Source: Vicinamibacterales bacterium
GTDB taxonomy: Bacteria > Acidobacteriota > Vicinamibacteria > Vicinamibacterales > 2-12-FULL-66-21
Reading direction: 5' to 3'
Assembly: GCA_036257535.1 (NCBI GenBank)
Contig: DATAFJ010000027.1
Location: 20,636-84,635 of the forward strand
DNA length: 64,000 bases
Shown here: one piece after another, positions 1 to 64,000 of the stretch
Numbering within the stretch: position 1 is the first letter of the stretch
Layout: every line of letters begins with the position of its first letter
Made by a program: the position numbers and the translations under genes
The notes under the pieces: generated by a model
Databases searched by the model: none
What the model was told of the DNA's origin: nothing
The model's input: the letters and a program-made list of their open reading frames with translations, nothing else

Positions 1-1192
1 CAGCGGCACCGCCGGGCACGACGAACGCTGCGGGTGAACGTTGCGTGCGGCGGAGCACCGGCACAGCGAGGCACGTCGACGCGCTGAAGAGCAGACGCGC
101 GATCGCGCTGACGACTGCGAGCTGCGGGAACGTCGCGGCGACAGACACGACCCACGCGAGAACGCCGAAGGCCGCGATGGCGATGTGTGGCGTTCGAAAG
201 CGAGGATGGACGCGCGCCAGCGTCGACGGCAAATCACCCCAGCTGCCGAGCGCGAACAGAATGCGCGGTCCCACGAGCGCCAGCGCGCTGAGACTCCCGA
301 TCGTTGAGATGAGCGCACCCGCGGTCACGATCGTCCCTCCAGCTGGACCGAGCACGGCGTTGGCGGCGGAGGCAAGAGGCGTCGGATCGCCCGCGAGGCC
401 GGGAACGACACTGAGCGCGATAACCTGGATGAGAACGTAGAGTGCTGCTGTCACACCGATCGCCATCACGAGCGCTATCGGCACGTCACGCCGGGGCCGC
501 GTCGCCTCCGCCGCCGGCACTGAGGCATTCTCGAAGCCGCCGAAGGCGAACACCAGCAGAAGGCTTGCCTCGCGGAGTCCACCCGACGCGCCGCCAGGCA
601 TCAGGCTGAAGCGCGCACTGTCGATGAAGGGCAGGCCGAAGAGAACGAGCGCCAGGATCGGGCCGAGCTTTGCGATCGTGAGGGTGTTGACCGCGGCCGC
701 GCCCTGCCGAACCCCGCGAACGTTCAGGCCCGCCAGGCCGAACACGATCAGCGTCAGCACGAGCAGGCGGCCTGCGCCTGCGCCGGCGGGCGGCCAGAAG
801 CGGGCTGCGTACGCGGCGCATGCGTTGCCGATTGCGCCGGCTGCCGCGAGCCTGGAGAGGAAGAACAGCCATCCGACCTCGAAACCGACGAACCGCCCGA
901 ACGCCGTCCGCGCGTAAAGATATGGTCCGCCCGTTTCGTCGAACCGGCTTCCCGCCTCAGCGAAACAGAGCACCACGAGAGCGGTGACCGTTGCCGCCAC
1001 CATGTACGCGCTCGGGCTCGCCGGGCCGAGGAGCGCAGCGACGGTAGCCGGCAATACGAAGATCCCGGAACCGATGACGCCGTTAATCGCGATTGCGATC
1101 AAACTGAAGAGGCCGAGGACGGGCCGGAGGCTGTCTTGGGCGGGGCGAATGGGGGTGAGTATACTGTGGTCCGTTTGAACCGAATCGCCAAG
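1..1192 (-). CDS. APC-superfamily amino acid permease, N-terminal ~397 codons (gene runs off the left edge)
   Basis: Absent from the ORF track because no stop lies in the window. My minus-strand translation reads ...QDSLRPVLGLFSLIAIAINGVIGSGIFVLPATVAALLG...ETGGPYLYARTAFGRFVGFEVGW...LLLVFAFGGFENASVPAAE..., a GSGIF-type permease N-terminus followed by repeated hydrophobic helices. An in-frame stop at 1234-1232 leaves TTG 1192-1190 as the only canonical start. Confidence 0.8.
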
Positions 1193-1276
1193 ACAGCGCT
1201 TCAGGTCGGGTGGAAAGCGGTACCCTTCAAGTCAACGGTCAGACCGATCGCGAGGCGCGTTGTGTCCTCGCGGCTG

Positions 1277-1963
1277 ATGCCGGGCTGCTGGATGCGATCG
1301 CTCCGCGCCTATCGCATCTTCAGCCTGCAGTACGGTCATCTGCGATCCGCCGCGACGATGAGAAGTATTGACAGGGCAGGGGAGCCGCTGCCGTGGATTA
1401 CGTACCCCGCCGTCGAATTCCTCAAACAGCTCGATCTGAGTGACAAGAGTGTCTTCGAGTACGGATGCGGAGGTTCGACAATCTTCTGGGGCCGCGCAGC
1501 CCGGACGGTCGACAGCGTTGAGCACGTCGAGGATTTCTACCGTGAGATCCGGCCCATGCTGCCCTCGAACTGCAGCCTTTCGTTGGAGATCTACCCGGAG
1601 GCGTACCTCAATGCCATCGCGAGACGGGGCGAGCCGTACGACGTCATCGTTATCGATGGCCATTCACGTGTCGCATGCTCGCGAATCGCGCCAGCGTACT
1701 TGAAACCCGGCGGCTTCATCGTTCTCGACAACTCGGAGTGGTTTTACGAGGCAGCGGCGAACCTCAGGGAGGCCGATCTGATCGAGGTCGACATGTCCGG
1801 TTTTGCGCCGATCAACGATTTCGTGTCGACGACCTCATTCTTTTTCCACCGCGATTACAGAGTGAAGCCAAAGGCCGATCGCCAGCCGGTCGGTGCAATC
1901 GGCAGCGTTCCGAAGCCGAATTTCTCAAAAGTGACGGGGCCCGCGGAGAGATCCGCTCCGTAG
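1277..1963 (+). CDS. Class I SAM-dependent methyltransferase-like protein
   Basis: Frame of ORF 1136..1963. VFEYGCGGSTIFW is a glycine-rich SAM motif I; YDVIVIDGH is motif-II-like. Start uncertain: first ATG clear of the divergent permease start is 1277 (alternatives 1292, 1358). Confidence 0.65.
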   Translation: MPGCWMRSLRAYRIFSLQYGHLRSAATMRSIDRAGEPLPWITYPAVEFLKQLDLSDKSVFEYGCGGSTIFWGRAARTVDSVEHVEDFYREIRPMLPSNCSLSLEIYPEAYLNAIARRGEPYDVIVIDGHSRVACSRIAPAYLKPGGFIVLDNSEWFYEAAANLREADLIEVDMSGFAPINDFVSTTSFFFHRDYRVKPKADRQPVGAIGSVPKPNFSKVTGPAERSAP

Positions 1964-1970
1964 GACGCCA

Positions 1971-2981
1971 TCAGCGATCACTCCGAGATCCCCAGCGGTC
2001 GATGTTATTGAGAATGGCGAGCGCCGTGCCCGAGAAGATCTGCTCTTTCTCTCGCGCGGGGATGTCGAGCTGTTCGATCGATGACACGGCCCGGTCGATC
2101 GATCCGAGCAAGTGGGGATAGTCGCTGCCCATGGCCATGTGATCGGCGCCGACGAGATCGCGCGCATGCCGGAGGTTGTACGGGCTGAACGTGACCGTGT
2201 CGTAGTAGAGCCGCTTGAGATACACGCTCGGCGGCGCGTCTATCTTCACCCTGCACTCCGCGAAGTCCCGGTACCCGCTGTCCAGCCGTTCCATCAGCCA
2301 CGGAATCGCACCGCCAAGATGGCCGATGAGCCACCGGATGTCCGGAAGCTCGCGAAACAGGCCGTCAAAGCACATGCGCGCCACCGCGAGCGTCGTGTCG
2401 AACGGAAATCCAACCAGCGGCCCGAGCACGTACTCGCCGAAGGGAGCGGAGTGGGCAGGCAGCATCGGATGCAGGAAGATGCAGAGACCCATCCGATTCG
2501 CTTCTTCGAAGAACGGCCGGTACACGGGCGACGTCAGCGCACGCCCGCGAATGTTGCTCAAGAGGACCACGCCGTTCATCCGCAGATCGTCGATGGCCCG
2601 GTGCAGCTCCAGGAGGGCCGCGTCAGGATCGTCCATGGGAATCGACGCGAAGCCTTTGAATCGACCGGGATGACGCGCGATGAGATCGGCATAGGCGTCG
2701 TTGACTTCACGCGCCACCGCCGCCTGGCGGTCCGCTTCCGCAAAAAACACGTTCGGCGTCGACAGGGAAATGACCTCGACGTCGATGCCGACGCGATCCA
2801 TGTCGGCGAGCCGCTTGTCCGGGTCGGTCATCGGCGGCGTGATGCCGAAGAACCGCGCCCCGCCGTACGTGATAATCGTGCGACCCGTCGGATCAGTGGT
2901 GAAAGAGAAATCCCGGCCGTGCTCCTTGATGCGATCGAAGAACGCGGCCGGGTAATAGTGGGTATGAAGGTCGTACTTCAA
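1971..2981 (-). CDS. Amidohydrolase family 2 (ACMSD-like metal-dependent hydrolase)
   Basis: ORF 1971..3050. KYDLHTHYYP (HxH metal site), HLGGAIPWLMERLD, MGSDYPH. The first 23 tracked codons are read out of a heptamer array, so I place the start at TTG 2981 (MKYDLHTH...). Confidence 0.85.
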   Translation of the reverse strand: MKYDLHTHYYPAAFFDRIKEHGRDFSFTTDPTGRTIITYGGARFFGITPPMTDPDKRLADMDRVGIDVEVISLSTPNVFFAEADRQAAVAREVNDAYADLIARHPGRFKGFASIPMDDPDAALLELHRAIDDLRMNGVVLLSNIRGRALTSPVYRPFFEEANRMGLCIFLHPMLPAHSAPFGEYVLGPLVGFPFDTTLAVARMCFDGLFRELPDIRWLIGHLGGAIPWLMERLDSGYRDFAECRVKIDAPPSVYLKRLYYDTVTFSPYNLRHARDLVGADHMAMGSDYPHLLGSIDRAVSSIEQLDIPAREKEQIFSGTALAILNNIDRWGSRSDR

Positions 2982-3056
2982 TGCCGAATGTCCAATGCCC
3001 GATGCCCAATGCCCAGACGGAGGCCCGAAGCCCAAGGCCCCAAGCCCCAAGCCCTA
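2979..3056 (-). repeat. Heptanucleotide tandem array, 11 units, filling a stop-to-start spacer
   Basis: Sense (minus) strand: TAGGGCT TGGGGCT TGGGGCC TTGGGCT TCGGGCC TCCGTCT GGGCATT GGGCATC GGGCATT GGACATT CGGCATT G. It runs from stop TAG (3056-3054) to the TTG start (2981-2979). Confidence 0.9.
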
Positions 3057-6000
3057 CGGCTCCGTCCCAGTCCTGAGCGCGCGCACGGGCTGCGGTACTT
3101 CCATCAGAAAGTTCGCCGCCGCGAGCTGCCTGTAGAGATCGCCCGCTTTCGAGATGACCCCGTTGACTTCTCCCACCGCCGTCGTGAGCGCTTCCCGGTT
3201 CTCCGTCACCAGCCGTGTCTGCGTCTCGGTCGGCAGAGAAGTGGAGCCCATGATCTGACTCTTGAGCTGACCGATCCGGCCGCGCACGTTCTGAGTGCCG
3301 CCGAATCCGCCGCCGAACCCGCCACCGCCGCCCACGCCGAGCTTCGGCTTGACCTTCTCGACTTCCTTGTCGAACGACTCGACGGCCGTCTTCATGTCGG
3401 CCGGCGCCTTCGTCGACTTCAGCCTGTCCTTCAGGTCGGTGAGCTGGCGATCGATCGTCGTCAGCGCGGCCGCCGCCTCGTTTGCGTGACGCTGGAGCTC
3501 GTGGAGGGCGAGGGCTGTCTCGAAGTGAACCTTGCGGTCGGCGTCGGTAATCTGAATCTCGGGATCGCCCGAGACGACAACGCGGGAGGTTGCCGCATCG
3601 CGCCCATCGACACTGAGTGCCACTGAATAGGTCCCGGGCAGCACCAGCGGACCGTTCAGCCCGCCTCCGAAAAACCCTCCACCCTGGCCCGGCTGCTGGC
3701 CCGCTAAAGGTGGCAGGGGCTCGACGCGCAGATCCCAGACGACGGTGTTGAGGCCGGCGGCGCCGGCGTTCCGTATCGCAGCGCCCGAGAGCTCGCGTAC
3801 GGTCCGGCCTGTCGCGTCCTTGACGCTCAGCTTCACGTCCTTGGCGGCTTCCCGGAGACGGAACGCAATCGACACGCCTTCGCGCGGGTTTTTCCCGAGG
3901 AACTTGCGATCGCCCTCGAAGTCGCGCATGCGCTCCGCCGATCCGTTGCGCTGCGCGACGGCCTGAGGCTCGAACAGGTAGACCGCCTCGGTCATGGCCT
4001 TCGCGTGCTGCTGGAACGGCGCAAGATCGTCGAGCACCCAGAATGCCCGGCCGTGGGTGGCGAGAATCAGGTCGTTGTCGCGCGGGTGGATGGCGATCTC
4101 GTACACCGGAACGGTGGGCAGGTTTGCTCTCACGCGGGACCACGTGCGGCCGCGATCCGTCGTGACGAACAGGCCGGTCTCGGTGCCGATGTAGAGCACG
4201 TCCGGGTTTTTCGTGTCCTCCGTGAGCGTGCGAACGACCTCGCCCTTCGGCAGGCCGCCGGCGAGCGACCGCCACGAGCCGCCATAGTCGCCACTCGCAA
4301 AAACGTACGTGCCGAAATCGCCGGATCGGTGACCGTCGAAGGTTGCGTGGACCGTTCCATCATCGAAGCGCGACGGAACGACCTTGGAGACGTAGGTGTT
4401 CTTCGGGACTCCAGGAATCTTGTCTGTCACGCGCGTCCAGTTCTTGCCGCCGTCACGCGAGACGGCCACCACGCCGTCATCCGAGCCCGTGTAGTAGAGG
4501 CCGGCGCGCTTCGTTGATTCCGCGAAGCTGACGAGCGTGCTGTACGCCGCGACGCCGTCGTTTCGCGCGAGCCGCGTCTCGCGTCCCCTGACGCCCATCA
4601 ACTCCAGCTCGTCGCGATCGACGGCGTTCGTGAGGTCGGGGCTGATCTCCTGCCACGAGTGGCCGCGGTCCGCCGACTTCAGCAGTTTGTTCGCCGCGAC
4701 GTAGACCGTTTTCGGATCGTGCGGTGACAACGCCATCGGCGTATCCCAGTTCCAGCGATACGCAGGCTGGCCCGCGACCGGCTCCGGACGGATCGACTTG
4801 CGCTCGTTGGTGAGGCGGTCCACCCGATTCATGCGGCCGTCCTGCGATTCCGAATACAGGATTCTGGGATCCATCGGATCGACCAGCGCCACGAAGCCGT
4901 CGCCGCCGCCGATGATGAACCATTCGTCGTTGCCGATGCCGTTGCGGTTGCGGACGGCGCTCGGACCGCACCATGTGTTGTTGTCCTGCAGCCCGCCGCA
5001 GATGGTGTATGGGGACTGCATGTCGTACGACACGTGATAGAACTGCGCCAGCGGCAGGTTCGGGAGATACGTGTACGTGCGGCTGCGATCGTAGGAGATC
5101 GCGACGCCGCCGTCGTTGCCCAGGATCAGATGATCGGAGTTTGCGGGATTGATCCACATCGCGTGATGGTCGACATGGATGCTGCGGGCTCCCTCGTTGT
5201 GGAACGTCTTGCCGCCGTCGTCCGAGACGTGCAGCTGCACGCCCAGCACGTAGATCCGGGCATCCGAGTTCGGGTCGACGCGAATCTGGCTGAAGTACAT
5301 CGGGCGCGGGTTCACGTTGCTCAATTTCTTCCAGCCCGCCCCGCCATCGTCTGAGCGGTACACTCCGCTCTCGGTCGCGTGCTCGATGCGGGCATAGACG
5401 ACGTTCGGATTCGATCGATAGACGTCGAGGCCGATCCGCCCCTTGGGTCCGTCAGGAATTCCCGCCGTCAGCTTCGTCCACGTTCGGCCCGCGTCGGTCG
5501 TCTTGTAGATCGCGCTGCCGTTGCCGCCGCCGTTGAAGCCCCACGTGGCGCGGCGGCGCTGGTACGTGGCCGCGTACAAGACCTTGTTGTTCGACGGATC
5601 CATGACGAGCTCCGTCGCTCCGGTGTCGTCGTCTACGAAAAGACTCCGCGTCCAGGTGAGCCCGCCGTCGATCGTCTTGAACACCCCACGTTCGCCGCCG
5701 GGCGCCCAGAGGCTGCCGAGCGACGCCACGTAGACGACGTCGTGGTCCTGCGGATCCACGATGACGCGGGCGATGTGCCGCGACTCCCGGAGCCCCATGT
5801 TCTTCCAGCCGCGTCCGCCGTCGGTCGACTTGTAGACGCCGTCGCCCCACGACGAGCTCTGGCGGTTGTTGTTCTCGCCGGTTCCCACCCACACGAGATT
5901 CGCGTCGGTCGGAGCGATCGCGACATCGCCAATCGATGACGTGGACTCGTTGTCGAAGACCGGCTCGAAGGTCGTTCCCTGGTTGACCGTCTTCCAGAGC

Positions 6001-6221
6001 CCGCCGGTCGCGGATGCCACGTAGAACACGGATGGGTTGGACTCGAGCACGGCCAGATCGTCGATGCGCCCCGACATCGTGGCGGGGCCGATCTCGCGGA
6101 ATTCCAGTCTGTCGAATGGGCCATCGGCTTTGCTGGGCTCGGCGGACCGGTCGGGCGTCTGGCTGGTGAGCGGCGACGAGAGAATCAACGCGAGCGCAGC
6201 AGTGAGGACTCCACGCGTCAC
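3054..6221 (-). CDS. Secreted BNR/Asp-box repeat protein (sortilin/VPS10-like beta-propeller, glycosyl-hydrolase-like)
   Basis: ORF 3054..6536. Repeated S/T-x-D-x-G-x-T/S-W turns: STDGGRGWKN, TIDGGLTWT, TTDAGRTWT, SDDGGAGWKK, SDDGGKTFHN, SADRGHSWQE, SRDGGKNWTR, TTDRGRTWSR. Signal-like VTRGVLTAALALILSSPLTSQ begins at GTG 6221 preceded by AAGGGGG. The 105 upstream tracked codons look non-coding. Confidence 0.85.
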   Translation of the reverse strand: MTRGVLTAALALILSSPLTSQTPDRSAEPSKADGPFDRLEFREIGPATMSGRIDDLAVLESNPSVFYVASATGGLWKTVNQGTTFEPVFDNESTSSIGDVAIAPTDANLVWVGTGENNNRQSSSWGDGVYKSTDGGRGWKNMGLRESRHIARVIVDPQDHDVVYVASLGSLWAPGGERGVFKTIDGGLTWTRSLFVDDDTGATELVMDPSNNKVLYAATYQRRRATWGFNGGGNGSAIYKTTDAGRTWTKLTAGIPDGPKGRIGLDVYRSNPNVVYARIEHATESGVYRSDDGGAGWKKLSNVNPRPMYFSQIRVDPNSDARIYVLGVQLHVSDDGGKTFHNEGARSIHVDHHAMWINPANSDHLILGNDGGVAISYDRSRTYTYLPNLPLAQFYHVSYDMQSPYTICGGLQDNNTWCGPSAVRNRNGIGNDEWFIIGGGDGFVALVDPMDPRILYSESQDGRMNRVDRLTNERKSIRPEPVAGQPAYRWNWDTPMALSPHDPKTVYVAANKLLKSADRGHSWQEISPDLTNAVDRDELELMGVRGRETRLARNDGVAAYSTLVSFAESTKRAGLYYTGSDDGVVAVSRDGGKNWTRVTDKIPGVPKNTYVSKVVPSRFDDGTVHATFDGHRSGDFGTYVFASGDYGGSWRSLAGGLPKGEVVRTLTEDTKNPDVLYIGTETGLFVTTDRGRTWSRVRANLPTVPVYEIAIHPRDNDLILATHGRAFWVLDDLAPFQQHAKAMTEAVYLFEPQAVAQRNGSAERMRDFEGDRKFLGKNPREGVSIAFRLREAAKDVKLSVKDATGRTVRELSGAAIRNAGAAGLNTVVWDLRVEPLPPLAGQQPGQGGGFFGGGLNGPLVLPGTYSVALSVDGRDAATSRVVVSGDPEIQITDADRKVHFETALALHELQRHANEAAAALTTIDRQLTDLKDRLKSTKAPADMKTAVESFDKEVEKVKPKLGVGGGGGFGGGFGGTQNVRGRIGQLKSQIMGSTSLPTETQTRLVTENREALTTAVGEVNGVISKAGDLYRQLAAANFLMEVPQPVRALRTGTEP

Positions 6222-6420
6222 GGTACCCCCTTTGCTAACGAACAGCCGACCGGCGCGGCGCAGTCCATGGCCGGGCTTCGGCAAGGCGGCGAGAATATCA
6301 CGCCGCTCGCTCCGTCGGCCGCCCTTTGGTGGTAGGGTGGTGCCGGACTTTTGCACCCCGTTTGCGGACCGGTCGCCGAGTCGTCGTGCTGCCGGGGCAG
6401 GATGCAGCGCGGAGGTCCAG

Positions 6421-7149
6421 ATGCTCGCACGCCTCTCGATCGGTGTCGTCCTGATCGCTTGTGCGCTCTCGGCATCGGCGCAACCTGCGCTCACGTCCTC
6501 CTCACTCGTCGAGCGGTTCATCACGCGTGAAGACACGCCCCTCCGGTCCTACACCGCGTTACGCAGGCTGCACGCGGAGAACCTCAGGCTTTCGAAACGG
6601 GCGACGCTCGATGCCTGTACTTTTCTCACTCCTGAGGAAGGGTTTGCGTACCGAATCCTGACGGAGCAGGGCAGTGCCTCGGTGCGAAAGAAGGTCCTGC
6701 GCGCCGCGCTCGAGGCGGAGGTGCGCGCGCTCACGACGGGGGAGGCCGGTTCGGCTGCGCTCGACCCGAAAAACTATGAGTTCGGACCGGCGGAGCCGCT
6801 CGAGGACGGGCTCGCCCGTATCCCGATCAAGGCGCGGCGATCCGAGGCGCTGCTCATCAACGGCGGCTTCGTTCTCGACGAGAACGCGAATCTGCTTCGC
6901 GTGGAAGGACAGCTCTTCAAGAAGCCGTCCTTCTGGGTCAGCCGCGCCGAGGTGGTCCGCGAGTACGCCCGCATCGGCGGCGTCCGTGTGCCGGTTCGTG
7001 TCTCGTCCACCGCCTGGTTGAAGCTGGCGGGCCGCTCCACGTTCGAGATGACCTACGAGTACGATTCCATCAACGGCATCAGCCTGCGGTCGAGCGCCGA
7101 AGTCAGCGACGCCTGCAGCGCCACCGTTTCGGTTGCCGGCACGCCGTAG
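6421..7149 (+). CDS. Secreted hypothetical protein
   Basis: Frame of ORF 6037..7149. ATG 6421 gives the signal peptide MLARLSIGVVLIACALSASAQ. No family recognised. The last 97 nt overlap the convergent gene, so the C-terminus is uncertain. Confidence 0.55.
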   Translation: MLARLSIGVVLIACALSASAQPALTSSSLVERFITREDTPLRSYTALRRLHAENLRLSKRATLDACTFLTPEEGFAYRILTEQGSASVRKKVLRAALEAEVRALTTGEAGSAALDPKNYEFGPAEPLEDGLARIPIKARRSEALLINGGFVLDENANLLRVEGQLFKKPSFWVSRAEVVREYARIGGVRVPVRVSSTAWLKLAGRSTFEMTYEYDSINGISLRSSAEVSDACSATVSVAGTP

Positions 7150-7835
7150 GTCGATATCCACACACCGAGGTGCCAGTCGGCCTGGGCCGGGCCGCACTCG
7201 AACTCGACGAAGAACAGGCCGTCGTTGAGCGCCGGCAGTCGTCCCCACGCGTGCCGTTCCGGAGATGTCTCCTCCAGCATCGGATTCACGATGCCGTCGA
7301 GCAACGGCTTCTTGAAGAGCGCCTCCCACACGCGCGCCCTCGTCGCCGAGATCTTGCGCCGCTCCCAGACCATCGTTCGGGGCACGCCGCCGTGGCGTTC
7401 GAGATAGTGGCGGAGGTTCATGAGGAAGTACCGCCAGCCGTTTTCGGTCGCGGTGAACTGTTCGTCCCACTCGGCCCCCTCGCCAAAGCCGGAGTGCACG
7501 AGGCGGACGACGGTCCGGCCCCCGCGCGCCTCGACGCGGAAATCGATCCTGGAGACGGCACCGGGATTGGCGGGATCTACGGGATCCTCGAAGCGGAGGT
7601 GCGTGGGCGGCTCCAACACGGCGACGCGGGTTACCCATTCCTGACCCGGTCCCCACGACATCGCGAGGCTCCCTCCCTCCTCGCTCGGGTTGCCGCTGGC
7701 CTTCAATGGAAACCATCGCTCGAGCTCTCTTGGATCGGTCAGGGCGCGCCACACCGTTTCTCGATCCGCGCCCAGTTCGATCTCGACGTTGATTGAGCGG
7801 CCCTTCTGCCCTGTTTCCGGCTTCGCTTCAGTCAT
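7053..7835 (-). CDS. SRPBCC/AHSA1 (START-like) domain protein, two tandem halves
   Basis: ATG 7835. ADRETVWRALTDPRELERWFP in half 1 and ATRARVWEALFKKPLLDG in half 2 resemble AHSA1-type SRPBCC N-termini. The start overlaps the ArsR stop (ATGA), the common ArsR-SRPBCC pairing. Confidence 0.75.
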   Translation of the reverse strand: MTEAKPETGQKGRSINVEIELGADRETVWRALTDPRELERWFPLKASGNPSEEGGSLAMSWGPGQEWVTRVAVLEPPTHLRFEDPVDPANPGAVSRIDFRVEARGGRTVVRLVHSGFGEGAEWDEQFTATENGWRYFLMNLRHYLERHGGVPRTMVWERRKISATRARVWEALFKKPLLDGIVNPMLEETSPERHAWGRLPALNDGLFFVEFECGPAQADWHLGVWISTYGVPATETVALQASLTSALDRRLMPLMESYS

Positions 7836-8401
7836 GGGACGTTCTCCTCTGGGGGAAGAGCAGGATATGCAGCGGCGACGACGGTGAAGCTCCGGCCGCG
7901 CTCCGCCCGCTCGTCGTGGTACTTCGCGACGAGGCGGGTGACAGCCTGCGAAAGATCTTCGGCGAACGCGTGTTGATCGGCGGCGCTCGCAAATCGAACG
8001 GTGGTATGAAGGGTGAGCGTGGGGAGTTTCCTGCCGGCCGCTCGAGCCCGCTGCTCCAGGGCCGTCACGTCGCGTGCGACACGCGCCGCGACGGCGCTCA
8101 GGTATGCACTGGACAACCGGTCCTGTACCGTTTCCGGATCTGCGCCAAGGGCGCCGACGAGCTCCGGCGCCAGCGTGTGGACGTGTGCCGTGACGCGAAG
8201 CAGCCGCTCGACGCAGTTGCCTTTCCGGCGGGTGGCTGCGGTCTCAACCAGGCGGTCGCGCCGGAGCGCGCGGACGTGATACGCCACGCGCTGGCGGGAG
8301 GTGCCGAGCGACCGCGCCAGGTCGGCCGCCGACTGCGGTGCGCGCAGCAGGTGCAGAATCTGGAGGCGCACAGGGTCGACGAGGGCGGCGGTGGCGACCA
8401 C
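7832..8401 (-). CDS. ArsR/SmtB-family winged-helix transcriptional regulator
   Basis: VDPVRLQILHLLRAPQSAADLARSLGTSRQRVAYHVRALRRDRLVE is an ArsR-type HTH. GTG start at 8401. Confidence 0.85.
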   Translation of the reverse strand: MVATAALVDPVRLQILHLLRAPQSAADLARSLGTSRQRVAYHVRALRRDRLVETAATRRKGNCVERLLRVTAHVHTLAPELVGALGADPETVQDRLSSAYLSAVAARVARDVTALEQRARAAGRKLPTLTLHTTVRFASAADQHAFAEDLSQAVTRLVAKYHDERAERGRSFTVVAAAYPALPPEENVP

Positions 8402-8422
8402 GACGGAAGTGTCTCACCGTCA

Positions 8423-8432
8423 AAATATATTT
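8423..8432. promoter_or_regulatory. Candidate operator: perfect 10-bp AT palindrome in the arsR divergent region
   Basis: AAATATATTT is the only AT-rich patch in the 44-nt gap between the arsR-like start (8401) and the divergent lipoprotein gene (8446). Confidence 0.3.
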
Positions 8433-8445
8433 GTCAAGGCAGGAT

Positions 8446-9648
8446 ATGATTGACCGCACAACCAGGCTCGTGCTCTCGAGCGGCGTGCTCCTCTGCGGAA
8501 TGGCCTGCGCACGGCCGGACCAGATTGCTGTCCAGGTGCGGGAGCGCGACGAGATTGTCCTGGCCGTCTCGATCCGGGATGATGCGCCTCCCGACGGGGA
8601 GCCGGCGGTGACGGCACTCACCGTCGAGGTGAATGGCCGGCCCGCACACGACCTGCTGATCGTGCCCGGCAGCGGGCAGACACGCTACGACACTCTGGTT
8701 GGCCCACTCCCGGCCGGACGACACACGATCGCCGTCAGGCCTTCCGCACGGTGGCCATCACACGGCGCCATACGGGCCACCGGCATCAGCGCTCGAACCG
8801 TAAATGCCGGTTCGCCCGACTACGACCTGCTGCGCCTGGCGCCGGTTATCGTCCTCCGACCGGATACGGTTGGCGTCCTCAACGATCTGCCGATGATTCT
8901 CTACGCCGAGGATCGACGATCGGGCGGCGCCGGGCCCATCGGGTACACGACGATCTTCACGAACGAGGATGGCGGTACGGAAACCCCCGCACTCTTCGCG
9001 CGCTGGGGACGCGCGTGCGACATCGAGCTGATCTACGAAGCCACGCTCGATGCCGGCGGTCCGATCGCCAGCGACACGTACCAGGGACCGGATCACAAGG
9101 TCCTGCCGTTCAACGGCCGCCGGATCGGCGACCACCCCGTGCTCATCGTCGCGACGCGAAACAACATGGTGAGGGACGCGCCCGTCCCGGAACGTCCGGA
9201 CGACACAACGCCCGTCATGGTCCGGCCCGTTCCCGTTGTCGTGAAGCCGGACGCCGGCACGCGTGAGGCGATCCTGGACGCGCGGCCATGGCTGCACCGG
9301 CTGACCTTTCGCGAGCTGCGCGCGGAAGGGAAGCGCTTCGATCCACGCGATTACGTGTACCTCGAAGCCCGGCTCCGCCTCGCCGACGCGGCGGTCTCCG
9401 CGTGGGTGACGTTGTCGGACGGCGGGAAGGCGTCATCGGATCTCGGTGACTCGAAGCTCAGGGTCGAGCGGGACGGCTGGGTCCGCGTCGCAGTGCGGTC
9501 GCCGCGTGACGCACACGTGACTTCTGCCGGCTGGAACTGCTTCGACCGTGCGCGCCCGCGCAAGCTCTGCGACGTCGCACCCGCGAAGGTCTTCCGGCTC
9601 TCGGACGACTTCAGCGTGCAGCCGGTTGAGGTCCCGGTGACGCCGTGA
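8446..9648 (+). CDS. Hypothetical lipoprotein (400 aa, no recognised domain)
   Basis: Frame of ORF 8338..9648. ATG 8446 after AGGCAGGA gives MIDRTTRLVLSSGVLLCGMAC, a lipoprotein-like signal. High GC3 throughout. Confidence 0.6.
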   Translation: MIDRTTRLVLSSGVLLCGMACARPDQIAVQVRERDEIVLAVSIRDDAPPDGEPAVTALTVEVNGRPAHDLLIVPGSGQTRYDTLVGPLPAGRHTIAVRPSARWPSHGAIRATGISARTVNAGSPDYDLLRLAPVIVLRPDTVGVLNDLPMILYAEDRRSGGAGPIGYTTIFTNEDGGTETPALFARWGRACDIELIYEATLDAGGPIASDTYQGPDHKVLPFNGRRIGDHPVLIVATRNNMVRDAPVPERPDDTTPVMVRPVPVVVKPDAGTREAILDARPWLHRLTFRELRAEGKRFDPRDYVYLEARLRLADAAVSAWVTLSDGGKASSDLGDSKLRVERDGWVRVAVRSPRDAHVTSAGWNCFDRARPRKLCDVAPAKVFRLSDDFSVQPVEVPVTP

Positions 9649-10798
9649 CGGCCCGTGCCTCGCGAATGCGCTCGCCATGAAGCGCCGCCTCTTCCCACGC
9701 TCGAAATAGCGGGTTCAGGGCAATCGGCCAGGGCCTCGTGCGCGCGTACTCGCGCGCGGCGCGTCCCATCGCGAGCTTCACGTCGGCGTCGCGAAGCAGA
9801 TCGTCCAGCCGCCAGCAGAAGCTCAGTGCATCCCCGGCAATGCAGACGAACCCGGTCGTGCCAGGCAGAATGTTTTCCGCCGGCCCGCCCGCATCCGCGA
9901 CGAGAACCGGTAATCCGCACGCCTGCGCTTCGAGGACCACGTTGCCCGCCGAATCGGTCGTGCTGGGAAAGACGAATACGTCGGCGGACGCCATGGTCTG
10001 CGCCACGGCGTCGTGCGGCAGTGTTCCGGTGAAGATCGCGTCGGGGCAGAGACTCTTGAGCTCTTCGCGCATCGGTCCGTCGCCGACGAAGATGAAACGA
10101 TGCGCAATGTGATGGCGGATGAGCGCCGTCTGGAGGTCGTCGAAGAGCGCCAGGCCCTTCTCGCGCGACAGCCGACCCGCATACAGGAACGCCGGACGCC
10201 GATCGCTGACTCCCCATCGCTCGCGAACGGCATTGGAACGCCGATCCGGCGTGAACGTCGCCGTATCCACGCCTCGCTTCCAGATCCTGAGCTTTGCGCG
10301 GTCGAAACCGCTCGCCGCCAGCAGGCGTAGCGTGGCCTCGGACGGCCCGAGCAGCGTCCTGCTCGGCCGATACGTCCAGTTCATGTAGCGCTGCATCGCG
10401 CGCCCCAGCATCTCCGAGCCGCTCAAGTGCGTCGCATATTCGGCGAGGTGGGTGTGAAAGCTGCCCACCATCGGCAACGCGAGCTTCGCCGCCACGTACC
10501 GGCCGGCGAGCCCGACCGGCCCGGGCGTCGTCACGTGCACGACCGAGATGCCATCGGCGACCACGCGACGAGTGAAGGCTCGCAGCCGTGGCAGATACAT
10601 CCGCATCTCGCGATAGAAAGGGATGCCCACCCCCAGCGACTTCAACGCGACGTAGTGCGGCGTATCGACTTCGAGATCCGCGCAGGTATAGATTCGGGGC
10701 TCGATATGCGACGGCGCGTGCCGCAGCAACGCCCTCAGCGTCGTCGTGACGCCGTTGACCTTGTCGAAGTCGTTGTCGGTGAAGACCGCGACCCGCAT
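9611..10798 (-). CDS. GT4-family glycosyltransferase (SqdX/glycolipid-synthase-like)
   Basis: Frame of ORF 9611..10963. ATG 10798 (MRVAVFTDNDFDKVNGVTTTL) overlaps the upstream stop (TGATG). SFHTHLAEY, and C-terminal VLEAQACGLPVLVADAGGPAENI matches the GT-B E..G.P...GG..E motif. Confidence 0.85.
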   Translation of the reverse strand: MRVAVFTDNDFDKVNGVTTTLRALLRHAPSHIEPRIYTCADLEVDTPHYVALKSLGVGIPFYREMRMYLPRLRAFTRRVVADGISVVHVTTPGPVGLAGRYVAAKLALPMVGSFHTHLAEYATHLSGSEMLGRAMQRYMNWTYRPSRTLLGPSEATLRLLAASGFDRAKLRIWKRGVDTATFTPDRRSNAVRERWGVSDRRPAFLYAGRLSREKGLALFDDLQTALIRHHIAHRFIFVGDGPMREELKSLCPDAIFTGTLPHDAVAQTMASADVFVFPSTTDSAGNVVLEAQACGLPVLVADAGGPAENILPGTTGFVCIAGDALSFCWRLDDLLRDADVKLAMGRAAREYARTRPWPIALNPLFRAWEEAALHGERIREARAVTASPGPQPAAR

Positions 10799-11703
10799 CA
10801 GGCAACCTCCGGCACCCGAAGGCCCGGACGCGCGACGAGGTCGAAGAGCAGGGCGCGGTTGAAGCGCATCTCGAGCACGAAGTGGCCGAGCGCGACGGCC
10901 AGCGGGATCGCGATCAGCGGCATCCCGAGCGTGGCGCAGACGAACAGCGCCTGGCGCCGCCACCGCAGGGGGCGCTCGATCATCCGGCCCGCCTGTTCCT
11001 GATAGAAGCCGGACGCGACGCGGAAGATGTCGGACGCCATCGTGAAGTAGTTGCCCTGACGGCCTCCCACACGCACCCGGCCGGCGCGCAGCCCCTGCAG
11101 GAACTCCTCGCGGTTGCGCGCCTCCGGCACTTCGACCCAGGTCAGGCCGATGCCGCGACGGGTGTGCGAATCGCTCCCCGCGATGGGCACGCGTCCGTAC
11201 GCCTCGGCGAGCGACCGCGCCGTCTGGTTCTGGCTGCCGAGGCGCGATCCGTTGACCACCTCGACGCCATCCACCCAGGGGATGAGCGCCGCGATGTGTC
11301 TTGCGGTGATCGAGCCGTTGATTCGTGATGCGACGTGATTGACCGTCGTGAAGATCCGCTCCTGCCGCAGGTACGGCAGCAGCTCCGTGACGTCGTGCCG
11401 CAGACGCTGGATCTCGCGGTGCTGCGCCTCGTTGATGCCCAGGACGCCCAGGTGGACGCGCACGGAATCGTTTGGAAAGGCGCCGGTGACTTCGCAGCCG
11501 ACGATGACGTCCGGCCGATCCGCGATCGTCAGCGCACCGTCAATCCGATCGTGATCAGTGATCGCGACGAGATCCATGCCGCGCGTCTTCGCGCGCCGAT
11601 ACACGCCCTCTGGCGTGTTGTACGACTCGCGCATCAGGCGGTCGAGCGGACGGATGGTCGAATGGCCCGAATAGACGGTATGTACGTGGGTATCCAGCTT
11701 CAC
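10798..11703 (-). CDS. PHP-domain metal-dependent phosphoesterase with C-terminal membrane helix
   Basis: MKLDTHVHTVYSGHS, DLVAITDHD and GSDSH are PHP metal-ligand motifs. The C-terminal hydrophobic segment is LFVCATLGMPLIAIPLAVALGHFVL. Confidence 0.85.
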   Translation of the reverse strand: MKLDTHVHTVYSGHSTIRPLDRLMRESYNTPEGVYRRAKTRGMDLVAITDHDRIDGALTIADRPDVIVGCEVTGAFPNDSVRVHLGVLGINEAQHREIQRLRHDVTELLPYLRQERIFTTVNHVASRINGSITARHIAALIPWVDGVEVVNGSRLGSQNQTARSLAEAYGRVPIAGSDSHTRRGIGLTWVEVPEARNREEFLQGLRAGRVRVGGRQGNYFTMASDIFRVASGFYQEQAGRMIERPLRWRRQALFVCATLGMPLIAIPLAVALGHFVLEMRFNRALLFDLVARPGLRVPEVA

Positions 11704-11799
11704 ACGGCCTCCAAACCGCTCCGGCGGAGCCTCGCTAACCGGGGGAGGGGCCCCCGATCGCCAACGAGCCGCGCTTTGCTGGGTTCAAAGCGCTTTCAC

Positions 11800-11886
11800 C
11801 ATGCTGACTGCTGACTGCGGAATGCTGAACGGGGAAGCAGCATCCAGCTCCACACTCAGCAATCCACATTCAGCAGTCAGCAGGGT
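11800..11886. repeat. Palindromic heptamer array (GAATGCT/GATTGCT family)
   Basis: Period-7 parse: ACTGCTG ACTGCGG AATGCTG AACGGGG AAGCAGC ATCCAGC TCCACAC TCAGCAA TCCACAT TCAGCAG TCAGCAG. The left arm (about 11802-11833) is an imperfect reverse complement of the right arm (about 11852-11884), starting with a 13-nt exact match TGCTGACTGCTGA. Confidence 0.8.
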
Positions 11887-11938
11887 CTCAGGAGCGCGTG
11901 ACAGGCCTATGTAGGGCGAATGACAGAGCGGTAAAACT

Positions 11939-13219
11939 TCAGATTTCCCCTCGCGCAGCCGCGGCATCGAGCTCGGCGTCGCTGGCTTCGCGGAACTCGC
12001 CCTCCCACTTGGCGACAACGACAGTGGCCAGGCAGTTTCCGACGACGTTGACCATGGTGCGGCCCATGTCCATGAGCTCGTCGACACCCAGGATCAGCGT
12101 GACGCCCTCGAGCGGCAGGTTGTAGCTCGCCAGCGTCCCCGCGAGGATGACGAGCGACGCGCGCGGCACGCCCGCGACGCCCTTGCTCGTCAGCATGAGC
12201 GTCAGCAGCATCGTGATCTGCTGGCCCACCGTCAGCTCGACGTTCGCCGCCTGCGCGACGAAGACGGCCGCGAGCGACAAGTACAGCGTGCTGCCATCGA
12301 GGTTGAAGCTGTAGCCGAGCGGGAGCACGAACGAGACGATCCGGCGCGGCACGCCGAGCCGCTCGGTGACTTCGAGCGCGCGTGGGAGCGCAGCCTCGCT
12401 GGAAGTCGTCGAGAACGCGATGACCGCCGGCTCCCGTACCGCCTTGATGAACTTCCGGATCGGAATGCGGAAGATCAACATGATCGGCAGGAGCACGAGC
12501 AAGATGAACGCGGCGAGCGCCAGGTACAGCGTCGCGACGAGCCATGCGAGATTCGTGAGAATGCGGACGCCGCCGTGACCCACCGTGTATGCGATGGCGG
12601 CGCCCACGCCGATCGGCGCGTAACGCATCACGATGTTGGTGAACTTGAACATCGTCTCGGCGAGCGCTTCGCACAGCGAGACAATCGGGCGGCCGCGCTC
12701 TCCGAGAAGGTTCAGAGCGATCGCGAAGAAGATACTGAAGATGACGATCTGCAGGACTTCGCCATCCGCCATGGCGCGGATGACGGATTCGGGGACAGTG
12801 TGGAGCAGGATCTGGTCCCACGTCTTCGGCTGCGCGGTGATCTCGCTCTTGTCAGCCGGGAGCCCGACACCGACGCCGGGCCGCATCACGTTGACCGCGA
12901 CCAGACCGACGAGCAGCGCAAGCGTCGTGACGACTTCGAAGTAGATGAGCGCACGCACGCCCATCCGGCCCACGGTGCGCAGGTGGCCCGCTCCGGCAAT
13001 TCCGGCGACGAGCGTGGCGAAGATGAGCGGCGCGATGATCATCTTGATCATCCGCAAAAACAGCTGGCTGAACGGTCTGATGTACGCTGCCCACTCTGCG
13101 TTGTAGTTATTCACGGCCGCGCCGACGGCGATGCCGAGGGCGAGTCCGATCAGAATCTGTTGCGTCAGGGACAGGCGGCGGGGGGCGGGTTCGCTCGCTT
13201 CTGCGGCGGTCGACGGCAT
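11939..13219 (-). CDS. Dicarboxylate/amino acid:cation symporter (DAACS/SDF family, GltP/DctA-like)
   Basis: 426 aa, ATG 13219, many hydrophobic helices. Family-typical stretches: SSEAALPRALEVTE, GVPRASLVILAGTL, NVVGNCLATVVVAKWEG. Confidence 0.9.
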   Translation of the reverse strand: MPSTAAEASEPAPRRLSLTQQILIGLALGIAVGAAVNNYNAEWAAYIRPFSQLFLRMIKMIIAPLIFATLVAGIAGAGHLRTVGRMGVRALIYFEVVTTLALLVGLVAVNVMRPGVGVGLPADKSEITAQPKTWDQILLHTVPESVIRAMADGEVLQIVIFSIFFAIALNLLGERGRPIVSLCEALAETMFKFTNIVMRYAPIGVGAAIAYTVGHGGVRILTNLAWLVATLYLALAAFILLVLLPIMLIFRIPIRKFIKAVREPAVIAFSTTSSEAALPRALEVTERLGVPRRIVSFVLPLGYSFNLDGSTLYLSLAAVFVAQAANVELTVGQQITMLLTLMLTSKGVAGVPRASLVILAGTLASYNLPLEGVTLILGVDELMDMGRTMVNVVGNCLATVVVAKWEGEFREASDAELDAAAARGEI

Positions 13220-13292
13220 CGGGCGGTAGTTTAGACGATTACGTCCAAAGCTGAGCTTGTCCTCCGGCCGCGGGCGCTATACTTCTCGTCGC

Positions 13293-13685
13293 ATGCCGAC
13301 AGCGGAGGGGCGGCTTGTGCTCCTGGTGGAGGACGATCAGAGCGGGCGTGAGATGTACGCCACCGCGCTCGAGCTGAGCGGCCTCCGGGTGGTGCAGGCG
13401 CACAACGGCCTCCAGGCATTCGACAAAGCCATCGCGCTCCGCCCCGACGTAATCGTCACGGATCTCTGTATCCCCGGTATCGACGGACTCGAACTGGCCA
13501 GACGCCTGCGCAGCGACGTCCGAACGCATCACATCCCGATCATCGGCGTCACGGGTTACGCCACGTTCGTGAGCGAGCCCGAGCGGGCGACACGGGCCGG
13601 CTGCGACTGCCTCCTGTTCAAGCCGTGCCTTCCCGATCTGTTGCAGGCGGAGATTACCCGCCGGCTCGAGGACGGGACGTCCTGA
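13293..13685 (+). CDS. Stand-alone CheY-like response regulator receiver
   Basis: LVLLVEDD, phospho-acceptor context DVIVTDLCIPGIDGLEL, IIGVTGY, LFKPCLPDLL (conserved K). ATG 13293. No output domain. Confidence 0.85.
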   Translation: MPTAEGRLVLLVEDDQSGREMYATALELSGLRVVQAHNGLQAFDKAIALRPDVIVTDLCIPGIDGLELARRLRSDVRTHHIPIIGVTGYATFVSEPERATRAGCDCLLFKPCLPDLLQAEITRRLEDGTS

Positions 13686-15120
13686 CGGCACTCGCAAGCT
13701 GCGCAAGCGCACGCGCATCCCGGTTATAGACATCGTCGCGGAACTGCACGGTGCCGTCTTCGTCCGCGCGAACCGTCCAGTACGTCAGGTGTACCGCGAT
13801 CGGTCGGGTCAGCTTGACGTGCTTCTCTTCGCCCGCGTGCATGGCTTCCTTGATGCGGTCCGACGTCCATTCCGGCTGATCCTTCAATAGATACTCGGCG
13901 AGCGCCTGCGGCTGCTCGACGCGGACGCAGCCGTGGCTCAACGCGCGGAATTTTCGCTTGAACAGCGCGTCGGCCGGGGTGTCGTGCAGATACACGTCGT
14001 ATTCGTTCGGGAAGATGAACTTCACGAGGCCGAGCGAGTTCGTCGATCCCGGCCGCTGTCGGAACCGATAGGGGAGCGTTCCCTCCTCGGCCGAGAACGA
14101 GGTCCAGTCGATCTCCTCGACATCCACCTTCTGTCCGGACGTGTCGACGACTTCGATTCCGTTCCGCTCGAGGAACGCAGGGTCCGCCTGCACGGCCGGC
14201 AGCGTTTCTCCTTCGGCGATGCCGTCGGGCACGTTCCAGTACGGGCTGAACACGACGTGCGTCATCGTGTCGCTGAAGACGGGTGTCGGCGTGGACTTCG
14301 CCCCGACGACGACCTTCATTGAGAGTGGAATCTGCCCGGCGTCGTGCACCTCGAGCTCGAAGTCGGGCACGTTGACGAGGATGTAGCGGTCGCCGAGATC
14401 CCGCGGCAGCCAGCGCCAACGCTCGAGGTTCAGCTCAATCTGCCGGACTTGTTTCCCGGCCGCTTCGTTCATCGCGTTCTGTTTGTAGCGAGCGTACGCT
14501 TCGCGCAGGCGGCCGTACTCGGGATGCTGCGGTGCGAACGCGCGAAGGTCTTCGCCGATCGATTGCCGGTCGAGCGATTCAGCCAGGCGTTTCGCAAAGT
14601 CGATCTTCTGCCGCCGGAGCCGCCACAGTTTGTCCGCGGGCCCTTCGACATCGGCGGCGCCGGCTGACAGGTCCGCGGCGTATCGAGTCCACGCCCACGT
14701 GGCGTCGACGTCGAGCCTGGCGATGGCGTCGTCTTCGACGACGTCGGGCCTGAAGCGCTTGTGCGCCCGCGCGCGTACCGTCTGAAGCCGGTCGAGGCCG
14801 TAGCGTTCCGGATCGAGGCCATGGCTGTCGGCCTCTCGCAACGCGACGAGAAGTTCATCGAGGCCCCGCGTCGGCGAGCCGTCGTCCGTCCACATCGGCC
14901 GGTTCTGCCGCGCGCGATAGGCGGTTCGCATCGTCTTCCAGAGCGCAACGCGATCGCGATCGCGTCCGACGCTCGCGGGCGGCGAGGTGAGCAGGCGCTG
15001 AACGTCTGCCGCCTCCCGGTCCAGACGGGCAGAGGAGCCGCCCGAGCACGCCGGAAGGGCGAGCCCTGCCGTGAGTAGAACGCCTGCGACCGTGGCGGTC
15101 GTGTTACCCATCCGTGGCAT
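13654..15120 (-). CDS. L,D-transpeptidase (YkuD catalytic domain, YcbB/LdtD-like architecture)
   Basis: Catalytic motif LHDTPADALFKRKFRALSHGCVRVEQP. Lipoprotein-like signal LTAGLALPACSGG. ATG 15120 chosen (GTG 15132 and ATG 15111 are also possible). Confidence 0.85.
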   Translation of the reverse strand: MPRMGNTTATVAGVLLTAGLALPACSGGSSARLDREAADVQRLLTSPPASVGRDRDRVALWKTMRTAYRARQNRPMWTDDGSPTRGLDELLVALREADSHGLDPERYGLDRLQTVRARAHKRFRPDVVEDDAIARLDVDATWAWTRYAADLSAGAADVEGPADKLWRLRRQKIDFAKRLAESLDRQSIGEDLRAFAPQHPEYGRLREAYARYKQNAMNEAAGKQVRQIELNLERWRWLPRDLGDRYILVNVPDFELEVHDAGQIPLSMKVVVGAKSTPTPVFSDTMTHVVFSPYWNVPDGIAEGETLPAVQADPAFLERNGIEVVDTSGQKVDVEEIDWTSFSAEEGTLPYRFRQRPGSTNSLGLVKFIFPNEYDVYLHDTPADALFKRKFRALSHGCVRVEQPQALAEYLLKDQPEWTSDRIKEAMHAGEEKHVKLTRPIAVHLTYWTVRADEDGTVQFRDDVYNRDARALAQLASAVRTSRPRAGG

Positions 15121-15199
15121 CGTGCGGCCCACCTCGACGGCCTATCTCCACCTCGAGGCAGGAGCTGTGCCATGTGCCGCGTGTCGTATAATTCATCTC

Positions 15200-15556
15200 A
15201 TGTGGACCAAGATGATGGGGGGCCCCCGCAAGAAAGCGCCGAAAACGATCGCGGTGATCGATCCGGACTTGTGCTTCGGGGCGTTCGCGTGCTCGATTTG
15301 TCAGGCGGCGTGTCCCGTGGCAGACTGCATCACCGAGGTCCCGGACCGCGACGGCAGAATGGTCTGCGCCGTGCGCGCCGATCTCTGCATCGGCTGCGGG
15401 CTCTGCGTCACCCTGGGAAATCCGACCGCGCCGCAGCCGCGCGACTTCGGCTGTCCGCCCGACTACGACGCGATCAACATGGTTCCGTTCGAGCAGGTCG
15501 CGAAGCTGGTCGCGGCGGAAGGGGAGACGCAGCCAGCGGAGCAGCCGTCAGCCTGA
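15200..15556 (+). CDS. 4Fe-4S dicluster ferredoxin-like protein
   Basis: Frame of ORF 15071..15556, ATG 15200. Cys clusters CSICQAACP and CIGCGLC. Confidence 0.7.
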   Translation: MWTKMMGGPRKKAPKTIAVIDPDLCFGAFACSICQAACPVADCITEVPDRDGRMVCAVRADLCIGCGLCVTLGNPTAPQPRDFGCPPDYDAINMVPFEQVAKLVAAEGETQPAEQPSA

Positions 15557-16459
15557 TCGGGCGCCGTACCGCGCGCGCCTGGCGGCCTGGTAGTAGCGCG
15601 ACGGCAGCGCGTGCCCGATTTTTTCTTCGATGAAGCTCGACGCCTCGACCAGCGCGTCGAGATCGACGCCGGTTTCGACGCCCAATCCATTCAGCATGTA
15701 GACGACATCCTCGGTTGCGACATTTCCTGTCGCGCCGGGAGCGTAGGGACATCCGCCGAGCCCGCCAGCCGACGAGTCGAACGTGCGCACGTCTCTGTCG
15801 AGCGCGACGAAGATATTAGCGAGCGCCGTGCCGCGGGTATCGTGAAAGTGCAGGGCGATTCGCTCGAGCCCCAGCGCGGGGATGAGCGCCGCAAGCGCCT
15901 CGCGTACCTGCCCGGGGTGGGCGACGCCGATCGTGTCGCTGACAGCGACTTCGAACGCCCCCATTTTCAAAAGACGCTCCGAAACGAAAATCACGCGCTC
16001 GAGCGGCACGTGTCCCTCGAACGGGCATCCGAAGGCGGTCGAGACATATCCCCGCACCCGGAGGCCGGCGTCCGTTGCGCGGCGCGCGACCTCGGCGTAC
16101 ACGGCGAGCGAATCGTCGATCGACTGGTTGATGTTCCGTCGGCTGAACGTCTCCGACGCCGCGGCAAAGATCGCGATCTCGGCTACGCCTGCGGCAATGG
16201 CGCGCTCGAGTCCGGCCGTGTTCGGCACGAGCGCCGTGTAGCGGATCCCGGGCCGTCGCGTGATCGCTGCGAAGACGTCCGCCGCGTCCGCCATCTGCGG
16301 AACCCACTTCGGGCTGACGAATGCAGACACTTCGATGACGGGCAGGCCGGCGGCGGAGAGCCGGTCGACGAAGGTAGCCTTGTCGGCCGTCCCCACGATG
16401 GCGGACTCGTTCTGCAGCCCGTCCCTGGGGCCGACCTCGACGATCGCAACGCGGGTCAC
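15548..16459 (-). CDS. hmgL: Hydroxymethylglutaryl-CoA lyase
   Basis: VAIVEVGPRDGLQNE, HFHDTRGTALAN, GLGGCPYAPGATGNVATED. GTG 16459 overlaps the upstream stop (GTGA). The tracked 403-aa ORF is extended across the BCCP gene. Confidence 0.9.
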   Translation of the reverse strand: MTRVAIVEVGPRDGLQNESAIVGTADKATFVDRLSAAGLPVIEVSAFVSPKWVPQMADAADVFAAITRRPGIRYTALVPNTAGLERAIAAGVAEIAIFAAASETFSRRNINQSIDDSLAVYAEVARRATDAGLRVRGYVSTAFGCPFEGHVPLERVIFVSERLLKMGAFEVAVSDTIGVAHPGQVREALAALIPALGLERIALHFHDTRGTALANIFVALDRDVRTFDSSAGGLGGCPYAPGATGNVATEDVVYMLNGLGVETGVDLDALVEASSFIEEKIGHALPSRYYQAARRARYGARSG

Positions 16460-16863
16460 GTCATCTCCACCAGGATCGATCCGGGCTGCACGAGCTGCCC
16501 TTCGGCGCAGCGTACTTCGGTCACTGTTCCATCCTGCGGCGCGCGAAGCGGCAGCTCCATCTTCATCGCTTCGAGAAGGATCAGCGTTTCCCCGCGGCGA
16601 ACCGTCTTCCCGGGCGCCGTGAGAATCCGGAGCACGGTGGCCGGCATCGGCGCCGACAGGTCGGTCAGCCCGCGTGAACCCCCGCGAACCTTCTCGAACC
16701 CCTTCGAACCTTTTCGAACCTTTTCGAACCTGAAGGTACGTCCATCGATGAAAACCCACGTTGCGTGCTCATCAGCGGCAACGAACGCACGGACGCGGTT
16801 CCCGTCTCGTTCCAGCAGGAGCTCGCCTGGCGCGATATCGGTAATGGTGAACTCGGCGGACAT
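16456..16863 (-). CDS. mccA: Biotin carboxyl carrier (biotinyl domain) subunit, C-terminal part of a split MccA
   Basis: Biotinylation motif EAMKME within GETLILLEAMKMELPLRAPQDGTV. The N-terminal half continues the BT domain. ATG 16863 overlaps the stop of the biotin carboxylase ORF (TGATG). Confidence 0.8.
   Translation of the reverse strand: MSAEFTITDIAPGELLLERDGNRVRAFVAADEHATWVFIDGRTFRFEKVRKGSKGFEKVRGGSRGLTDLSAPMPATVLRILTAPGKTVRRGETLILLEAMKMELPLRAPQDGTVTEVRCAEGQLVQPGSILVEMT
16671..16730. repeat. Six 10-bp units each ending CGAACC/TGAACC, inside the BCCP linker coding region
   Basis: cgcgtgaacc cccgcgaacc ttctcgaacc ccttcgaacc ttttcgaacc ttttcgaacc. On the sense strand this encodes FEKVRKGSKG FEKVRGGSRG. 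Confidence 0.85.
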
Positions 16864-18344
16864 CAGCGTCCCCACCGCTCGAGCGTCGCCCAGGGGTCTC
16901 GCTCGACGCGAGTCGCCGCAGCGGGCGGCGCCGGTGGTTTCCAGAAGCTCGCTGCAGCCTGCGCGGCGTCGGTCGGTTCCTTCGTATCGCGGAGCTCGGC
17001 GATGCGTTCTTCGACGAACGCCGTGTCGACCGTGCCCGCGCGGAATGCGGGATGGCCGAGGATTGCGCAGAGAAACGCCACGTTCGTGCGAAGCCCGAGG
17101 ATTGGATATCTCGTCAGCGCCGAAGCCGCTCGATCGATCGCAGCGTCGCGCGTTTCGGCAAACGCGATGAGCTTCGCGATGAGCGGGTCGTAATGGACGC
17201 TGATCTCGCTCCCTTCCGCGACCCCCGAATCCACCCGGATGCCGGTCCCCGACGGCTCGCGATAGAGCAGGATCCGCCCCGACTGCGGGAGAAAGTCCTC
17301 ATCGGGATCCTCGGCATAGACACGGCACTCGATCGAATGGCCGCGCTGGCTGAGCGCCTCCTGCGTCCAGGGCAACGGCGCGCCGCCGGCGACCGCAAGC
17401 TGTGCGCGGACGAGGTCCACGCCGACGACGGCTTCGGTGACGGGGTGCTCGACTTGCAGGCGGGTGTTCATTTCGAGAAAGAAGAACTGCGCCGAGTCGC
17501 CGGACCCGTCGACGAGGAACTCGACGGTGCCGGCGTTGCGGTAGCCGGCCGCGCGCGCAGCGGCAACGGCGGCGTCGCCCAGCCGCGCGCGCATTTCCGG
17601 TGTAATCCCCGGCGCCGGTGTTTCCTCGACAATCTTCTGGTGCCGGCGCTGGACGGAGCACTCGCGCTCGAAGAGATGGACAACGTGGTCGTGAGCATCG
17701 GCGAAGACCTGAACTTCGATGTGCCGCGGACGCTCGATCAGCCGTTCGACATACAGCGTGTCGTCGCCGAAGGCGGAATGCGCTTCGCGTCGCGCCGCCG
17801 GGACCGCTTCGTACGCCTCCTCGATCGTGCGGATCGCGCGCATGCCTTTCCCGCCGCCGCCTGCCGACGCTTTTACCAGAGCGGGCAGACCGACGCGCTC
17901 GATCGCGGTGACGATCCCGTTGTCTGACTGATCGGCTGGGGTGGCGCCTGGAACGACTGGCACGCCCGCGCGTTCCATCAGCCGGCGGGCGCCGATCTTC
18001 GATCCCATCCGGGCGATCACGTCGGCGGGCGGGCCGATGAACGTCAGCTTCGCATCGGCGCATGCGCCTGCCAGCGCCGGGTTCTCCGACAGAAATCCAT
18101 ATCCGGGATGCACCGCGTCGGCGCCGCTCGTCCGGGCGGCATCGACGATCTTGCGTACCGACAGATAGCTTTCACCGGCGGGCGACGGGCCGATGTGAAC
18201 GGCCCGGTCGGCCGCGCCGACGTGCGGCGCGCGGGCATCGGCCTCGGAGAACACGGCCACGCTCTCGATGCGCGCCTCGCGACACGCTCGGATGATGCGA
18301 AGCGCGATCTCGCCACGGTTTGCGACGAGCAGCCTTTGAATCAC
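16863..18344 (-). CDS. mccA: Biotin carboxylase subunit (BC + part of BT domain) of methylcrotonyl-CoA carboxylase
   Basis: RLLVANRGEIALRIIRACRE, ATP-grasp GGGGKGMR, EMNTRLQVEHPVTE. It ends before any biotinyl domain. Start placed at GTG 18344 (MIQRLLVANRGEIA); the tracked TTG 18356 lies inside the heptamer array. Confidence 0.9.
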   Translation of the reverse strand: MIQRLLVANRGEIALRIIRACREARIESVAVFSEADARAPHVGAADRAVHIGPSPAGESYLSVRKIVDAARTSGADAVHPGYGFLSENPALAGACADAKLTFIGPPADVIARMGSKIGARRLMERAGVPVVPGATPADQSDNGIVTAIERVGLPALVKASAGGGGKGMRAIRTIEEAYEAVPAARREAHSAFGDDTLYVERLIERPRHIEVQVFADAHDHVVHLFERECSVQRRHQKIVEETPAPGITPEMRARLGDAAVAAARAAGYRNAGTVEFLVDGSGDSAQFFFLEMNTRLQVEHPVTEAVVGVDLVRAQLAVAGGAPLPWTQEALSQRGHSIECRVYAEDPDEDFLPQSGRILLYREPSGTGIRVDSGVAEGSEISVHYDPLIAKLIAFAETRDAAIDRAASALTRYPILGLRTNVAFLCAILGHPAFRAGTVDTAFVEERIAELRDTKEPTDAAQAAASFWKPPAPPAAATRVERDPWATLERWGR

Positions 18345-18397
18345 GCCAGGCCCCAAGCCCTAAGCCCTAAGCCCCAAGCCCCAAGCCCCAAGCCCTA
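18345..18397 (-). repeat. Heptamer array (CTTGGGG/CTTAGGG), 6-7 units, filling the liuC-mccA spacer
   Basis: Sense (minus) strand: TAGGG CTTGGGG CTTGGGG CTTGGGG CTTAGGG CTTAGGG CTTGGGG CCTGGC GTG. It runs from stop TAG (18397-18395) to start GTG (18344-18342). Confidence 0.92.
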
Positions 18398-19156
18398 CTT
18401 CCGTTTCTCTAAGAAGGCGCGCATTCCGCGTTGGCCTTCATCAGAGACCCGCTGGCGCGCGATCGTCTCGGCCGTGATATCCATCACGGAACTGGGGCTG
18501 CGGCCCGAGATTTTGCGGATAAGGGCCTTCGCTTCGGCGACGGCACCCGGCGCGGAGCTCGCCAGTTCGGTCAGAACCGACTCGACCGCCTGATCGAGCG
18601 CCGCGGTCCCGACGACGGTGTGGACGAGCCCGATTTCACGCGCGCGCGACGCGGGAAAGCGCGCGCCGGTCAGGAAGAGCTCGCGCGCCGCCGAGACGCC
18701 GATTTTCGCGACCACGTACGGCGAAATCACCGCAGGCAGGATCCCGAGCTTGACCTCCGTGAACCCAAACGTCACGTCCTCGGCGGCGATGGCGATATCG
18801 CAGACGGCCGCGAGGCCGGCGCCGCCGCCGAGCGCGGCGCCCTGGATCCGGCCGATTAGTGGAAACGGGACTGTGTCGAGCGCTTCGAACATTCGCGCGA
18901 GAGCGGCCGCGTCGCGCAGGTTCTCCCTGTGCGAGTAGCCGATCATGCGCGACATCCACTGGAGATCGGCGCCGGCGCAGAACACCGGACCGGCGCCGGC
19001 GAGAACCGCGGCGCGGATCGTCCTGTCGTGCGACGCGCCCGTCGCCCAGTCCGCCAGCTCGGCGATCAGCGCATCGTTGAGCGCATTACGCACGTCGGGC
19101 CGGTTGAGTGTGACGAGGGTGACCCGGTTCTCGATGCGAACATCTACTAGCGCCAT
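18395..19156 (-). CDS. liuC: Enoyl-CoA hydratase family, probable methylglutaconyl-CoA hydratase
   Basis: ATG 19156: MALVDVRIENRVTLVTLNRPDVRNALN, VFCAGADL, GGGAGLAAVCD (crotonase motifs). Its position between mccB and mccA fits this role. Confidence 0.8.
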   Translation of the reverse strand: MALVDVRIENRVTLVTLNRPDVRNALNDALIAELADWATGASHDRTIRAAVLAGAGPVFCAGADLQWMSRMIGYSHRENLRDAAALARMFEALDTVPFPLIGRIQGAALGGGAGLAAVCDIAIAAEDVTFGFTEVKLGILPAVISPYVVAKIGVSAARELFLTGARFPASRAREIGLVHTVVGTAALDQAVESVLTELASSAPGAVAEAKALIRKISGRSPSSVMDITAETIARQRVSDEGQRGMRAFLEKRK

Positions 19157-19161
19157 CGTTG

Positions 19162-20769
19162 CTACATGCGGAACACACCGAACTTCGCCGGTGGGATCGG
19201 TGCGTTGAGGGCCATCGAGAGGCCCAGGGCCAGCGCCTCCCGCGTCGCCGCCGGATCCAGAATCCCGTCGTCCCACAGCCGTGCCGTCGAGTAGTACGGG
19301 GACCCTTCCTGCTCGTACTTCTCGAGGATCGGGTTGCGGATAGCCGCTTCTTCGTCCGGCGGCAGCTGACGTCCATCGCGCGCGAGCTGATCGCGCTTGA
19401 CGGTCGTCAGCACGCCGGCCGCCTGCTCGCCTCCCATGACCGAGATCCGCGCGTTGGGCCACATCCAGAGCAGCCGCGGCTCGTACGCCCGGCCGCACAT
19501 CCCGTAGTTCCCGGCGCCGAACGACCCCCCGATGATGACGGTGAACTTCGGCACGACAGAGTTGGCGACGGCATGAACCATCTTCGCGCCATCTTTCGCG
19601 ATGCCCGCGCGCTCGTACTGACGCCCGACGATGAACCCCGTGATGTTCTGCAAAAAGATCAGCGGCACCGATCTCAGGTTGCAGAGCTCGATGAAATGCG
19701 TCGCCTTGAGCGCGGACTCGGAGAAGAGAACGCCGTTGTTGGCGATGATACCCACCAGATAGCCGTGAAGACGCGCGAATCCGGTGACGAGCGTGGCGCC
19801 GTAGCGCTCCTTGAACTCGTCGAAGCGCGACCCGTCCACGACCCGCGCGATGATCTCACGGACGTCGTACGGCTTCCTGACATCGGCTTCGACGATGCCG
19901 TAGATTTCCTTCGGATCGTACCGCGGCGGTTCGGGTGCCTCGAGGTCGGCCGGAGGCGCTTTGGTCGTGTTCAGCGTGGAGACGATCGTTCGTGCGATCT
20001 CGAGCGCGTGTTCGTCGTTCTGCGCGAAGTAGTCCGCGACGCCCGACAGCCGCGTGTGCACGTCGGCGCCGCCGAGCTCCTCGGCGGTGACTTCCTCGCC
20101 GGTTGCGGCCTTTACGAGCGGCGGCCCGCCCAGGAAGATGGTCCCGGTGCCGCTGACGATGACTGTCTCGTCCGACATGGCCGGCACGTAGGCGCCGCCG
20201 GCCGTGCATGAGCCCATGACGACCGCGACCTGCGCGATACGCTCCGCGGACATCCGGGCCTGGTTGAAAAAGATTCGGCCGAAGTGATCGCGATCCGGGA
20301 ACACTTCCGCCTGCAGCGGGAGAAACGCGCCGCCGGAATCCACGAGGTACACGCACGGCAGGCGGTTCTCGAGCGCGATCTGCTGCGCTCGAACGTGCTT
20401 CTTCACCGTCAGCGGATAGTAGGTCCCGCCCTTCACGGTTGCGTCGTTCGCGACGATGACGACCTCGCGCCCCGCGACCCGTCCGACGCCCGTGACGATG
20501 CCCGCGGCTGGTGCTTCGTTGTCGTACAGATCCCAGGCCGCCAGCGGCGACAGCTCCAGAAATGGCGATCCGGGATCGAGTAGACGATCGAGCCGCTCGC
20601 GCACGGGCAGCTTGCCCTGCTCCCGATGCCGCTGCAGGTACTTCTCTCCGCCGCCCTGTCGCACAACCGCCAGGCGATCGCGGAGCTCGGCGACGAGCGT
20701 TTCCGTCCGCTGGGCATTCGATCGGAACACGTCCGAAGCTGGATCGATATGCGTCTCGAGGACGTCCAT
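19162..20769 (-). CDS. mccB: Methylcrotonyl-CoA carboxylase beta (carboxyltransferase) subunit
   Basis: ATG 20769. [55 protein letters not shown]. 535 aa. Confidence 0.9.
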
Positions 20770-21005
20770 TACCAGCCGCAGCAGTCGGTCTTGAAGCCGC
20801 AGCGCGGGCAGCGCCACACGGCGTGCATCCGGAACATCGCGCCGCCGCACCGGTCGCAGCCGACTTCGCTCGCGCTCTGCGCGGGCCTCGTCGAGACCGG
20901 GGCATGGGGCTTGGGGCTCCGGGCTTGGGGCGTCGGGCTCAGAGCTTGGGGCATCGGGCGCAGGGCCTGGGGCTTGGGGCTTGGGGGCATCGGCCGTTCA
21001 GGCAT
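20769..21005 (-). CDS. Small Cys4 zinc-ribbon protein translationally coupled to mccB (start uncertain)
   Basis: The C-terminus ...[31 protein letters not shown] carries CxxC-X12-CxxC. Stop TAA overlaps the mccB ATG (TAATG). ATG 21005 lies 6 nt after a TATAAT. The N-terminal ~45 codons are read from the heptamer array, so the coding status of that part is unclear. Confidence 0.45.
20899..20996 (+). repeat. Degenerate GGGGCTT heptamer array, ~14 units
   Basis: Plus strand: GGGGCAT GGGGCTT GGGGCTC CGGGCTT GGGGCGT CGGGCTC AGAGCTT GGGGCAT CGGGCGC AGGGCCT GGGGCTT GGGGCTT GGGGGCA TCGGCCG. Confidence 0.88.
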
Positions 21006-21094
21006 GCGGGAATTATAGATGACCGCTCCAACCGGCGCTCGGTACGTATGAATACGCTTCACAGCGCATTGAAACAAAACATTGCGTCCATAGA

Positions 21095-21121
21095 TTGACG
21101 CGGAATCACGGGCTGTATAAT
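21095..21121 (+). promoter_or_regulatory. Candidate sigma70-type promoter for the sigma54 activator gene
   Basis: TTGACG (21095-21100), a 15-nt spacer, then TATAAT (21116-21121), in the only low-GC patch of the divergent region, ~60 nt upstream of ATG 21183. The spacer is shorter than the 17-nt optimum. Confidence 0.4.
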
Positions 21122-21182
21122 TACCTGACGTTCTGGACCACGATTTGCTGAGGTTGCGCCCGCGACTCTAGAAAGAACTTCT

Positions 21183-22586
21183 ATGGCTAACGGTAAGCGG
21201 AAGACCCGCGTGCTCGCGATAGATGACGAGCCGGCAATGATCGAATGGCTCAAGATCCTGCTGGAGCACGAAGGCTATGAAGTAAAGACGGCGATGATCG
21301 GCGCCCGCGGCGAAGAGCTGTTCAAGACCTGGAAGCCCGACCTCGTCGTCACCGACATGCTCCTGCCCGACGTGGATGGCCTCGAGCTGCTGCGCCGGTT
21401 CAAGCAGACGCCGCAGGAGACCGAGGTAATCGTGGTCACGGGGCACGGCAGCGTGCAGAAGGCCGTGGAGGCGACGAAGGCGGGCGCGTACGACTTCGTT
21501 GAGAAGCCGATCGATCCGGAGGAGCTGCTCGCGCGGCTTCAGCGTGCGTTCGAGCTGCGCACGCTGCGCGACGAGAACGTCGAGCTGAAGCGCCAGCTCG
21601 AAGGACGGTTCCAGTTCGGCAACATCATCGGGAAGAGCAAGAAGATGCACGAGCTGCTCGACCTGGTGGAGAGCGTCGCGGCGAGCGACGCGAACATTCT
21701 CATCCAGGGCGAGAACGGCACCGGCAAGGAGCTCATCGCCAACGCGATCCACTACAACAGCAAGCGGGCCAAGGGTCCGTTCATCAAGATCAACTGCGCC
21801 GCCATTCCCAAGGACCTCATCGAGTCGGAGCTGTTCGGCTACAAGAAGGGCGCGTTCACGGGCGCGATGTCGGACAAGGAAGGCCTCTTCGAGATGGCGG
21901 AGGGAGGCTCGCTCCTGCTCGACGAGATCGGAGAGATGCCGCCGTACCTGCAGACGAAGCTGCTCCGCGTCCTGCAGGAGCGCGAGTACCGCCCGATCGG
22001 CAGCGATCGGATCGTCCGCGTCGACTTCCGGTTGATCTGCGCGACCAATATCGATCTCGACGCCGCGCTGCGCGACGGCAAGGTCCGCGAGGACCTGTAC
22101 TTCCGCATCAACACGATCACGCTGCGCGTGCCGCCGCTGCGCGAACGGACAGAGGACATTCCGCTGCTTTGCGAGCACTTCCGCGAGAAGTACAACAAGC
22201 GCCACCAGCGCAACATGAAGGGCATCACTCCGGAGGCATACCACATCCTCATCAGGCACCGGTGGCCGGGCAACGTCCGCGAGCTCGAGAACGTCATCGA
22301 GCGGGGCGTGCTCGTCGCCAAGGGGACCGAGATCACGCCCGTCGAGCTGCCGGAAAGCCTGCGCGAGGAAAGCCGGACGCAGACGGAGTTCACGATTCCG
22401 CCGCACCGCACGCTCGCCGAGATCGAGAAAATGGCGATCGTGCAGACGCTGCACCGCACGAACTGGAATAAGCAGGAGGCGGCGCAGATCCTCGGACTGT
22501 ATCGTCCGACGCTCTACAGCAAGATGAAAAAGCACGCCATCTTGGACCCGGGGAAGGGCGCAGCGCGACAGCGCGCGGAGGCGTAG
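21183..22586 (+). CDS. Sigma54-dependent response regulator (NtrC/AtoC family enhancer-binding protein)
   Basis: Receiver domain (LVVTDMLLPDVDG, FVEKP). AAA+ sigma54-interaction domain (Walker A GENGTGKE, GAFTGA loop, LLLDEIGE, RWPGNVRELEN). Fis-type HTH (NWNKQEAAQILGLYRPTLYSKMKKH). Confidence 0.93.
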   Translation: MANGKRKTRVLAIDDEPAMIEWLKILLEHEGYEVKTAMIGARGEELFKTWKPDLVVTDMLLPDVDGLELLRRFKQTPQETEVIVVTGHGSVQKAVEATKAGAYDFVEKPIDPEELLARLQRAFELRTLRDENVELKRQLEGRFQFGNIIGKSKKMHELLDLVESVAASDANILIQGENGTGKELIANAIHYNSKRAKGPFIKINCAAIPKDLIESELFGYKKGAFTGAMSDKEGLFEMAEGGSLLLDEIGEMPPYLQTKLLRVLQEREYRPIGSDRIVRVDFRLICATNIDLDAALRDGKVREDLYFRINTITLRVPPLRERTEDIPLLCEHFREKYNKRHQRNMKGITPEAYHILIRHRWPGNVRELENVIERGVLVAKGTEITPVELPESLREESRTQTEFTIPPHRTLAEIEKMAIVQTLHRTNWNKQEAAQILGLYRPTLYSKMKKHAILDPGKGAARQRAEA

Positions 22587-22678
22587 CCCATCCGCTCGCC
22601 GCGGCGCTCTCTTCCTGAAGTCCCGGTCCGGCGGGCCGATAGATCGGTCGCGGACCATTCACGAGCCGGCGGCACGCT

Positions 22679-22695
22679 TGGCACGGTGTATGGAT
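22679..22695 (+). promoter_or_regulatory. Weak sigma54 -24/-12 candidate upstream of the YtxH operon
   Basis: TGGCACG gtgt ATGGA has a perfect -24 element (TGGCACG, duplicated just upstream as cGGCACGcttGGCACG). At the correct spacing the -12 element reads TGG instead of TGC. It lies ~30 nt upstream of GTG 22724. Confidence 0.3.
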
Positions 22696-22723
22696 CAGAT
22701 TTTATAGGGTACAAGGAGGCGAC

Positions 22724-22984
22724 GTGGACGACAAGGCACGGGTCCTGATGTCGACGCTCGTCGGTGCAGCCGCCGGCGCCGTTCTGGGGTTCCTGTATCT
22801 CACGGAACGGGGCCAGCGTTTCCGGATGCAGATCGAGCCGAGGCTGGACAACTTCATCGGAGAGGTGCATCACCTTCGCGGAACGGTGATGAAGGCTCGC
22901 GAGGCGGCAAACGAGGGTTGGCGCTCGCTCGGCGAAGTCACCGGGCGTGTCGATCGCGAGTGGGATCGGAAGAGGGCTCACTAA
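22724..22984 (+). CDS. YtxH-like small stress/membrane-associated protein
   Basis: GTG 22724 after AAGGAGG. LVGAAAGAVLGFLYLTERGQRFR resembles the YtxH N-terminal glycine-zipper helix. Confidence 0.6.
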   Translation: MDDKARVLMSTLVGAAAGAVLGFLYLTERGQRFRMQIEPRLDNFIGEVHHLRGTVMKAREAANEGWRSLGEVTGRVDREWDRKRAH

Positions 22985-23376
22985 TGGTGGACCTCGGCAC
23001 GACCAACCTGCTGCTCGGCATCATGGCCGCCGTCAGCGTGATCGAGGGGCTGCTGCTCATCGGCATGGGCGTCGGCGGCTTCATGCTGTATCGACGCGTG
23101 ACCACGGCAGTCAACGACATCGAGCGGCGTCACGTCGCGCCGCTGACGGCGAAAGTCAATTCGATACTAGGTGACGTTCAGGCAGTGACCGCGCGCGTGC
23201 AGATGCAGGCGGCCAGAGTGGACAGCGCAATCAGCGAGACGATGGATCGGGTCGATTCGACGGCGGCGCGTGTCAAGTACTCGATGCGCGATCGCATGGA
23301 CCAGATCGCGGCCGTCGTTCACGCGTTCCGTGAAGTCGTTGGCAGCCTGTTCGAACGGCGCGCGGCGAACTACTAG
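22984..23376 (+). CDS. DUF948-like membrane-anchored helical protein
   Basis: ATG 22984 overlaps the upstream stop (TAATG). One N-terminal TM (LLLGIMAAVSVIEGLLLIGMGVGGFMLY) is followed by a long helical region. Confidence 0.6.
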   Translation: MVDLGTTNLLLGIMAAVSVIEGLLLIGMGVGGFMLYRRVTTAVNDIERRHVAPLTAKVNSILGDVQAVTARVQMQAARVDSAISETMDRVDSTAARVKYSMRDRMDQIAAVVHAFREVVGSLFERRAANY

Positions 23377-23390
23377 GGGAGGTTCCTTCA

Positions 23391-23768
23391 ATGGCGTACG
23401 AGTACGATCGATTCGAGCGTGAAGAAGGCAGCGGCGCATTTCTGATGGGGCTGCTGGCCGGGACCGTCCTGGGCGCGGGCCTCGGGATGCTCTTCGCGCC
23501 CAAAGCGGGCGCGGATCTCCGCAACCAGCTGTCGGAGCAGGCTGGCCGGCTGCGCAACACCGCCGCCAATACCTATGGCCAGGCCAGCGAGAAAGTGACG
23601 CAGATCGTCGAGCGGGGACGCGACGCCTACGATCGGGCACGCACCACCGCACAGCGCACCGCCGAGTCGCTGGGCGCGACCGGCACGGCCGGCGCGACCG
23701 GGTCGCCGTCTCCGTCGCCGCTCGGCACACCGGGGCCCAAGCCCGGCACGGAGCGCGATCGGGGATAA
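23391..23768 (+). CDS. YtxH domain protein
   Basis: GAFLMGLLAGTVLGAGLGMLFAPKAGADLR is the canonical YtxH motif. RBS GGGGAGG precedes ATG 23391. Confidence 0.8.
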   Translation: MAYEYDRFEREEGSGAFLMGLLAGTVLGAGLGMLFAPKAGADLRNQLSEQAGRLRNTAANTYGQASEKVTQIVERGRDAYDRARTTAQRTAESLGATGTAGATGSPSPSPLGTPGPKPGTERDRG

Positions 23769-23789
23769 CCGGGATCGGCGCGATCCCGG
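23769..23789 (+). terminator. GC hairpin directly after the YtxH stop (no U-tract)
   Basis: CCGGGATCG gcg CGATCCCGG: a perfect 9-bp stem with a 3-nt loop, starting 1 nt after TAA 23766-23768. The following sequence, ctgatatcatt, is only weakly T-rich. Confidence 0.3.
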
Positions 23790-23805
23790 CTGATATCATT
23801 GCGGC

Positions 23806-24723
23806 GTGGCGTCGCGGTCGCTCGCCTGGCGCGCGCTCGTGCGCGCGAGGGCGGAAGTCAAGCTGACCCTGCTTTCGTTCTGGCGGGGCCTTACTGGCGT
23901 CTACAACGGCGACGACCTGACGTTCGCCGCATCGATTGCGTATTACGCGCTCCTGTCGCTGTTCCCGTTCTTCCTACTCGCGTTTTCCGTTCTCGGCTCG
24001 GTGACCGCGGACGAGGCCGATCGCGCGGCAGCGCTCGGCTTCGTGTTCCGCTACTTCCCGCGCCAGTTCGAGTTCCTGACCAACCAGCTCGACTCGCTCC
24101 GCCAATCCAGAGTCCGGCTCGGCATCGCCGGCAGCCTTCTGATCACGTGGGCGTCAATGGGGGTCTTTGGCGCGGTGACGTCCGCGATCAACCATGCGTG
24201 GGGTGTCGAGCGCCAGCCGAGTTACTTCAAACACAAGCTGATCTCGTTCCTGATGCTGGTGGCGGCCAGCGTGCTGCTTCTCCTCGGCCTCCTGCTCGTG
24301 AGCGCGATGTCCGTTGTCGAGGCGTCCTGGTTCACCTCGGTCGTCGAGCGTTCGCCCTGGCTCGTCGCGCTCCGGGGCTTCGCGTTCCGCTGGGCGACGA
24401 CGTTCCTCTTCATCCTCGTCGTCGGGCTGGTCTTCTATTTCGTGCCCAACGCAGAGGTGCGGTTCCGCGACGTCTGGGTCGGGGCCATCATTACCGGTCT
24501 CCTCTGGCGCGGCGCGCTGGCCGGCTTTTCCTGGTACGTGCGCGACCTGTCGCGATTCAGCGTGCACGGATCCATCGCGGCGGTGGTCGTCTTTCTGATC
24601 TGGGTCTATGTCTCGGCTGTGATCCTTCTCTATGGCGCCGAGTTCACCGCGGCCTACGCGAGACTGAGGCGGCGGCGCCCTGAAGACGTGCCGGCGGCCG
24701 CCACGCCGAGGACGTCAGTGTGA
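23806..24723 (+). CDS. YihY/BrkB-family membrane protein
   Basis: LTFAASIAYYALLSLFPFFLLAFSVLG, six hydrophobic helices, and LLYGAEFTAAYA near the C-terminus. GTG 23806. Confidence 0.85.
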   Translation: MASRSLAWRALVRARAEVKLTLLSFWRGLTGVYNGDDLTFAASIAYYALLSLFPFFLLAFSVLGSVTADEADRAAALGFVFRYFPRQFEFLTNQLDSLRQSRVRLGIAGSLLITWASMGVFGAVTSAINHAWGVERQPSYFKHKLISFLMLVAASVLLLLGLLLVSAMSVVEASWFTSVVERSPWLVALRGFAFRWATTFLFILVVGLVFYFVPNAEVRFRDVWVGAIITGLLWRGALAGFSWYVRDLSRFSVHGSIAAVVVFLIWVYVSAVILLYGAEFTAAYARLRRRRPEDVPAAATPRTSV

Positions 24724-25502
24724 GGACGGCCGTTTCATGTCTCACGATTTCACTCGCGTCGGTTCAGTTCTCGCTGGTGTCGGTCGAGCAGGAGGTTGCG
24801 ATCGGCAGGCAGGCGCAGGCCCAGGTCAGGAAGCAGGTGCCCGAGCTCGGCGGCGACGTTCGCGTCTACGTCGTTGACATCGGGCGCCAGCTCGCCCGGA
24901 ACGCCGAAGGGCCCGGGTATCCGTATAGCTTTTCGATCGCGAATTATCGCGAGATCAATGCGTTCGCGCTGCCGGGCGGACCGATCTGGATACATCGAGG
25001 CGCCGTCGACGCGGCGCGCAACGAATCGCAGCTCGCGGGCGTGCTGGCGCACGAGGTCGCGCACATCGCTCGCCGGCACGCCGCCGACCAGCTGACGAAG
25101 GGCGTCATCGCCGACGGGCTGCTGTCGCTGCTCGGCGCCGTGCTGGGGAACGATGGCAGCGCGCGGGCGGCGCAGGTTGCGGCACAGGTCCTCGCTGGCG
25201 GCTACCTGCTCAAGTTCAGTCGCGACGACGAGAGGGAAGCGGACCGGGTCGGAATCGCCATCATGCGGCGCGCAGGATGGGATCAGCGGGGCATGGTCGA
25301 GTTTCTCGAGATCCTTCGCGATCGCCAGGGGAGGACTCCATCGGACGTCGAGGTCTTCCTCTCGAGCCATCCGTCGCCGGCGAGCCGCGTGCAGGAGCTG
25401 CGCCGGCTCGCGCGCGGCGGCGGCCGCCGCGACAGCGTGCGCTTTTCGACCATTCAACGTCAGCTCAACCGCCTTCCCGCGGCGCAGAGAATGCCCCGTT
25501 AG
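24720..25502 (+). CDS. M48-family zinc metallopeptidase
   Basis: LAHEVAHIARRH (HExxH) with downstream DDEREADRVG. GTG 24720 overlaps the YihY stop. Start uncertain. Confidence 0.85.
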   Translation: MRTAVSCLTISLASVQFSLVSVEQEVAIGRQAQAQVRKQVPELGGDVRVYVVDIGRQLARNAEGPGYPYSFSIANYREINAFALPGGPIWIHRGAVDAARNESQLAGVLAHEVAHIARRHAADQLTKGVIADGLLSLLGAVLGNDGSARAAQVAAQVLAGGYLLKFSRDDEREADRVGIAIMRRAGWDQRGMVEFLEILRDRQGRTPSDVEVFLSSHPSPASRVQELRRLARGGGRRDSVRFSTIQRQLNRLPAAQRMPR

Positions 25503-25694
25503 AGGTGTGTCGCCGGCTACATCAGGTGGTAAGCGCGCGTTACTCTTCGACGCGCTGCAGAGCTCGCTGGAGGCGCGACACGGTGGCACCTCGCTTGCTC
25601 AATACAGTGGTGCCGGGACGCTACGGCGTTCCGGCCCGCCTCTCCGGCGTTCCGCCGGAGAACACACCCTGCCCTTAGAGCCTGCCAATGGGCT

Positions 25695-25729
25695 GCAGGG
25701 AGCGAAAGGTGCTCCCTGCCTTGTCTTGT
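25695..25729 (+). terminator. Hairpin plus T-rich tail (candidate intrinsic terminator, plus strand)
   Basis: GCAGGGAGC gaaaggt GCTCCCTGC (9-bp stem) followed by cTTGTCTTGT. It sits at the 3' end of a 235-nt structured intergenic region. Confidence 0.4.
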
Positions 25730-25737
25730 ACCGGGGC

Positions 25738-26202
25738 TTAGTGTCCGAGGCTTTCGGAATCAGAGGGAGGTGTCGTCGGCGGGATCGATCGGGGCCGGGT
25801 TTTCGGAGAGTGACGCAGTTCCATCTCGCTGTTGAAGTAGAGCGCCAGACCGAGCACGAAGACCGCGCCGCCGATGCCGAACGCGACGCCGGGCTCGCCG
25901 GCGGCGAAGCCGATGATCATCCAGAGCCCCGCGCCCAGGCCCATCACGATCACGCCGGCGCGCCGGTAGCGCGCCGACCGCTCGATTACCCGCTCATCCC
26001 ATGTCGGCTGTCCCATCGCGCGCTCGAAGCTCGCGGGATCGACTTCCGGCGGCGGGGCGATGCCGCGTTCAATCCTGGCGAGGCGCTCCCGGTGCGCCAT
26101 CTCCCGCAGGCGGCCGCGCTGGATCATCGAGACCACCAGGACGATCGCGCCCGTGACGATGAGCAGGGTGGCCGTCAAACCAAAGACTTCTTCAGGCTGC
26201 AC
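25738..26202 (-). CDS. Hypothetical 3-TM membrane protein, divergent from the ECF sigma gene
   Basis: Frame of ORF 25738..26283. GTG 26202 is preceded by GGAGG. Hydrophobic helices LTATLLIVTGAIVLVVSMI, AGVIVMGLGAGLWMIIGFAA and FGIGGAVFVLGLALYF. Confidence 0.6.
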   Translation of the reverse strand: MQPEEVFGLTATLLIVTGAIVLVVSMIQRGRLREMAHRERLARIERGIAPPPEVDPASFERAMGQPTWDERVIERSARYRRAGVIVMGLGAGLWMIIGFAAGEPGVAFGIGGAVFVLGLALYFNSEMELRHSPKTRPRSIPPTTPPSDSESLGH

Positions 26203-26256
26203 GGAACCTCCGTTTGATTTGATTAGACTGGAGGCCGCGAAGGATTGTTTCAAGCG

Positions 26257-26292
26257 ACGGATTACACGGATTACACGGAACACACGGAAACA
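26257..26292. repeat. Four tandem 9-mers (ACGGATTAC x2, ACGGAACAC, ACGGAAACA) in the ECF sigma promoter region
   Basis: acggattac acggattac acggaacac acggaaaca. The last two units contain GGAAC/GGAAAC, which resemble an ECF -35 element; TCTAAT lies 19 nt downstream of GGAAAC. Confidence 0.8.
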
Positions 26293-26330
26293 AATTGAGC
26301 TGGACGTCGCTCTAATACACTCAGCAGCGG

Positions 26331-26876
26331 ATGGACCAGGCGGAGGAACGCGAGATCGTCCGGCGCTGCCGGGAAGGTGACGAGTCTGCGTTCGCCGGTC
26401 TCGTGGATGCGTACAAGGATCTCGTCTTTGCGATGGCGACGCGGCTGACCGGCAGCCGGGATCAGGCGGAAGATCTCGCGCAGGAGGCCTTCCTTCGCGT
26501 GCATCGCGGGCTGCCGTACTTCCGCGGCGAGGCGCGGCTCGGCACGTGGATCTACCGCATCGTCGCGAACCTTGCGACGGAGCCGAGATTTCACCGCTCC
26601 ACCGCCGCTTCGCTGGACACCGGGAAGCAGGGCGGCCCGGCGGACGTTGCGTCGCACGATTCGTCGTTCGGGGATCTCGAACTGAAGGATCGGCTGGAGA
26701 AGGCGATCGCTCGTCTGCCGGAAAACTATCGGCTGCTCATCGCGGGGCACTACCTGAAAGGCGTGCGCTACGAGGATCTCGCGGAGGCGGCCGGCATACC
26801 GATGGGAACCGTCAAGACGCACCTGTACCGGGCCAAGAAGATGCTTCGGCGGATGCTGGAGTCGGATCTGGGATGA
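26331..26876 (+). CDS. ECF (group IV) sigma-70 factor
   Basis: Region 2 (DLAQEAFLRVHRGLPYFRGEARLGTWIYRIVANL) and region 4 (YEDLAEAAGIPMGTVKTHLYRAKKMLRRML). Confidence 0.92.
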   Translation: MDQAEEREIVRRCREGDESAFAGLVDAYKDLVFAMATRLTGSRDQAEDLAQEAFLRVHRGLPYFRGEARLGTWIYRIVANLATEPRFHRSTAASLDTGKQGGPADVASHDSSFGDLELKDRLEKAIARLPENYRLLIAGHYLKGVRYEDLAEAAGIPMGTVKTHLYRAKKMLRRMLESDLG

Positions 26877-27343
26877 CCTGTCAGGAGTTCGAGGATCGGA
26901 TCGACGCGCTTGCCTCTGGAGACGAGGTCCAGACCCACGAGACGCGTGCGCATCTCGAAACGTGCCATCGCTGTCAGGCGGCATTCGCGCGCGCGGTTCA
27001 AGTCGAGCAGTTCCTCGCGTCGCGCCCGGCGCCGGCGGCGCCGCCGCGCTTCACGCCCCGCGTCTCCATCGCCGTTCGCCATGCGACCTGGGAGTCCGAG
27101 CAGTCGCTCGACCGCTGGTTCAACGTCGCCGTGGCGGCATCGATTCTCCTCGCGGCCTGCGGAGTATGGCTGCTTGCAAACGTCAGCGGCATGGCTGCCG
27201 TGGGCGCGGATGCCGGCCGGTTGCTGCGGGATGGCGCCGCCCTCGCCGCCGAGCGCTTCGGAGGGAACGTCGCCGTGTATTTCGGCGCGACGCTGGTGCT
27301 GCTGTTCTCGGTGGCCGTCTGGTCGTGGGCGGAACAGAACTAG
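26873..27343 (+). CDS. Anti-sigma factor (zf-HC2-like N-terminus, membrane-spanning)
   Basis: ATG 26873 overlaps the sigma stop (ATGA). MTCQEFEDRIDA...AHLETCHRCQAAF, and TM helices WFNVAVAASILLAACGVWLL and VYFGATLVLLFSVAVWSW. Confidence 0.8.
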   Translation: MTCQEFEDRIDALASGDEVQTHETRAHLETCHRCQAAFARAVQVEQFLASRPAPAAPPRFTPRVSIAVRHATWESEQSLDRWFNVAVAASILLAACGVWLLANVSGMAAVGADAGRLLRDGAALAAERFGGNVAVYFGATLVLLFSVAVWSWAEQN

Positions 27344-27383
27344 ATCATTCAGCATTCCACACTCATCAATCCCCACTGAGTTA
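27344..27383. repeat. Copy of the ~30-nt GATTGCTGAGTGTGGAATGCTGA element between two convergent stops
   Basis: The minus strand after TAA (27383-27381) reads CTCAGTGGGGATTGATGAGTGTGGAATGCTGAATGATCTA. On the plus strand it follows the anti-sigma TAG (27341-27343). Confidence 0.8.
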
Positions 27384-29105
27384 CCGTCCCTGCGCGACGA
27401 ACAGCAGATTCTCTTTCCGGGCGGCGACGAGCGTCGCTACGGGACGCATTGCCAGCCACGCTATTCCGGACGCGACAGCGGCCCAGGCCGCGACGAGCAG
27501 CGCCGCGGCGGGAAGGCTGTCGAGCCAGAAGATGGCGGCGCCCGCGGCGAGCCCTGCCGGCGCGGCAGCGAGCAGGAGGCCGATCAGCCCGAGCAGGTTC
27601 GCGCCCTGGTGCGCGTTGCTGTCGCGGCCGATGCCCGCGAGGTTCACTTTGCGCGGCAGGATCGCCGACAGGACCGCGTTCACCGGAACCATCAGCATGT
27701 AGGCGGAGATCCCGCCGAGCCCCAGCGCAATCCACAGCCACGGCGACATGGACGGCGACATGATCACGGCGACGATCATGACGAACATGGCGGGGAATGC
27801 CAGGACCATGGCGCTGCCGGCCGCTTTGCCCATGAGCAGGTCGCGCTCGGTGATCGGTGAGAGGCACTCGAGCGTCAGGCCTGCGCCGTCGGATGCGAAC
27901 TGGTTCAGTGCGATCGGGCTGAGAGAGAGCAGCGTGATTCCCAGCCCAATCATGGCGAGGCTCACGCCAGGGCTCAAGGCCGCAAACAGAAACGGGACCT
28001 CGCCCGAGCGCAGAAGCATGACCGAGAAGAACGGGACCGTCAGGATGCTGCCGAAGAGGGCCATCTTGCCGCGCGGCGTGCGGAGCACGAGACGGACGAA
28101 CGCCCAGGCGACCGCCGACGCGCCGGCGCTCAGGCCCGGCACGCGGCGCATGACGGACCGCGCGCGATCCTGGGTCTGCCGCATGCCGCTCGTCGCGGGC
28201 GTTTCGAGGAGCCGGTTGTACGTGAGCCAGCCCGCGACGTGAAGCGCCGTCGCCGCCAGCGCCAGCCCCGCCGTCCAGCCGGCAGCGGCCCCGAGCCGGC
28301 CCGCGGCCGCCGTCCGTGCGGCCCTCATGTAATACCCGGGCGGCAGCGCCATCGCGACGGCGGAGGCGAAACGTGCCACTCGCGCGTCGGAGTCGCGCGC
28401 GCCTCGTCCGTCCATGCTCCGCTCCAGGCGTCTCCGCTCGCGCCGCTCCTCCAGCGACGGCAGGACGAACGACGGCAGCATCGACGTCGCGACGATCGCG
28501 AGCATGACGGCCACCATCGCACGTTCGCCACGCCGCCGGTTGCGCAGCACGAGCTGCAGCACCGCCGTGGACAGCATCGCGAGGCCGAGGATGAGGACGA
28601 TCATGAGCACGCCGCCGCCGATCGCGAAGAACGCCGCGGACAACCGTCCCGCCGCCGCAAGGCCGATCGGGACCCCGACGAACAACGGAACGATGACGGC
28701 AATCCAGGGGTCGGCGAGCACACCGAGCGTCTGAACGGCGTAGAGCACGCCGCGCGGGATCGGAAGAAGGAGCAGCCGCAGCTGCCCCGACGCCTGCGCG
28801 TTCGCGGGGAACACGAGCGGCGAGAACACCGCAAAACCGCAGGCGAAGAGCAGTATGAACTGCACGATGCCCGCGACGGTCGTGCCCGCCGGTTGACCGA
28901 CCCAGTAGCCGGCGATGAATCCGAGGACCCCGAAGCCCAGGCCGGCGGGGACGATCATGATGACCGCGACGATCGGCGCGATCGTTTCGAGCGCGATCGA
29001 GAACCGCTCGAGCAGGTCGCGCCTGCGGCCGCGCGCCAGCGAGCGCATGATCATCCGCCAGCGAAGCCAGACGAGAGCGCGGACGTAGCGGACGAGATCC
29101 TCCAC
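27381..29105 (-). CDS. Large polytopic ABC-exporter permease-like membrane protein
   Basis: Frame of ORF 27381..29210. GTG 29105 lies 1 nt after the ATPase stop. About 12 hydrophobic helices over 574 aa. No family motif recognised beyond the context with the ATPase. Confidence 0.75.
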   Translation of the reverse strand: MEDLVRYVRALVWLRWRMIMRSLARGRRRDLLERFSIALETIAPIVAVIMIVPAGLGFGVLGFIAGYWVGQPAGTTVAGIVQFILLFACGFAVFSPLVFPANAQASGQLRLLLLPIPRGVLYAVQTLGVLADPWIAVIVPLFVGVPIGLAAAGRLSAAFFAIGGGVLMIVLILGLAMLSTAVLQLVLRNRRRGERAMVAVMLAIVATSMLPSFVLPSLEERRERRRLERSMDGRGARDSDARVARFASAVAMALPPGYYMRAARTAAAGRLGAAAGWTAGLALAATALHVAGWLTYNRLLETPATSGMRQTQDRARSVMRRVPGLSAGASAVAWAFVRLVLRTPRGKMALFGSILTVPFFSVMLLRSGEVPFLFAALSPGVSLAMIGLGITLLSLSPIALNQFASDGAGLTLECLSPITERDLLMGKAAGSAMVLAFPAMFVMIVAVIMSPSMSPWLWIALGLGGISAYMLMVPVNAVLSAILPRKVNLAGIGRDSNAHQGANLLGLIGLLLAAAPAGLAAGAAIFWLDSLPAAALLVAAWAAVASGIAWLAMRPVATLVAARKENLLFVAQGR

Positions 29106-29106
29106 G

Positions 29107-29898
29107 TCAGAGCCAGTCGAGCGTCTTGCGCGTCTCGGGACCGCCGACGAGGCCGATGAATATCTCTTCGAGCGTGCCGCCGCCGCCCGCGTTCCGGCGC
29201 AGATCCGCAACCGGCCCCTGTGCGACGAGCCGCCCCTTCGCGATGACGCCGATGTGATCGCACAGCCGCTCGACGATCTCGAGGATGTGAGAGGTCAGGA
29301 AGATCGTGCCGCCGCGCGCGACGAAGGACTGCAGCAGATCCTTGATCTGGCGCGACGCCAGCGCGTCGATGCCTTCGAAGGGCTCGTCGAGGAAGAGCAG
29401 TCGCGGGCCGGGAAGAAGCGCCGCCGCGAGCGACAGTTTCTTGCGCATGCCGTGCGAATAGTCCGCGACCAGCGTGTCCGAGGCGACCGCGAGATCCAGC
29501 AGCTCGAGCAGCGCCTGAGTCCGCGCACGCACCACATCCGGCTCCATCCCGTGCACCTGGCCCACGAAGCCGAGCGTCTCCGTGGCGCTCAATCGTTCGA
29601 ACAGCGCGAGATCCTCCGGGAGCACGCCGACGCGCTTCTTGACCTCGATCGGCTGGTCGAGCGGGTCAAGCCCGAGAATGGTCATCCTGCCGCTCGTCGG
29701 CCGCAGAAGCCCCGTCAGGCACTTGATCGTGGTCGACTTGCCTGCACCGTTGGGCCCGAGAAAGCCGTAAAAGCTGCCGGCCGGCACGGCAAGATCGACC
29801 GAATCGACGGCGGTGAACGAGCCGAACTTGCGGGTGAGTCCGTCAGTAGCTACCGCGAGCACGCCCCGAATCTTATCAACGAGGCCGGCATCGGGCAT
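29107..29898 (-). CDS. ABC transporter ATP-binding protein
   Basis: ATG 29898. Walker A GPNGAGKST, signature variant YSHGMRKKL, Walker B LLFLDEPFEGID, H-loop FLTSH. Confidence 0.9.
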   Translation of the reverse strand: MPDAGLVDKIRGVLAVATDGLTRKFGSFTAVDSVDLAVPAGSFYGFLGPNGAGKSTTIKCLTGLLRPTSGRMTILGLDPLDQPIEVKKRVGVLPEDLALFERLSATETLGFVGQVHGMEPDVVRARTQALLELLDLAVASDTLVADYSHGMRKKLSLAAALLPGPRLLFLDEPFEGIDALASRQIKDLLQSFVARGGTIFLTSHILEIVERLCDHIGVIAKGRLVAQGPVADLRRNAGGGGTLEEIFIGLVGGPETRKTLDWL

Positions 29899-29915
29899 CC
29901 GGTATGCAAAGAGGG

Positions 29916-30500
29916 ATGGACCTGCAGGAGCTGGTTTTAACCTCTGCCAGAGCCGTCGCGGTCTACGGCCTGATGCTCGGCGTCGTGCGACTCCTGGGTA
30001 AGCGGACGGTCGGCAATTTCTCCGCCTTCGACCTGATCGTCGCATTGATGCTCGGCGAGGTCGTCGACGAGATCATCTATGGCGACGTGCAGTTCATCCA
30101 GGGGACGGTCGCGATCGTCACGATGGCCGCGCTGGCGGGCGCGGATTCGTGGGCGAGCTATCGCAGCCAGCGGATTCAGGCAGTTGTCGAAGGGACCCCC
30201 ACGCTCATCGTTCGCGACGGCGAATTCGTTCGGAAAGGCATGAGAGTGGAGCGCCTCAACGAACAGGATGTGCTCGCGATGCTCCGTCTCCAGGGCGTGC
30301 GCGATCTCCGCGAAGTGCACCTCGCCGCGCTCGAGACCGACGGCGAATTGAGCGTCCTGAAACACGACTGGGCCGAGCCCGCGCAGAAGGCCGACATCTC
30401 GCCCGAATACGGACAAAAGAAGCAACGGATGTTGAACGGCGCGGATGAGCCGCCTCCGTCGAAGCGCACCGACGCGGCCGCCGGGCTGGGGCAGGACTGA
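29916..30500 (+). CDS. DUF421 (YetF-like) membrane protein
   Basis: VYGLMLGVVRLLGKRTVGNFSAFDLIVALMLGEVV plus a C-terminal soluble part (LIVRDGEFVRKGMRVERLNEQDVLAMLRLQGV). ATG 29916 (29904 is also possible). Confidence 0.8.
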   Translation: MDLQELVLTSARAVAVYGLMLGVVRLLGKRTVGNFSAFDLIVALMLGEVVDEIIYGDVQFIQGTVAIVTMAALAGADSWASYRSQRIQAVVEGTPTLIVRDGEFVRKGMRVERLNEQDVLAMLRLQGVRDLREVHLAALETDGELSVLKHDWAEPAQKADISPEYGQKKQRMLNGADEPPPSKRTDAAAGLGQD

Positions 30501-30754
30501 TGGACCCGCTCAGAATCGCCGCGCGGGTCGCCTTCGCGTACGTCGCCCTCCTGGTGATGGTCCGTTTGTCGGGCAAGACGTCGGTCGCGCATGGCTCGTC
30601 GACAGACGTGGTGCTGGCTATGGTGTTCGGCGACTTGGTCGACAACTTCCTCTGGGCCGAGGTCGCGGCGTCCCAGTTCATGGTCGCGCTCGGAACGCTG
30701 TTCATCGCGCGGCTGCTGACGGCTGTATACAAGGTGTGGGTGCCGGTGTCGTGA
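30500..30754 (+). CDS. Truncated DUF421 paralogue (membrane N-terminal part only, 84 aa)
   Basis: AFAYVALLVMVRLSGKTSVAHGSSTDVVLAMVFGDLV parallels the N-terminus of the upstream gene. ATG 30500 overlaps its stop (TGATG). Confidence 0.6.
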   Translation: MDPLRIAARVAFAYVALLVMVRLSGKTSVAHGSSTDVVLAMVFGDLVDNFLWAEVAASQFMVALGTLFIARLLTAVYKVWVPVS

Positions 30755-31044
30755 GTCGCGTCAACGCTTCGAGCATCATCCGTGAAACGCTTGGGACGGC
30801 CCGCACACAGCTCAATGACCTGCAGGCCGAGCTCGAAGCCGGCTCCCGAGAGGCCGAGAAGGTCCTCGATTGCGCGCACCGGATCGAGCAATGCGTCGAC
30901 GGACAACGGCAGGCGGCTGACGCGTTGGTGCGTCTGCAGCGGCGCGCGATCGAACTTCGGAGGTCTCTCAGCGAACAGCGTGCGTTGATGAGGCAACTGC
31001 GCGATAGCTTCGACAGCATTCGTCGGCAGCTCGGGCAGCACTAG
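30751..31044 (+). CDS. Hypothetical coiled-coil protein (97 aa)
   Basis: GTG 30751 overlaps the upstream stop (GTGA). Heptad-like helical sequence (LNDLQAELEAGSREAEKVLD...LRRSLSEQRALMRQLRDSFDSIRRQL). GC3 is high in this frame. Confidence 0.45.
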   Translation: MSRVNASSIIRETLGTARTQLNDLQAELEAGSREAEKVLDCAHRIEQCVDGQRQAADALVRLQRRAIELRRSLSEQRALMRQLRDSFDSIRRQLGQH

Positions 31045-31092
31045 TTCCGCCCCTGTGCTACAGTGCATTTCGCTCTCATCGAACCGCAAGGC

Positions 31093-31746
31093 ATGGCCAA
31101 GCCCGCGGTCTCAGCCCCTTCAAAGGAGCGCGTGCTCCTAATAGACGCCGCGATCGACGAGCGGGAGATGTACGCCATCGCGCTGAGGCGCTCCGGTTAC
31201 GAGGTGGCCGAGAGCACCGACGGCGAAGAGGGGCTGGTCGAGGCAGGCCGCTGGTTGCCTTCGGTCATCGTCACAGACGTTGTTCTCCCCAAGCTCGATG
31301 GGCTTCAGCTCATCGAGGAGCTTCGACAGCAGCCCGCAACGCGTGACGTACCAGTCATCGTTTTGACAGGCTGCGATCAGCCGACCGGCATCATCGCGGA
31401 GGCCCTGGCGGCCGGAGCCGCGTGCGTCCGCATCAAGCCGTGTCTGCCCGAGATGCTGCTGCGGGAAGTCCGCCGCGTGCTCGACATCTCGAAAGCGCTC
31501 CGGACGCGGTCCGCAGAGGCGCGGGTGCGCGCCGAACAGGCCCGAGGCCGGGCGATCGCTGCGCTCTCGCAAGCCTCGCAGGTCACGACCAGGCCGTGCC
31601 CGACCTGCGGCGCCGAGCTCCAGCCCGCCGCGTCAGCCAGAGCGCACGGCGACCGACACTACTACGTCCACTACCGCCCATGCCGGAACGGCTGCGGCTC
31701 GTGGTACTACGACGAGGTTGCCCGGCGACTCATCAAACTGATGTAG
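31093..31746 (+). CDS. Response regulator receiver fused to a C-terminal Cys4 zinc-ribbon-like tail
   Basis: Receiver: SVIVTDVVLPKLDGLQL, VIVLTG, VRIKPCLPEMLL. Tail: RPCPTCGAELQ...YYVHYRPCRNGCGSWYYD. ATG 31093. Confidence 0.8.
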   Translation: MAKPAVSAPSKERVLLIDAAIDEREMYAIALRRSGYEVAESTDGEEGLVEAGRWLPSVIVTDVVLPKLDGLQLIEELRQQPATRDVPVIVLTGCDQPTGIIAEALAAGAACVRIKPCLPEMLLREVRRVLDISKALRTRSAEARVRAEQARGRAIAALSQASQVTTRPCPTCGAELQPAASARAHGDRHYYVHYRPCRNGCGSWYYDEVARRLIKLM

Positions 31747-31821
31747 GCGGCCGGCTGTCGCTTCCTTCTCGAGCGGAAGGTACGGACGTTGCACCCCCGG
31801 AATCCGGTCACAGGAGCGGAC

Positions 31822-32922
31822 ATGGCAACTTCGCGAAACTCCGTCCGATATGCCGTTGTTGGTCTCGGTCACATTGCGCAGGTGGCGGTGCTGCCAGCGT
31901 TTCGACACGCGCGCAACTCGCGCCTCGCGGCACTGGTGAGCGGCGACCGGCAGAAGCGCGCGCAGCTGTCGCGAAGGTACAAAGTCCCGGCCTTCTCCTA
32001 CGAGGACTACGAGGACTGCCTCGCGAACGTCGACGCCGTCTACATCGCGCTGCCGAACTCGATGCACGCCGAGTACACGATTCGCGCCGCGAACGCCGGC
32101 GTGCACGTGTTGTGCGAGAAGCCGCTGGCCGTAACCGTCGAGGAGTGCGAGCGAATGATCGAGGCGTGCCAGAGCGCCGGCGTGAAGCTGATGACCGCCT
32201 ACCGCCTGCACTTCGAAACGACGACGATTCGAGCGATCGAGCTCGCACGGAAACGAAGACTCGGGCAGCCGAAGTTCTACGCGTCGACTTTCTCGATGCG
32301 CGTGAAGCCGGACAACATCCGAACCCGGGCGGACCTGGGAGGCGGCACGCTGTACGACCTCGGCGTGTATTGCATCAACGCCGCTCGGAATCTGTTCGGC
32401 GCCGAGCCGGTGGAGGTCTTTGCCTATTCGGTCAATACCGCCAGGAACCGGATGCCGGAGATCGACGAGTCAACGGCGGCCGTGCTCCGCTTCGAGGACG
32501 CGAGACTGGCCACGTTCATTACGAGCTTCAATGCGGCCGACACGGGCGGCTACTCAATCGTTGGCGACAAGGGCAGTCTGAAAGTCGATCCTGGGTATGA
32601 GTACGCCGAAGGGCTCTCGTACGAGCTCACGATCGACGGCAAGACGACGAAAAAGACGACGGCGAAGCGCGATCAGTTCGCGCCCGAGCTCGTCCACTTC
32701 TCGGGCTGCATTCTCCGCAACCGCGACCCGGAGCCGTCCGGCCTCGAAGGCCTGCAGGACGTCCGAGTAGTCGAAGCCCTCTACGAGTCGGCGCGGCGTG
32801 GACAGCCGGTTCGGCTGCCGCCGTACGGTGAAACCTCGCGCCCGACGCGGAAGCAGGAGATGCGACGGCCGGCCGTGCGAAAGCCGCAGCTCGTGAAGGC
32901 CGAATCGGCGTCTGGAGACTAG
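31822..32922 (+). CDS. Gfo/Idh/MocA-family NAD(P)-dependent oxidoreductase
   Basis: Rossmann N-terminus VRYAVVGLGHIAQ, and IALPNSMHAEYTIRAANAGVHVLCEKPLA. ATG 31822 after AGGAGCGGA. Confidence 0.9.
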   Translation: MATSRNSVRYAVVGLGHIAQVAVLPAFRHARNSRLAALVSGDRQKRAQLSRRYKVPAFSYEDYEDCLANVDAVYIALPNSMHAEYTIRAANAGVHVLCEKPLAVTVEECERMIEACQSAGVKLMTAYRLHFETTTIRAIELARKRRLGQPKFYASTFSMRVKPDNIRTRADLGGGTLYDLGVYCINAARNLFGAEPVEVFAYSVNTARNRMPEIDESTAAVLRFEDARLATFITSFNAADTGGYSIVGDKGSLKVDPGYEYAEGLSYELTIDGKTTKKTTAKRDQFAPELVHFSGCILRNRDPEPSGLEGLQDVRVVEALYESARRGQPVRLPPYGETSRPTRKQEMRRPAVRKPQLVKAESASGD

Positions 32923-32940
32923 CCCCGGTATAGTTGAAGC

Positions 32941-35070
32941 ATGCCGAACCGGCTCGCCAGCGAGCGCAGCCCCTACCTCCTTCAGCACGCGCAAAACCCG
33001 GTCGACTGGTATCCATGGGGTGAAGAGGCGTTCGAGAAGGCGCGACGCGACGACAAGCCGATTTTTCTATCGGTCGGTTACTCGACGTGCCACTGGTGCC
33101 ACGTCATGGAGCACGAGTCGTTCGAGTCCGCAGACATCGCCGAACGGCTCAACCGGGACTTCGTGTCGATCAAGGTCGACCGCGAGGAGCGTCCGGATGT
33201 AGATCGCGTGTACATGACGTTCGTGCAGGCCACCACGGGCGCCGGCGGCTGGCCGATGAGCGTCTGGCTGACACCGTCGCTCAAGCCCTTCTACGGCGGC
33301 ACGTACTATCCGCCCACGTCGAGGTGGGGGCGTCCGGGGTTCAGCGATGTGCTGGATGAGCTCGCGCGCGTCTGGAAGGGCGATCGCGCGCGCGTCGATA
33401 CTGTAGCCGACGATCTGCTCGCGCGGATTCAGGAGGCGACCGCTAAGAGCGGCGTCAGAACGGCGAGCGAAGTGGCCGGCCCGGACGCGATTCCCGCAGG
33501 CGTGGAGCAGTTCAGGCGCGCTTTCGACACACGGTATGGCGGATTCGGAGACGCGCCGAAGTTCCCACGGCCGTCGGAGCTGCTGTTTCTGTTGAGGGCC
33601 GGCGCCACCGAGATGGCGCTCGAGACGTTGCGGGCGATGGCGCTCGGCGGCATGCGTGACCACGTGGGCGGCGGCTTTCATCGCTACTCGGTCGACGCCG
33701 CCTGGCGCGTACCGCACTTCGAAAAGATGCTGTACGACCAGGCGCAGCTCGTGCTCGCGTATCTCGAAGCGTCACAGGCGAGTCGCACAGCTGGAGGCGC
33801 CGAAGGAAGCGCGGGCTTCTACGCGACGGTCGCCGAAGACACGCTCGACTACGTGCTCCGTGATCTGACCGACGACGCCGGCGGCTTTTACTCCGCTGAG
33901 GATGCCGATAGCGTGCCGCCGGAGCTCAGTGCGCAGGGACCGGGCGCCCCCAAGTCCGAAGGCGCGTTCTATCTCTGGACCGATGATGAGATCGGCGCGC
34001 TGCTCGGTGACGCCGCCGACATCGTACGCAAGCGGTTCGGCATCCAGAAGGGCGGAAACGCGCCTCACGACCCGCAGGGCGAGTTCACCGGCAAGAACAT
34101 CCTCTACGTCGATCAACCGATTGAAGACATCGCCATCAGGACCGGTAAGACGGCGGATGAAGTGATGAACGTTCTCGTTCGTACGCGCCCGGTGCTCTTC
34201 AACGCACGCGAGGAGCGCCCGCGGCCGCACCTCGACGACAAGATCCTGACGGCCTGGAACGGGCTGATGATTGCCGCGATCGCCCGTGCGGCGCGGACGT
34301 TCGGCAACGATCGCTATCTCAATGCGGCGCGGACGGCAGCGCGTTTCATACGGGCTTTGCTCTGGCAGGCAGAAACGGGCGGCACGCACGGGCGGCTGCT
34401 GCGACGCTTTCGCGCCGGTGAAGCGGCCATCGAAGGCTACTGCGAGGACTACGCCTGCCTGGTCTGGGGGCTCCTCGAGCTCTTTCAGGCGGATGGCGAT
34501 CCCGACTGGCTCGAGTGGGCGATTGCCGTCCAGAACGCACAGGACGCGCTGTTCTGGGACGACGCGGATGCCGGCTGGTTTACAACGTCGGGCCGCGACC
34601 CGTCGGTCCTGCTTCGGCTCAAGGAGGAGCACGACGGCGCCGAGCCGTCGCCCGGATCGATCTCGACGCTGAATCTCATCGTACTCTCGCACCTCACCGG
34701 CCGCGGCGAGCTCGCCGATCGCGCCGGGCGAACGCTGGCGCGCTATGGGCGGCGGTTCGGCGAGGCGGCGCGCGCGCTGCCGTTCATGCTCGCCGCGCTT
34801 GCCACGTGGCACGCCGGCTTCGAGCAGATCGTGATCGTCGGACAGCCGGATGCGCCTGACACGAAGGCGATGCATGAGGCTGTTGCACATCAGTACCGTC
34901 CCTATGCCGTCGTCATTCCCGTGGAGCCCGGCAGCCGCCAGGAGTCGCTCGCCCGGTTGATACCGGCGATCGGCGCGATGACGCTCCGCGACGGCCGCGC
35001 CACAGTGTACGTGTGCCGCAACTTCACGTGTGACGAGCCTGTTACTGATCCCGCTCGTCTCAGGCGTTAG
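32941..35070 (+). CDS. Thioredoxin-domain protein of the YyaL/DUF255 (SSP411-like) family
   Basis: [52 protein letters not shown], then a long alpha/alpha-barrel-like C-terminal region. 709 aa. Confidence 0.9.
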
Positions 35071-35093
35071 GCATTCGGCATTAGGCATTACAG
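35067..35093 (+). repeat. GGCATTN heptamer array filling a stop-to-start spacer
   Basis: TTAGGCA TTCGGCA TTAGGCA TTACAG then ATG. The stop TAG 35068-35070 is inside unit 1, and the next ATG is at 35094. Confidence 0.85.
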
Positions 35094-35834
35094 ATGACAG
35101 AGATCCTGCGTCTCGAGATCCCTCCTTCGAAGGGCAATCTGATTACCGCGGCGGCGGTGAAGACACTGCGCGGGTCGCTGGAGTCGGCGGCGTCGGCCTC
35201 CGGGCTGAAGCTGATCGCCCTCGAGGGGAAGGGGCCTGACTTCAGCTTCGGCGCCAGCGTGCCGGAGCATGCTCCCGGAGAGATCGATCGCGTTCTCCCG
35301 CAGATGCACCAGTTGATCTTCGATCTGCTGGATGCGCCTGCGCCGACGGCGGCGATCGTTCGAGGCCGATGTCTCGGCGGCGGCTTCGAGCTCGTGCTGG
35401 CATGCGACTTCATTTTTGCCGCCGAGGACGCCGTGCTGGGTCTGCCCGAGATCAAGCTCGGCGTCTTTCCTCCCGCCGGCGCGGCGCTTCTCCCGCCGCG
35501 CGTCGGCGCCTCGCGGGCGAGCCGCGCGATCCTGACCGGCGAGACGCGGCCGGCCGCGGAGTGGCATGCCGCCGGCCTCATCACCCTCGTCGCGCCCGCG
35601 GCGCGCCTGGCCGCGGAGTTCGAGCGCTGGTTTCACACGCACATCCGGCCGCACTCGGCAGCCGCACTTCGCTACGCCGCGAAAGCGGCGAGGCTCCCGC
35701 TGCGCGAGGAAGTGTCGCGGACCCTTCCCGCGCTCGAACGGCTATACTTGGACCACCTCATGCGTACTGCGGATGCCGCCGAAGGCGTTGCGGCCTTCAC
35801 CGAAAAGCGCGCGCCGCGCTGGACCAACACGTAG
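35094..35834 (+). CDS. Enoyl-CoA hydratase/isomerase family protein (dienoyl-CoA hydratase-like)
   Basis: KGPDFSFGASV, RGRCLGGGFELVLACDF, GLPEIKLGVFPPAG, and C-terminal EGVAAFTEKRAPRW. Confidence 0.85.
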   Translation: MTEILRLEIPPSKGNLITAAAVKTLRGSLESAASASGLKLIALEGKGPDFSFGASVPEHAPGEIDRVLPQMHQLIFDLLDAPAPTAAIVRGRCLGGGFELVLACDFIFAAEDAVLGLPEIKLGVFPPAGAALLPPRVGASRASRAILTGETRPAAEWHAAGLITLVAPAARLAAEFERWFHTHIRPHSAAALRYAAKAARLPLREEVSRTLPALERLYLDHLMRTADAAEGVAAFTEKRAPRWTNT

Positions 35835-36214
35835 TGCCTGCAACCGACTTCGACATCGAGATCGTGCTGCGCGAGAGCGATCGAGCGGTTACGGAGCGGG
35901 CATCCCATCCCGTGGCGGCGGCCGCATGGGATGACGCCGACGTTCGCGATGTGCTCAAGATGATCCTCGAGGCGATCGATCGCGCGAAGCATCCGAACGG
36001 TCCGGAGCGGCCGGCCAGCCTGCGCGGCTTTTCGTGGATCGTCGAACCTTTCGAGTCCGCTCAGGGCAAGCCCTCGAACCGTCAGGTCGTCATTGCCATC
36101 GAGATCCCGATGGGTGCCGCGGTCGCGGGCCCGTTCGATATTGCGCAGGATCGGCTCACCGCGATGATCGGCCGCGCCATCGCTCACTCCGCCGCCTCAG
36201 ATCGCGTTCATTGA
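35834..36214 (+). CDS. Hypothetical protein (126 aa)
   Basis: Frame of ORF 35369..36214. GTG 35834 overlaps the upstream TAG by 1 nt. High GC3. No domain recognised. Confidence 0.5.
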   Translation: MPATDFDIEIVLRESDRAVTERASHPVAAAAWDDADVRDVLKMILEAIDRAKHPNGPERPASLRGFSWIVEPFESAQGKPSNRQVVIAIEIPMGAAVAGPFDIAQDRLTAMIGRAIAHSAASDRVH

Positions 36215-36242
36215 TTCGTAAACCGCCACCAAGGAGGACTAC

Positions 36243-37139
36243 GTGAGATCCGCACTGATGGCCGCGGTGGTGCTGTCGGCCGCATCGGTCGCCGCGCAGC
36301 AGGAGGACTTCAGCAAGGTGGAGATCAAGCCGACGAAGCTTGCCGATGGCCTCTACATGTTGACGGGCGCCGGCGGCAACATCGGCCTGTCGGTGGGCGA
36401 CGATGCGGTGTTTCTGGTCGACGATCAGTACGCGCCGCTCACGGAGCGGATCAAGGCGGCGATCGCGGCCATCACGGACAAGCCGGTCCGGTTCGTCCTC
36501 AACACGCACTGGCACTTCGATCATACGGGCGGCAACGAAAATCTCGGCCAGGCCGGGGCTCTCATCGTTGCGCACGACAACGTGCGGAAGCGGATGAGCG
36601 TCGAGCAGTTCATCAAGGACTTCAACATGAAGATCCCGGCGTCGCCGAAGGCGGCGCTGCCGATCATCACGTTCTCCGAGACCACGACGTTTCACCTGAA
36701 CGGCGAGGAGATTCAGGCGGTCCACGTGCCGCCCGCGCACACCGACGGCGACAGTCTCGTCCACTATCGCAAGGCGAACGTCCTTCACATGGGAGACACG
36801 TTCTTCAACGGGGCCTATCCGTTCTTCGACATGTCGAGCGGCGGGTCCATCGAAGGCATGATCGGCGCGGCGGAGAAAGCGCTGAGCCTTGCGAACGCCT
36901 CGACGAAGATCATTCCAGGCCATGGTCCGCTCGCGGATCGGAAGGCGCTCGAGGTGTACCTCACGGTGCTCAAGACGTCGCGCGACCGCATCGGGACCCT
37001 CGTGAGTGCCGGCAAGAGCGCCGACGAAGTCATCGCGGCCAGGCCGCTCGCGGAGTACGACGCCACCTGGGGGAAGGGGTTCATCCAGTCGGATCAGTTC
37101 GTTCGACTGGTGCACGCGAGCCTGAGCGGTCAGCGTTAG
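36243..37139 (+). CDS. Secreted MBL-fold metallo-hydrolase
   Basis: GTG 36243 after AAGGAGGA. Signal MRSALMAAVVLSAASVAAQ. Metal motif LNTHWHFDHTGGN, and later GHG. Confidence 0.9.
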   Translation: MRSALMAAVVLSAASVAAQQEDFSKVEIKPTKLADGLYMLTGAGGNIGLSVGDDAVFLVDDQYAPLTERIKAAIAAITDKPVRFVLNTHWHFDHTGGNENLGQAGALIVAHDNVRKRMSVEQFIKDFNMKIPASPKAALPIITFSETTTFHLNGEEIQAVHVPPAHTDGDSLVHYRKANVLHMGDTFFNGAYPFFDMSSGGSIEGMIGAAEKALSLANASTKIIPGHGPLADRKALEVYLTVLKTSRDRIGTLVSAGKSADEVIAARPLAEYDATWGKGFIQSDQFVRLVHASLSGQR

Positions 37140-37261
37140 ACGGCGCGCAGAATTGTCATCACCGGCCGCCGCCGGCACGACGTAAGGCGCGGTCCTTCAA
37201 CTACATAGGGATTGGCCCGGCCTTCGCAAGGGATCGTCCGCTTCCCCCTGCGAGGCCGGAG

Positions 37262-37939
37262 ATGACACCAAAGCTCCGTCGCCTTCTTCGCCTGGCGGCC
37301 GCCGCTGCGGTCGCCCTTCCGGTGTCGGTTCATGCGGGCCAACAGGAGACCCGCGCCCGCGCGCATCGGACTCTGGACGGTCCGCTCACCGGGCCGTCGT
37401 CGAAGCCCGCCGCCGTCATCGCGCGCGAGTTCATCGAGGGCAATCCGTCCCTTCTCGGTCTTACGCGTGACGACGTCGCGACGCTGACGTTGGCGCGCAA
37501 CCACGCGAGCCGAAGCGACTCGTTGAGGCATCTCTACTTCACGCAGTCCGTCGACGGCATCGAGGTCTTCGACGCGACGGTCGGTGTGCACGTGGACGCC
37601 GTGGGACGCATCCAGTGGATCACGAGCAGCGCCCGGCGAATCACGAATCGCGACATCATTCCTGCGATCAACGACGATGTCGCCGTCCGGGTTGCGGTAG
37701 GCGAGATTGAACCCGACGCACCGTTCAAGGCTCGGCGACTCACACAGGGTCGCGGCCGTGAGCGCCGCGCCCGCTGGACCCGCGGCCAGTCCAAGCGCGA
37801 CATCGAGGCTCGGCTCGTATACGTACCCACCGGCGATCGACTCGAGCTTGGCTGGCAGGTATCGACGCTGGATGCGGATGGACAGGCGCACGAAGTCGTC
37901 GTTTCGGCAAACGCGGGAACCCTGGTCGCGCACCGATAG
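37262..37939 (+). CDS. Propeptide-only (FTP + PepSY-like) fragment of an M36/M4-type secreted metalloprotease, or a stand-alone propeptide-like protein
   Basis: Signal LRLAAAAAVALPVSVHA. HLYFTQSVDGIEVFDATVGVHVDAVGRI is FTP-like. ARLVYVPTGDRLELGWQVSTLDADGQAHEVVVSANAGTLV is PepSY-like. The ORF stops right after this and no catalytic HExxH domain follows. Confidence 0.65.
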   Translation: MTPKLRRLLRLAAAAAVALPVSVHAGQQETRARAHRTLDGPLTGPSSKPAAVIAREFIEGNPSLLGLTRDDVATLTLARNHASRSDSLRHLYFTQSVDGIEVFDATVGVHVDAVGRIQWITSSARRITNRDIIPAINDDVAVRVAVGEIEPDAPFKARRLTQGRGRERRARWTRGQSKRDIEARLVYVPTGDRLELGWQVSTLDADGQAHEVVVSANAGTLVAHR

Positions 37940-38092
37940 CGCTCTGGTCAGCACACCTCATCCGGCAAATTCGGAATTCCGAGAGTCTGACTCCCGGGTC
38001 GAGTTTCTGGTCGCCATGCCATGCGCGGCCGTAGTGTAAGCTCAGTGGCTGATGGCTGAATCCACCCGCGGACTACAGACACGGAGTAGCAC

Positions 38093-38248
38093 GTGAGCAA
38101 CAGTAGCACCGCAGCGGGCTCAGGAATCGGATTCGGCTGTGCGCTGGCGATTGCTATCTCCTGGAGCCAGCACCAGTCGATCGTGTGGGCGATCATCCAC
38201 GGCATCTTTTCGTGGTTGTACGTTCTTTATTACGCCGTCACGCGATGA
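38093..38248 (+). CDS. Small hydrophobic protein (51 aa), below the ORF-track size cut-off
   Basis: GTG 38093, 6 nt after GGAG. My translation: MSNSSTAAGSGIGFGCALAIAISWSQHQSIVWAIIHGIFSWLYVLYYAVTR, two predicted TM helices. TGA at 38246-38248. Confidence 0.4.
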   Translation: MSNSSTAAGSGIGFGCALAIAISWSQHQSIVWAIIHGIFSWLYVLYYAVTR

Positions 38249-38317
38249 TTGACGCGAGCTTCATGCAATCGTTAGCCTGATGAATCGTCTGTCGAGAAAT
38301 CCCAGTAAGTACCTTAT

Positions 38318-38401
38318 GCCGGGGTGGCGGAACTGGCAGACGCACAGGACTTAAAATCCTGGGGCCGACAGGCCGTGTGGGTTCGATCCCCACCCCCGGC
38401 A
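38318..38401 (+). tRNA. tRNA-Leu (anticodon UAA)
   Basis: Manual cloverleaf. Acceptor GCCGGGG/CCCCGGC with discriminator A. D-stem GCG/CGC. Anticodon stem CAGGA/TCCTG with loop CTTAAAA (anticodon TAA). Long variable arm GGCC..GGCC. T-arm GTGGG TTCGATC CCCAC. No encoded CCA. Confidence 0.93.
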
Positions 38402-38412
38402 CGACGTCTCCG

Positions 38413-38814
38413 ATGCCGATCCATTCACACGACGAGATCGCCGCGGCCACCATGAAATGGGCCGAAAGGCTGGCGCAGAACGACCCGGACACGATCGTCC
38501 TGCTCTATGCCAGGGATGCCGTTCTCTGGGGTACGCTTGCGCCGACGCTGGCCGCCGATCGAGCAGCGGTTCGCGAGTATTTCGTGACCGCCTTCAGGCT
38601 CTTGCCCAGGCTCAAGGTGGACTTAGGCGAGCACCTGATCCACGTGTACGGCAGCACCGCTGTCAACACGGGCTACTACACGTTCACGTACTTCAAGGAC
38701 GGTGAGATCAGAACCTTGCCGGCGCGATACAGCTTTACCTTCGTCAAGGAAGGTGAAAACTGGATGATCGTGGCCCATCATTCATCGGCGATGCCCGCCC
38801 TTTCCCCATCCTGA
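38413..38814 (+). CDS. SnoaL/DUF4440-like (NTF2-fold) protein
   Basis: Frame of ORF 38377..38814, ATG 38413. DEIAAATMKWAERLAQNDPDTIVLLYARDAVLWGT...GENWMIVAHHSS matches the DUF4440/CaMKII-association-domain pattern. Confidence 0.75.
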   Translation: MPIHSHDEIAAATMKWAERLAQNDPDTIVLLYARDAVLWGTLAPTLAADRAAVREYFVTAFRLLPRLKVDLGEHLIHVYGSTAVNTGYYTFTYFKDGEIRTLPARYSFTFVKEGENWMIVAHHSSAMPALSPS

Positions 38815-38859
38815 CCCCGTCTATTGGTCAGGTGCCCTCCGTCCGACACCTCATATGGC

Positions 38860-39519
38860 ATGTTGTGGTTCTACCGCCGCGCGGAGGAGCAGATCGCCTG
38901 CGAAATCCGCATCGCTTTCGACGGGCGGGCCTACGAGCTGCACATCCTGCAGCCGGACGGGACCCGCACCGTCGAGCGCTACGCCGACGTCACGGCCGCG
39001 CTCAGGCGCGAGCACGAGCTCGAACGGACCTGGAAAGCGCAGGGCTGGCGCGAGCTCAACGAGATGACATCTGATTCGCTCGCGAAACGAGCAGAAACGC
39101 CCGACGAATCGCCCACGCCCCGATCGACCCGGCACCCCGGCGCCGTTGTGCTGCTCGTCGAAGACGACCCGAATACGCGTACCGGTTATACCGAATGCCT
39201 CGCCTCTCAGGGCTTCGTCGTCGAGGCGGCGGCGAACGGCACCGACGCGCTGGCTGCGGCAAACCGCCGGCGGCCGGATGCGGTGGTGGCCGACATCTAC
39301 CTTCCAGATTTCGACGGGCTCGAGGTGACGCGCTGCCTGAGGGAAAACCCGGAGACGCAGCGGGCGCCGGTCATCGGCCTGACAGGCCAGTGGGATATCG
39401 AGATCACGAAGCGTGCCCACGCCGCCGGGATGATCGCGCTTCTCCTCAAGCCGGTTGCGCCCGCGCACCTGCTTGCCGAGATCGATCACGCGCTCGACGA
39501 ACTGTCGGCGCGGCCGTAG
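38860..39519 (+). CDS. Response regulator receiver with an unrecognised ~75-aa N-terminal domain
   Basis: ATG 38860: MLWFYRRAEEQIACEIRIAFDGRAYELHILQPDGTRTVERYADVTAAL..., a linker, then the receiver (VVLLVEDD, AVVADIYLPDFDGLEV, VIGLTG, LLKPVAPAHLL). Confidence 0.8.
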   Translation: MLWFYRRAEEQIACEIRIAFDGRAYELHILQPDGTRTVERYADVTAALRREHELERTWKAQGWRELNEMTSDSLAKRAETPDESPTPRSTRHPGAVVLLVEDDPNTRTGYTECLASQGFVVEAAANGTDALAAANRRRPDAVVADIYLPDFDGLEVTRCLRENPETQRAPVIGLTGQWDIEITKRAHAAGMIALLLKPVAPAHLLAEIDHALDELSARP

Positions 39520-39915
39520 CTAGCTCGTGTCGCTCAGCCCGCAGTTGCGCAGGATCGCTTCAATCAGAGCGTCCGACGCGAACGGCTTCGTCAGGCAGTC
39601 CGCGACGCCGAGCTGTTTCGCCACTGCGCGCGCGCCCGGCATCCCCGAAACGCAGACGATTGGAACGGGTGGGAACTCGGGGTCCGCCTGCGCGGCGTGC
39701 ACGAATCCGGCGCCATCCAGGAAAGGCATCGCGAGGTCGAGCACGACGACGCAGGGACGCTGGCGGCGGAGCTGCTCGAGGGCTTCGAGTCCGTTTTCGG
39801 CCGTGACCACGCGAAAGCCTGCGCTCGTCAGGGTCGCGACGAGTAGACCGCGCATGTCGGCGTCATCTTCAACGACGAGGACTGGGCCGGAGACGGTCCG
39901 TACAGACGGCTTCAT
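39520..39915 (-). CDS. Stand-alone CheY-like response regulator receiver
   Basis: VLVVEDDADMR, VVVLDLAMPFLDGAGF, IVCVSG, LTKPFASDALI. ATG 39915 (tracked GTG 39918). Its stop CTA directly abuts the TAG of the convergent receiver gene. Confidence 0.85.
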   Translation of the reverse strand: MKPSVRTVSGPVLVVEDDADMRGLLVATLTSAGFRVVTAENGLEALEQLRRQRPCVVVLDLAMPFLDGAGFVHAAQADPEFPPVPIVCVSGMPGARAVAKQLGVADCLTKPFASDALIEAILRNCGLSDTS

Positions 39916-40031
39916 CACGCGCGCGAACGCCCGACGCGAACACCGGACATGCCCTTGCGCGGATTTTATATCCGTACGGTGTCGAACCTATCTCAACCAT
40001 GCGAACCGCTTTGACGGGTCACGTGTGACCG

Positions 40032-40340
40032 CTACGGAAAGATCGAGCAGGGCCACTCCTGCACAACTGACACCGAGCTCACGTTGAGCCAGACACGCGC
40101 CTGAGGCCGCGAGCCGGGAACCCATGGCGCGCGCGGATCCGGCTCGAAGCGAATCCACGGACCCTCGCGCGAGAGGACCTTCACCAGATCGAAGCCTTCC
40201 TCCCCAACGCGAAACACCCGGTAGCATGACCCCGATTGCCAGGGCTCGCCGGCCGGTTCCTGCTGGGCGCCCGAGCGGACGGTTCCAATGACGAGCCCGG
40301 AAAGGCCGAGAGCGGCCAGAAGAAGGATGCTTCTCTTCAT
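40032..40340 (-). CDS. Small secreted hypothetical protein (102 aa)
   Basis: ATG 40340 preceded by GGAGGATAG. Signal peptide MKRSILLLAALGLSGLVIGTVRSGAQ. Confidence 0.55.
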   Translation of the reverse strand: MKRSILLLAALGLSGLVIGTVRSGAQQEPAGEPWQSGSCYRVFRVGEEGFDLVKVLSREGPWIRFEPDPRAPWVPGSRPQARVWLNVSSVSVVQEWPCSIFP

Positions 40341-40381
40341 CTATCCTCCACAAACTCAACTGAAGTACTCTCAAGTCTCCT

Positions 40382-40924
40382 ATGCAGGCGTTGATCCCGT
40401 CGATAGCCGGCGCGCTCCTGCTCGGCGCCGCCAACACCCTGGGCGACTTCATCTGGGCGTCGCTGGACCTGCGGCATCGAACCGCCTTCGGCGTGGCGCA
40501 CGGATCGCTGCTGCTTTTGTGCCTCGGCCTTTTTCTCGGCGTGCTGGTCGGACGTCCGCTGGTTGGCGCGATTGGCGGGATCGTCGGCGGCATCCTGGCC
40601 GCCGCGGCGTTCTACGTTCTGGCGCCGTTGATGGGAATGGCGGCGATGTTCGCCGCGTGGATGGCGCTCTGGATTCTGGTCGCGTTGCTCGACGGCGTCA
40701 TTCTACGCCGCGAGCCGGCCGGCCCGGCGCTGGTGCGCGGTGTGTCGGCAGCCGTTCTCTCCGGCGTCGCGTTCTTCGCGGTTTCGGGCATCTGGCTGCA
40801 GCCGCCGCCGGACGGGCCGAACTACCTGACGAATTTCGTGAGCTGGACGATTGCGTTCTTCCCGGGTTTCCTGGCGCTGCTGGCGGGGCGAGGCGCGAAA
40901 AAGGGGACAGTCACCTTTTCCTGA
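40382..40924 (+). CDS. Hypothetical polytopic membrane protein (180 aa)
   Basis: ATG 40382. Five or six glycine/alanine-rich hydrophobic helices. No family recognised. Confidence 0.6.
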   Translation: MQALIPSIAGALLLGAANTLGDFIWASLDLRHRTAFGVAHGSLLLLCLGLFLGVLVGRPLVGAIGGIVGGILAAAAFYVLAPLMGMAAMFAAWMALWILVALLDGVILRREPAGPALVRGVSAAVLSGVAFFAVSGIWLQPPPDGPNYLTNFVSWTIAFFPGFLALLAGRGAKKGTVTFS

Positions 40925-40960
40925 ACTGGTACTCCCGGAAAGGTGACAGTCCCCCTTTTC
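40897..40960. terminator. Bidirectional intrinsic terminator between convergent genes
   Basis: GAAAAAGGGGACAGTCACCTTTTCC (40897-40921) pairs with GGAAAGGTGACAGTCCCCCTTTTC (40937-40960). The stem is ~22 bp with one central mismatch and a bulge, and the loop is 15 nt. An A-tract precedes and a T-tract follows, so each strand sees hairpin plus U-run. Confidence 0.7.
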
Positions 40961-41737
40961 TCAACGCTGCTTCGTCTTGTATCCCGCGGGAACCTCGAAC
41001 AGCGAATCGGCAATCGCATCCGACGACACCGAGACCACCTCCGTCAGCATCGTCATGCCGCCCATCTTGTTCATCATCGCGGCCATCGGTCCCGCCCCTT
41101 CGAACTTCATCGTGAGCTCGCTCGAGTAAGGAAGGCCCCTGGCCGCCATCTCCTGATAGAGCTTCGCCATGCCCTTGGCCTGGCCCGGCTGCGCCTTCAC
41201 CTGGCGCGGGTCTCCGAAGAAGAGGCCCTTCTCGGCGGCAGTCCTGTAGAACGCCTGGTAGTCGGCGGCGCCGGGAGCGTCCTTCACGAGGCAGGCGGGG
41301 CCGGCCATGGTGACGGTCAGGCCGTCGCTTCCCATCTGCATCGGAACGCTGATTGACATGTGGTGGACGGTGCAGCTCTTCCCGGCGATCTGCCGCGTCT
41401 CGCTGGTCGGCGTGACCGTCGCGGAGATGTCGCCGGACGAGATCTTGGCCATGTCGGCGGCGAGTTTGGTCATGTCGATGATCTCGGCTTCCTTCTTCCG
41501 ATGATCCACGGAGATCATCCGCTGGGCGTCGGCGTCGATGATCGTCGACAGCTCGTTGTCGCCCCGCTTCTGATCGATCCGCATCTTCGTGCCCTTGATG
41601 TACTGCACGCTGTCGCCCGATGCCATGCTGGCGATGCCGCCCTTGCCGGTCACCTTCTGATTCACCGTGACGTCCGCAGCCGCAGGCGCCGCGAGGACAG
41701 CTGTCAGGGCGAGCGCGGTTCCGAGTCGAACAATCAT
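40961..41737 (-). CDS. Secreted DUF4412-like protein
   Basis: Frame of ORF 40961..42061. ATG 41737 after GGAGGAAC gives the signal MIVRLGTALALTAVLAAPAAA. Met-rich C-terminal region (GPMAAMMNKMGGMTML). The upstream 108 tracked codons look non-coding. Confidence 0.65.
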   Translation of the reverse strand: MIVRLGTALALTAVLAAPAAADVTVNQKVTGKGGIASMASGDSVQYIKGTKMRIDQKRGDNELSTIIDADAQRMISVDHRKKEAEIIDMTKLAADMAKISSGDISATVTPTSETRQIAGKSCTVHHMSISVPMQMGSDGLTVTMAGPACLVKDAPGAADYQAFYRTAAEKGLFFGDPRQVKAQPGQAKGMAKLYQEMAARGLPYSSELTMKFEGAGPMAAMMNKMGGMTMLTEVVSVSSDAIADSLFEVPAGYKTKQR

Positions 41738-41789
41738 GCGGGTTCCTCCAAGGGCTGGGGAAGCAGACAAGCTATTGTAAGGTACGGCC

Positions 41790-43133
41790 ATGAGACCGTC
41801 GCTCGCCGCCGCCGCGCTGTGCCTCGTTGTGCACGCTTCTGCATCCGCCGGAGCAGAGGCCGAGTGGCCATCGTTTCGCGGGCCCGCGGCATCCGGCATC
41901 GCGGACGGGCAACAGATTCCAGACACGTGGGACGTGGTCTCCGGCAAGAACGTCAGATGGAGAACCGCGATTCCCGGCCTCGCGCACTCGAGTCCCGTCG
42001 TCGCCGGCGATCGCGTGTTCGTGACGACGGCTGTAAGCAGCCGCGGCGGCGCGACGTTCAAGCCGGGCCTCTACGGCGACGGAACCGCGTCAGAGGATCA
42101 GTCCTCGCACCAGTGGAAAGTGATCGCGCTCGATCGCAGGAATGGCAGAGTGCTCTGGGAGCGCGTGGCCTTCGAGGGCGTCCCGCGCGAGAAGCGGCAC
42201 ATCAAGGCGACCTACGCGAACCAGACGCCAGCCACCGACGGACGCTACGTCGTCGCGTTCTTCGGATCGCAGGGGATTTTTGCGTTCGATGTCGATGGAA
42301 GGCCGATGTGGCAGCGCGACCTCGGCCGTTTGAACGCGGGCGCCTACGACATTCCGAGCTACGAGTGGGGAAATGCCAGCTCGCCGATTATTTACAGGGA
42401 CCGCGTGATCGTCCAGTGCGACACGCATGAGACGTCCTTCCTCATGGCGCTCGATCTGAAGACCGGGCGAACCTTGTGGAAGACCGAGCGCAAGGAACTG
42501 CCGTCGTGGGGCACGCCCACCGTCTATACGGCGGGAGGCCGGCCCGAGATCGTCACCAACGCGTCGAACTTCGTGCGCGGTTACGACCCCGAAACGGGCC
42601 GCGAGCTCTGGCGGCTCGGCGGGAGCTCGAAGATTACGGCGCCGACGCCCATCTTCACGAAGGATCTCGTCATCGTCGCGAGCGGCCGAGCGCCGGAGCG
42701 GCCGATTTTCGCGATCCGTCCCGGGGCGGACGGAGACCTGACGCTCGGCGAAGGGCAGACGTCGAGCGGCGCCGTCGTGTGGAGCAAGCGTGGACGCGGG
42801 TCCTACATGCCGACGCCAATCGCCTATCAGGACCATCTCTACGTCGTCGCCAACCAGGGATTGCTCGATTGCTACGAGCTGGCGACCGGCCGAGAGGTGT
42901 ACCGCGAGCGGATTCCGCACCGCGGAAGCGGATTCAGCGCGTCGCCGGTCGCGTCCGACGGCCGGCTGTTCCTGCCGGGCGAGGATGGTGACATCTTCGT
43001 CGTTCGCGCCGGCCCCGCGTTCGGTGTTATTGCGACGAACTCGATGGGGGAGCTCGTCATGGCGACCCCGGCCATTGCGCACCGCACGCTGTTCGTCCGT
43101 ACAGAGAGGCACCTAGTCGCGATCTCGCAGTGA
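41790..43133 (+). CDS. Secreted PQQ-like (BamB-type) beta-propeller repeat protein
   Basis: Signal [28 protein letters not shown]. Repeated blade pattern ...G(R/K).(L/V)W ([32 protein letters not shown]), with SSPV/SSPI strands. Confidence 0.85.
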
Positions 43134-43184
43134 TTTCTCCTAGCGTCCGGCCGCAGCCGGGCCTATAATGCGCGCTCTTCCAGC

Positions 43185-46130
43185 ATGCGCGCAGCGGTCG
43201 GAGCTCTCGTTTCGCTGCTCGTCGTCGTGTGTCCTGCCGACGCCCAGTACTTCGGCCGGAACAAGGTCGAGTACGACCACTTCGACTTCCGCGTCGCACG
43301 CACCACGCACTTCGACATCTACTTCGCTGAAAAGGACGCCGCCGCCGCGGCCGACGCAGCCGTCCTCGCGGAGCGTTGGCACGATCGCCTCGTTGGGGCG
43401 TTCGGCCACCGCCTGACGCGGCGTCAACCGCTGGTCCTCTACGGCAGTCATCCCGAGTTCGCGCAGACGAACATCGTCGGCGGGTTCGTCGGCGAGGGCA
43501 CGGGCGGTGTCACCGAAGGTCTGCGCCGCCGGATCGTCATGCCGTTCGGGTACAGCCTCGCGGAAACGGATCACGTGCTCGGACATGAGATCGTTCACGC
43601 GTTCCAGTACGACATGGCGTCGACCTACGGCTCGTCCATGTTCGTGCCGCTCTGGTTCGCGGAAGGCATGGCCGAGTATCTGTCGGTCGGCCCTACGGCG
43701 CCGCAGACGACGTTGCTGATGCGCGACGCGGTGGCCTCGGGCAGGCTGCCGTCGATCGAGTCGCTCGATCATGGACGAATCTCGCCGTACCGAAGCGGCC
43801 ACGCGTTCTGGACGTGGATTGCTGAGCGGTTTGGCGGGGCAGTGATCGCGGATGTGCTGCGGCAGAAGGGACGGGCCAGCGCGCTCCGGCGGCTTGAGAA
43901 CTCGACCGGACTGAAGCGCGAGGCCCTCGACCGCGAGTGGCACGAATGGTTGAAGGAAGAGTTCCCCGCAGAGAGCGCGCACGACGTCGCACCGGGCGGC
44001 GTTCACGAGACATTCCAACCGGTCGTCACGCGCCGCAATGGTGGACGTGTGAACGTCGCGCCGGCGCTGAGCCCGAACGGCCGCCGCCTCGTGTTTCTCT
44101 CCGAGCGCGACAGATTGTCAGTCGACCTGTTTCTCGCCGACGCCGCGACCGGCAGGATTCTCCGAAAACTGCTGACGACGGCGGCGCGACCGGAGATCGA
44201 GAGCCTGCAGTCGCTGCGATCCGCTGGAGCGTGGTCGGCAGACGGACGCCGGTTCGCCTTTGCCGTCATCAGGAATGGCCGCCCCGCGCTCACGATCTTT
44301 GACGTGGGCGATGACGACCGGTCCAGGGTGGCCCGGCGCATCGACCTGGCGTCGCTCGGCGAGATCGCCGGGCCGACCTGGTCGCCCGACAGCGCCTCGA
44401 TTGCGTTCACCGGGCTTGCGGACGGCGTCACCGACTTGTACATCTACGAGCTCGGCGCGGATCGCCTGCGCCGTCTGACAACCGACGCTCATGCCGATCT
44501 GCATCCGTCGTGGTCGCCCGACGGGGCGCGGCTCGCGTTTGCCACCGATCGCTTCACGAGCGATCGCGCGACCCTGAGCGCCGGCCGGCTCGAGCTGGCG
44601 ATACTGGACATCGCGGCCGGGACTCTGAGCCGCGTGCCGGGTGACGGCGCGTCGAATCGGTACTCACCGAACTGGATGCCGGATGGCCGGACGATCGTGT
44701 TTGCGACCGACAGGAACGCGGGTCAGATCGGTCGCCTCGATCTCGCATCCAATGAGATACGGATCGTCGGAGAGCTTCCAGGCTCGGTCTCTGGACTGAC
44801 GCTGGAGAGTCCGTCGGTTGCCGTCGCCCGCGACGCCGGAGCGATTGCCGTGAGCGTCTATCGTCGCGGCGCGTTCGAGATCCACGTCGCCGGCGAATGC
44901 ACGTCCTCGACGTCAGAGCCACTGCCGACCGACGAGCCCTCGCAGTCGCCGGCACCCAATGCACCCAATGCACCCAATGCACTGGAAGCATCAGCCTACC
45001 GTCCTCGCCTGCAACTGGACGGCATCGTGCAGCCGTATCTTGCGACCGGCGGGAGCTCGTTCGGCAGCTTCGTACGGGGAGGTGCCTCGCTTTCGTTCGG
45101 CGACCTGCTCGGTGGCGAGCGCCTCGGTATCGCGGTGCAGGCGGGAACGCGCCGTTCCGACCTCGCGCTGCAGCTTCAATATCTGAATCGCGACTCGCGC
45201 TGGAACTGGGGCGTCGTCACCGAAGTCGTGCCGTATGCGCGCGGACGCTCGAGGGCGCTGGACGTCGAAGACGGGTCAGTGGTCGTGCGCGAGTCCGCGC
45301 GTGAGCTGCAGTTTCACACCCGGCTGGCTGGATTGCTCTCGTACCCGTTCAGCCGCAGCCGGCGGGTCGAGTTCAGCGCGGGGATTCGGCACATCCTCTA
45401 CGAGGAGCAACTCCGGCGGCGTGAGTACTCGGCGGCGACGGGACGGCTCGTGGGCGAGCTCAACGAGAGCAGCCGCGGCGCCGAACCGGCGGGGTTCTTC
45501 GAAGGGTCCGTCGCGTTGGTGTCGGACCGCGCGATGTACGGCCCCGTCGGTCCGATAGCGGGCGAGCGGTGGCGAGTCGAAGCTTCACCGGCCGCGGGAG
45601 AGCTTCAGTTCACGGGCGTTCTCGCCGACTACCGGCGGTACCTGATGCCCGTCAAGCCCTACACAATCGCCGCGCGGGTGATGCATTCCGCGCGGTACGG
45701 CCGCGACGCCGACGACCCGCGGCTCGTGCCGCTCTTCGCCGGCTACCGTCACCTGATTCGCGGCTACGACGCGGGCGCCTTCGGCGGCTGCGATCGGCTT
45801 GGCGACTGCGATCGCTTCGACGCGCTCTTCGGCAGCCGTCTGATGGTGGGGAACGTCGAGCTGCGCGTTCCCATCGCCGGCGCGATCGCGCGCGAGCTGA
45901 GATACGGTCCCATCCCCGCGGAAGCGTTCGCGTTTTTCGACGCCGGCATAGCCTGGACGAGCGAGGACATCCCGGCGTTTGCCGGCGGCACTCGCCGGCT
46001 CATGCGCAGCGCCGGTGCGGGCGTCCGCGTCAACGCTTTTGGGATGATCGTGGAAGTCGGCGCGGCGCGTCCGTTCGATCGCGCCCGCAACGGCTGGAAC
46101 GTCGTCTTTAATCTCCGCCCCAGCTTCTGA
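43185..46130 (+). CDS. Fusion protein: HExxH peptidase-like N-domain + TolB-type (PD40) beta-propeller + C-terminal Omp85/D15-like beta-barrel
   Basis: Signal ...LLVVVCPADAQ. VLGHEIVHAFQYDM. Five PD40-like blades (SPNGRRLVFLSERD, WSADGRRFAF, WSPDSASIAFTG, WSPDGARLAFATDR, WMPDGRTIVFATDR). C-terminus FFDAGIAW...GAGVRVNAFGMIVEVGAARPFD...NVVFNLRPSF ends in an aromatic residue, typical of outer-membrane barrels. Confidence 0.8.
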   Translation: MRAAVGALVSLLVVVCPADAQYFGRNKVEYDHFDFRVARTTHFDIYFAEKDAAAAADAAVLAERWHDRLVGAFGHRLTRRQPLVLYGSHPEFAQTNIVGGFVGEGTGGVTEGLRRRIVMPFGYSLAETDHVLGHEIVHAFQYDMASTYGSSMFVPLWFAEGMAEYLSVGPTAPQTTLLMRDAVASGRLPSIESLDHGRISPYRSGHAFWTWIAERFGGAVIADVLRQKGRASALRRLENSTGLKREALDREWHEWLKEEFPAESAHDVAPGGVHETFQPVVTRRNGGRVNVAPALSPNGRRLVFLSERDRLSVDLFLADAATGRILRKLLTTAARPEIESLQSLRSAGAWSADGRRFAFAVIRNGRPALTIFDVGDDDRSRVARRIDLASLGEIAGPTWSPDSASIAFTGLADGVTDLYIYELGADRLRRLTTDAHADLHPSWSPDGARLAFATDRFTSDRATLSAGRLELAILDIAAGTLSRVPGDGASNRYSPNWMPDGRTIVFATDRNAGQIGRLDLASNEIRIVGELPGSVSGLTLESPSVAVARDAGAIAVSVYRRGAFEIHVAGECTSSTSEPLPTDEPSQSPAPNAPNAPNALEASAYRPRLQLDGIVQPYLATGGSSFGSFVRGGASLSFGDLLGGERLGIAVQAGTRRSDLALQLQYLNRDSRWNWGVVTEVVPYARGRSRALDVEDGSVVVRESARELQFHTRLAGLLSYPFSRSRRVEFSAGIRHILYEEQLRRREYSAATGRLVGELNESSRGAEPAGFFEGSVALVSDRAMYGPVGPIAGERWRVEASPAAGELQFTGVLADYRRYLMPVKPYTIAARVMHSARYGRDADDPRLVPLFAGYRHLIRGYDAGAFGGCDRLGDCDRFDALFGSRLMVGNVELRVPIAGAIARELRYGPIPAEAFAFFDAGIAWTSEDIPAFAGGTRRLMRSAGAGVRVNAFGMIVEVGAARPFDRARNGWNVVFNLRPSF
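44952..44982 (+). repeat. In-frame 9-mer tandem (GCACCCAAT x3.4) encoding (APN)3 in a linker
   Basis: gcacccaat gcacccaat gcacccaat gcac lies within the fusion-protein CDS. It shares the CCAATGC core with the heptamers at 2979-3013. Confidence 0.85.
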
Positions 46131-46151
46131 CGCGCGCTGGACGCGAACCGG

Positions 46152-46598
46152 TTAGCGCGAAGCGGTGACGCTGTTGGCCGCGGCGAGGCGGACGACGCCC
46201 TGCCACTCGTGTCCGCCGCTCCAGCCGACCGCCTGCACGCCGACGACGATGCGTTCGCCCGCCGCCGGGACGAGTCTCTGAAAGATCACGAAGTGCTCGC
46301 TTCGCGTGCGAGGCTCGATGACGTCGTTGACTGACGCGAAACGAACCGCCGTTACCCGCTGATTCCGGTCGACCGTTGCCGCCGTGACGATAAGCCGTGC
46401 GGCCGCCTTGCCTTGAGGATTGTGAACGACGTACTTGATCCGCAGCCCGGCCGCGCTGCCAGGCTCCAGTTGCGCGGACTCGAGGCGCACGGGGCAGCCC
46501 TCGGCCTCCGCGATGACGATGGGGTTCTCGACGCTGCCGGTAAGCACTCCGGCGGACACGAGAAGGAGGACCATCGTGAGAAACAGCCTGACCCGCAT
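46152..46598 (-). CDS. Secreted hypothetical protein (148 aa)
   Basis: Frame of ORF 46152..46772. ATG 46598 gives the signal MRVRLFLTMVLLLVSAGVLTG. Start uncertain, as upstream ATGs exist. Confidence 0.5.
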   Translation of the reverse strand: MRVRLFLTMVLLLVSAGVLTGSVENPIVIAEAEGCPVRLESAQLEPGSAAGLRIKYVVHNPQGKAAARLIVTAATVDRNQRVTAVRFASVNDVIEPRTRSEHFVIFQRLVPAAGERIVVGVQAVGWSGGHEWQGVVRLAAANSVTASR

Positions 46599-46771
46599 GA
46601 TGTCCCGCAGAGCAAGCCGGACGCCGGATCCCGCCCGCACCGTAAGCTGCATCTGGCCAAGCATATAGATGTTCCTCTTGACGCCAATGGCGGCGTCGCG
46701 TTGTGCAGAATCGGGACGGGCGCACGGTTCTGTAAGGGCCGACCACGCTATAATCCTGATCAATCTCTCCA

Positions 46772-47215
46772 ATGCTGTTCACGTGGTGGCAGTGGCTCGC
46801 GCTCGGGCTTGTCCTGGTTCTGCTCGAGATGGCGGCTTCGGGCGGCTTCTACGTGATCTTTTTTGGCATCGCGGCGCTGACGATCGGCGCGCTGCACCTC
46901 CTGAATCTCGCGGGGCCCGTTTGGCTTCAGCTCCTTATGTTCTCGGTCCTCTCCGTCGGATCGCTGCTGCTCTTCCGCAATCCAATGATTCGCTGGCTGA
47001 AGCTCGATCAGGGCTCGCCCGACGTGGACACGCTGGCGGGCGAGATTGCGCTGCCGCTCGAGGACATCGGACCGGGGGAAGTGGGGCGGGTCGAGCTGCG
47101 TGGCACGATCTGGCAGGCCCGCAACGCCACGGCTGCTCCGATCGTTCGCGGGCGCCGCGCCGTCGTTCGACGCGTCGATCGGCTGATGCTCTTCATAGAG
47201 CCTGAAGGAGTGTAA
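46772..47215 (+). CDS. nfeD: NfeD-family membrane protein
   Basis: Two or three N-terminal TM helices plus a C-terminal OB-like domain (GEVGRVELRGTIWQARN). It lies immediately upstream of an SPFH gene, the canonical pairing. Confidence 0.85.
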   Translation: MLFTWWQWLALGLVLVLLEMAASGGFYVIFFGIAALTIGALHLLNLAGPVWLQLLMFSVLSVGSLLLFRNPMIRWLKLDQGSPDVDTLAGEIALPLEDIGPGEVGRVELRGTIWQARNATAAPIVRGRRAVVRRVDRLMLFIEPEGV

Positions 47216-47217
47216 CT

Positions 47218-48141
47218 GTGACGGGTGGCCTAGTCCTCCTGCTGATCCTGGCGATGTTCGTACTCATCGTCATAGCCAAGACAGCAATCGTGGTTCCACA
47301 ACAGAGTGCATACGTCGTCGAGCGGCTCGGCCGGTATTCGGGCACCCTCGGCGCCGGCTTTCACATCCTTCTGCCGTTCGTGGACGTCATCCGCTACCGC
47401 CATTCGCTCAAGGAGCAGGCGATCGACATCCCGGCGGAGGTCTGCATCACGCGCGACAACGTGCAGGTCGGCGTGGACGGCATCCTGTACCTGAAGGTCC
47501 TCAATCCCGAACGCGCGTCCTACGGCATCTCCGACTATGTGTTCGCGATCAGCCAGCTCGCGCAGACCACGCTGAGAAGCGAGATCGGAAAGATCGATCT
47601 CGACCGGACGTTCGAGGAGAGGAGCAACATCAACGCCCAGCTCGTCGCGGAGCTGGACAAGGCGTCAGAGGCCTGGGGCGTGAAGGTTCTGCGCTACGAG
47701 ATCAAGAACATCACGCCGCCGCACGACGTGCTGGCGGCGATGGAAAAGCAGATGCGCGCCGAGCGCGAGAAGCGCGCCGTCATCCTCACGTCCGAAGGCA
47801 CGCGCGACGCCGCGATCAACACCGCCGAAGGCGACAAGCAGATGGTCATCAAGGCGTCCGAGGCGCGCAAGCAGCAGCAGATTAACGAAGCCCAGGGTCA
47901 GGCTGAGGCGATTCTCGCGGTTGCGTCCGCAACCGCCGACGGGCTCCGCAAGGTCGCGGACGCGCTCCGACAGCCGGGCGGGACCGAGGCCATGCAGCTG
48001 CGCGTCGCCGAGGAGTATCTCCAGCAGTTCGGCCAGCTCGCCAAGGAAACGAACACGCTGATCCTGCCGGCCAACGTCTCCGACGTCGCGTCCATGGTCG
48101 CGCTCGCGACGCAGGTCGTGAAGGGAACGAAGACGGGATAG
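47218..48141 (+). CDS. SPFH/band-7 (stomatin/prohibitin-like) protein
   Basis: N-terminal TM, then VVPQQSAYVVERLGRYSGTLGAGFHILLPFVD..., ITRDNVQV, and a C-terminal coiled coil. GTG 47218. Confidence 0.9.
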   Translation: MTGGLVLLLILAMFVLIVIAKTAIVVPQQSAYVVERLGRYSGTLGAGFHILLPFVDVIRYRHSLKEQAIDIPAEVCITRDNVQVGVDGILYLKVLNPERASYGISDYVFAISQLAQTTLRSEIGKIDLDRTFEERSNINAQLVAELDKASEAWGVKVLRYEIKNITPPHDVLAAMEKQMRAEREKRAVILTSEGTRDAAINTAEGDKQMVIKASEARKQQQINEAQGQAEAILAVASATADGLRKVADALRQPGGTEAMQLRVAEEYLQQFGQLAKETNTLILPANVSDVASMVALATQVVKGTKTG

Positions 48142-48180
48142 GTCAGTGAGGAATGCTGATTGCTGAATGTTGAATGATCG
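48142..48180 (+). repeat. GAATGCT/GATTGCT heptamer element directly after the SPFH stop (left arm of the IVS-gene flank)
   Basis: After TAG 48139-48141: GTCAGTG AG GAATGCT GATTGCT GAATGTT GAATGAT CG. Confidence 0.85.
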
Positions 48181-48321
48181 CGTGGTGCCGGAGCAATCAA
48201 GGTGGTTGCAGATACTGCTATTTCTACCCGGGCTAGTCGTTGAAATCTTTGGCACTCCGAAGGAACAACCGAGCGGTTTCCCCCACAAATCGCGCGGCAT
48301 GCCCGCTGCAACGCCCCTGGC

Positions 48322-48717
48322 ATGTCAATCTCGGAAATCCTGACGAAGCGCACTTCCGAGTTCGCTCTGGCAATCATCCGCTTCTGCGCCGCGCTGCCGC
48401 CAACCTGGGAGGCGAGGCGCATCAGCGGCCAACCGTTCGACGCCGGTACCTCAGTCGGGGCGAACTATCGGGCCACGTGCAGAGCACGTTCGAAGCGGGA
48501 ATTCACTTCAAAAATAGGCCTCGTGATTGAGGAGGCCGACGAATCCGAATACTGGCTCATGCTGCTCAAGCGCGCGGGGATCGCGAAAGGTGTCGAGCTG
48601 GATCGCCTCTTCGACGAAGCGGGTCAGTTGGTCGCCGTTTTCACACGCTCGCAGAGGACGGCAATCAGCAAGCTCGAGAAGGAAACTCTGGCTCGAAAAC
48701 GAAAGTCACAATGCTGA
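48322..48717 (+). CDS. Four-helix-bundle protein of the 23S rRNA intervening-sequence / Avd-like family
   Basis: TSEFALAIIRFCAALPPTWEARRISGQPFDAGTSVGANYRATCRARSKREFTSKIGLVIEEADESEYWLMLL matches the family pattern (..G.Q..RS..SI.AN..EG......EF...L.IA.GS..E..YWL.L). Visibly lower GC than its neighbours. Confidence 0.9.
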   Translation: MSISEILTKRTSEFALAIIRFCAALPPTWEARRISGQPFDAGTSVGANYRATCRARSKREFTSKIGLVIEEADESEYWLMLLKRAGIAKGVELDRLFDEAGQLVAVFTRSQRTAISKLEKETLARKRKSQC

Positions 48718-48801
48718 TTGCGGGAAGCTGAATGCTGATTGTTAGTGACCGGCGTTGCTTGACCACTCAGCATTCCACACTCAGCAATCTACACTGACTC
48801 A
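48715..48801. repeat. Heptamer elements downstream of the IVS-like gene (direct partial copy plus inverted right arm)
   Basis: 48727-48745 gctGAATGCTGATTGttag repeats 12 nt of the left arm. 48766-48789 CTCAGCATTCCACACTCAGCAATC is the reverse complement of the left arm 48158-48180 (18 of the first 21 positions match by hand). The minus strand after the ypfJ-like TGA (48801-48799) reads GTCAGTGTAGATTGCTGAGTGTGGAATGCTGAG. Confidence 0.85.
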
Positions 48802-49665
48802 GGTCCCGAACGTATTACAGGAATCCGGGTTTCCGCTCTGGAGGCCCCGCCGGAACCATTCCACGCGCTGCGCCGACGACCCGTGCGTGAACGCGTCCGG
48901 GACGACGCGGCCGCCTGACATCTGTTGAAGCCGATCGTCGCCGATGGCGGCGGCGGCACGGAGCCCTTCCTCGACATCGCCCTCTTCAAGCATGACGCGG
49001 CGTCCGACCTCGCCTCCGGATCTGGACGCGAAGCTGCCCCAAACGCCCGCAAAGCAGTCCGCCTGCAGCTCCATGCGGACCGACAGCTCGTTCTGCTGCG
49101 CCGGCCGGCGCTGCTGCAGCTGGCGCACCTGGCTTTCAATCCCGAGGACGTTCTGGACGTGGTGGCCGACCTCGTGCGCGATGACGTATGCCTGCGCGAA
49201 GTCGCCGGGCGCGCCGAACCGCCGATGGAGCTCGTCGAAGAAGCTGAGATCGAGGTAAACCTGTCGATCGCCAGGGCAATAGAACGGCCCGGTGGCCGCT
49301 TGCGCGAACCCGCACGCCGACTCGACTGCGTCGCGGAAGAGTCTGACCTTCGTCCGCTGGTACCGTCCCGGCATGATCTGGGTCCAGGTGTTCTGGAGGT
49401 CGCCCATGACGGCGTCCACCATGTCGACAAGCTCTTCCTCCTGGGGCGTCGATGTCGCGGGTCCGGCATCGCCCGTCGTCCCGGTGGATGGGCCGGGCAC
49501 ACCGCCGCCCCCGAGAAGCGACAGAAAGTCGGCGCCCGTGAACCAGCTGAGCGCGAGGAGAAGCAGCAGCCCGCCGATACCGATCGGCATTCCGCGGCCT
49601 CCGAAGCCCGCGCGCTGTCCTCTCAGGTCATCGATGTTCTCGCGATTGCCTCGGGTCCACCGCAT
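48799..49665 (-). CDS. ypfJ: YpfJ-family neutral zinc metallopeptidase
   Basis: N-terminal TM. GPFYCPGDRQVYLDLSFF, and YVIAHEVGHHVQNVLG (HExxH). Confidence 0.9.
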   Translation of the reverse strand: MRWTRGNRENIDDLRGQRAGFGGRGMPIGIGGLLLLLALSWFTGADFLSLLGGGGVPGPSTGTTGDAGPATSTPQEEELVDMVDAVMGDLQNTWTQIMPGRYQRTKVRLFRDAVESACGFAQAATGPFYCPGDRQVYLDLSFFDELHRRFGAPGDFAQAYVIAHEVGHHVQNVLGIESQVRQLQQRRPAQQNELSVRMELQADCFAGVWGSFASRSGGEVGRRVMLEEGDVEEGLRAAAAIGDDRLQQMSGGRVVPDAFTHGSSAQRVEWFRRGLQSGNPDSCNTFGT

Positions 49666-49721
49666 AAAGCCTCCCTGCCGCTGCGCTGCCGAACCGACGG
49701 TCTCAAGTCTAATGCGGGTTT

Positions 49722-51146
49722 ATGATCTCAGAAATGATCGCGCCGGCGGCCAACCCCGTCGAGGAGTTTTTCAACCGCGCTTTCGCGCGCGCCACCGGCG
49801 CGACGCCGAGGCCCGGCAACCGCGTCAGACTGCTGTGTGACGGCGCGCAGAACTACCCCGCGTGGCTCGAGGCGATCGCGTCTGCCCGCAAGTGGGTCCA
49901 CTTCGAGAGCTACATCATCCATGACGACGAGGTGGGCCGGGGGTTCGCGGAGGCGCTCGCCGATCGGGCAAGGGATGGCGTTTCAGTGCGCGTGTTGTAC
50001 GACTGGTGGGGATCGTTTCAGCTCCTGCCGCGACAGTACCGTCGTGTGATGCACGAAGCGGGCGTCGACCAGCGCGTCGTCAATCCGCCGCACTTCGGGA
50101 GTCCGCTCGCCTGGTTGAGCCGCGATCACCGCAAGACGCTGACCGTGGACGGCCGGATCGGCTACGTCAGCGGCCTGTGCGTGGGCGAGGCGTGGGTGGG
50201 GGAGAGGGCCTGGCGCGACACGGGCGTCGAAATCGAAGGTCCGGCGGTCGCGGACATCGAGCGCGCGTTTGCCGAGCTCTGGGACGTGGTCGGCGATCCG
50301 CTGCCGGACGAGGAGCGGCTGCCGGCGGACGAGATTCCACGAGCCGGGACGCTGCCCGTTCGAGTCATCGCAAGCGTCCCGGCGTCCGCCGGGCTTTATC
50401 GGCTCGACCAGATTGTGGCGGCTGCGGCGCGCCGCACGCTCTGGTTGACCGACGCGTATTTCATCGCAACCAGCGCCTACGTGCAGGCGCTGCGCGCAGC
50501 GGCAGCCGACGGCGTCGACGTCCGCCTGCTTGTGCCTGGCTCGACCGACGTACCTGGCGTGCGAGCGATCTCGAGGGCTGGATACCGTCCGCTGCTCGAG
50601 GCGGGTGTCCGCGTCTTTGAGTGGAACGGCTCGATGCTGCACGCGAAGACGGCAGTCGCGGACGGCCGGTGGGCGCGCGTCGGCTCCACGAACCTGAATC
50701 CCACGAGCTGGCTGGGAAACTGGGAGCTCGACGTCTCGATCGAAGATGAAGAATTCGCGCACGAGATGGAGGCGATGTACGAAAGGGACCTCACGCGCTC
50801 GACTGAGATCGTGCTCGGCGTGCACCGGCGCGTCTTCCCGGTGCCGCCGCCGACGGCGCAAGATGGCGTCCAAGTCCCCAAACGGCGCGGCTCGTACGGG
50901 CGCGCCACCGCAGGAGCAATCGGCATCGGCAGCGTGGTCGGCGCCGCGCTGACGGCACGACGCAGGCTCGGCGCCGCCGAAGCGCGGCTGCTGGGCGCTG
51001 CTTCGGTCCTGTCAGCCGCAATCGGCATCGTCGCGCTGTTCTGGCCGCGCGCCGTCGCCGTACCCATCGCCATCCTGCTTATCTGGATAGCTCTGTCGCT
51101 CTTTGCGCGCGCCGTGCAGCTCCATCGGGCGGCCAGCAAGTCATAG
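49722..51146 (+). CDS. cls: Phospholipase D / cardiolipin synthase-like protein (two HKD motifs, C-terminal TM helices)
   Basis: [16 protein letters not shown] and [21 protein letters not shown]-terminal hydrophobic segments [12 protein letters not shown] and [12 protein letters not shown]...[14 protein letters not shown]. Confidence 0.85.
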
Positions 51147-51283
51147 CCAATTTCTGGCGCTCCGCCACTTTTTGTTCACAGCTGACAACCAGTGTCGGTC
51201 GCAGGTCGTGACCGCGCGGGCTTGGTTTCCTCTAAAGCTCGCTCTTGCAGCACTTGAAACGATCGGACGCGCCGGAAGCGGGA

Positions 51284-51299
51284 TGGCAGCGGGCTTGCT
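51284..51299 (+). promoter_or_regulatory. Sigma54 -24/-12 promoter candidate upstream of the pilin gene
   Basis: TGGCAG cgggc TTGCT has GG at 51285-86 and GC at 51297-98, the consensus spacing (TGGCAC-N5-TTGCW), with one mismatch in the -24 hexamer. It lies 22 nt upstream of ATG 51321. Confidence 0.5.
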
Positions 51300-51320
51300 G
51301 AAATGGGGAGCGAGACTTTG

Positions 51321-51851
51321 ATGCGCGCCCGGAGGCCCGTAGCGGCGGGATTTACGCTCGTCGAACTCCTCGTTGTCGTGGCAATGATCGGCGTCGTGTC
51401 GGCCATTGCGGTTCCGGCACTGCTCCGTGCCCGGATGTCCGGCAACGAGGCTTCGGCGATCGGATCGATTCGTGCGGTCAACGCGGCGGAGACGGCGTAT
51501 GCGAACTCGGCGGGGCGGGGTGGCTTCGCGGTTCTGCTCTCTACGCTCGTCACGCCGTGCGGTGCCGGGAGCGCCGGCTTCCTGTCGAGGGACCTCGCCT
51601 CCGATCCGTCAAGCAAAAGCGGTTACCGAATCACGCTCGCGGTCGGCGCGGGTGCGAACGTCGGACCGCTCGATTGCAATGGTACGGTGACGCGCACCTC
51701 CTATTACGCGACAGCGGTTCCGCTGTCGGTCGGCACGACGGGAAGGCGTGCGTTCGCGAGCAACGCCATCAACGCAATCTGGCAGAACTCCACCGGATTG
51801 CCACCGGCGGAGCCGTTCACAATCACAGCGACGACGCAGCCACTTCAATAG
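51321..51851 (+). CDS. Prepilin-type N-terminal cleavage/methylation domain protein (type IV pilin / T2SS pseudopilin-like)
   Basis: MRARRPVAAG|FTLVELLVVVAMIGVVSAIAVPALL is a class III signal with the G/FTLVE motif. ATG 51321 (tracked ATG 51303 adds 6 aa). Confidence 0.85.
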   Translation: MRARRPVAAGFTLVELLVVVAMIGVVSAIAVPALLRARMSGNEASAIGSIRAVNAAETAYANSAGRGGFAVLLSTLVTPCGAGSAGFLSRDLASDPSSKSGYRITLAVGAGANVGPLDCNGTVTRTSYYATAVPLSVGTTGRRAFASNAINAIWQNSTGLPPAEPFTITATTQPLQ

Positions 51852-51892
51852 CCCCAGGCCCCAAGCCCCAAGCCCCAGGCCCCAGGCCCAGT
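51852..51892 (-). repeat. Heptamer array (CCTGGGG/CTTGGGG) occupying the whole gap between two convergent stops
   Basis: Plus strand: TAG CCCCAGG CCCCAAG CCCCAAG CCCCAGG CCCCAGG CCCAGT TCA. The minus strand after TGA reads ACTGGG CCTGGGG CCTGGGG CTTGGGG CTTGGGG CCTGGGG. Confidence 0.92.
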
Positions 51893-52816
51893 TCATTTAT
51901 CGTGTTCGTGCTTTTCCTTGCGACGCGGCTCGAGTGAGACTTCGCCGATCCGGCGGATCCTGACGTCGCCGCCGAACGATTCCATTTCAATCTGCGCGCC
52001 GCCGCCGCCGAGCGTAAACCTCTGGCGGCTTCCGCGGCGTCCCTCGGTCGTTTCGGTCGTGGCAAACGACGTGCGCACGCTCCCCTGGTACGAGCGGGCA
52101 GACACATTGGCGCTGACGTTCTCGGGCACGGCGAGCGTGATATCGCCATTGTGGGTCGAGATGCGATAGAAGTTATCTGCGACGGTTCCTTCGTAAATGA
52201 TATCGCCGTTGACCGTAGTTGCCTCGAGGCCGGTGGCCTTCATCCCGAGCATGCGGATGTCACCATTGATCGTCTCGGCCGTGATCTCGCCGGTTGCACC
52301 CCTGATCATGATGCCTTCGTTGACGGTGTTGAGCGTCAGGCGCCCGCCCGCATTCTCGACGAAGATCTCGCCCTCGATCGACTTGAGCGACACGATGCCG
52401 GCTCCACCTTTCAGCCGGATGTCTCCGCTGACAGTCTCTACCGACACGTCGGACTGAGTGCCTTCGATCGACGCGAAGATGTGCGGCCCGCCACTGACCC
52501 TCACCGGAAGCCACGCGGGAACGGATATGACATAGTCGACTGACGCCGGCGCCCCGGAGCGGCTCGACGAAACTCTGATCTCGCCGCCTGACGTTCGAAC
52601 GCCGACCTTCGTGCGGCTGTCGTGCTCCGCCGTAACTCGCAGTTCGTCACGGTTCCAGGCCTTCACCATGACTTCGCCGGCGAAGTTATTGACCTCGAGC
52701 CGCTGGCCTTTCGTCACCGCGATGGTTTGATCGGTGGCGGGCGGCCGCGCCGTTTGCGCCGCCGCCGGAACGGCGGCCGACAGCAACATGCCGGCGACAA
52801 TCGATGCGAGCTTCAT
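51893..52816 (-). CDS. DUF4097-like putative adhesin (beta-helix repeats), secreted
   Basis: Signal MKLASIVAGMLLSAAVPAAAQ. Repeated short strands ending G(D/E)I (SGGEIRV, SGDIRL, EGEIFV, TGEITA, NGDIRM, NGDIIY, NGDITL, GGDVRI). Last gene of a sigma/anti-sigma operon. Confidence 0.8.
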   Translation of the reverse strand: MKLASIVAGMLLSAAVPAAAQTARPPATDQTIAVTKGQRLEVNNFAGEVMVKAWNRDELRVTAEHDSRTKVGVRTSGGEIRVSSSRSGAPASVDYVISVPAWLPVRVSGGPHIFASIEGTQSDVSVETVSGDIRLKGGAGIVSLKSIEGEIFVENAGGRLTLNTVNEGIMIRGATGEITAETINGDIRMLGMKATGLEATTVNGDIIYEGTVADNFYRISTHNGDITLAVPENVSANVSARSYQGSVRTSFATTETTEGRRGSRQRFTLGGGGAQIEMESFGGDVRIRRIGEVSLEPRRKEKHEHDK

Positions 52817-52821
52817 GGGTG

Positions 52822-53460
52822 CTATCCCTCGGTGTCGGCGAGCGCGCTCGCGCGGCGCAGCAGCGCGAGCTTGCGCTGCCGCGCGGCGGCGAGGTGGCTG
52901 TAAAGATACGTGTTCGCAGGATCCGCCGTCAGCGCCCGCTGCGACTGTTCGATCGCCTGATCGATTGCGGCCAGGCTGCTCTCGAGCACTTTCACGGTCG
53001 TCGGATCGAGCCGCGATCGTCCTGCTTCGAGCGCGCGCTCGAGATCCGCGACGGCCTCGTCGTACGGAGCGTCAGCCAGGTTGACCGGCACGGCGCGAGG
53101 CGACTCGACCGGCTGCTGCACGCCCGCCTGCGTTGGAGCCTGCACGGCCGCCTGCCGGTTCGCCATCCACACGGCGCCGCCCGAGAGGATCATCAGCGCG
53201 ATGCCGGCGGCGACGAGCTGCGGCATTGAGAACGAATAGCGCCTCGTGCCGCCGTCGAGCCGCGCGGCAATCGCCGGCCAGAGATCGGCATCAGGCGCGC
53301 GTTCGGTCAGATCCTGCGCGCGGGAAACGACGGCGCGAAGCTCGTCGAGCGTGGCGCGGCACGCGTCGCACGACGCGAGGTGCGCCTCGAGATCCGTTCG
53401 CTCACGCGCCTCGAGCTCGTCGTCGAGATACTCCGAGAGCCTGTCCGTCCACTGGTCCAT
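52822..53460 (-). CDS. Anti-sigma factor (zf-HC2 N-terminus, one TM)
   Basis: MDQWTDRLSEYLDDELEARERTDLEAHLASCDACRATLDEL. TM LVAAGIALMILSGGAVWMA. Located 3 nt after the sigma gene. Confidence 0.8.
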   Translation of the reverse strand: MDQWTDRLSEYLDDELEARERTDLEAHLASCDACRATLDELRAVVSRAQDLTERAPDADLWPAIAARLDGGTRRYSFSMPQLVAAGIALMILSGGAVWMANRQAAVQAPTQAGVQQPVESPRAVPVNLADAPYDEAVADLERALEAGRSRLDPTTVKVLESSLAAIDQAIEQSQRALTADPANTYLYSHLAAARQRKLALLRRASALADTEG

Positions 53461-53463
53461 ACG

Positions 53464-54042
53464 TCACCTGAGATGCTTCCTCAACATCATGCGGGCGCGA
53501 TGCAGCTGCGCCTTGGACGTGCCGGGCGAGATGCCCAGCAGCGATCCGATCTCGTGGTGCTTGTAGCCTTCGACGTCGTGCAGCACGAAGATCTCGCGCG
53601 CGCCGTCGGGCAGCCGCTCGAGCGCCGCCTCGAAGTCGATCGAGAGATCCGGACGTGACGGCGTCGAGCGCGCGGTCTCGAAGACCGCCACCGAATCAAC
53701 CCTGCGCGAGCGCTCGGTGCTGCCCGAGCGGAAACGCTCGAGAACGACGTTCACGGTGAGACGGTGCAGCCACGTCGTGAATGCCGACTCCCCTCGAAAC
53801 GTTCCGAGCTTCTGCCACGCCCGGACGAAAACGTCCTGCGCGAGCTCGTCGACGTCGCGCCCGCCCGCCATGCGGCGCACTATTCCGTGCACGCGCGGGA
53901 TGTGGGTGCGGTAGAGGCGCTCGAATGCCTGGACGTCCCCCCGCGCCGCGCGCGCGACGTCCATCGCGTCGCGGTCGGCGGAGGGAGTCGACGACTGGTC
54001 AAACGCGGTGACCCCGATCGGCAGCGTCTCCTGTTGCAGCAT
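53464..54042 (-). CDS. ECF (group IV) sigma-70 factor
   Basis: GDVQAFERLYRTHIPRVHGIVRRM, DELAQDVFVRAWQKLGTFRGESAFTTWLHRLTVNVV, and region 4 HEIGSLLGISPGTSKAQLHRARMMLRKHL. Confidence 0.9.
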   Translation of the reverse strand: MLQQETLPIGVTAFDQSSTPSADRDAMDVARAARGDVQAFERLYRTHIPRVHGIVRRMAGGRDVDELAQDVFVRAWQKLGTFRGESAFTTWLHRLTVNVVLERFRSGSTERSRRVDSVAVFETARSTPSRPDLSIDFEAALERLPDGAREIFVLHDVEGYKHHEIGSLLGISPGTSKAQLHRARMMLRKHLR

Positions 54043-54131
54043 CCCCGCGGAACGCTATCTTTCGTCCCTGCATCAGCTTGGATGCCCACGGGTCGGGGAA
54101 GGTTTACATCGTGGTTGCCGGGCCGGCCGGT

Positions 54132-54153
54132 CTTCGTTCTTGGAAGAACGAAG
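54132..54153 (-). terminator. Perfect 22-bp palindrome/hairpin right after the M23 stop
   Basis: CTTCGTTCTT gg AAGAACGAAG: 10-bp arms starting 1 nt from TAA 54157-54155. No U-tract follows on the minus strand, so it could be an operator instead of a terminator. Confidence 0.4.
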
Positions 54154-54154
54154 G

Positions 54155-54916
54155 TTATCGTAGTACGTTGTACGGGTCCAGGGGCACTCCCTCCCACCAG
54201 CGGGGCGGCTCCAGCGCCCGGAAGATCGCGAAGTGGAGGTGCGGCGTGTTCGGCGGGGCATTGCCCGACGTCCCGACGTAGCCGATGACCTGGCCCCGCC
54301 GGATCTTGTCTTCCTCCTTCAGGCCATCCGCATAGCGTTCCAGGTGAGCGTAGTAGTAGATGAACCGCTCGTCCGGGTCGTACTGGTAGACCGTCAGGCC
54401 GCCGTACCGGCTGTTGAAGAGCCGGGCGACGGTCCCCGACTCGACGGCGAGAACCGGCGTGTTGCGCGGGGCGAGGATGTCGATCGCCTCGTGCTTCCGG
54501 CTGCCGCCACGCTCGTCGTCGTACGACCGGACCAGCGCGTTCCGGCCGACCCCGTCGACCGGAATCAGGAGCCGTCTGTCGCGAAGCTCTTCGACTGGAT
54601 TCGCCCCGATGGTTGCCGTCGGCGCTTCGGTCCGGTCATCACGGTTTCCGGATGTGGCGGCCGGCGGTTCAGCCGGGTGAAGCGGCGGAGACGAGTCGGT
54701 GCGCTCGGCCGCCGGCGGCGGCGGAAGATCGGGAAAGACGCCCTGCGTGAAACGCTCGACGGCGGGAGAACGCTCGAGGCCGTAGCGCAGCCGATCCGTG
54801 CGCGTTCCAATGAAGTTGCCAAAGCGCCAGACGGAGACGGAGATCACGAAAACGCCGGCGAGAAATCCGGCCGTCGCGGCCGCGGCAGCGAGGCGACGTT
54901 CGCGCTTCGTTCTCAT
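54155..54916 (-). CDS. M23-family (LytM-type) peptidoglycan endopeptidase
   Basis: HEAIDILAPRNTPVLAVESGTV, GYVGTSGNAPPNTPHLHFAIF (H..D and HxH zinc ligands), and an N-terminal TM. Confidence 0.9.
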   Translation of the reverse strand: MRTKRERRLAAAAATAGFLAGVFVISVSVWRFGNFIGTRTDRLRYGLERSPAVERFTQGVFPDLPPPPAAERTDSSPPLHPAEPPAATSGNRDDRTEAPTATIGANPVEELRDRRLLIPVDGVGRNALVRSYDDERGGSRKHEAIDILAPRNTPVLAVESGTVARLFNSRYGGLTVYQYDPDERFIYYYAHLERYADGLKEEDKIRRGQVIGYVGTSGNAPPNTPHLHFAIFRALEPPRWWEGVPLDPYNVLR

Positions 54917-54919
54917 GTC

Positions 54920-55882
54920 TCAGGGCAGAAAACTGACTCTCGTTCCCGGACGGACGAGCGCCGCGACTCTCTGGGCATCCCAGTTCGTGAGCCGCACGCA
55001 TCCGTGCGACTCGGTCTTGCCGATGCGCGACGGCTCCGGCGTTCCGTGCAGGCCGTAATGCGGCTTGTCGATGTCGATCCAGACCGTGCCGACCGGGTTG
55101 TTCGGTCCCGGATTGATTGTCGCTTTCGCGTGCGACGGATCGGAATCCCAGAACAGGTCCGGGTTGTAGTTGAACTTCGGCCTGCGGGCGACGCCTCTCA
55201 CCTTCCACTCGCCGACAGGCAGCGGATCGACCTCGCTGCCGCTCGTCACGGGCGCATGGAACAGGATCGCGCCGTCCGCGCCGATGACCTGGAGCACCGA
55301 CTGTTGTTTCCAGACCTTGACGACAACGTCGGCGTCGCCGGAGGAGCGTTCGACGCCGGTCGTTCCACGCGGGACTGCAGGTTCGACGCTCACGATCGCG
55401 ACGTTCGGAACGCGGATCTCCTCGTCCTGGATGAAGCTCGCGCCGGGGTTGAGCCGCGACAGCAGGGCAGGGCTGGCGTGAAACTTCTCGGCAAGCGCCT
55501 CGACCACCGTCCGGTAGCCGAGCGCCGGCAGCGCCGCCTGTTCCATGAGGTCGTCCGGCAGATTCTCGGTGAACGGTCCCGCGGCATCTTCGGCCCCTAT
55601 CGTGTACGCGACGACCGATTGAACGTCGCGCTGCTCGTCGGAAAGCTTGCGGATGATGGACGCATCGTCATCGGCACCGAGGTTGCGCGACGTCGCATAA
55701 GCCTCGGCGGCGCGCCGGGTGTTGCTCCCATCGCGGCCGTCGATCTCGCCGGGCGAGAAGCCGGCTCGGTCTAGGAGGACCTGTAAGAGGAGGATATCCG
55801 TACCCGAGCGCGCGGAGGAGACAGAGGGCGCGGAGACGATTGAAACGCAGAGCACGCAGAGAGCGCAGAGGAGTCGTGTCAC
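54920..55882 (-). CDS. L,D-transpeptidase (YkuD domain) with N-terminal PG-binding-like domain
   Basis: GLHGTPEPSRIGKTESHGCVRLTNWD. GTG 55882 overlaps the upstream stop (GTGA) and gives the signal VTRLLCALCVLCVSIVSAPSVSSA. ILLLQVLLDRAGFSPGEIDG is PG_binding-like. Confidence 0.85.
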   Translation of the reverse strand: MTRLLCALCVLCVSIVSAPSVSSARSGTDILLLQVLLDRAGFSPGEIDGRDGSNTRRAAEAYATSRNLGADDDASIIRKLSDEQRDVQSVVAYTIGAEDAAGPFTENLPDDLMEQAALPALGYRTVVEALAEKFHASPALLSRLNPGASFIQDEEIRVPNVAIVSVEPAVPRGTTGVERSSGDADVVVKVWKQQSVLQVIGADGAILFHAPVTSGSEVDPLPVGEWKVRGVARRPKFNYNPDLFWDSDPSHAKATINPGPNNPVGTVWIDIDKPHYGLHGTPEPSRIGKTESHGCVRLTNWDAQRVAALVRPGTRVSFLP

Positions 55883-56685
55883 TTGAGCACCTCGTGTGTC
55901 CGACGATCGCTGCCCATCCGCCGGTCGGCGTCGACCGAGGCCGGAGGACGGTCGACGATCTCGATGATCTTGAACGGGCGCGCCGGATCGATCGTGCGCA
56001 TAAGCGACAGGGAGACGTTGAACACCGGCACGCCGTTGCGCGTGCGGCCCTCCGGCCGTCCGTTGTGTGCGTGCCCGTGAAAAACGGCCGTGACGGGGTA
56101 TCGCGTGATCGGTTCTTCGAGCCGGCTGCAGCCGAGGAACGGGTAGATCTCCGGCGGCTCGCCCTCGCACGTCGCGGCAATCGGCGCGTAGTGAAGCAGA
56201 GCGATTCTGTGCTGCGTACGCAGCCGCGCGAGGGCCGTCTCGAGCTTGAGCGCCTCGTCCACGGCTTCACGGACGAAGGCCTTGACCACCTTCTCACCCC
56301 ACGGCCCCAGGGTGCCGCGTCCGAACCCGCCGGCGAAACCCTTGATGCCGGCAAAGCCGACGCCGTGCACCTCGCAGCTGTCGCCGTCGAGGACGGTGAT
56401 TCCGCCGTCGGTGAGAATCTGGCGAATCTCCTCCTGCAGTCCGCCTTCGTAGTCGTGATTGCCGAGAACCGTGACGATCGGCACTTTGACCGCCCCGGTG
56501 AGGTCGCGCACGAGCGCGCGCGCTTCCTCCACGGCGCCGTAGTCGGTGAGATCGCCGCAGAGCAGCAGGATGTCCGCCGCGGCGGCGAGCTGCGCGAAAA
56601 CCGGCTGCATCGACGCCGCCGACGTGCGGGTGTAATGCAGATCACCCAGCGCGGCAATGCGGACGCGGTCCTTAGCCAGGCTCAT
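55879..56685 (-). CDS. Calcineurin-like metallophosphoesterase
   Basis: ATG 56685: MSLAKDRVRIAALGDLHYT, LLLCGDLTDYG, VLGNHDYEGG, FHGHAHNG (MPE motifs I-IV). Confidence 0.85.
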   Translation of the reverse strand: MSLAKDRVRIAALGDLHYTRTSAASMQPVFAQLAAAADILLLCGDLTDYGAVEEARALVRDLTGAVKVPIVTVLGNHDYEGGLQEEIRQILTDGGITVLDGDSCEVHGVGFAGIKGFAGGFGRGTLGPWGEKVVKAFVREAVDEALKLETALARLRTQHRIALLHYAPIAATCEGEPPEIYPFLGCSRLEEPITRYPVTAVFHGHAHNGRPEGRTRNGVPVFNVSLSLMRTIDPARPFKIIEIVDRPPASVDADRRMGSDRRTHEVLK

Positions 56686-56856
56686 CGCCTGACCGGGGCT
56701 CCGCCCCGGACCCCGGCTCGGCCGCTTGCGGGGCCCCGTCGCCCTGCGCCGCTCCCTCGCGGGCGCGCCGTGCGCGCCGCCGTTACGCCGCCCGAGACGG
56801 AAATTCTCGATGCCAGCGGCATAACGGCCTAACAAAGCAAATGAAGTGCCGACGCC

Positions 56857-56885
56857 GAGGCCCTTTGCCCAGGCCCCAGCCCCTA
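56857..56885 (-). repeat. Short G-rich heptamer array after the M24 stop
   Basis: Minus strand: TAGGGGC TGGGGCC TGGGCAA AGGGCCT. TAG = 56885-56883. Confidence 0.75.
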
Positions 56886-58199
56886 CTTAATTAGGTAAAA
56901 CTCCGTCTGCCGGCCGTCGATCCAATCCCAGCCGGCCTCGACCAGCGCGGCATCCTCTTCGAGTGCGAATCTCACGGGCTGGTCGTCCCACTCCTTCACC
57001 TTGTGGGTCGCATTCAGCTCGATCGAGTGCCAGGTGTTCGGCCGGAAGACGTACTCTCCGCGAACGGGGACACCCTGCTGGTAGTCGGTCATGCCGATCG
57101 GCGGCCCGGCGCCGTGGCCGTGGTATCCGACGGGATGACAGTAGATGGAGGGCGTGATGCCTTCGGCCTTCGCCTGTGCGAGCGCCGCCTGGAGCGCCGC
57201 GTTGCCCGTCCCGCCGATCTTCGCGTGCTGCATCGTCAGGTCCTGAAGACGGTTCGCGGCCCGCAGCCCCTCGCGCAGGCCCGCCGGCGCTTCGATCTCG
57301 CCTTCGCGCAGGACATAGGCGTTGTGCTGCGTGTCGGTGGAGAACCCGAGATAGACGAGGCCGAAATCCGTGTGCAGCATGTCGCCGCGCTGAATGACCC
57401 GCTTCTCAGGCGGCAGATCGGACGGCAGACCGCCCTTGCGATGAATCGTGATCGACGGATGAAACCAACCGCCGAGGCCGAGGTTCGCCACGCGCTGCCG
57501 CATCCACCACACGACGTCTTCCGACGTCGTCACGCCAGGCTTGATGACGTCGTTCGAGAACGCCTCGCGAATGACCTGGTGCGCCACCCGCATCACGTGG
57601 CGATACGCTTCCGTTTCCTCTGGGAGCTTTTCCTCGAGCCAGCCCACGGCGAGCATTTCGGCCGACTTGATCCGCGGCGCGTACTTCGCGCCGAGCGCCT
57701 CGAGCACGTTGTCGCGCTCATTCGCGGTCAGGCCGTCCGCGTGATTCCAGGCCTCCGACATGTTCAGGCCGATGACTTTCGGGTCGCGCTCCTCGACGAC
57801 CTTGCGCACGCCCTCCCACTGCGCGTCGTTGTGCGTGCGCGTGAGGGCATACAGGCCGTCGTAGTCGAAACGGCCGATCGACCGGCGCTCGACGCCGCGG
57901 TCACCGCCGCGGTCGAAAAAGACGAGGACTGTCCGCCGCCGCGACGAGTACGTGGTGAGCGGCGAGATCGACCGGAACACCGGATCGTCGTTGTACTCCC
58001 GCGACACGATGATCCACATGTCGATCTTTTCGCGCCGCATGAGCCGCGGCAGGACGGTATCGAAGCGCTTGACGATCCAGTCCTTGATGAGCGGCGCCTG
58101 CTCGCGGTGCGTGAAGACGCGGTCTTTCGGGTAGTCGTACTCGGCGGCAAGAGGAGCGCCGCTGAGGACCAATAGAATCGCAGCCGCAGCTCTGAACAT
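56883..58199 (-). CDS. Secreted M24-family (Xaa-Pro aminopeptidase/creatinase-fold) metallopeptidase
   Basis: ATG 58199 gives the signal MFRAAAAILLVLSGAPLAA. Pita-bread ligand contexts MLHTDFG, FSTDTQH, HPVGYHGHG, HSIELN, FALEED. Confidence 0.85.
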   Translation of the reverse strand: MFRAAAAILLVLSGAPLAAEYDYPKDRVFTHREQAPLIKDWIVKRFDTVLPRLMRREKIDMWIIVSREYNDDPVFRSISPLTTYSSRRRTVLVFFDRGGDRGVERRSIGRFDYDGLYALTRTHNDAQWEGVRKVVEERDPKVIGLNMSEAWNHADGLTANERDNVLEALGAKYAPRIKSAEMLAVGWLEEKLPEETEAYRHVMRVAHQVIREAFSNDVIKPGVTTSEDVVWWMRQRVANLGLGGWFHPSITIHRKGGLPSDLPPEKRVIQRGDMLHTDFGLVYLGFSTDTQHNAYVLREGEIEAPAGLREGLRAANRLQDLTMQHAKIGGTGNAALQAALAQAKAEGITPSIYCHPVGYHGHGAGPPIGMTDYQQGVPVRGEYVFRPNTWHSIELNATHKVKEWDDQPVRFALEEDAALVEAGWDWIDGRQTEFYLIK

Positions 58200-58272
58200 G
58201 CCGCGGATTATATTCCGCGGGCCGCAGATTACGCGGACTACGGGGAGCCGACCCGTGCGATAGCATAGATAC

Positions 58273-58956
58273 ATGGGACGGTGGTTGCCCCTGATCGCGT
58301 TACTCGCAGCCGGCGCCTGCGGCGACGGCCGTGAGTCTTCGAACGACGCCACTCCCGCCGGAGCGACGGCCGCCCAGCCCGCGGCCGACCGGTCTCGTCC
58401 GCGCGTCGTCGCGCTCGGCGACAGCCTGACGGCCGGTCTCGGCCTTCCAGAGTCTGAGTCCTACCCGTCGCGCCTGCAGCAGAAGATCGATGCGGACGGC
58501 TACGACTTCGAGGTCGTGAACGCGGGTGTTTCAGGCGATACGTCGGCGGGCGGACTCAGACGGCTCGACTGGGCGCTCGACGGGGACGTGAAGTTCCTCA
58601 TTGTTGCGCTGGGCGCCAACGACGGGCTTCGTGGCCTGTCTGTCCCGGAGATGAAGCGCAACCTCGAGGCAATCATCGAGGGTGCCAGGGAGCGCGGCGT
58701 GACAGTCCTCCTGGCCGGCATGGAGGCGCCCCCGAACTACGGTCTCGAGTACACCGTCCAATTCAGACAGGTGTACCGCGATCTGTCGCGCGAGCACGAC
58801 CTCGTATACGTGCCGTTTCTGCTCGAGGGTGTTGCAGGGCAGAGCGGATACAACCAGTCCGACGGCATCCATCCCAACAGAGAGGGGGCGCGGCTCGTGG
58901 CCGAGACGATCTGGCGTGCGCTCAAACCCATGATCGACGCGGCGGCCTCCTCATGA
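58273..58956 (+). CDS. tesA: SGNH/GDSL arylesterase-lysophospholipase (TesA-like), lipoprotein signal
   Basis: LIALLAAGACG, VVALGDSLTAG (block I), GANDGLRG (block III), SDGIHPN (block V). Confidence 0.88.
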   Translation: MGRWLPLIALLAAGACGDGRESSNDATPAGATAAQPAADRSRPRVVALGDSLTAGLGLPESESYPSRLQQKIDADGYDFEVVNAGVSGDTSAGGLRRLDWALDGDVKFLIVALGANDGLRGLSVPEMKRNLEAIIEGARERGVTVLLAGMEAPPNYGLEYTVQFRQVYRDLSREHDLVYVPFLLEGVAGQSGYNQSDGIHPNREGARLVAETIWRALKPMIDAAASS

Positions 58957-59672
58957 TCGACCTCCGCGGCGTTTCGAAGACCGTTCCGAGCGGCGACGGG
59001 ACCCTCACGATTCTGCATCCGCTCGACCTGACCGTCGCGTCCGGGGAATTCCTCGCGGTCAGCGGCCCGTCCGGAAGCGGCAAATCCACGCTCCTCGGCC
59101 TCATCGCCGGCCTGGACGCGCCGTCGAGCGGCTCGATCGTGATCGACGGGGTCGACATCACGACCCTGGACGAGGATCCGCTCGCCCGGCTGCGCGGCGC
59201 GAAGATCGGGTTCGTGTTCCAGTTCTTCCACTTGATCCCGTCGCTGACGGCGCTCGAGAACGTGCAGGTGCCGCTCGAGTTGACGGGTGCTCCGAACCCG
59301 TCCTCTCGTGCTGCCGTGCTTCTCGACGAAGTCGGGCTGGCGGAGAGGCGCCGGCACTATCCGTCGCAGCTTTCGGGCGGCGAGCAGCAGCGGGTCGCCA
59401 TCGCACGCGCGCTGGCGAACAGTCCGCCCATCCTCCTCGCCGACGAGCCGACTGGAAACCTGGATACCGTCACCGGCCGCCACGTCATCGATCTCCTCGC
59501 CGAGATTCATCGCGCTCGCGGGACGACGCTCGTCCTCGTCACGCATGACGCGGAGCTGGCGGCCCGCGCGGAGAGCCGCGTGTCGCTCCGGGACGGCCGG
59601 ATCGTCGAGCGAACAGCCTCCAAGCCGCAGACGGCGACTTCCCGGCCGGCGGCGCTGACGTCGCGGACATGA
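58953..59672 (+). CDS. ybbA: ABC transporter ATP-binding protein (YbbA/LolD-like)
   Basis: ATG 58953 overlaps the tesA-like stop (ATGA). [38 protein letters not shown]. Confidence 0.9.
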
Positions 59673-62221
59673 AGTTCGCCCTCCTGATGGCCGTCCGCGA
59701 GACGCGGGCCTCGTGGCGCCGCCTGCTGTTCTTCTTCGCCTGTGTGGCGCTCGGCGTCGCGACGATCGTCGCGCTTCGCTCCGTCATTCAGAACGTGCGG
59801 GAGGGAATCGCCGGCGAGGCGCGAACGCTGCTCGCGGCCGACGTCGTGCTCTTTACGAACCGGCCCTGGGAAGAGGGGACGCGCAAGCTGCTCGAGTTGC
59901 GGCTGTCCACACCGGCCGTCCAGGAGCGCACCGAGACTGTCGAGACAGCGACGATGGCGCGGCCGGCGGTGGAGCGGAAGCCGATTGCGCGCATGGTGGA
60001 GCTGCGCGGTGTCCAGCCGGGATTTCCGCTGTACGGCACGCTCAAGCTTGCCGACGGCCGTCCCTATTCGTTCGATCTCCTGCGCGGGGGCGGCGCCATC
60101 GTGCGCCCGGAGCTCCTGGCGCAGCTCGATGCGAAGGTTGGCGACGAGGTCCTGTTCGGCGGGAAGGCGTTCCGAATCCGCGGCGTCATGACCGAGGAGC
60201 CCGGGAACCGGTCGGGGCCTTTCAGCCTGGGATCGCGCGCAATCGTCGCGCTCGACGATCTGCGCGGCGCCGGGCTGCTCGCATTCGGGAGCCGCGCGCG
60301 GCACGCGATGTTGCTCCGCGTCCGATCGGAGTCGGACGCGCGCGACCTCGTCGAGCGGCTGCGCGCCGATTTCCGCGATCGCTTCGTGAGCGTCAGATGG
60401 TACCGGGCCACTGAAGAAGACATCGGCGAAGAGCTGCAGCGCGCAGAGAATTATTTGAGCCTCGTCGGCCTGGCCATGGTTGTTCTCGGCGGCGTCGGCG
60501 TCTGGAGCGTGACGCGCGTCTTCATTCAGCAGAAGATGCGCAGCATCGCGGTGCTCAAGTGTCTGGGCGCCAGCAGCCGCCAGGTGCTTGCAACGTATCT
60601 CGTGCAGGTGACGTTTCTGGCTCTTGCCGGCAGCGGTCTTGGCGTCCTCATCGCCGCGGTCGCCATCGCCGCGATTCCTGACTCACTCGCTGCATCGCTC
60701 GGCGCCACATCTTACGGACTGACGCCATCCGCCGTGCTTCAGGGCACCGCGGTCGGGCTTCTCGTCTCGCTCCTCTTCGCCGTGGTCCCGTTGCTCGAAG
60801 TGCGGCGCGTAAAGCCGCTCCTCGTGCTCAGGCAGGGAATGGGATCTGGAAACGAGCCCACGACGGGTCGACGGTTCCGCAACATCGACTGGCTCACGGT
60901 TGTCTCAGCCGCGCTCGTATCGATTGCGCTCGCGGCCGTCGCGAGCTGGCAGGCCGGCTCGGGACGTGTCGGTGCGATCGTGACGCTCGCTCTTGCGGGG
61001 ATCGCCATCGTGCTCGTCGGTGCCGGCGCCGGGCTCGTGCGCGCCGTGGCGCCGCTCAGCTGGTCGCGCCGGTTCGCGGTTCGCCACGCCGTCATCAACC
61101 TGCGCCGGCCGGGCAACCAGACACGCGTCATCCTGATGGCCGTGGGCCTCGGCGCCTTCTTCGTCATCGGCGTCCGCGTCATCCAGGCCAACCTGCTGCG
61201 CGAGATCGCGATCGAGCTTGGGGAGGACACGCCGGACATGTTCCTCGTGGATGTCCAGCAGGATCAAATGGCCGGGATCCGGGCGCTGATGCTCGACAGG
61301 ACGCGGATCGAGCCGAAGCTCGTTCCGGTCCTCCGTGCGCGGGTGGTCGGCGTTCGCGGCCGGGACGTGAACCTCGACAGCTACGAGGACGTTCGCGGCC
61401 GCGGCTCGCTCGGCCGCGAGTACGTGATCACGTATCGCGATCGCCTCGAGGAGAACGAGACCATGCTCGACGGCGCGCTTTGGAGCCCTGGCGCGACGGA
61501 TGCGCAGGTCTCGATGGAGGATGGGATCCGAGAGCGCTTCGGCGTCCAGCTCGGGGACGAGATCCGGTTCGACGTGATGGGGCGCATCATCGCCGCGAAA
61601 GTCACCAGCGTGCGGCGGGTCGACTGGGACCAGGCGAGGAGCGGCGGTTTCATGTTCGTGTTCAACCCGCACACGTTCGCGCGGGCACCGCATGCCTACA
61701 TCGGCTTCGTCAGGGCGCCGTCCGCGGCGGAGGATCGCGCGCGGCTGCAGCGCGATCTCGTGGCCGCCTACCCGAACGTCTCCGTCATCGACATCAGGGA
61801 AATCCTCGACCGCGCGCGGACGATCATCGACAACATTTCGCTCGCGATTTCGATCGTCGGCTTCGTGGCGCTCGCCGGCGGTGCGCTGATTCTTGCCGGC
61901 GCGGTCGCGATGACGCGCTTTCAGCGCGTCTACGAGGCCGCGATCCTGCGCACGCTCGGTGCGACGTCGCGCCGGCTCGCCGCCATGCTGGCGTTCGAGT
62001 ACGGCCTGCTCGGTCTGCTCGCCGGGACGATCGGCTCTGCCGGCGCGGCCGCGCTCGGCTGGGCGGCCGCGAGGTATCTCTTCGACATGGACTGGTCGCC
62101 CGCGCCCGGCATCAACGTCCTCGGCGTGTTGATCACGGCTGCGCTCGTCTGCGGTATCGGTATCGGCGCGAGCCTAGAGGTACTTCGCAGGAAGCCCTTA
62201 GGAACCCTCCGAGCCGAGTGA
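59669..62221 (+). CDS. ybbP: FtsX-like ABC transporter permease, duplicated (YbbP-like, 850 aa)
   Basis: ATG 59669 overlaps the upstream stop (ATGA). Two FtsX-type 4-TM modules (around aa 270-400 and 720-850), each preceded by a large periplasmic loop. Confidence 0.9.
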   Translation: MKFALLMAVRETRASWRRLLFFFACVALGVATIVALRSVIQNVREGIAGEARTLLAADVVLFTNRPWEEGTRKLLELRLSTPAVQERTETVETATMARPAVERKPIARMVELRGVQPGFPLYGTLKLADGRPYSFDLLRGGGAIVRPELLAQLDAKVGDEVLFGGKAFRIRGVMTEEPGNRSGPFSLGSRAIVALDDLRGAGLLAFGSRARHAMLLRVRSESDARDLVERLRADFRDRFVSVRWYRATEEDIGEELQRAENYLSLVGLAMVVLGGVGVWSVTRVFIQQKMRSIAVLKCLGASSRQVLATYLVQVTFLALAGSGLGVLIAAVAIAAIPDSLAASLGATSYGLTPSAVLQGTAVGLLVSLLFAVVPLLEVRRVKPLLVLRQGMGSGNEPTTGRRFRNIDWLTVVSAALVSIALAAVASWQAGSGRVGAIVTLALAGIAIVLVGAGAGLVRAVAPLSWSRRFAVRHAVINLRRPGNQTRVILMAVGLGAFFVIGVRVIQANLLREIAIELGEDTPDMFLVDVQQDQMAGIRALMLDRTRIEPKLVPVLRARVVGVRGRDVNLDSYEDVRGRGSLGREYVITYRDRLEENETMLDGALWSPGATDAQVSMEDGIRERFGVQLGDEIRFDVMGRIIAAKVTSVRRVDWDQARSGGFMFVFNPHTFARAPHAYIGFVRAPSAAEDRARLQRDLVAAYPNVSVIDIREILDRARTIIDNISLAISIVGFVALAGGALILAGAVAMTRFQRVYEAAILRTLGATSRRLAAMLAFEYGLLGLLAGTIGSAGAAALGWAAARYLFDMDWSPAPGINVLGVLITAALVCGIGIGASLEVLRRKPLGTLRAE

Positions 62222-62256
62222 TGCTGTTGGGGTGGGCCCCAGCGCGAAGGAGAAAG

Positions 62257-63006
62257 ATGGTCAACCACGAAATCATCGGCGACGACATGCAGGCGGTCAT
62301 CCTGTCGTTGACGCAAGGGGACGCGGTTCGCGCCGAAGCGGGCGCGATGATGTTCATGACCGAGGGCGTCGAGATGGACGCCAGGATGGACGGCGGGCTG
62401 CTCGGCGGCCTGAAGCGCGCGCTGCTCGTGGGTGAGAGCTTCTTCATCACCTGGTTTCGCTGCGAGGCGCCGAAGGCGCGCGTCGCGTTCGCCGGGCCGT
62501 ATCCAGGCAAGATCATCCCGATCGATTTGAAGGGCAGTCAGATCCTGTGCCAGAAGGACGCGTTCCTCTGCGCCGTCGGTGACATCGACATCAGCGTGGC
62601 GTTCACCAGGCGTCTCGGCGCCGGCTTCTTCGGCGGTGAGGGGTTCATCCTCCAGAAGCTGGAGGGAACCGGCCTCGTATTCGCGCATAGCGGCGGCACG
62701 ATCGTCACCATGGATCTCGCGCAGGGGGAGCGGGTGAAGGTCGACACCGGCTGCCTCGTCGCGTTTCAACCGACCGTCGACTACGACATCATCCGGGTCG
62801 GCGGCATCAAGACCAGCCTTTTCGGAGGCGAAGGCCTTTTCTTCGCGTCCCTGACGGGACCCGGGCGCGTCTGGCTCCAGACGCTGCCGTTCTCGCGTTT
62901 CGCCGATCGCGTAAACGCGGCGCAACGGGGCGACCGCGAGGACGTCAAACGTGACCTCGGGGGCATGCTCGGCGGCCTCGGCGACTTGATCGGCGGCGAT
63001 CGCTGA
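62257..63006 (+). CDS. TIGR00266/AIM24-family (DUF124) protein
   Basis: ATG 62257 after AAGGAGAAAG. GAMMFMTEGVEMD, GESFFITWF, GEGFILQKLEGTGLVFAHSGGTI, GEGLFFASLTGPGRVWLQTLPF. The tracked 508-aa ORF is an out-of-gene extension over ybbP. Confidence 0.85.
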   Translation: MVNHEIIGDDMQAVILSLTQGDAVRAEAGAMMFMTEGVEMDARMDGGLLGGLKRALLVGESFFITWFRCEAPKARVAFAGPYPGKIIPIDLKGSQILCQKDAFLCAVGDIDISVAFTRRLGAGFFGGEGFILQKLEGTGLVFAHSGGTIVTMDLAQGERVKVDTGCLVAFQPTVDYDIIRVGGIKTSLFGGEGLFFASLTGPGRVWLQTLPFSRFADRVNAAQRGDREDVKRDLGGMLGGLGDLIGGDR

Positions 63007-63118
63007 CCCGGCCTCCGAGGTCTCCATTCTGGATTCTGCGTTCTCCTCGCGCTATGATGGGTATTTGTCCGGCCCCCGAAATCGCGTCTGCTCGGGGCGC
63101 CGCGGAGGAGACCTTGGT

Positions 63119-63460
63119 ATGGACGTGACGGTCTACAAGGAGGCGCTGCTCCGGAAGCGGGGAGAGATCCAGGCCTCGGGCGGCGGGGCGGCCAAGCCGT
63201 TACAGGCGTCGATGGAGACCAACACGCGGCAGGGTGACCTCGCCGACCAGGCGAGCGGGAACAACGAGGTCCACATTCAGCTCAAGCTGAAGCAGACCGA
63301 CGCGAAGATCCTTCAAGCGATCGAGGAAGCGCTCGCGCGCATCGAGAAAGGCACCTACGGCATCTGCCGCGACTGCGGCGAGCCGATCGCTCCCGCCCGC
63401 CTGAACGCGATCCCGTGGACGCGGGTGTGCATCACCTGCAAGGAAAAGCAGTCGGCGTGA
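63119..63460 (+). CDS. dksA: DksA/TraR-family C4 zinc-finger protein
   Basis: ATG 63119. Coiled-coil region, then GTYGICRDCGEPIAPARLNAIPWTRVCITCKE (CxxC-X17-CxxC). Confidence 0.85.
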   Translation: MDVTVYKEALLRKRGEIQASGGGAAKPLQASMETNTRQGDLADQASGNNEVHIQLKLKQTDAKILQAIEEALARIEKGTYGICRDCGEPIAPARLNAIPWTRVCITCKEKQSA

Positions 63461-63930
63461 GGCCCGCGGAGATCCGAACGCTGCTCGAGCAGATCTACCT
63501 CGAGAAGCTGGCGCTGCAGCAGCGCCACGTCGCGGGCGCACGCTGCGTCAGCGACTACGACATCAACAACACCTACCAGTACGTCATCAACCGCGAGGAC
63601 GTGCACCTCGCGTGGCTGCGCGACGCGATTGCCGCCGCCGGCGGTTCGCTCCCGGCGGCGCCTGCCGTCGAGATCAAGGACGGCTCCATGCCGGCCGTCC
63701 TGGTCGAGGATCGCGATCGGGCGACGGCGTTCATCGAGCGCTGGAAGGGCAGGATCCCGGCCGTCACGAACGCGAGACATCGGACGATGCTGGAGCTGTT
63801 GATGGGCGAGACGCGGGAGCACGAGCGGTTCTTCGCACAGGCGGCAGCCGGCCGGAGCGATCTGCTCGGCCGCCGCGCCGACGGGATGGGCACCGGTGGG
63901 GGCGTCCTCCCGACCCGCTGGGTCGAGTAG
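63457..63930 (+). CDS. Hypothetical helical protein (157 aa)
   Basis: GTG 63457 overlaps the dksA-like stop (GTGA). No family recognised. High GC3. Confidence 0.5.
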   Translation: MRPAEIRTLLEQIYLEKLALQQRHVAGARCVSDYDINNTYQYVINREDVHLAWLRDAIAAAGGSLPAAPAVEIKDGSMPAVLVEDRDRATAFIERWKGRIPAVTNARHRTMLELLMGETREHERFFAQAAAGRSDLLGRRADGMGTGGGVLPTRWVE

Positions 63931-64000
63931 CGCACGCTGCGCCGTTGCGCTCGGGAGCAACCTCGGCGACCGCCGCGCCCACCTGGACTTCGCCGTCGCG
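63896..64000 (+). CDS. folK: Probable 6-hydroxymethyldihydropterin pyrophosphokinase, N-terminal fragment (runs off the right edge)
   Basis: My translation of the last ~60 nt gives VALGSNLGDRRAHLDFAVA, the characteristic HPPK N-terminus (LGSNLGD). The GTG 63896 start is a guess. Only ~35 codons are visible. Confidence 0.45.
   Translation, partial: MGASSRPAGSSSARCAVALGSNLGDRRAHLDFAVA

What the first reader, a model, noticed from the sequence alone, without database searches (positions are those of the whole stretch)
48142..48806. Lower-GC four-helix-bundle (23S rRNA IVS / Avd-like) gene embedded between inverted heptamer arms, an IVS-like cassette outside rRNA
The 657-bp gap between the convergent SPFH and ypfJ-like genes holds a 131-aa protein of the 23S rRNA intervening-sequence family, the fold shared with the DGR accessory protein Avd. 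Its GC content is visibly lower than that of its neighbours. The left flank 48158-48180 (GATTGCTGAATGTTGAATGATCG) and right flank 48766-48789 (reverse complement GATTGCTGAGTGTGGAATGCTGAG) match at 18 of the first 21 positions, so they are inverted repeats about 600 nt apart. In addition, GAATGCTGATTG occurs as a direct repeat on both sides of the gene (48151-48162 and 48731-48742). In Leptospira- and Coxiella-type rRNA IVSs the gene is likewise enclosed by a long stem that RNase III cuts out. Here the same gene type sits in an analogous stem-bounded context between protein-coding genes. This suggests either a mobile or excisable RNA cassette, or insertion into a pre-existing palindromic repeat site.
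Basis: partly seen in the sequence, partly recalled or inferred. Interest (0 to 1): 0.72.

Follow-up and report, generated by a model that had tools for sequence, protein, structure and literature searches.

The report
Mobile four-helix-bundle cassette with heptamer arms
A 657-base insertion wedged exactly between two housekeeping genes carries a small Avd-like four-helix-bundle gene bracketed by inverted runs of 7-base repeats, and the same polar layout recurs around this gene family in many phyla, so it looks like the free-living form of the gene-bearing inserts known from 23S rRNA.

Summary
Window 48142-48798 (657 nt) fills the space between the stop codons of an SPFH/Band7 gene and a convergent YpfJ peptidase gene. 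It holds a 131-aa PF05635/TIGR02436 protein with a confident four-helix-bundle model. The protein is under purifying selection (dN/dS 0.06-0.10). The insert has lower GC than its neighbours. Its arms are tandem heptamers: (GNNGAWT)n on the left and (AWTCNNC)n on the right.

Four close relatives have the same gene pair with only 0-38 nt between the genes and no such gene. Three relatives have the cassette. A 79%-identical copy sits between unrelated genes in another genome and keeps the same arms.

In 80 loci from many phyla, heptamer arrays are six-fold enriched next to this gene. They are strictly polar: 26:2 upstream, 34:2 downstream. The upstream neighbour is co-directional in 71 of 77 loci. 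Cassettes sit inside nuoE|F, nuoI|J and pyrR|pyrB.

I conclude it is a discrete, probably mobile cassette, the non-rRNA counterpart of ORF-bearing 23S IVSs. RNase III excision, binding of the repeats by the protein and the mode of movement are inferred, not shown. I found no published description of this layout.

The parts
48142..48180 (+). Left arm: tandem heptamers of GNNGAWT type (GTCAGTG AGGAATG CTGATTG CTGAATG TTGAATG ATCG). It starts right after the Band7 stop codon (48139-48141).
   Evidence: (I1, I5). The same arm type follows the upstream stop codon in L170, L003, L001 and L171.
48181..48321 (+). Leader of 141 nt between the left arm and the ATG. It holds the conserved box CGTTGAAATCTTTG (48238-48251). 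No sigma-70-type promoter is detected.
   Evidence: Alignment A2 of five cassettes from two insertion sites. Promoter and terminator scan negative. Rfam has no match even at E<=1.
48322..48717 (+). Four-helix-bundle protein gene (131 aa) of family PF05635/TIGR02436, with an Avd-like fold.
   Evidence: PDB 2RLD by sequence, E 1.8e-10. AF2 model pLDDT 97.2 with four helices. Foldseek TM (by target) 0.82-0.88 to 2RLD, about 0.8 to 2GSC, 0.68-0.75 to Avd 4DWL/8UB7. dN/dS 0.06-0.10.
48710..48748 (+). Second forward (GNNGAWT-type) array overlapping the stop codon. It is a direct repeat of the left arm and the 5' half of a local 3' hairpin.
   Evidence: (D1, D2, I4). The same layout, ORF followed by forward array, loop and reverse array, is seen in two Ignavibacteriaceae cassettes, L018 and L042.
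48749..48760 (+). Loop of the local 3' hairpin.
   Evidence: fold of 48700-48805, -33.4 kcal/mol, z -2.3.
48761..48798 (+). Right arm: AWTCNNC-type heptamers (GACCACTCAGCATTCCACACTCAGCAATCTACACTGAC). It ends at the base before the YpfJ stop codon (48799-48801) and can pair either with the left arm or with 48712-48734.
   Evidence: I1, I4; D3.
11798..11886 (-). Gene-less hairpin of the same heptamer family, between two minus-strand genes. Read on the minus strand it is (GNNGAWT)n-loop-(AWTCNNC)n, the same polarity as the cassette.
   Evidence: -50.6 and -58.3 kcal/mol, z -7.6 and -8.1; I7.
27343..27380 (.). Solo array of the same family (85% identical to the right arm). It fills the whole 38-nt gap between two convergent ORFs.
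   Evidence: (D3).

Best explanation
**What it is.** Window 48142-48798 is a discrete inserted cassette, very probably mobile or once mobile. Its parts are a left array of GNNGAWT heptamers, a leader, an Avd-like four-helix-bundle (4HB) gene, and a right array of AWTCNNC heptamers. This copy has an extra forward array that makes a 3' hairpin. It is the protein-gene-context counterpart of the ORF-bearing intervening sequences of 23S rRNA.

**Shown here.**
- It is an insertion relative to the closest relatives.
- The arms belong to the element and move with the gene.
- The polar layout is conserved across phyla.
- The protein is under purifying selection.

**Inferred (my estimates of probability).**
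- The cassette has no promoter of its own and is transcribed by read-through from the upstream NfeD-Band7 genes (about 0.6).
- In that transcript the two arms pair into an imperfect stem of about 38-45 bp that encloses the ORF. RNase III cuts it, as it cuts the homologous rRNA IVS stems, releasing a separate 4HB RNA and separating the host RNA on either side (about 0.4).
- The 4HB protein, a likely pentamer like its crystallised relatives, binds the repeat arrays of its own cassette as RNA or DNA. It would serve processing, stability or movement (about 0.3).
- Gene-less hairpins and solo arrays of the same family are ORF-less derivatives, as MITEs are to IS elements.

**Open.** How the cassette moves is not known. 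Recombination at the arrays and an RNA-mediated route are both possible.
For: **Insertion at this site.**
- The Band7|YpfJ junction is empty in L165 (YpfJ 93% identical; the two stop codons overlap), L166 (18-nt gap) and L167/L168 (26-nt gap).
- L169 has a 38-nt gap holding only a solo array.
- The junction is filled in the window, in L002-L004 and in L170.
- By Band7 dS, the window and L003 (both filled) are the closest pair.

**Arms travel with the gene.**
- L001/L005 (79% aa identity) and L171 (70%) sit between an FAD oxidoreductase gene and a LON-substrate-binding gene. They carry the same arm family.

**Generality across 80 loci from many phyla.**
- Period-7 arrays lie within 300 nt of the gene in 43 of 80 loci. 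Other periods are almost absent.
- Gaps next to the gene carry an array in 35% of cases against 7.9% for other gaps, Fisher p 1.8e-12.
- Polarity: GNNGAWT versus AWTCNNC is 26:2 upstream and 2:34 downstream.
- Flank complementarity within a locus exceeds that between loci, p 2.5e-9 and 7e-28.
- Paralogous cassettes in one genome have different units, each matched between its own two arms.

**Dependence on host transcription.**
- The upstream neighbour is co-directional in 71 of 77 loci, with a median upstream gap of 79 nt. About 15 loci have the 4-nt ATGA overlap with the next gene.
- Cassettes lie inside nuoI|J, nuoE|F and pyrR|pyrB.
- No promoter or terminator is detected in 48000-48900.

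**Stem.** The long-range stem is kept in the MFE of the window, L170 and L171.

**Protein.** dN/dS is 0.06-0.10. The fold matches 2RLD, 2GSC and Avd, each deposited with five chains.

**Precedent.** The Coxiella 23S IVS holds an S23p ORF preceded by 2-3 tandem heptamers whose number varies among strains. It is closed by a 28-bp stem that RNase III cuts at the first repeat (PMC4990558).
Against: - No RNA data exist, so transcript ends and cleavage are untested.
- The arms are only 76% complementary. The variable position of each heptamer does not co-vary between the arms. Pairing is no better on the sense strand than on the antisense strand (p 0.11). Selection may therefore act on arrays as polar protein sites rather than on an RNA helix.
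- The window clade has a conserved 141-nt leader that could hide a non-canonical promoter downstream of the left arm.
- Heptamer arrays of other units are common in this genome and in the other 4HB-bearing genomes, far from any 4HB gene. Of 49 far arrays only 2 lie near a second copy.
- No recombinase or reverse transcriptase is nearby, and no target-site duplication is visible.
- I found no two identical cassettes in one genome that would prove recent movement.
- The window protein has Pro at a position where Leu is nearly invariant (L38).
Confidence: 0.6

Rival explanations
1. DNA-level transposon ends. On this reading the inverted arrays of direct heptamers are multiple binding sites for a recombinase or transposase encoded elsewhere, as in Tn7, Mu or CACTA-type ends or REP/RAYT. 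The 4HB gene would be a passenger or accessory, and the RNA stem would have no function.
For: - The arrays are polar and inverted, with perfect 7-nt termini (GTCAGTG...CACTGAC in the window, ATCAATG...CATTGAT in L170).
- The junction is filled in some relatives and empty in others.
- Gene-less hairpins and solo arrays exist, like non-autonomous copies.
- There is no sense/antisense asymmetry in pairing, and the variable heptamer position does not co-vary.
- Array copy number differs between near-identical metagenome variants L003 and L004.
Against: - No transposase, integrase or RT is among the 30 other ORFs scanned in the window.
- No target-site duplication is visible.
- The upstream gene is co-directional in 92% of loci, and ATGA coupling to the downstream gene is common. 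A purely DNA-level element would not need either, although selection after insertion could produce them.
- Paralogous cassettes in one genome keep different units. One shared trans-acting enzyme would not predict that.
Confidence: 0.2
2. Incidental association. Heptamer arrays would be slippage-born simple repeats that are common in the intergenic gaps of this genome, and a small orphan gene merely sits between two of them.
For: - The window holds several other heptamer families in tiny gaps without any 4HB gene (2979-3054, 18346-18395, 20899-20986, 35062-35090, 51851-51889).
- Far arrays in other loci have many different units.
- Heptanucleotides are reported as the commonest long simple repeats in bacteria (cited in PMC4679880).
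- Copy number of near and far arrays is alike.
Against: - Enrichment next to the gene is six-fold after normalising for intergenic space.
- Polarity is 26:2 and 34:2.
- Units are matched within a cassette and differ between paralogues of one genome.
- Empty sites lack any repeat, and the arms move with the gene to another locus.
Confidence: 0.08
3. Resident autoregulated gene, not mobile. The arrays would be operator or translational-control sites bound by the 4HB protein, or control sites for the neighbouring genes, like the TAACTGA repeats proposed to regulate translation in Beggiatoaceae.
For: - Arrays abut start and stop codons, and about 15 loci show ATGA coupling to the next gene.
- The protein is under strong purifying selection.
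- The insertion in nuoI|J is shared by four Pyrinomonadaceae genomes (L026, L052, L061, L081), which suggests long vertical retention.
- MacGregor 2015 proposes translational roles for heptamer arrays.
Against: - The junction is filled in some close relatives and empty in others.
- The same cassette occurs at unrelated loci.
- Insertions lie in unrelated, otherwise contiguous operons.
- GC and GC3 are lower than in the host genes.
- Regulation and mobility are not exclusive.
Confidence: 0.1
4. Orphan Avd of a diversity-generating retroelement. The gene would be a remnant or a remote accessory factor of a DGR.
For: The fold and the Pfam family are shared with Avd.
Against: - No TR/VR-like repeat of 30 nt or more is in the 64 kb.
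- No reverse transcriptase is among the 30 other ORFs scanned.
- The 80 homologous loci lie in housekeeping contexts.
- PADLOC and PHROGs give no hit.
- Similarity to the non-DGR members 2RLD and 2GSC is closer than to Avd.
Confidence: 0.02

Closest known systems
ORF-bearing intervening sequences of 23S rRNA (Leptospira, Coxiella burnetii S23p IVS)
   Same: - The ORF belongs to the same protein family (PF05635).
- The size is similar (about 430-750 nt).
- Terminal inverted repeats enclose the ORF in a long stem.
- Coxiella has tandem heptamers directly upstream of the ORF, with variable copy number.
- GC is lower than in the host.
- Distribution is sporadic, and the authors infer horizontal transfer (PMC4990558).
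   Different: - This cassette lies between protein-coding genes, not in helix 9, 25 or 45 of 23S rRNA. No rRNA is in the window.
- The heptamer unit differs: GCTGAWT here, GACAGAT in Coxiella.
- Here the protein is clearly under purifying selection, whereas the Coxiella authors argue that S23p is decaying.
- RNase III cleavage is shown for the IVS and untested here.
Avd, the accessory protein of diversity-generating retroelements (PDB 4DWL, 8UB7)
   Same: Four-helix-bundle fold (TM 0.68-0.75). The solved relatives are homopentamers. Avd binds structured RNA next to its own gene.
   Different: There is no reverse transcriptase and no template/variable repeat pair. Sequence similarity is detectable only at family or fold level. 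Heptamer arms are not a described DGR feature.
REP/BIME elements with RAYT transposases, and MITEs derived from IS elements
   Same: Short palindromic repeat units are scattered in intergenic gaps. A gene-bearing master copy is flanked by the same repeats. Gene-less hairpins and solo arrays look like derivatives.
   Different: The encoded protein has no recognisable catalytic domain: no HUH, DDE, tyrosine or serine recombinase. The repeats are tandem 7-mers rather than a single palindrome. The link between the protein and the repeats is inferred only.
Intergenic heptanucleotide repeat arrays (cyanobacterial STRR, TAACTGA arrays of Beggiatoaceae, long simple sequence repeats)
   Same: Tandem 7-nt units of about 4-6 copies lie in short intergenic gaps, often touching start codons. 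Copy number varies between strains (PMC4679880).
   Different: Those arrays have not been tied to a protein family or to an inverted, polar arrangement around a gene. Here they are the two ends of a gene cassette.

Membership tests
PF05635 / TIGR02436 four-helix-bundle protein family (23S_rRNA_IVP, 'S23 ribosomal protein') | Sequence scores above the curated thresholds of the family models | tested here: met
   PF05635 41.5 bits (cut-off 33.8). TIGR02436 65.6 bits (cut-off 24).
PF05635 / TIGR02436 four-helix-bundle protein family (23S_rRNA_IVP, 'S23 ribosomal protein') | Four-helix-bundle fold like BT_0352 (2RLD) and Xcc0516 (2GSC) | tested here: met
   AF2 model pLDDT 97.2 with helices 3-23, 29-53, 58-84 and 91-130. 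Foldseek TM 0.82-0.88 to 2RLD and about 0.8 to 2GSC, rmsd 1.8-1.9.
PF05635 / TIGR02436 four-helix-bundle protein family (23S_rRNA_IVP, 'S23 ribosomal protein') | Conserved motif GxxRxxxSxxxNxxE (Lin 2006; Zhang and Ye 2013, PMC3936711) | tested here: inconclusive
   The clade has Q37..(R/D)AGTSVGANYR. Ser and Asn are kept. The final Glu is Arg in the whole clade, and the window has Asp at the Arg position and Pro at the nearly invariant Leu38.
PF05635 / TIGR02436 four-helix-bundle protein family (23S_rRNA_IVP, 'S23 ribosomal protein') | Homopentameric assembly | not tested
   Only a monomer was modelled. 2RLD, 2GSC and 4DWL each list five chains.
23S rRNA intervening sequence (ORF-bearing type) | Inserted in a 23S rRNA helix (9, 25 or 45) | tested here: not met
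   It lies between Band7 and YpfJ. The Rfam gathering scan of the window finds only one tRNA.
23S rRNA intervening sequence (ORF-bearing type) | Terminal inverted repeats that close the element into a long stem | tested here: met
   38-nt arms, 76% complementary. The stem is kept in the MFE and centroid structures.
23S rRNA intervening sequence (ORF-bearing type) | Encodes a PF05635 protein | tested here: met
23S rRNA intervening sequence (ORF-bearing type) | Excised from the precursor by RNase III | not testable with these tools
   This needs RNA end mapping. Shown for Coxiella in PMC4990558.
Diversity-generating retroelement | Reverse transcriptase gene next to the Avd gene | tested here: not met
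   No RVT domain in the 30 other ORFs scanned in the window or in the immediate neighbours.
Diversity-generating retroelement | Template repeat / variable repeat pair | tested here: not met
   The only direct repeats of 30 nt or more in the 64 kb are heptamer arrays and chance GC-rich matches.
IS/MITE or REP-RAYT type mobile repeats | Recognisable transposase in the element or nearby | tested here: not met
   The only ORF is the 4HB protein. PADLOC and PHROGs give no hit. No transposase is in the window.
IS/MITE or REP-RAYT type mobile repeats | Filled and empty sites among relatives, and copies at unrelated loci | tested here: met
   Empty: L165-L168. Filled: window, L002-L004, L170. Other locus: L001, L171.
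IS/MITE or REP-RAYT type mobile repeats | Target-site duplication | tested here: not met
   No duplicated bases flank 48142 and 48798 (GATAG| ... |TCAGG). The C-termini of Band7 differ among relatives, so the boundary cannot be fixed to the base.
Intergenic heptanucleotide repeat arrays (STRR / LSSR) | Tandem 7-nt units, three or more copies, in non-coding gaps | tested here: met
   TRF period 7 at 48151-48176 and period 14 at 48764-48795. Period 7 is uniquely over-represented in the window.

The most novel reading that the evidence does not exclude
PF05635 four-helix-bundle genes bracketed by polar inverted heptamer arrays would be a widespread, so far undescribed class of recombinase-less mobile cassettes. 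They would ride on host transcripts. ORF-bearing 23S rRNA IVSs would be the rRNA-lodged special case. The Avd-like pentamer would recognise the repeat unit of its own cassette, roughly one unit per subunit given the typical 4-5 copies. The cassettes would also seed the abundant solo heptamer arrays and hairpins seen in Acidobacteriota, Planctomycetota, Bacteroidota, Chloroflexota and others, as RAYTs do for REPs.
Probability: 0.3. Interest if true: 0.88.

Novelty: new variant of a known kind. Interest (0 to 1): 0.74.

Why it matters
- **Origin of rRNA IVSs.** Where the ORF-bearing intervening sequences of 23S rRNA came from, and whether they move, has been open since the early 1990s. What the very large PF05635 family does outside DGRs is also unknown. 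This locus and its relatives give a concrete model with filled and empty sites, defined ends and a conserved polarity that can be tested with cloned DNA.
- **Annotation puzzles.** The model would explain why these genes turn up in unrelated operons, including nuo and pyr here and cas loci in PMC3936711. It would explain why many end in odd repeat-encoded tails.
- **Heptamer arrays.** It may account for part of the unexplained excess of heptanucleotide arrays in many bacterial genomes.
- **Mobility without a recombinase.** If the protein really reads its own 7-nt repeats, this would be a new protein-repeat recognition system and a mobile element lacking any known recombinase.

Tried and rejected
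- **Metagenome scan with Band7 for empty sites.** This was useless. Band7 is too conserved, and none of the 80 hits had YpfJ downstream. A YpfJ search plus contig look-ups solved it.
- **G-U wobble test for the functional strand.** Sense and antisense pairing did not differ (p 0.11).
- **Array copy number as a test of one heptamer per pentamer subunit.** Near arrays have a median of 4.6 copies and far arrays 4.4, so the test does not discriminate.
- **Rfam.** No match at gathering thresholds or at E<=1.
- **PADLOC and PHROGs.** No match.
- **Promoter and terminator scan of 48000-48900.** Nothing found.
- **DGR linkage.** No TR/VR pair and no RT in the window.
- **A second 4HB gene in the window.** None found.
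- **Literature.** No paper in the library links PF05635 genes to flanking heptamer arrays. Ralph and McClelland 1993 (PMC47033) is not held.
- **Pre-existing palindrome target.** Rejected for this site because three empty sites lack any repeat.
- **Independent insertions in the window and L003.** Considered because 4HB dS (1.42) far exceeds Band7 dS (0.42). Not adopted, because the two are the closest pair by Band7 and the lower codon bias of the cassette can explain faster silent change. Exchange of cassettes between loci remains possible.
Full report
**1. Observation**

The 657 nt between the stop codon of an SPFH/Band7 gene (47218-48141, +) and that of a convergent YpfJ-type zinc peptidase gene (48799-49665, -) hold one ORF, 48322-48717 (+, 131 aa). 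It scores above the curated thresholds of PF05635 (41.5 against 33.8 bits) and TIGR02436 (65.6 against 24).

An AlphaFold model built on 40 homologues has pLDDT 97.2 and four long helices. Its best structural matches are:
- BT_0352 (2RLD), TM about 0.82-0.88;
- Xcc0516 (2GSC), TM about 0.8;
- the DGR protein Avd (4DWL, 8UB7), TM 0.68-0.75.

GC is 0.59 for the ORF and 0.569 for the insert, against 0.64-0.675 for the neighbours. GC3 of the ORF (0.71) is the lowest of 61 called ORFs.

The arms are real:
- 48142-48179 pairs with 48761-48798 (38 nt, 76% complementary).
- The arms reach exactly from stop codon to stop codon, with perfect termini GTCAGTG...CACTGAC.
- A 19-nt arm probe has no expected chance match in the window.
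A third copy lies over the stop codon.

The arms are tandem heptamers. GNNGAWT units lie on the left, a second GNNGAWT array lies at 48710-48748, and AWTCNNC units lie on the right. The right arm can therefore pair either with the distant left arm or locally with 48712-48734. The folded transcript keeps the long-range stem.

**2. It is an insertion**

The organism is a Vicinamibacterales (Acidobacteriota) MAG. I searched with YpfJ and looked up the contigs of its closest homologues.

| Locus | YpfJ identity | Band7-YpfJ junction |
|---|---|---|
| L165 | 93% | stop codons overlap, no insert |
| L166 | 77% | 18-nt gap, no repeat |
| L167/L168 | 75% | 26-nt gap, no repeat |
| L169 | 72% | 38-nt gap with a solo GNNGAWT array, no gene |

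Three relatives have the cassette at the same junction: P0003 in L002-L004 (79% identity) and P0004 in L170 (81%). By Band7 synonymous divergence, the window and L003 are the closest pair (dS 0.42) and the empty L165 is next (0.52-0.57). One insertion in their common ancestor is therefore enough.

**3. The arms belong to the element**

P0005 (79% identity; L001/L005, a 3.66-Mb contig of another Acidobacteriota MAG) and P0007 (70%; L171) lie in a different context, between an FAD oxidoreductase gene and a LON-substrate-binding gene. Both still have the same arms. Both share leader boxes such as CGTTGAAATTCTTG with the window copy. L003 and L004, near-identical metagenome variants, differ by one heptamer copy.

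Within the window, the same arm family occurs twice without a gene:
- A strong hairpin lies at 11798-11886 (z about -8). Read on the transcribed minus strand, it has the cassette's polarity with a short loop in place of the ORF.
- A solo array fills a 38-nt convergent gap at 27343-27380.

**4. The layout is general**

A scan of one genome per species returned 583 relatives. I analysed the best 80 loci, which come from Acidobacteriota, Planctomycetota, Verrucomicrobiota, Chloroflexota, Ignavibacteria, Bacteroidota, Patescibacteria and others.

- Strict period-7 arrays lie within 300 nt of the gene in 43 of 80 loci (0.94 per kb against 0.081 per kb farther away). Periods 5-12 other than 7 are essentially absent.
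- After normalising for intergenic space, 35% of the gaps next to the gene carry an array against 7.9% of other gaps (p 1.8e-12).
- The arrays are polar. GNNGAWT arrays occur upstream in 26 loci and AWTCNNC arrays in 2. Downstream the counts are 2 and 34.
- Flanks of one locus are more complementary to each other than to flanks of other loci (p 2.5e-9 by duplex energy, p 7e-28 by shared 7-mers). 68 of 77 loci share at least three 7-mers between the upstream flank and the reverse-complemented downstream flank.
- Paralogous cassettes in one genome use different units, each matched between its own two arms. L031a has GTGATTT/AATCACA and L031b has TCAACGT/GTTGAAC. L043b even has an 8-nt unit.
- Two Ignavibacteriaceae cassettes repeat the window's variant with a 3' hairpin.
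- Five viral-contig hits show the same arms.

**5. Context**

The upstream neighbour is co-directional in 71 of 77 loci, with a median gap of 79 nt. The 4HB stop overlaps the next gene's start (ATGA) in about 15 loci. Cassettes sit inside conserved operons:
- NuoI-like | 4HB | NuoJ in four Pyrinomonadaceae MAGs;
- NuoE | 4HB | NuoF;
- PyrR | 4HB | PyrB.

Many ORFs read through the 3' array, which gives tails such as QSAIRN. In the window no sigma-70 promoter or intrinsic terminator is detected around the cassette. None of the 30 other ORFs scanned is a reverse transcriptase, transposase, integrase or phage protein, and there is no TR/VR-like repeat.

**6. The protein is functional**

dN/dS is 0.06-0.10 among the window, L001 and L003 copies. 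One oddity is Pro at the nearly invariant Leu38.

**7. Mechanism**

*Shown:* a discrete insertion with defined ends; arms that are part of the element; a conserved polar architecture; dependence on the orientation of the upstream gene; a protein under selection.

*Inferred:* read-through transcription; pairing of the arms into an imperfect stem; RNase III cleavage; binding of the arrays by the Avd-like, probably pentameric protein; gene-less hairpins as derivatives.

The RNase III inference rests on the homologous rRNA IVSs. In Coxiella an S23p ORF is preceded by 2-3 strain-variable heptamers, is closed by a 28-bp stem and is cut by RNase III at the first repeat (PMC4990558).

*Against a strict RNA-helix model:* the variable heptamer position does not co-vary between the arms, and sense pairing is no better than antisense pairing. 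A DNA-level reading, with arrays acting as polar binding sites like multi-site transposon ends, therefore remains a serious rival. How the cassette moves is unknown.

**8. Background of heptamers**

This genome, and the other 4HB-bearing genomes, carry many heptamer arrays of other units in tiny gaps:
- 0.078-0.081 per kb, against 0.024 per kb in 329 kb of control loci;
- only 2 of 49 far arrays lie near a second 4HB gene.

This weakens any claim that all arrays derive from cassettes. It does not explain the polarity, the matching of units or the co-transfer of the arms.

**9. Comparison and novelty**

The protein is a member of PF05635/TIGR02436. The element works like an ORF-bearing 23S IVS but fails the defining feature of lying in rRNA. 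It is not a DGR. It resembles REP/RAYT or IS/MITE systems in its population structure but has no recognisable recombinase. Its arms are a special, polar case of the known intergenic heptanucleotide arrays.

In the paper library I found no description that links this gene family to flanking heptamer arrays. The 18 family members reported inside cas loci (PMC3936711) fit the picture of cassettes landing in operons.

I rate it a new variant of a known kind, with interest 0.74.

Noticed in passing
window 18346-18414 and 20888-20986: Inverted arrays of a different heptamer (GCCCCAA / TTGGGGC, 7 and about 12 copies; 65-nt arms, 77% complementary) bracket 2.47 kb. That stretch holds two minus-strand genes of a methylcrotonyl-CoA-carboxylase-type cluster (carboxyltransferase and enoyl-CoA hydratase). 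The biotin carboxylase-like ORF follows the left array. Heptamer arms can therefore also enclose host genes.
   Followed up: partly
window 2979-3054, 35062-35090, 51851-51889: Further heptamer arrays (CAATGCC then GCCCCAA; AGGCATT; GCCCCAG) fill tiny gaps from a stop codon to the next gene boundary. One fills a 23-nt gap between a DUF255/thioredoxin-like gene and an enoyl-CoA hydratase gene. One fills a 41-nt convergent gap. Period 7 is the only over-represented repeat period in the window.
   Followed up: partly
L169 3859-3896 (ERZ25039565 contig_48678): At the same Band7|YpfJ junction a relative has only a solo array, ATTGCTGAATGTGGAATGCTGAAGGTGGATTG, and no 4HB gene. It is either a scar of a lost cassette or an independently seeded array.
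   Followed up: partly
L043 7316-7663 and flanks: One 4HB cassette has arms built from an 8-nt unit (GTTGGTAA / TTACCAAC) instead of 7 nt. A paralogue 2 kb away uses a 7-nt unit. The period is therefore not absolutely fixed.
   Followed up: no
L026, L052, L061, L081 (Pyrinomonadaceae MAGs), about 5000-5400 in each: The cassette lies between nuoI and nuoJ in four genomes. The 4HB stop overlaps the nuoJ start (ATGA) and the 3' array lies inside the 4HB reading frame. This looks like translational coupling that preserves expression of the downstream operon genes.
   Followed up: partly
window 48322-48717, residue 38: The window protein has Pro where Leu is nearly invariant in 40 homologues (QPFDAG against QLFDAG), in the second helix. 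The AF2 model is still confident, and dN/dS is low.
   Followed up: no
window 48322-48717 compared with 47218-48141: Between the window and L003, synonymous divergence of the 4HB gene (dS 1.42) is more than three times that of the adjacent Band7 gene (dS 0.42). Either silent change in the cassette is faster, or cassettes have been exchanged between loci.
   Followed up: partly
window 16676-16731 and 44952-44982: A 10/20-nt tandem repeat (CGAACCTTTT, 4.7 copies) lies at the 5' end of the HMGL-like gene region. A perfect 9-nt repeat (GCACCCAAT x3.4) encodes PNAPNAPNA inside the 981-aa PD40-repeat protein.
   Followed up: no
L172-L176 (IMG/VR contigs): Five predicted viral contigs carry a 4HB gene of this clade. 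I read three of them: two (L172, L174) show the arrays on both sides and L176 only an upstream one. This is a possible vehicle for horizontal spread, or the contigs may be mis-called host DNA.
   Followed up: partly
window 38318-38401: A single tRNA gene is the only Rfam match in the window. No rRNA is present.
   Followed up: no

What the first reader, a model, noticed from the sequence alone, without database searches (positions are those of the whole stretch)
51849..51895. Family-level rule: G-rich heptamer arrays begin exactly at stop codons, with the G-rich strand on the sense strand of the gene that just ended
G-rich heptamer arrays occur at 2979-3056, 18345-18397, 35067-35093, 51852-51892 and 56857-56885. 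In all five the array abuts a stop codon and the G-rich strand is the sense strand of the terminated gene. The junctions are TAGGGCTTGGGGCTT (3056, minus), TAGGGCTTGGGGCTT (18397, minus), TAGGCATTCGGCATT (35068, plus), TGAACTGGGCCTGGGGCC (51895, minus) and TAGGGGCTGGGGCC (56885, minus). In four of the five the TAG stop directly abuts or forms part of the first unit. At this locus the 41 nt between two convergent stops (pilin TAG, DUF4097 TGA) consists only of about six units. Only 20899-20996 breaks the rule. Placement locked to stop codon and strand is not expected from random slippage. It suggests either a 3'-end function (G4/structure-based transcript end, RNA-binding-protein site, insulator between coupled cistrons) or a selfish repeat that targets stop codons. 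The nearest described analogue I know is the STRR heptamers (for example CCCCAGT) of heterocystous cyanobacteria; I know of no description for a high-GC lineage like this one.
Basis: partly seen in the sequence, partly recalled or inferred. Interest (0 to 1): 0.78.

Follow-up and report, generated by a model that had tools for sequence, protein, structure and literature searches.

The report
Stop-codon-anchored G-rich heptamer repeats
Short 7-base tandem repeats in this soil-bacterium genome really do start right at stop codons with their G-rich strand on the mRNA side, but the same placement rule was published in 2015 for Xanthomonas and Nostoc, so this is a new lineage and a sharper statement of a known, still unexplained, class of repeat.

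Summary
The window (66% GC, probably Acidobacteriota/Vicinamibacteria-like) has 8 strong period-7 arrays against 0.1 expected, all of them non-coding. The five listed arrays abut the stop codons of genes supported by Pfam matches, with the G>C strand as sense strand.

A public-genome scan for GGGGCTTx3 gave 119 loci. After de-duplication, 47 of 88 G-sense arrays begin within 3 nt of the stop, against 7 of 92 in the opposite orientation (p=6e-12). Of the 80 with a gene called on both sides, 43 do so, against 6.3 expected from uniform placement. In Acidobacteriota the counts are 29/41 and 6/42.

The 5' end of the G strand abuts a gene boundary of either type. C-sense arrays run up to start codons. 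Inverted pairs are always ordered G then C (28:0).

The arrays change by whole units between near-identical strains. Unit types turn over between relatives while the arrangement is kept.

This is not new in kind. Rehm et al. 2015 described the same strand and stop-codon bias for G-rich heptamers in Xanthomonas (itself high-GC) and Nostoc.

Best reading (about 0.4): slippage-driven repeats whose self-folding G/U-rich strand sits directly after the stop as a 3'-end element. I found no evidence for a stop-targeting mobile element.

The parts
51852..51892 (-). Focal array of about 6 units, GGGCCTG / GGGGCCT / GGGGCTT. The G strand is on the minus strand, which is the sense strand of DUF4097. It fills the entire convergent spacer.
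   Evidence: RNA fold with G4 allowed is -40.8 kcal/mol, against -12.1 for the C-rich strand. One unit fewer in L120/L123, with identical flanks in the aligned stretch.
51893..52816 (-). DUF4097 gene. Its TGA stop (51893-51895) lies 3 nt from the first G-tract of the array.
   Evidence: Pfam PF13349, E=2.9e-16. An identical protein is found on 4 JGI contigs.
51303..51851 (+). Pilin-like gene (N-terminal methylation motif). Its TAG stop (51849-51851) abuts the C-rich side of the same array.
   Evidence: Pfam PF07963. JGI gene calls give a 155-aa version with the same stop.
3023..3053 (-). GGGGCTT-type array that starts at the TAG (3054-3056) of the BNR/Sortilin-like gene.
2982..3015 (-). GGGCATT / GGCATTN units that continue the same spacer down to the TTG start (2979-2981) of the amidohydrolase gene.
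   Evidence: The Pfam Amidohydro_2 match begins at residue 3.
18345..18394 (-). Seven GGGGCTT / GGGCTTA units that fill the 50-nt spacer from the TAG of the enoyl-CoA hydratase gene (18395-18397) to the GTG start of the biotin carboxylase gene (18342-18344).
   Evidence: Biotin_carb_N aligns 1-110 of 110 from that start.
20899..20996 (+). Degenerate GGGGCTT-type array of about 13 units in a divergent spacer. The G strand points away from the minus-strand carboxyltransferase gene (start 20850).
   Evidence: It matches the 'upstream, non-coding strand' class of Rehm 2015.
35071..35093 (+). Three GGCATTN units that fill the 23-nt spacer from the TAG of the DUF255 gene to the ATG of an enoyl-CoA hydratase gene.
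   Evidence: The orthologous spacer in L045 has no array.
56857..56882 (-). Degenerate array (GGGGCTG GGGCCTG GGCAAAG GGCCTCG) that starts at the TAG (56883-56885) of the M24 peptidase gene.
   Evidence: The orthologue in L046 (67% nt identity) has a 6-unit GGGGCTT array at the same stop.
48142..48178 (+). TGCTGAN / GAATGCT array. The TRF call starts 9 nt after the TAG of the Band_7 gene, and unit-like sequence begins 1 nt after it. The G-type strand is sense.
48764..48798 (-). 14-mer (2x7) array, GAGTGTGGAATGCT, that starts at the TGA (48799-48801) of the Zn-peptidase gene. It pairs with the inverted arm at 48710-48742.
   Evidence: Hairpin of -33.8 kcal/mol.
27344..27380 (-). Array of the same 14-mer family that fills a 37-nt convergent spacer. 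The G-type strand is sense for the minus-strand gene that ends at 27381-27383 (TAA).

Best explanation
These are hypermutable heptanucleotide simple-sequence repeats of the G-tract class. That is the same kind as the GGGAATC repeats of Xanthomonas, the GGGGA(C/T)T repeats of Nostoc, and the cyanobacterial STRR heptamers.

They grow and shrink by replication slippage of whole 7-nt units. A period that is not a multiple of 3 presumably keeps them out of coding DNA (inferred).

Their strand polarity relative to genes is set at the RNA level. The G/U-rich strand folds on its own, as a G-quadruplex when there are at least 4 G-tracts and otherwise as G.U/G-C hairpins. It can therefore occupy the position directly after a stop codon. 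There it stands in for, or acts as, the transcript's 3'-end structure: a barrier to 3' exonucleases or a terminator-like hairpin, especially when an inverted C-arm follows.

The complementary C/A-rich strand is unstructured. It is tolerated, and possibly useful, as a leader right up to start codons. With nothing else needed between the stop codon and the array, the array begins at the stop, often with TAG or TGA in register with the unit's TGG.

Shown: the placement statistics, slippage, unit turnover with the arrangement kept, and predicted folding. Inferred: that the RNA structure is what selection sees, and what that structure does.
For: Placement. After de-duplication, G-sense arrays begin within 3 nt of the stop in 47/88 cases, against 7/92 for C-sense arrays (p=6e-12). 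Of the 80 G-sense arrays with a gene called on both sides, 43 do so, against 6.3 expected under uniform placement. In Acidobacteriota the counts are 29/41 against 6/42.

Convergent spacers. With a single array present, it abuts the stop of the gene for which it is G-sense in 16/25 cases, and the other gene's stop in 2/25.

Start codons. C-sense arrays reach the start codon (within 3 nt) in 16/77 cases, against 4/69 for G-sense arrays. These cases have no Shine-Dalgarno sequence.

Inverted pairs. The order is G then C in 28 spacers and the reverse in none. A complementary arm lies 3' of the G strand in 42 arrays and 5' of it in 2.

Folding. The focal G-sense RNA gives -40.8 kcal/mol with a G4, against -12.1 for its complement. 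Other G-sense arrays give -25 to -30 kcal/mol as G.U hairpins.

Occupancy of the position after the stop. The gap between a stop and a downstream C-sense array is more structured than shuffles (mean z -1.1, 26% with z<-2), whereas array-to-start gaps are not (z 0.05; p=0.008). No extra structure follows stop-adjacent G arrays (z -0.24). The focal spacer has no terminator-like site.

Copy number. Arrays not used to select the loci peak at 4 G-tracts, as in Rehm 2015.

Slippage. There is one 7-nt unit of difference between strains that differ by 6-14 SNPs over 19 kb.

Arrangement kept despite unit turnover. L025 and L062 (84% identity) carry GGGAGTC+GAGAACC and GGCAAAA+AAGCCCC in the same spacer. 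In both, a G>C array sits at the stop and a C>G array at the start. An array sits at the M24 peptidase stop in both the window and L046.
Against: There are no transcript data, so neither 3' ends nor G4 or hairpin formation in vivo is shown.

A 3'-end stabiliser does not obviously need to start within 3 nt of the stop.

Non-G4 units follow the rule only weakly (10/30 against 2/29).

Three arrays in this very window are G-sense and run up to the next start codon (18345-18394, 2982-3053, 35071-35093). That does not fit the idea that G-type RNA is excluded from leaders, unless their GGGG acts like a Shine-Dalgarno sequence.

A DNA-level polar process predicts most of the same statistics.

Gene models in the 119 loci are my own codon-usage calls. 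Stop positions are reliable; start positions are less so.
Confidence: 0.4

Rival explanations
1. DNA-level polar pruning. The G-rich strand forms a G4 or hairpin that blocks replication. The resulting deletions remove DNA on the 5' side of the G strand, until selection stops them at the first indispensable base, which is a stop or start codon. Polarity and exact abutment are then mutational by-products and the arrays need have no function.
For: The rule mirrors itself at both kinds of gene boundary. The 5' end of the G strand is the end nearer to a gene in 120 arrays against 28, and it abuts stops and starts alike. Pairs ordered G then C are stable under this model, while the reverse order would erase itself; the counts are 28:0. 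The stop codon is in register with the unit more often than chance (28/54, p=4e-4), as junctions formed at microhomology would be. G4-forming repeats are genetically unstable in E. coli (PMC10530614). From my own knowledge, not checked here: G4-induced deletions in C. elegans dog-1 mutants extend to the 5' side of the G tract.
Against: Polar deletion of this kind has not been shown in bacteria. The rule also holds, more weakly, for units that cannot form a G4. Flank degeneracy is symmetric, so no footprint of the process is visible. The model does not explain the peak at four G-tracts. It also does not explain why arrays persist at the same stop across 67% nucleotide divergence.
Confidence: 0.25
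2. Protein-binding arrays. The 7-nt period matches the footprint of single-strand RNA-binding OB folds such as cold-shock or S1 domains. G-type arrays after stops and C-type arrays before starts would then be multivalent sites for such proteins, or anti-Rho and pro-Rho tracts, that tune operon polarity and translation initiation.
For: The period is strictly 7 across many unit sequences and at least 8 labelled taxonomic groups. C-sense arrays replace the Shine-Dalgarno region right up to the ATG. MacGregor 2015 proposed S1, Csp or CsrA binding for TAACTGA heptamers next to start codons (PMC4679880). C-rich, G-poor RNA is the known preference of Rho (established knowledge).
Against: Unit sequences are very diverse within one genome and differ at orthologous spacers. 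That argues against a sequence-specific binder. No candidate protein was identified. About as many stop-adjacent arrays lie in convergent spacers (21), where there is no downstream cistron to regulate, as in co-directional ones (22).
Confidence: 0.15
3. A selfish repeat or miniature mobile element that inserts at stop codons in a fixed orientation.
For: The same unit, GGGGCTT, recurs at many loci and in several phyla. Junctions are sharp. Three copies of the 14-mer family in the window share the junction 'stop + 1 nt + TCAGTG', and L145 has it too. In the three filled/empty orthologous pairs I compared, the filled site has TAG and the empty site TGA or TAA.
Against: I saw no terminal inverted repeats or target-site duplications at the junctions I read, and no transposase-like gene among the flanking genes I scanned. 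None of these was searched for systematically. Arrays equally abut start codons. Units differ between orthologous spacers. Copy number changes by single units. Many unrelated unit families obey the same rule. The stop occupies every phase of the unit.
Confidence: 0.05
4. An artefact: chance, assembly slippage or gene-calling error.
For: Copy number differs between assemblies at one array. The gene models for the external loci are my own.
Against: The arrays are 20-90 nt, which should be shorter than typical sequencing reads. They occur in isolates, short-read MAGs and long-read MAGs from many projects. There are 8 period-7 arrays against 0.1 in shuffles. The flanking genes in the window have Pfam matches. 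The statistics depend on stop codons, which do not depend on start prediction.
Confidence: 0.02

Closest known systems
G-quadruplex-forming heptameric SSRs of Xanthomonas (GGGAATC) and Nostoc (GGGGA(C/T)T), Rehm et al. 2015, PLoS One (PMC4692102)
   Same: Tandem heptamers made of a G3-4 tract plus 3-4 other bases. Strongly non-coding. Closest to the ORF on the 5' side of the G strand, whatever that ORF's orientation. Within 0-50 bp of the stop on the coding strand, including overlapping the stop, or upstream of ORFs on the non-coding strand. A preference for four G-tracts. Copy number varies between relatives. Inverted pairs occur. Function unknown (compared).
   Different: The unit sequence (GGGGCTT / GGGGCCT) and the lineage (Acidobacteriota, plus Planctomycetota, Gemmatimonadales, Chloroflexota and others). 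In my sample convergent spacers are the most often occupied (28%, against 15% for co-directional and 15% for divergent), whereas Rehm reports enrichment between aligned ORFs and depletion between divergent ones. The points measured here that I did not find in the sections of the paper I read are abutment within 3 nt, the stop being in register with the unit, the strict G-then-C order, and unit turnover with the arrangement kept.
STRR (short tandemly repeated repetitive) heptamers of heterocystous cyanobacteria, for example CCCCAGT. The unit sequences are recalled from my own knowledge; Rehm cites the Calothrix report.
   Same: Several heptamer families in each genome, tandem and intergenic. 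One family (CCCCA[A/G]T) is close to the CCCCAAG / CCCCAGG seen here.
   Different: A different phylum and different unit sequences. STRR is defined by particular cyanobacterial sequences. No stop-codon rule is part of its definition, as far as I know.
TAACTGA direct repeats of Beggiatoaceae, Cyanobacteria and Bacteroidetes (MacGregor 2015, PMC4679880)
   Same: Heptamer arrays in intergenic DNA, placed within a few nucleotides of a codon boundary and replacing a canonical ribosome-binding site. A post-transcriptional role has been proposed.
   Different: Those repeats sit mainly just upstream of start codons, are A/T-rich and belong to a single unit family. Here the main class sits just after stops and is G-rich.
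REP/BIME extragenic palindromes of enterobacteria (own knowledge)
   Same: Dispersed short repeats in 3' untranslated spacers, often close to stop codons, that fold in the mRNA and stabilise upstream transcripts. Pairs of a G-array and an inverted C-array here form comparable hairpins.
   Different: REPs are imperfect palindromes of fixed length spread by RAYT transposases. They are not tandem heptamers that change by slippage. I did not look for RAYT.
Intrinsic (Rho-independent) terminators
   Same: A structured RNA located immediately after a stop codon.
   Different: There is no hairpin-plus-U-tract architecture at the focal locus. Single arrays have no defined stem-loop.

Membership tests
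G-rich (G4-type) heptameric SSRs sensu Rehm et al. 2015 | Head-to-tail repeats of a 7-nt unit containing a run of 3-4 G | tested here: met
   TRF period 7 with consensus GCCCCAG / GCCCCAA / CCAAGCC / GGGGCTT. The unit spectrum in relatives is dominated by GGG(G)NNN types.
G-rich (G4-type) heptameric SSRs sensu Rehm et al. 2015 | Strong over-representation in non-coding DNA | tested here: met
   All 8 strong period-7 arrays lie in the roughly 11% of the window that is non-coding. Shuffles give 0.1 arrays. Across the loci, period 7 gives 352 arrays, against 94 for period 6 and 102 for period 8.
G-rich (G4-type) heptameric SSRs sensu Rehm et al. 2015 | Downstream of ORFs: close to or overlapping the stop codon, with the G-rich strand on the coding strand | tested here: met
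   47/88 within 3 nt, against 7/92 for the other orientation. 5 of 5 arrays listed in the window.
G-rich (G4-type) heptameric SSRs sensu Rehm et al. 2015 | Upstream of ORFs: close to the start, with the G-rich strand on the non-coding strand | tested here: met
   C-sense arrays lie within 3 nt of a possible start in 16/77 cases, against 4/69 for G-sense arrays. The window array at 20899-20996 is of this class.
G-rich (G4-type) heptameric SSRs sensu Rehm et al. 2015 | Preference for four units (four G-tracts) | tested here: met
   Arrays not used for selecting the loci peak at 4 G-tracts (18, against 8 with 3 and 6 with 5). The sample is small.
G-rich (G4-type) heptameric SSRs sensu Rehm et al. 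2015 | Enriched between aligned ORFs and depleted between divergent ORFs | tested here: inconclusive
   Spacer occupancy is 15% co-directional, 28% convergent and 15% divergent. The loci were selected for containing an array, so the sampling is biased.
G-rich (G4-type) heptameric SSRs sensu Rehm et al. 2015 | Oligonucleotides form G-quadruplexes in vitro | not testable with these tools
   Prediction only: ViennaRNA with G4 allowed gives -40.8 kcal/mol with a G4 for the focal array.
STRR heptamers of heterocystous cyanobacteria | One of the specific STRR unit sequences, in a heterocystous cyanobacterium | tested here: not met
   The units here are GGGGCTT / GGGGCCT / GGCATTN / TGCTGAN. The nearest relatives of the window are Acidobacteriota contigs. 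The STRR sequences are recalled from memory, not checked.
Intrinsic terminator | A GC-rich hairpin followed by a U-tract | tested here: not met
   No terminator-like site in or next to 51852-51892.
REP/BIME-type extragenic palindromes | An imperfect palindrome of fixed length, with an associated RAYT transposase in the genome | tested here: not met
   Single arrays are direct repeats with no dyad. Only about a quarter of arrays have an inverted partner. I did not search for RAYT.
Phase-variation (contingency) SSRs | The repeat lies inside an ORF or between promoter elements, so that changes in unit number switch expression | tested here: not met
   The arrays lie after stop codons or fill inter-cistronic spacers of housekeeping or metabolic genes. 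The one-unit polymorphism at the focal array alters no reading frame.

The most novel reading that the evidence does not exclude
Heptamer arrays form a modular system for untranslated regions, shared by several phyla and continually rewritten. A self-folding G/U-rich array placed exactly at the stop codon replaces the conventional terminator or 3' stabiliser. Its unstructured C/A-rich complement, placed exactly at the start codon, replaces the Shine-Dalgarno leader. Slippage keeps changing the unit sequence while selection keeps the arrangement. This would explain why heptamer SSRs are over-represented in large high-GC genomes.
Probability: 0.2. Interest if true: 0.7.

Novelty: new member of a known kind. 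Interest (0 to 1): 0.42.

Why it matters
Heptamer repeats have been noted as over-represented among bacterial SSRs since 2007, according to Rehm et al. 2015. As far as I could find, their function is still unknown.

This lineage shows the positional rule in an unusually clean form. In Acidobacteriota, 71% of G-sense arrays begin within 3 nt of the stop. Whole spacers are built only of arrays, and the arrangement is kept while the units turn over.

That makes two clear hypotheses testable with one Term-seq or rG4-seq experiment in a cultured Vicinamibacteria strain: an RNA 3'-end element, or polar DNA-level pruning.

There is also a practical point. Annotators and assemblers should expect unit-number polymorphism exactly at gene ends in these genomes.

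Tried and rejected
(1) A 'conveyor-belt' model, with new units added at the gene side and old units decaying distally. The identity of flanking 7-nt windows to the phased consensus is at background level (0.25-0.33) on both sides. Rejected.

(2) An association of the arrays with the four-helix-bundle (PF05635) gene that is flanked by arrays at 48322-48717. tblastn found no other copy in the 119 loci. It is not a general feature.

(3) A protein-based search for orthologous DUF4097 loci in metagenome contigs found no relatives. I used exact-protein look-ups instead. Two other exact look-ups, for the biotin carboxylase and the Zn-peptidase, found nothing.

(4) The metagenome scan for the 14-mer family gave mostly chance 17-mer hits. 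Only 4 loci could be evaluated.

(5) A literature search by unit sequence gave no relevant paper. Nothing on heptamers in Vicinamibacteria was found.

(6) Rfam gave only a tRNA in the window.

(7) The idea that the unit derives from a terminator 3' arm plus U-tract (GGGGC-TT). This predicts C-then-G order in inverted pairs, which is never seen (0 against 28). Rejected.

(8) Orientation alone is not biased in co-directional spacers: 49 G-sense against 48 C-sense. The rule concerns which end abuts the gene, not which strand is more common.
Full report
WHAT IS THERE

The window is 65-68% GC throughout. Tandem Repeats Finder reports eight period-7 arrays with score >=38, whereas composition-matched shuffles give 0.1. 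All eight lie in the roughly 11% of the window that my codon-usage gene model leaves non-coding.

Their junctions read as claimed:
- TAG|GGCTTGGGGCTT at 3056 and at 18397, both on the minus strand
- TAG|GCATTCGGCATT at 35068-35070, plus strand
- TGA|ACT|GGGCCTGGGGCC at 51895, minus strand
- TAG|GGGCTGGGGCC at 56885, minus strand

The genes that end there all have Pfam matches: a BNR/Sortilin-like protein, an enoyl-CoA hydratase, a DUF255 thioredoxin-like protein, DUF4097 and an M24 peptidase. The focal 41-nt spacer (51852-51892) lies between a protein with an N-terminal methylation (pilin-type) motif and DUF4097. It contains nothing but about six units.

Listing every intergenic spacer shows several more points.

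Several unit families are present. They are GGGGCTT / GGGGCCT; GGCATTN; and a TGCTGAN / GAGTGTGGAATGCT family at 11802-11885, 27344-27380, 48142-48178, 48710-48742 and 48764-48798.

Three arrays (2982-3053, 18345-18394, 35071-35093) run from the stop codon of one gene to the start codon of the next co-directional gene. Pfam alignments that begin at residues 1-11 support those starts.

The TGCTGAN-type arrays also keep the polarity, with the G>C strand as sense strand and the G-type arm first. All of them begin at a stop codon except the pair at 11802-11885, whose G-type arm starts about 57 nt after the stop.

Its G strand is on the non-coding strand.

IS THE RULE MORE THAN CHANCE?

Within the window the evidence is thin, because arrays that fill a whole spacer abut the stop automatically. 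I therefore scanned one genome per species for GGGGCTTx3.

By record title, 46 loci are Acidobacteriota, many of them Vicinamibacterales. The rest include Planctomycetota/Phycisphaerae, Gemmatimonadales, Chloroflexota, Lysobacteraceae and other Pseudomonadota, Actinomycetota and Cyanobacteriota. Window genes match Acidobacteriota loci at 67-70% nucleotide identity. The window is therefore probably from that phylum; this is an inference.

TRF on all loci gives 352 period-7 arrays, against 94 for period 6 and 102 for period 8. I called genes by codon usage in the 107 sequences with GC >=0.58 and oriented each G/C-skewed intergenic array on its G strand. The results are:

- When the 5' neighbour is a sense-strand stop, the median distance is 3 nt and 47 of 88 arrays begin within 3 nt. 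When an antisense stop faces the 3' end, the median is 60 nt and 7 of 92 are within 3 nt (Fisher p=6e-12). Among the 80 G-sense arrays with a gene called on both sides, 43 begin within 3 nt, against 6.3 expected under uniform placement in the spacer.
- In Acidobacteriota the figures are 29/41 against 6/42 (p=1.7e-7). The same direction is seen in every other labelled group, though only Planctomycetota reaches significance on its own.
- In convergent spacers with a single array, it abuts the stop of the gene for which it is G-sense in 16/25 cases and the other gene's stop in 2/25.
- Orientation as such is not biased in co-directional spacers: 49 against 48. What is fixed is which end touches the gene.

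THE WIDER RULE

The 5' end of the G strand is the end nearer to a gene in 120 arrays against 28. This holds at start codons too. C-sense arrays run to within 3 nt of a possible in-frame start in 16/77 cases, against 4/69 for G-sense arrays. A typical example is ...CCCCAAGCCCCAAGCCCC|ATG, with no Shine-Dalgarno sequence.

Where a spacer holds two arrays in inverted orientation, the order is always G-array then C-array: 28 spacers against 0. A complementary arm lies within 80 nt on the 3' side of the G strand in 42 arrays and on the 5' side in 2. Many convergent spacers are built entirely of arrays, with each half G-sense for its own gene.

The stop codon is in register with the unit, so that T[AG][AG] stands where the unit has TGG, in 28/54 junctions against about 15 expected (p=4e-4). 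TAG is enriched at these junctions: 33/63, against 196/682 for all called genes (p=2e-4).

Units that cannot form a G-quadruplex follow the rule more weakly when oriented by G>C: 10/30 against 2/29. Three of four evaluable metagenome loci carrying the 14-mer family also start at a stop.

DYNAMICS

Four JGI contigs encode the identical DUF4097 protein. Three of them (L122, L123, L124) align to the window over 11.8-19 kb; the fourth (L121) is a 2.6-kb fragment that covers only the focal spacer.

Over about 19 kb, L122 and L123 differ from the window by 14 and 6 SNPs. L124's count is distorted by a misaligned contig end. The only credible indels are:
- one 7-nt unit in the focal array (5 units in L120/L123, against 6 in the window and L121)
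- 72 nt in an in-frame 9-mer repeat at 44967
- one base in the four-helix-bundle gene

So the arrays change by whole units, as slippage predicts. The other heptamer arrays on these contigs show no differences.

At deeper divergence, the orthologous M24 peptidase stop carries an array both in the window (degenerate) and in L046 (six units), at 67% nucleotide identity. Other orthologous spacers are filled in one genome and empty in the other: L112 against window 43134-43184, and window 35071-35093 against L045.

L025 and L062, at 84% identity, carry different units in the same spacer (GGGAGTC+GAGAACC against GGCAAAA+AAGCCCC). Both have a G>C array at the stop and a C>G array at the start. The arrangement persists while the sequence turns over. 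The flanks of arrays show no gradient of decayed units on either side.

HOW IT MOST LIKELY WORKS

The two strands behave differently as RNA. The focal G-sense RNA is predicted to form a G-quadruplex (-40.8 kcal/mol). Other G-sense arrays form G.U/G-C hairpins of -25 to -30 kcal/mol. The C-sense RNA of the focal array reaches only -12 kcal/mol. Inverted pairs give long hairpins of -34 to -69 kcal/mol.

Arrays not used for selecting the loci peak at four G-tracts. The focal spacer has no terminator-like site.

The stretch between a stop and a downstream C-sense array is more structured than shuffles (mean z -1.1). Array-to-start stretches are not (z 0.05; p=0.008). Nothing structured follows stop-adjacent G arrays (z -0.24).

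My best reading (confidence 0.4) is that these are slippage-driven heptamer SSRs whose G/U-rich strand can itself be the structured 3'-end element of the upstream gene. It therefore sits in the position directly after the stop. The unstructured complement can serve as a leader and sits directly before starts. The placement, the dynamics and the predicted folds are shown. The functional step is inferred.

The main rival (0.25) is a DNA-level polar process, in which structure-induced replication blocks cause deletions on the 5' side of the G strand until selection halts them at a codon boundary. It explains the mirror symmetry and the G-then-C order equally well. G4 repeats are unstable in E. 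coli (PMC10530614).

An RNA-binding-protein or Rho-related role is possible (0.15). A stop-targeting mobile element is unlikely (0.05). Arrays abut starts as well, units differ at orthologous sites, change is by single units, and I saw no target-site duplication or transposase-like gene.

COMPARISON WITH WHAT IS KNOWN

Rehm et al. 2015 (PMC4692102) studied G-rich heptamers in Xanthomonas (GGGAATC), which to my knowledge is about 65% GC, and in Nostoc (GGGGA(C/T)T). They report:
- a non-coding bias
- a preference for four units
- proximity to the ORF on the 5' side of the repeat, whatever that ORF's orientation
[quoted passage not shown] - G4 formation in vitro
- variation between Xcc and Xac
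- no established function

Five of the seven defining features I listed for that class were tested here and met (see the membership table). The spacer-type preference was inconclusive, and G4 formation in vitro cannot be tested with these tools. The arrays here are therefore a new member of that kind, with a new unit and in new phyla.

STRR heptamers and the TAACTGA repeats (PMC4679880) are analogues, not the same family.

Compared with the sections of Rehm's paper that I read, the data here add:
- abutment within 3 nt rather than within 50 bp
- the stop codon in register with the unit
- exact abutment at start codons
- the strict G-then-C order
- conservation of the arrangement despite unit turnover
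- the breadth across phyla

VERDICT

The novelty is 'new member of a known kind'. Interest is moderate (0.42). The rule is striking and statistically very strong, and the function of bacterial heptamer repeats is still open, but the central claim has been in print since 2015.

Noticed in passing
window 48322-48717 (+): A four-helix-bundle gene of the '23S rRNA-intervening sequence protein' family (PF05635, the family that to my knowledge includes DGR Avd proteins) sits alone in a 657-nt convergent spacer. TGCTGAN-type arrays bracket it on both sides, and its own TGA stop lies inside the first unit of the downstream array. In strain contig L122 a 1-nt insertion at window 48431 truncates it to 64 aa. 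No other copy was found in the 119 loci.
   Followed up: partly
window 44952-44982, inside gene 43185-46130 (+): An in-frame 9-mer repeat (GCACCCAAT, 3.4 copies here) differs by 72 nt (eight units) in L123. The JGI gene products are 996 aa (L122) and 1005 aa (L123), against 981 aa in the window. This is a length-variable repeat protein with no Pfam hit on record.
   Followed up: partly
window 27347-27380, 48764-48798, 48142-48178; L145 1470-1516: Copies of the 14-mer family share more than periodicity. Each begins 'stop codon + 1 nt + TCAGTG', followed by GATTG[C/A]TGAGTGTGGAATGCTGA. That looks like a dispersed element of about 35 nt rather than independently grown arrays.
   Followed up: partly
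window 26257-26288: A 9-mer array (ACGGATTAC, 3.6 copies) lies in the divergent spacer upstream of an ECF sigma-factor gene. A related GCGGATTA / GCAGATTAC motif occurs at about 58200-58240 in another divergent spacer.
   Followed up: no
window 16676-16731: A 10/20-mer array (CGAACCTTTT, 4.7 copies) lies just downstream of the biotin carboxylase stop (16863). It falls inside a weakly supported 139-aa ORF (16456-16875, minus strand) that may not be a real gene.
   Followed up: no
L054 2109-2227 and 3288-3380 (Ca. Ribeiella danica, Chloroflexota): Several heptamer arrays of different units lie inside one uninterrupted 3195-nt open frame. Either the arrays are translated there, or stop-free arrays fuse neighbouring ORFs in naive ORF calling.
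   Followed up: no
L005, L006, L010, L012, L013, L028, L114: MAGs labelled 'uncultured Bifidobacteriaceae' carry many GGGGCTT arrays. L010 shares 68-71% nucleotide identity over about 3 kb with an Acidobacteriota contig (L032). That makes me doubt the label or the binning.
   Followed up: no
window 18345-18394 and 2982-3053: Within an apparent liu-like operon (carboxyltransferase, enoyl-CoA hydratase, biotin carboxylase), and between a BNR protein and an amidohydrolase, the entire inter-cistronic spacer is G-sense array up to GTG/TTG start codons. The only Shine-Dalgarno-like sequence is the array's own GGGG. G-sense arrays this close to a start are rare elsewhere (4/69).
   Followed up: partly
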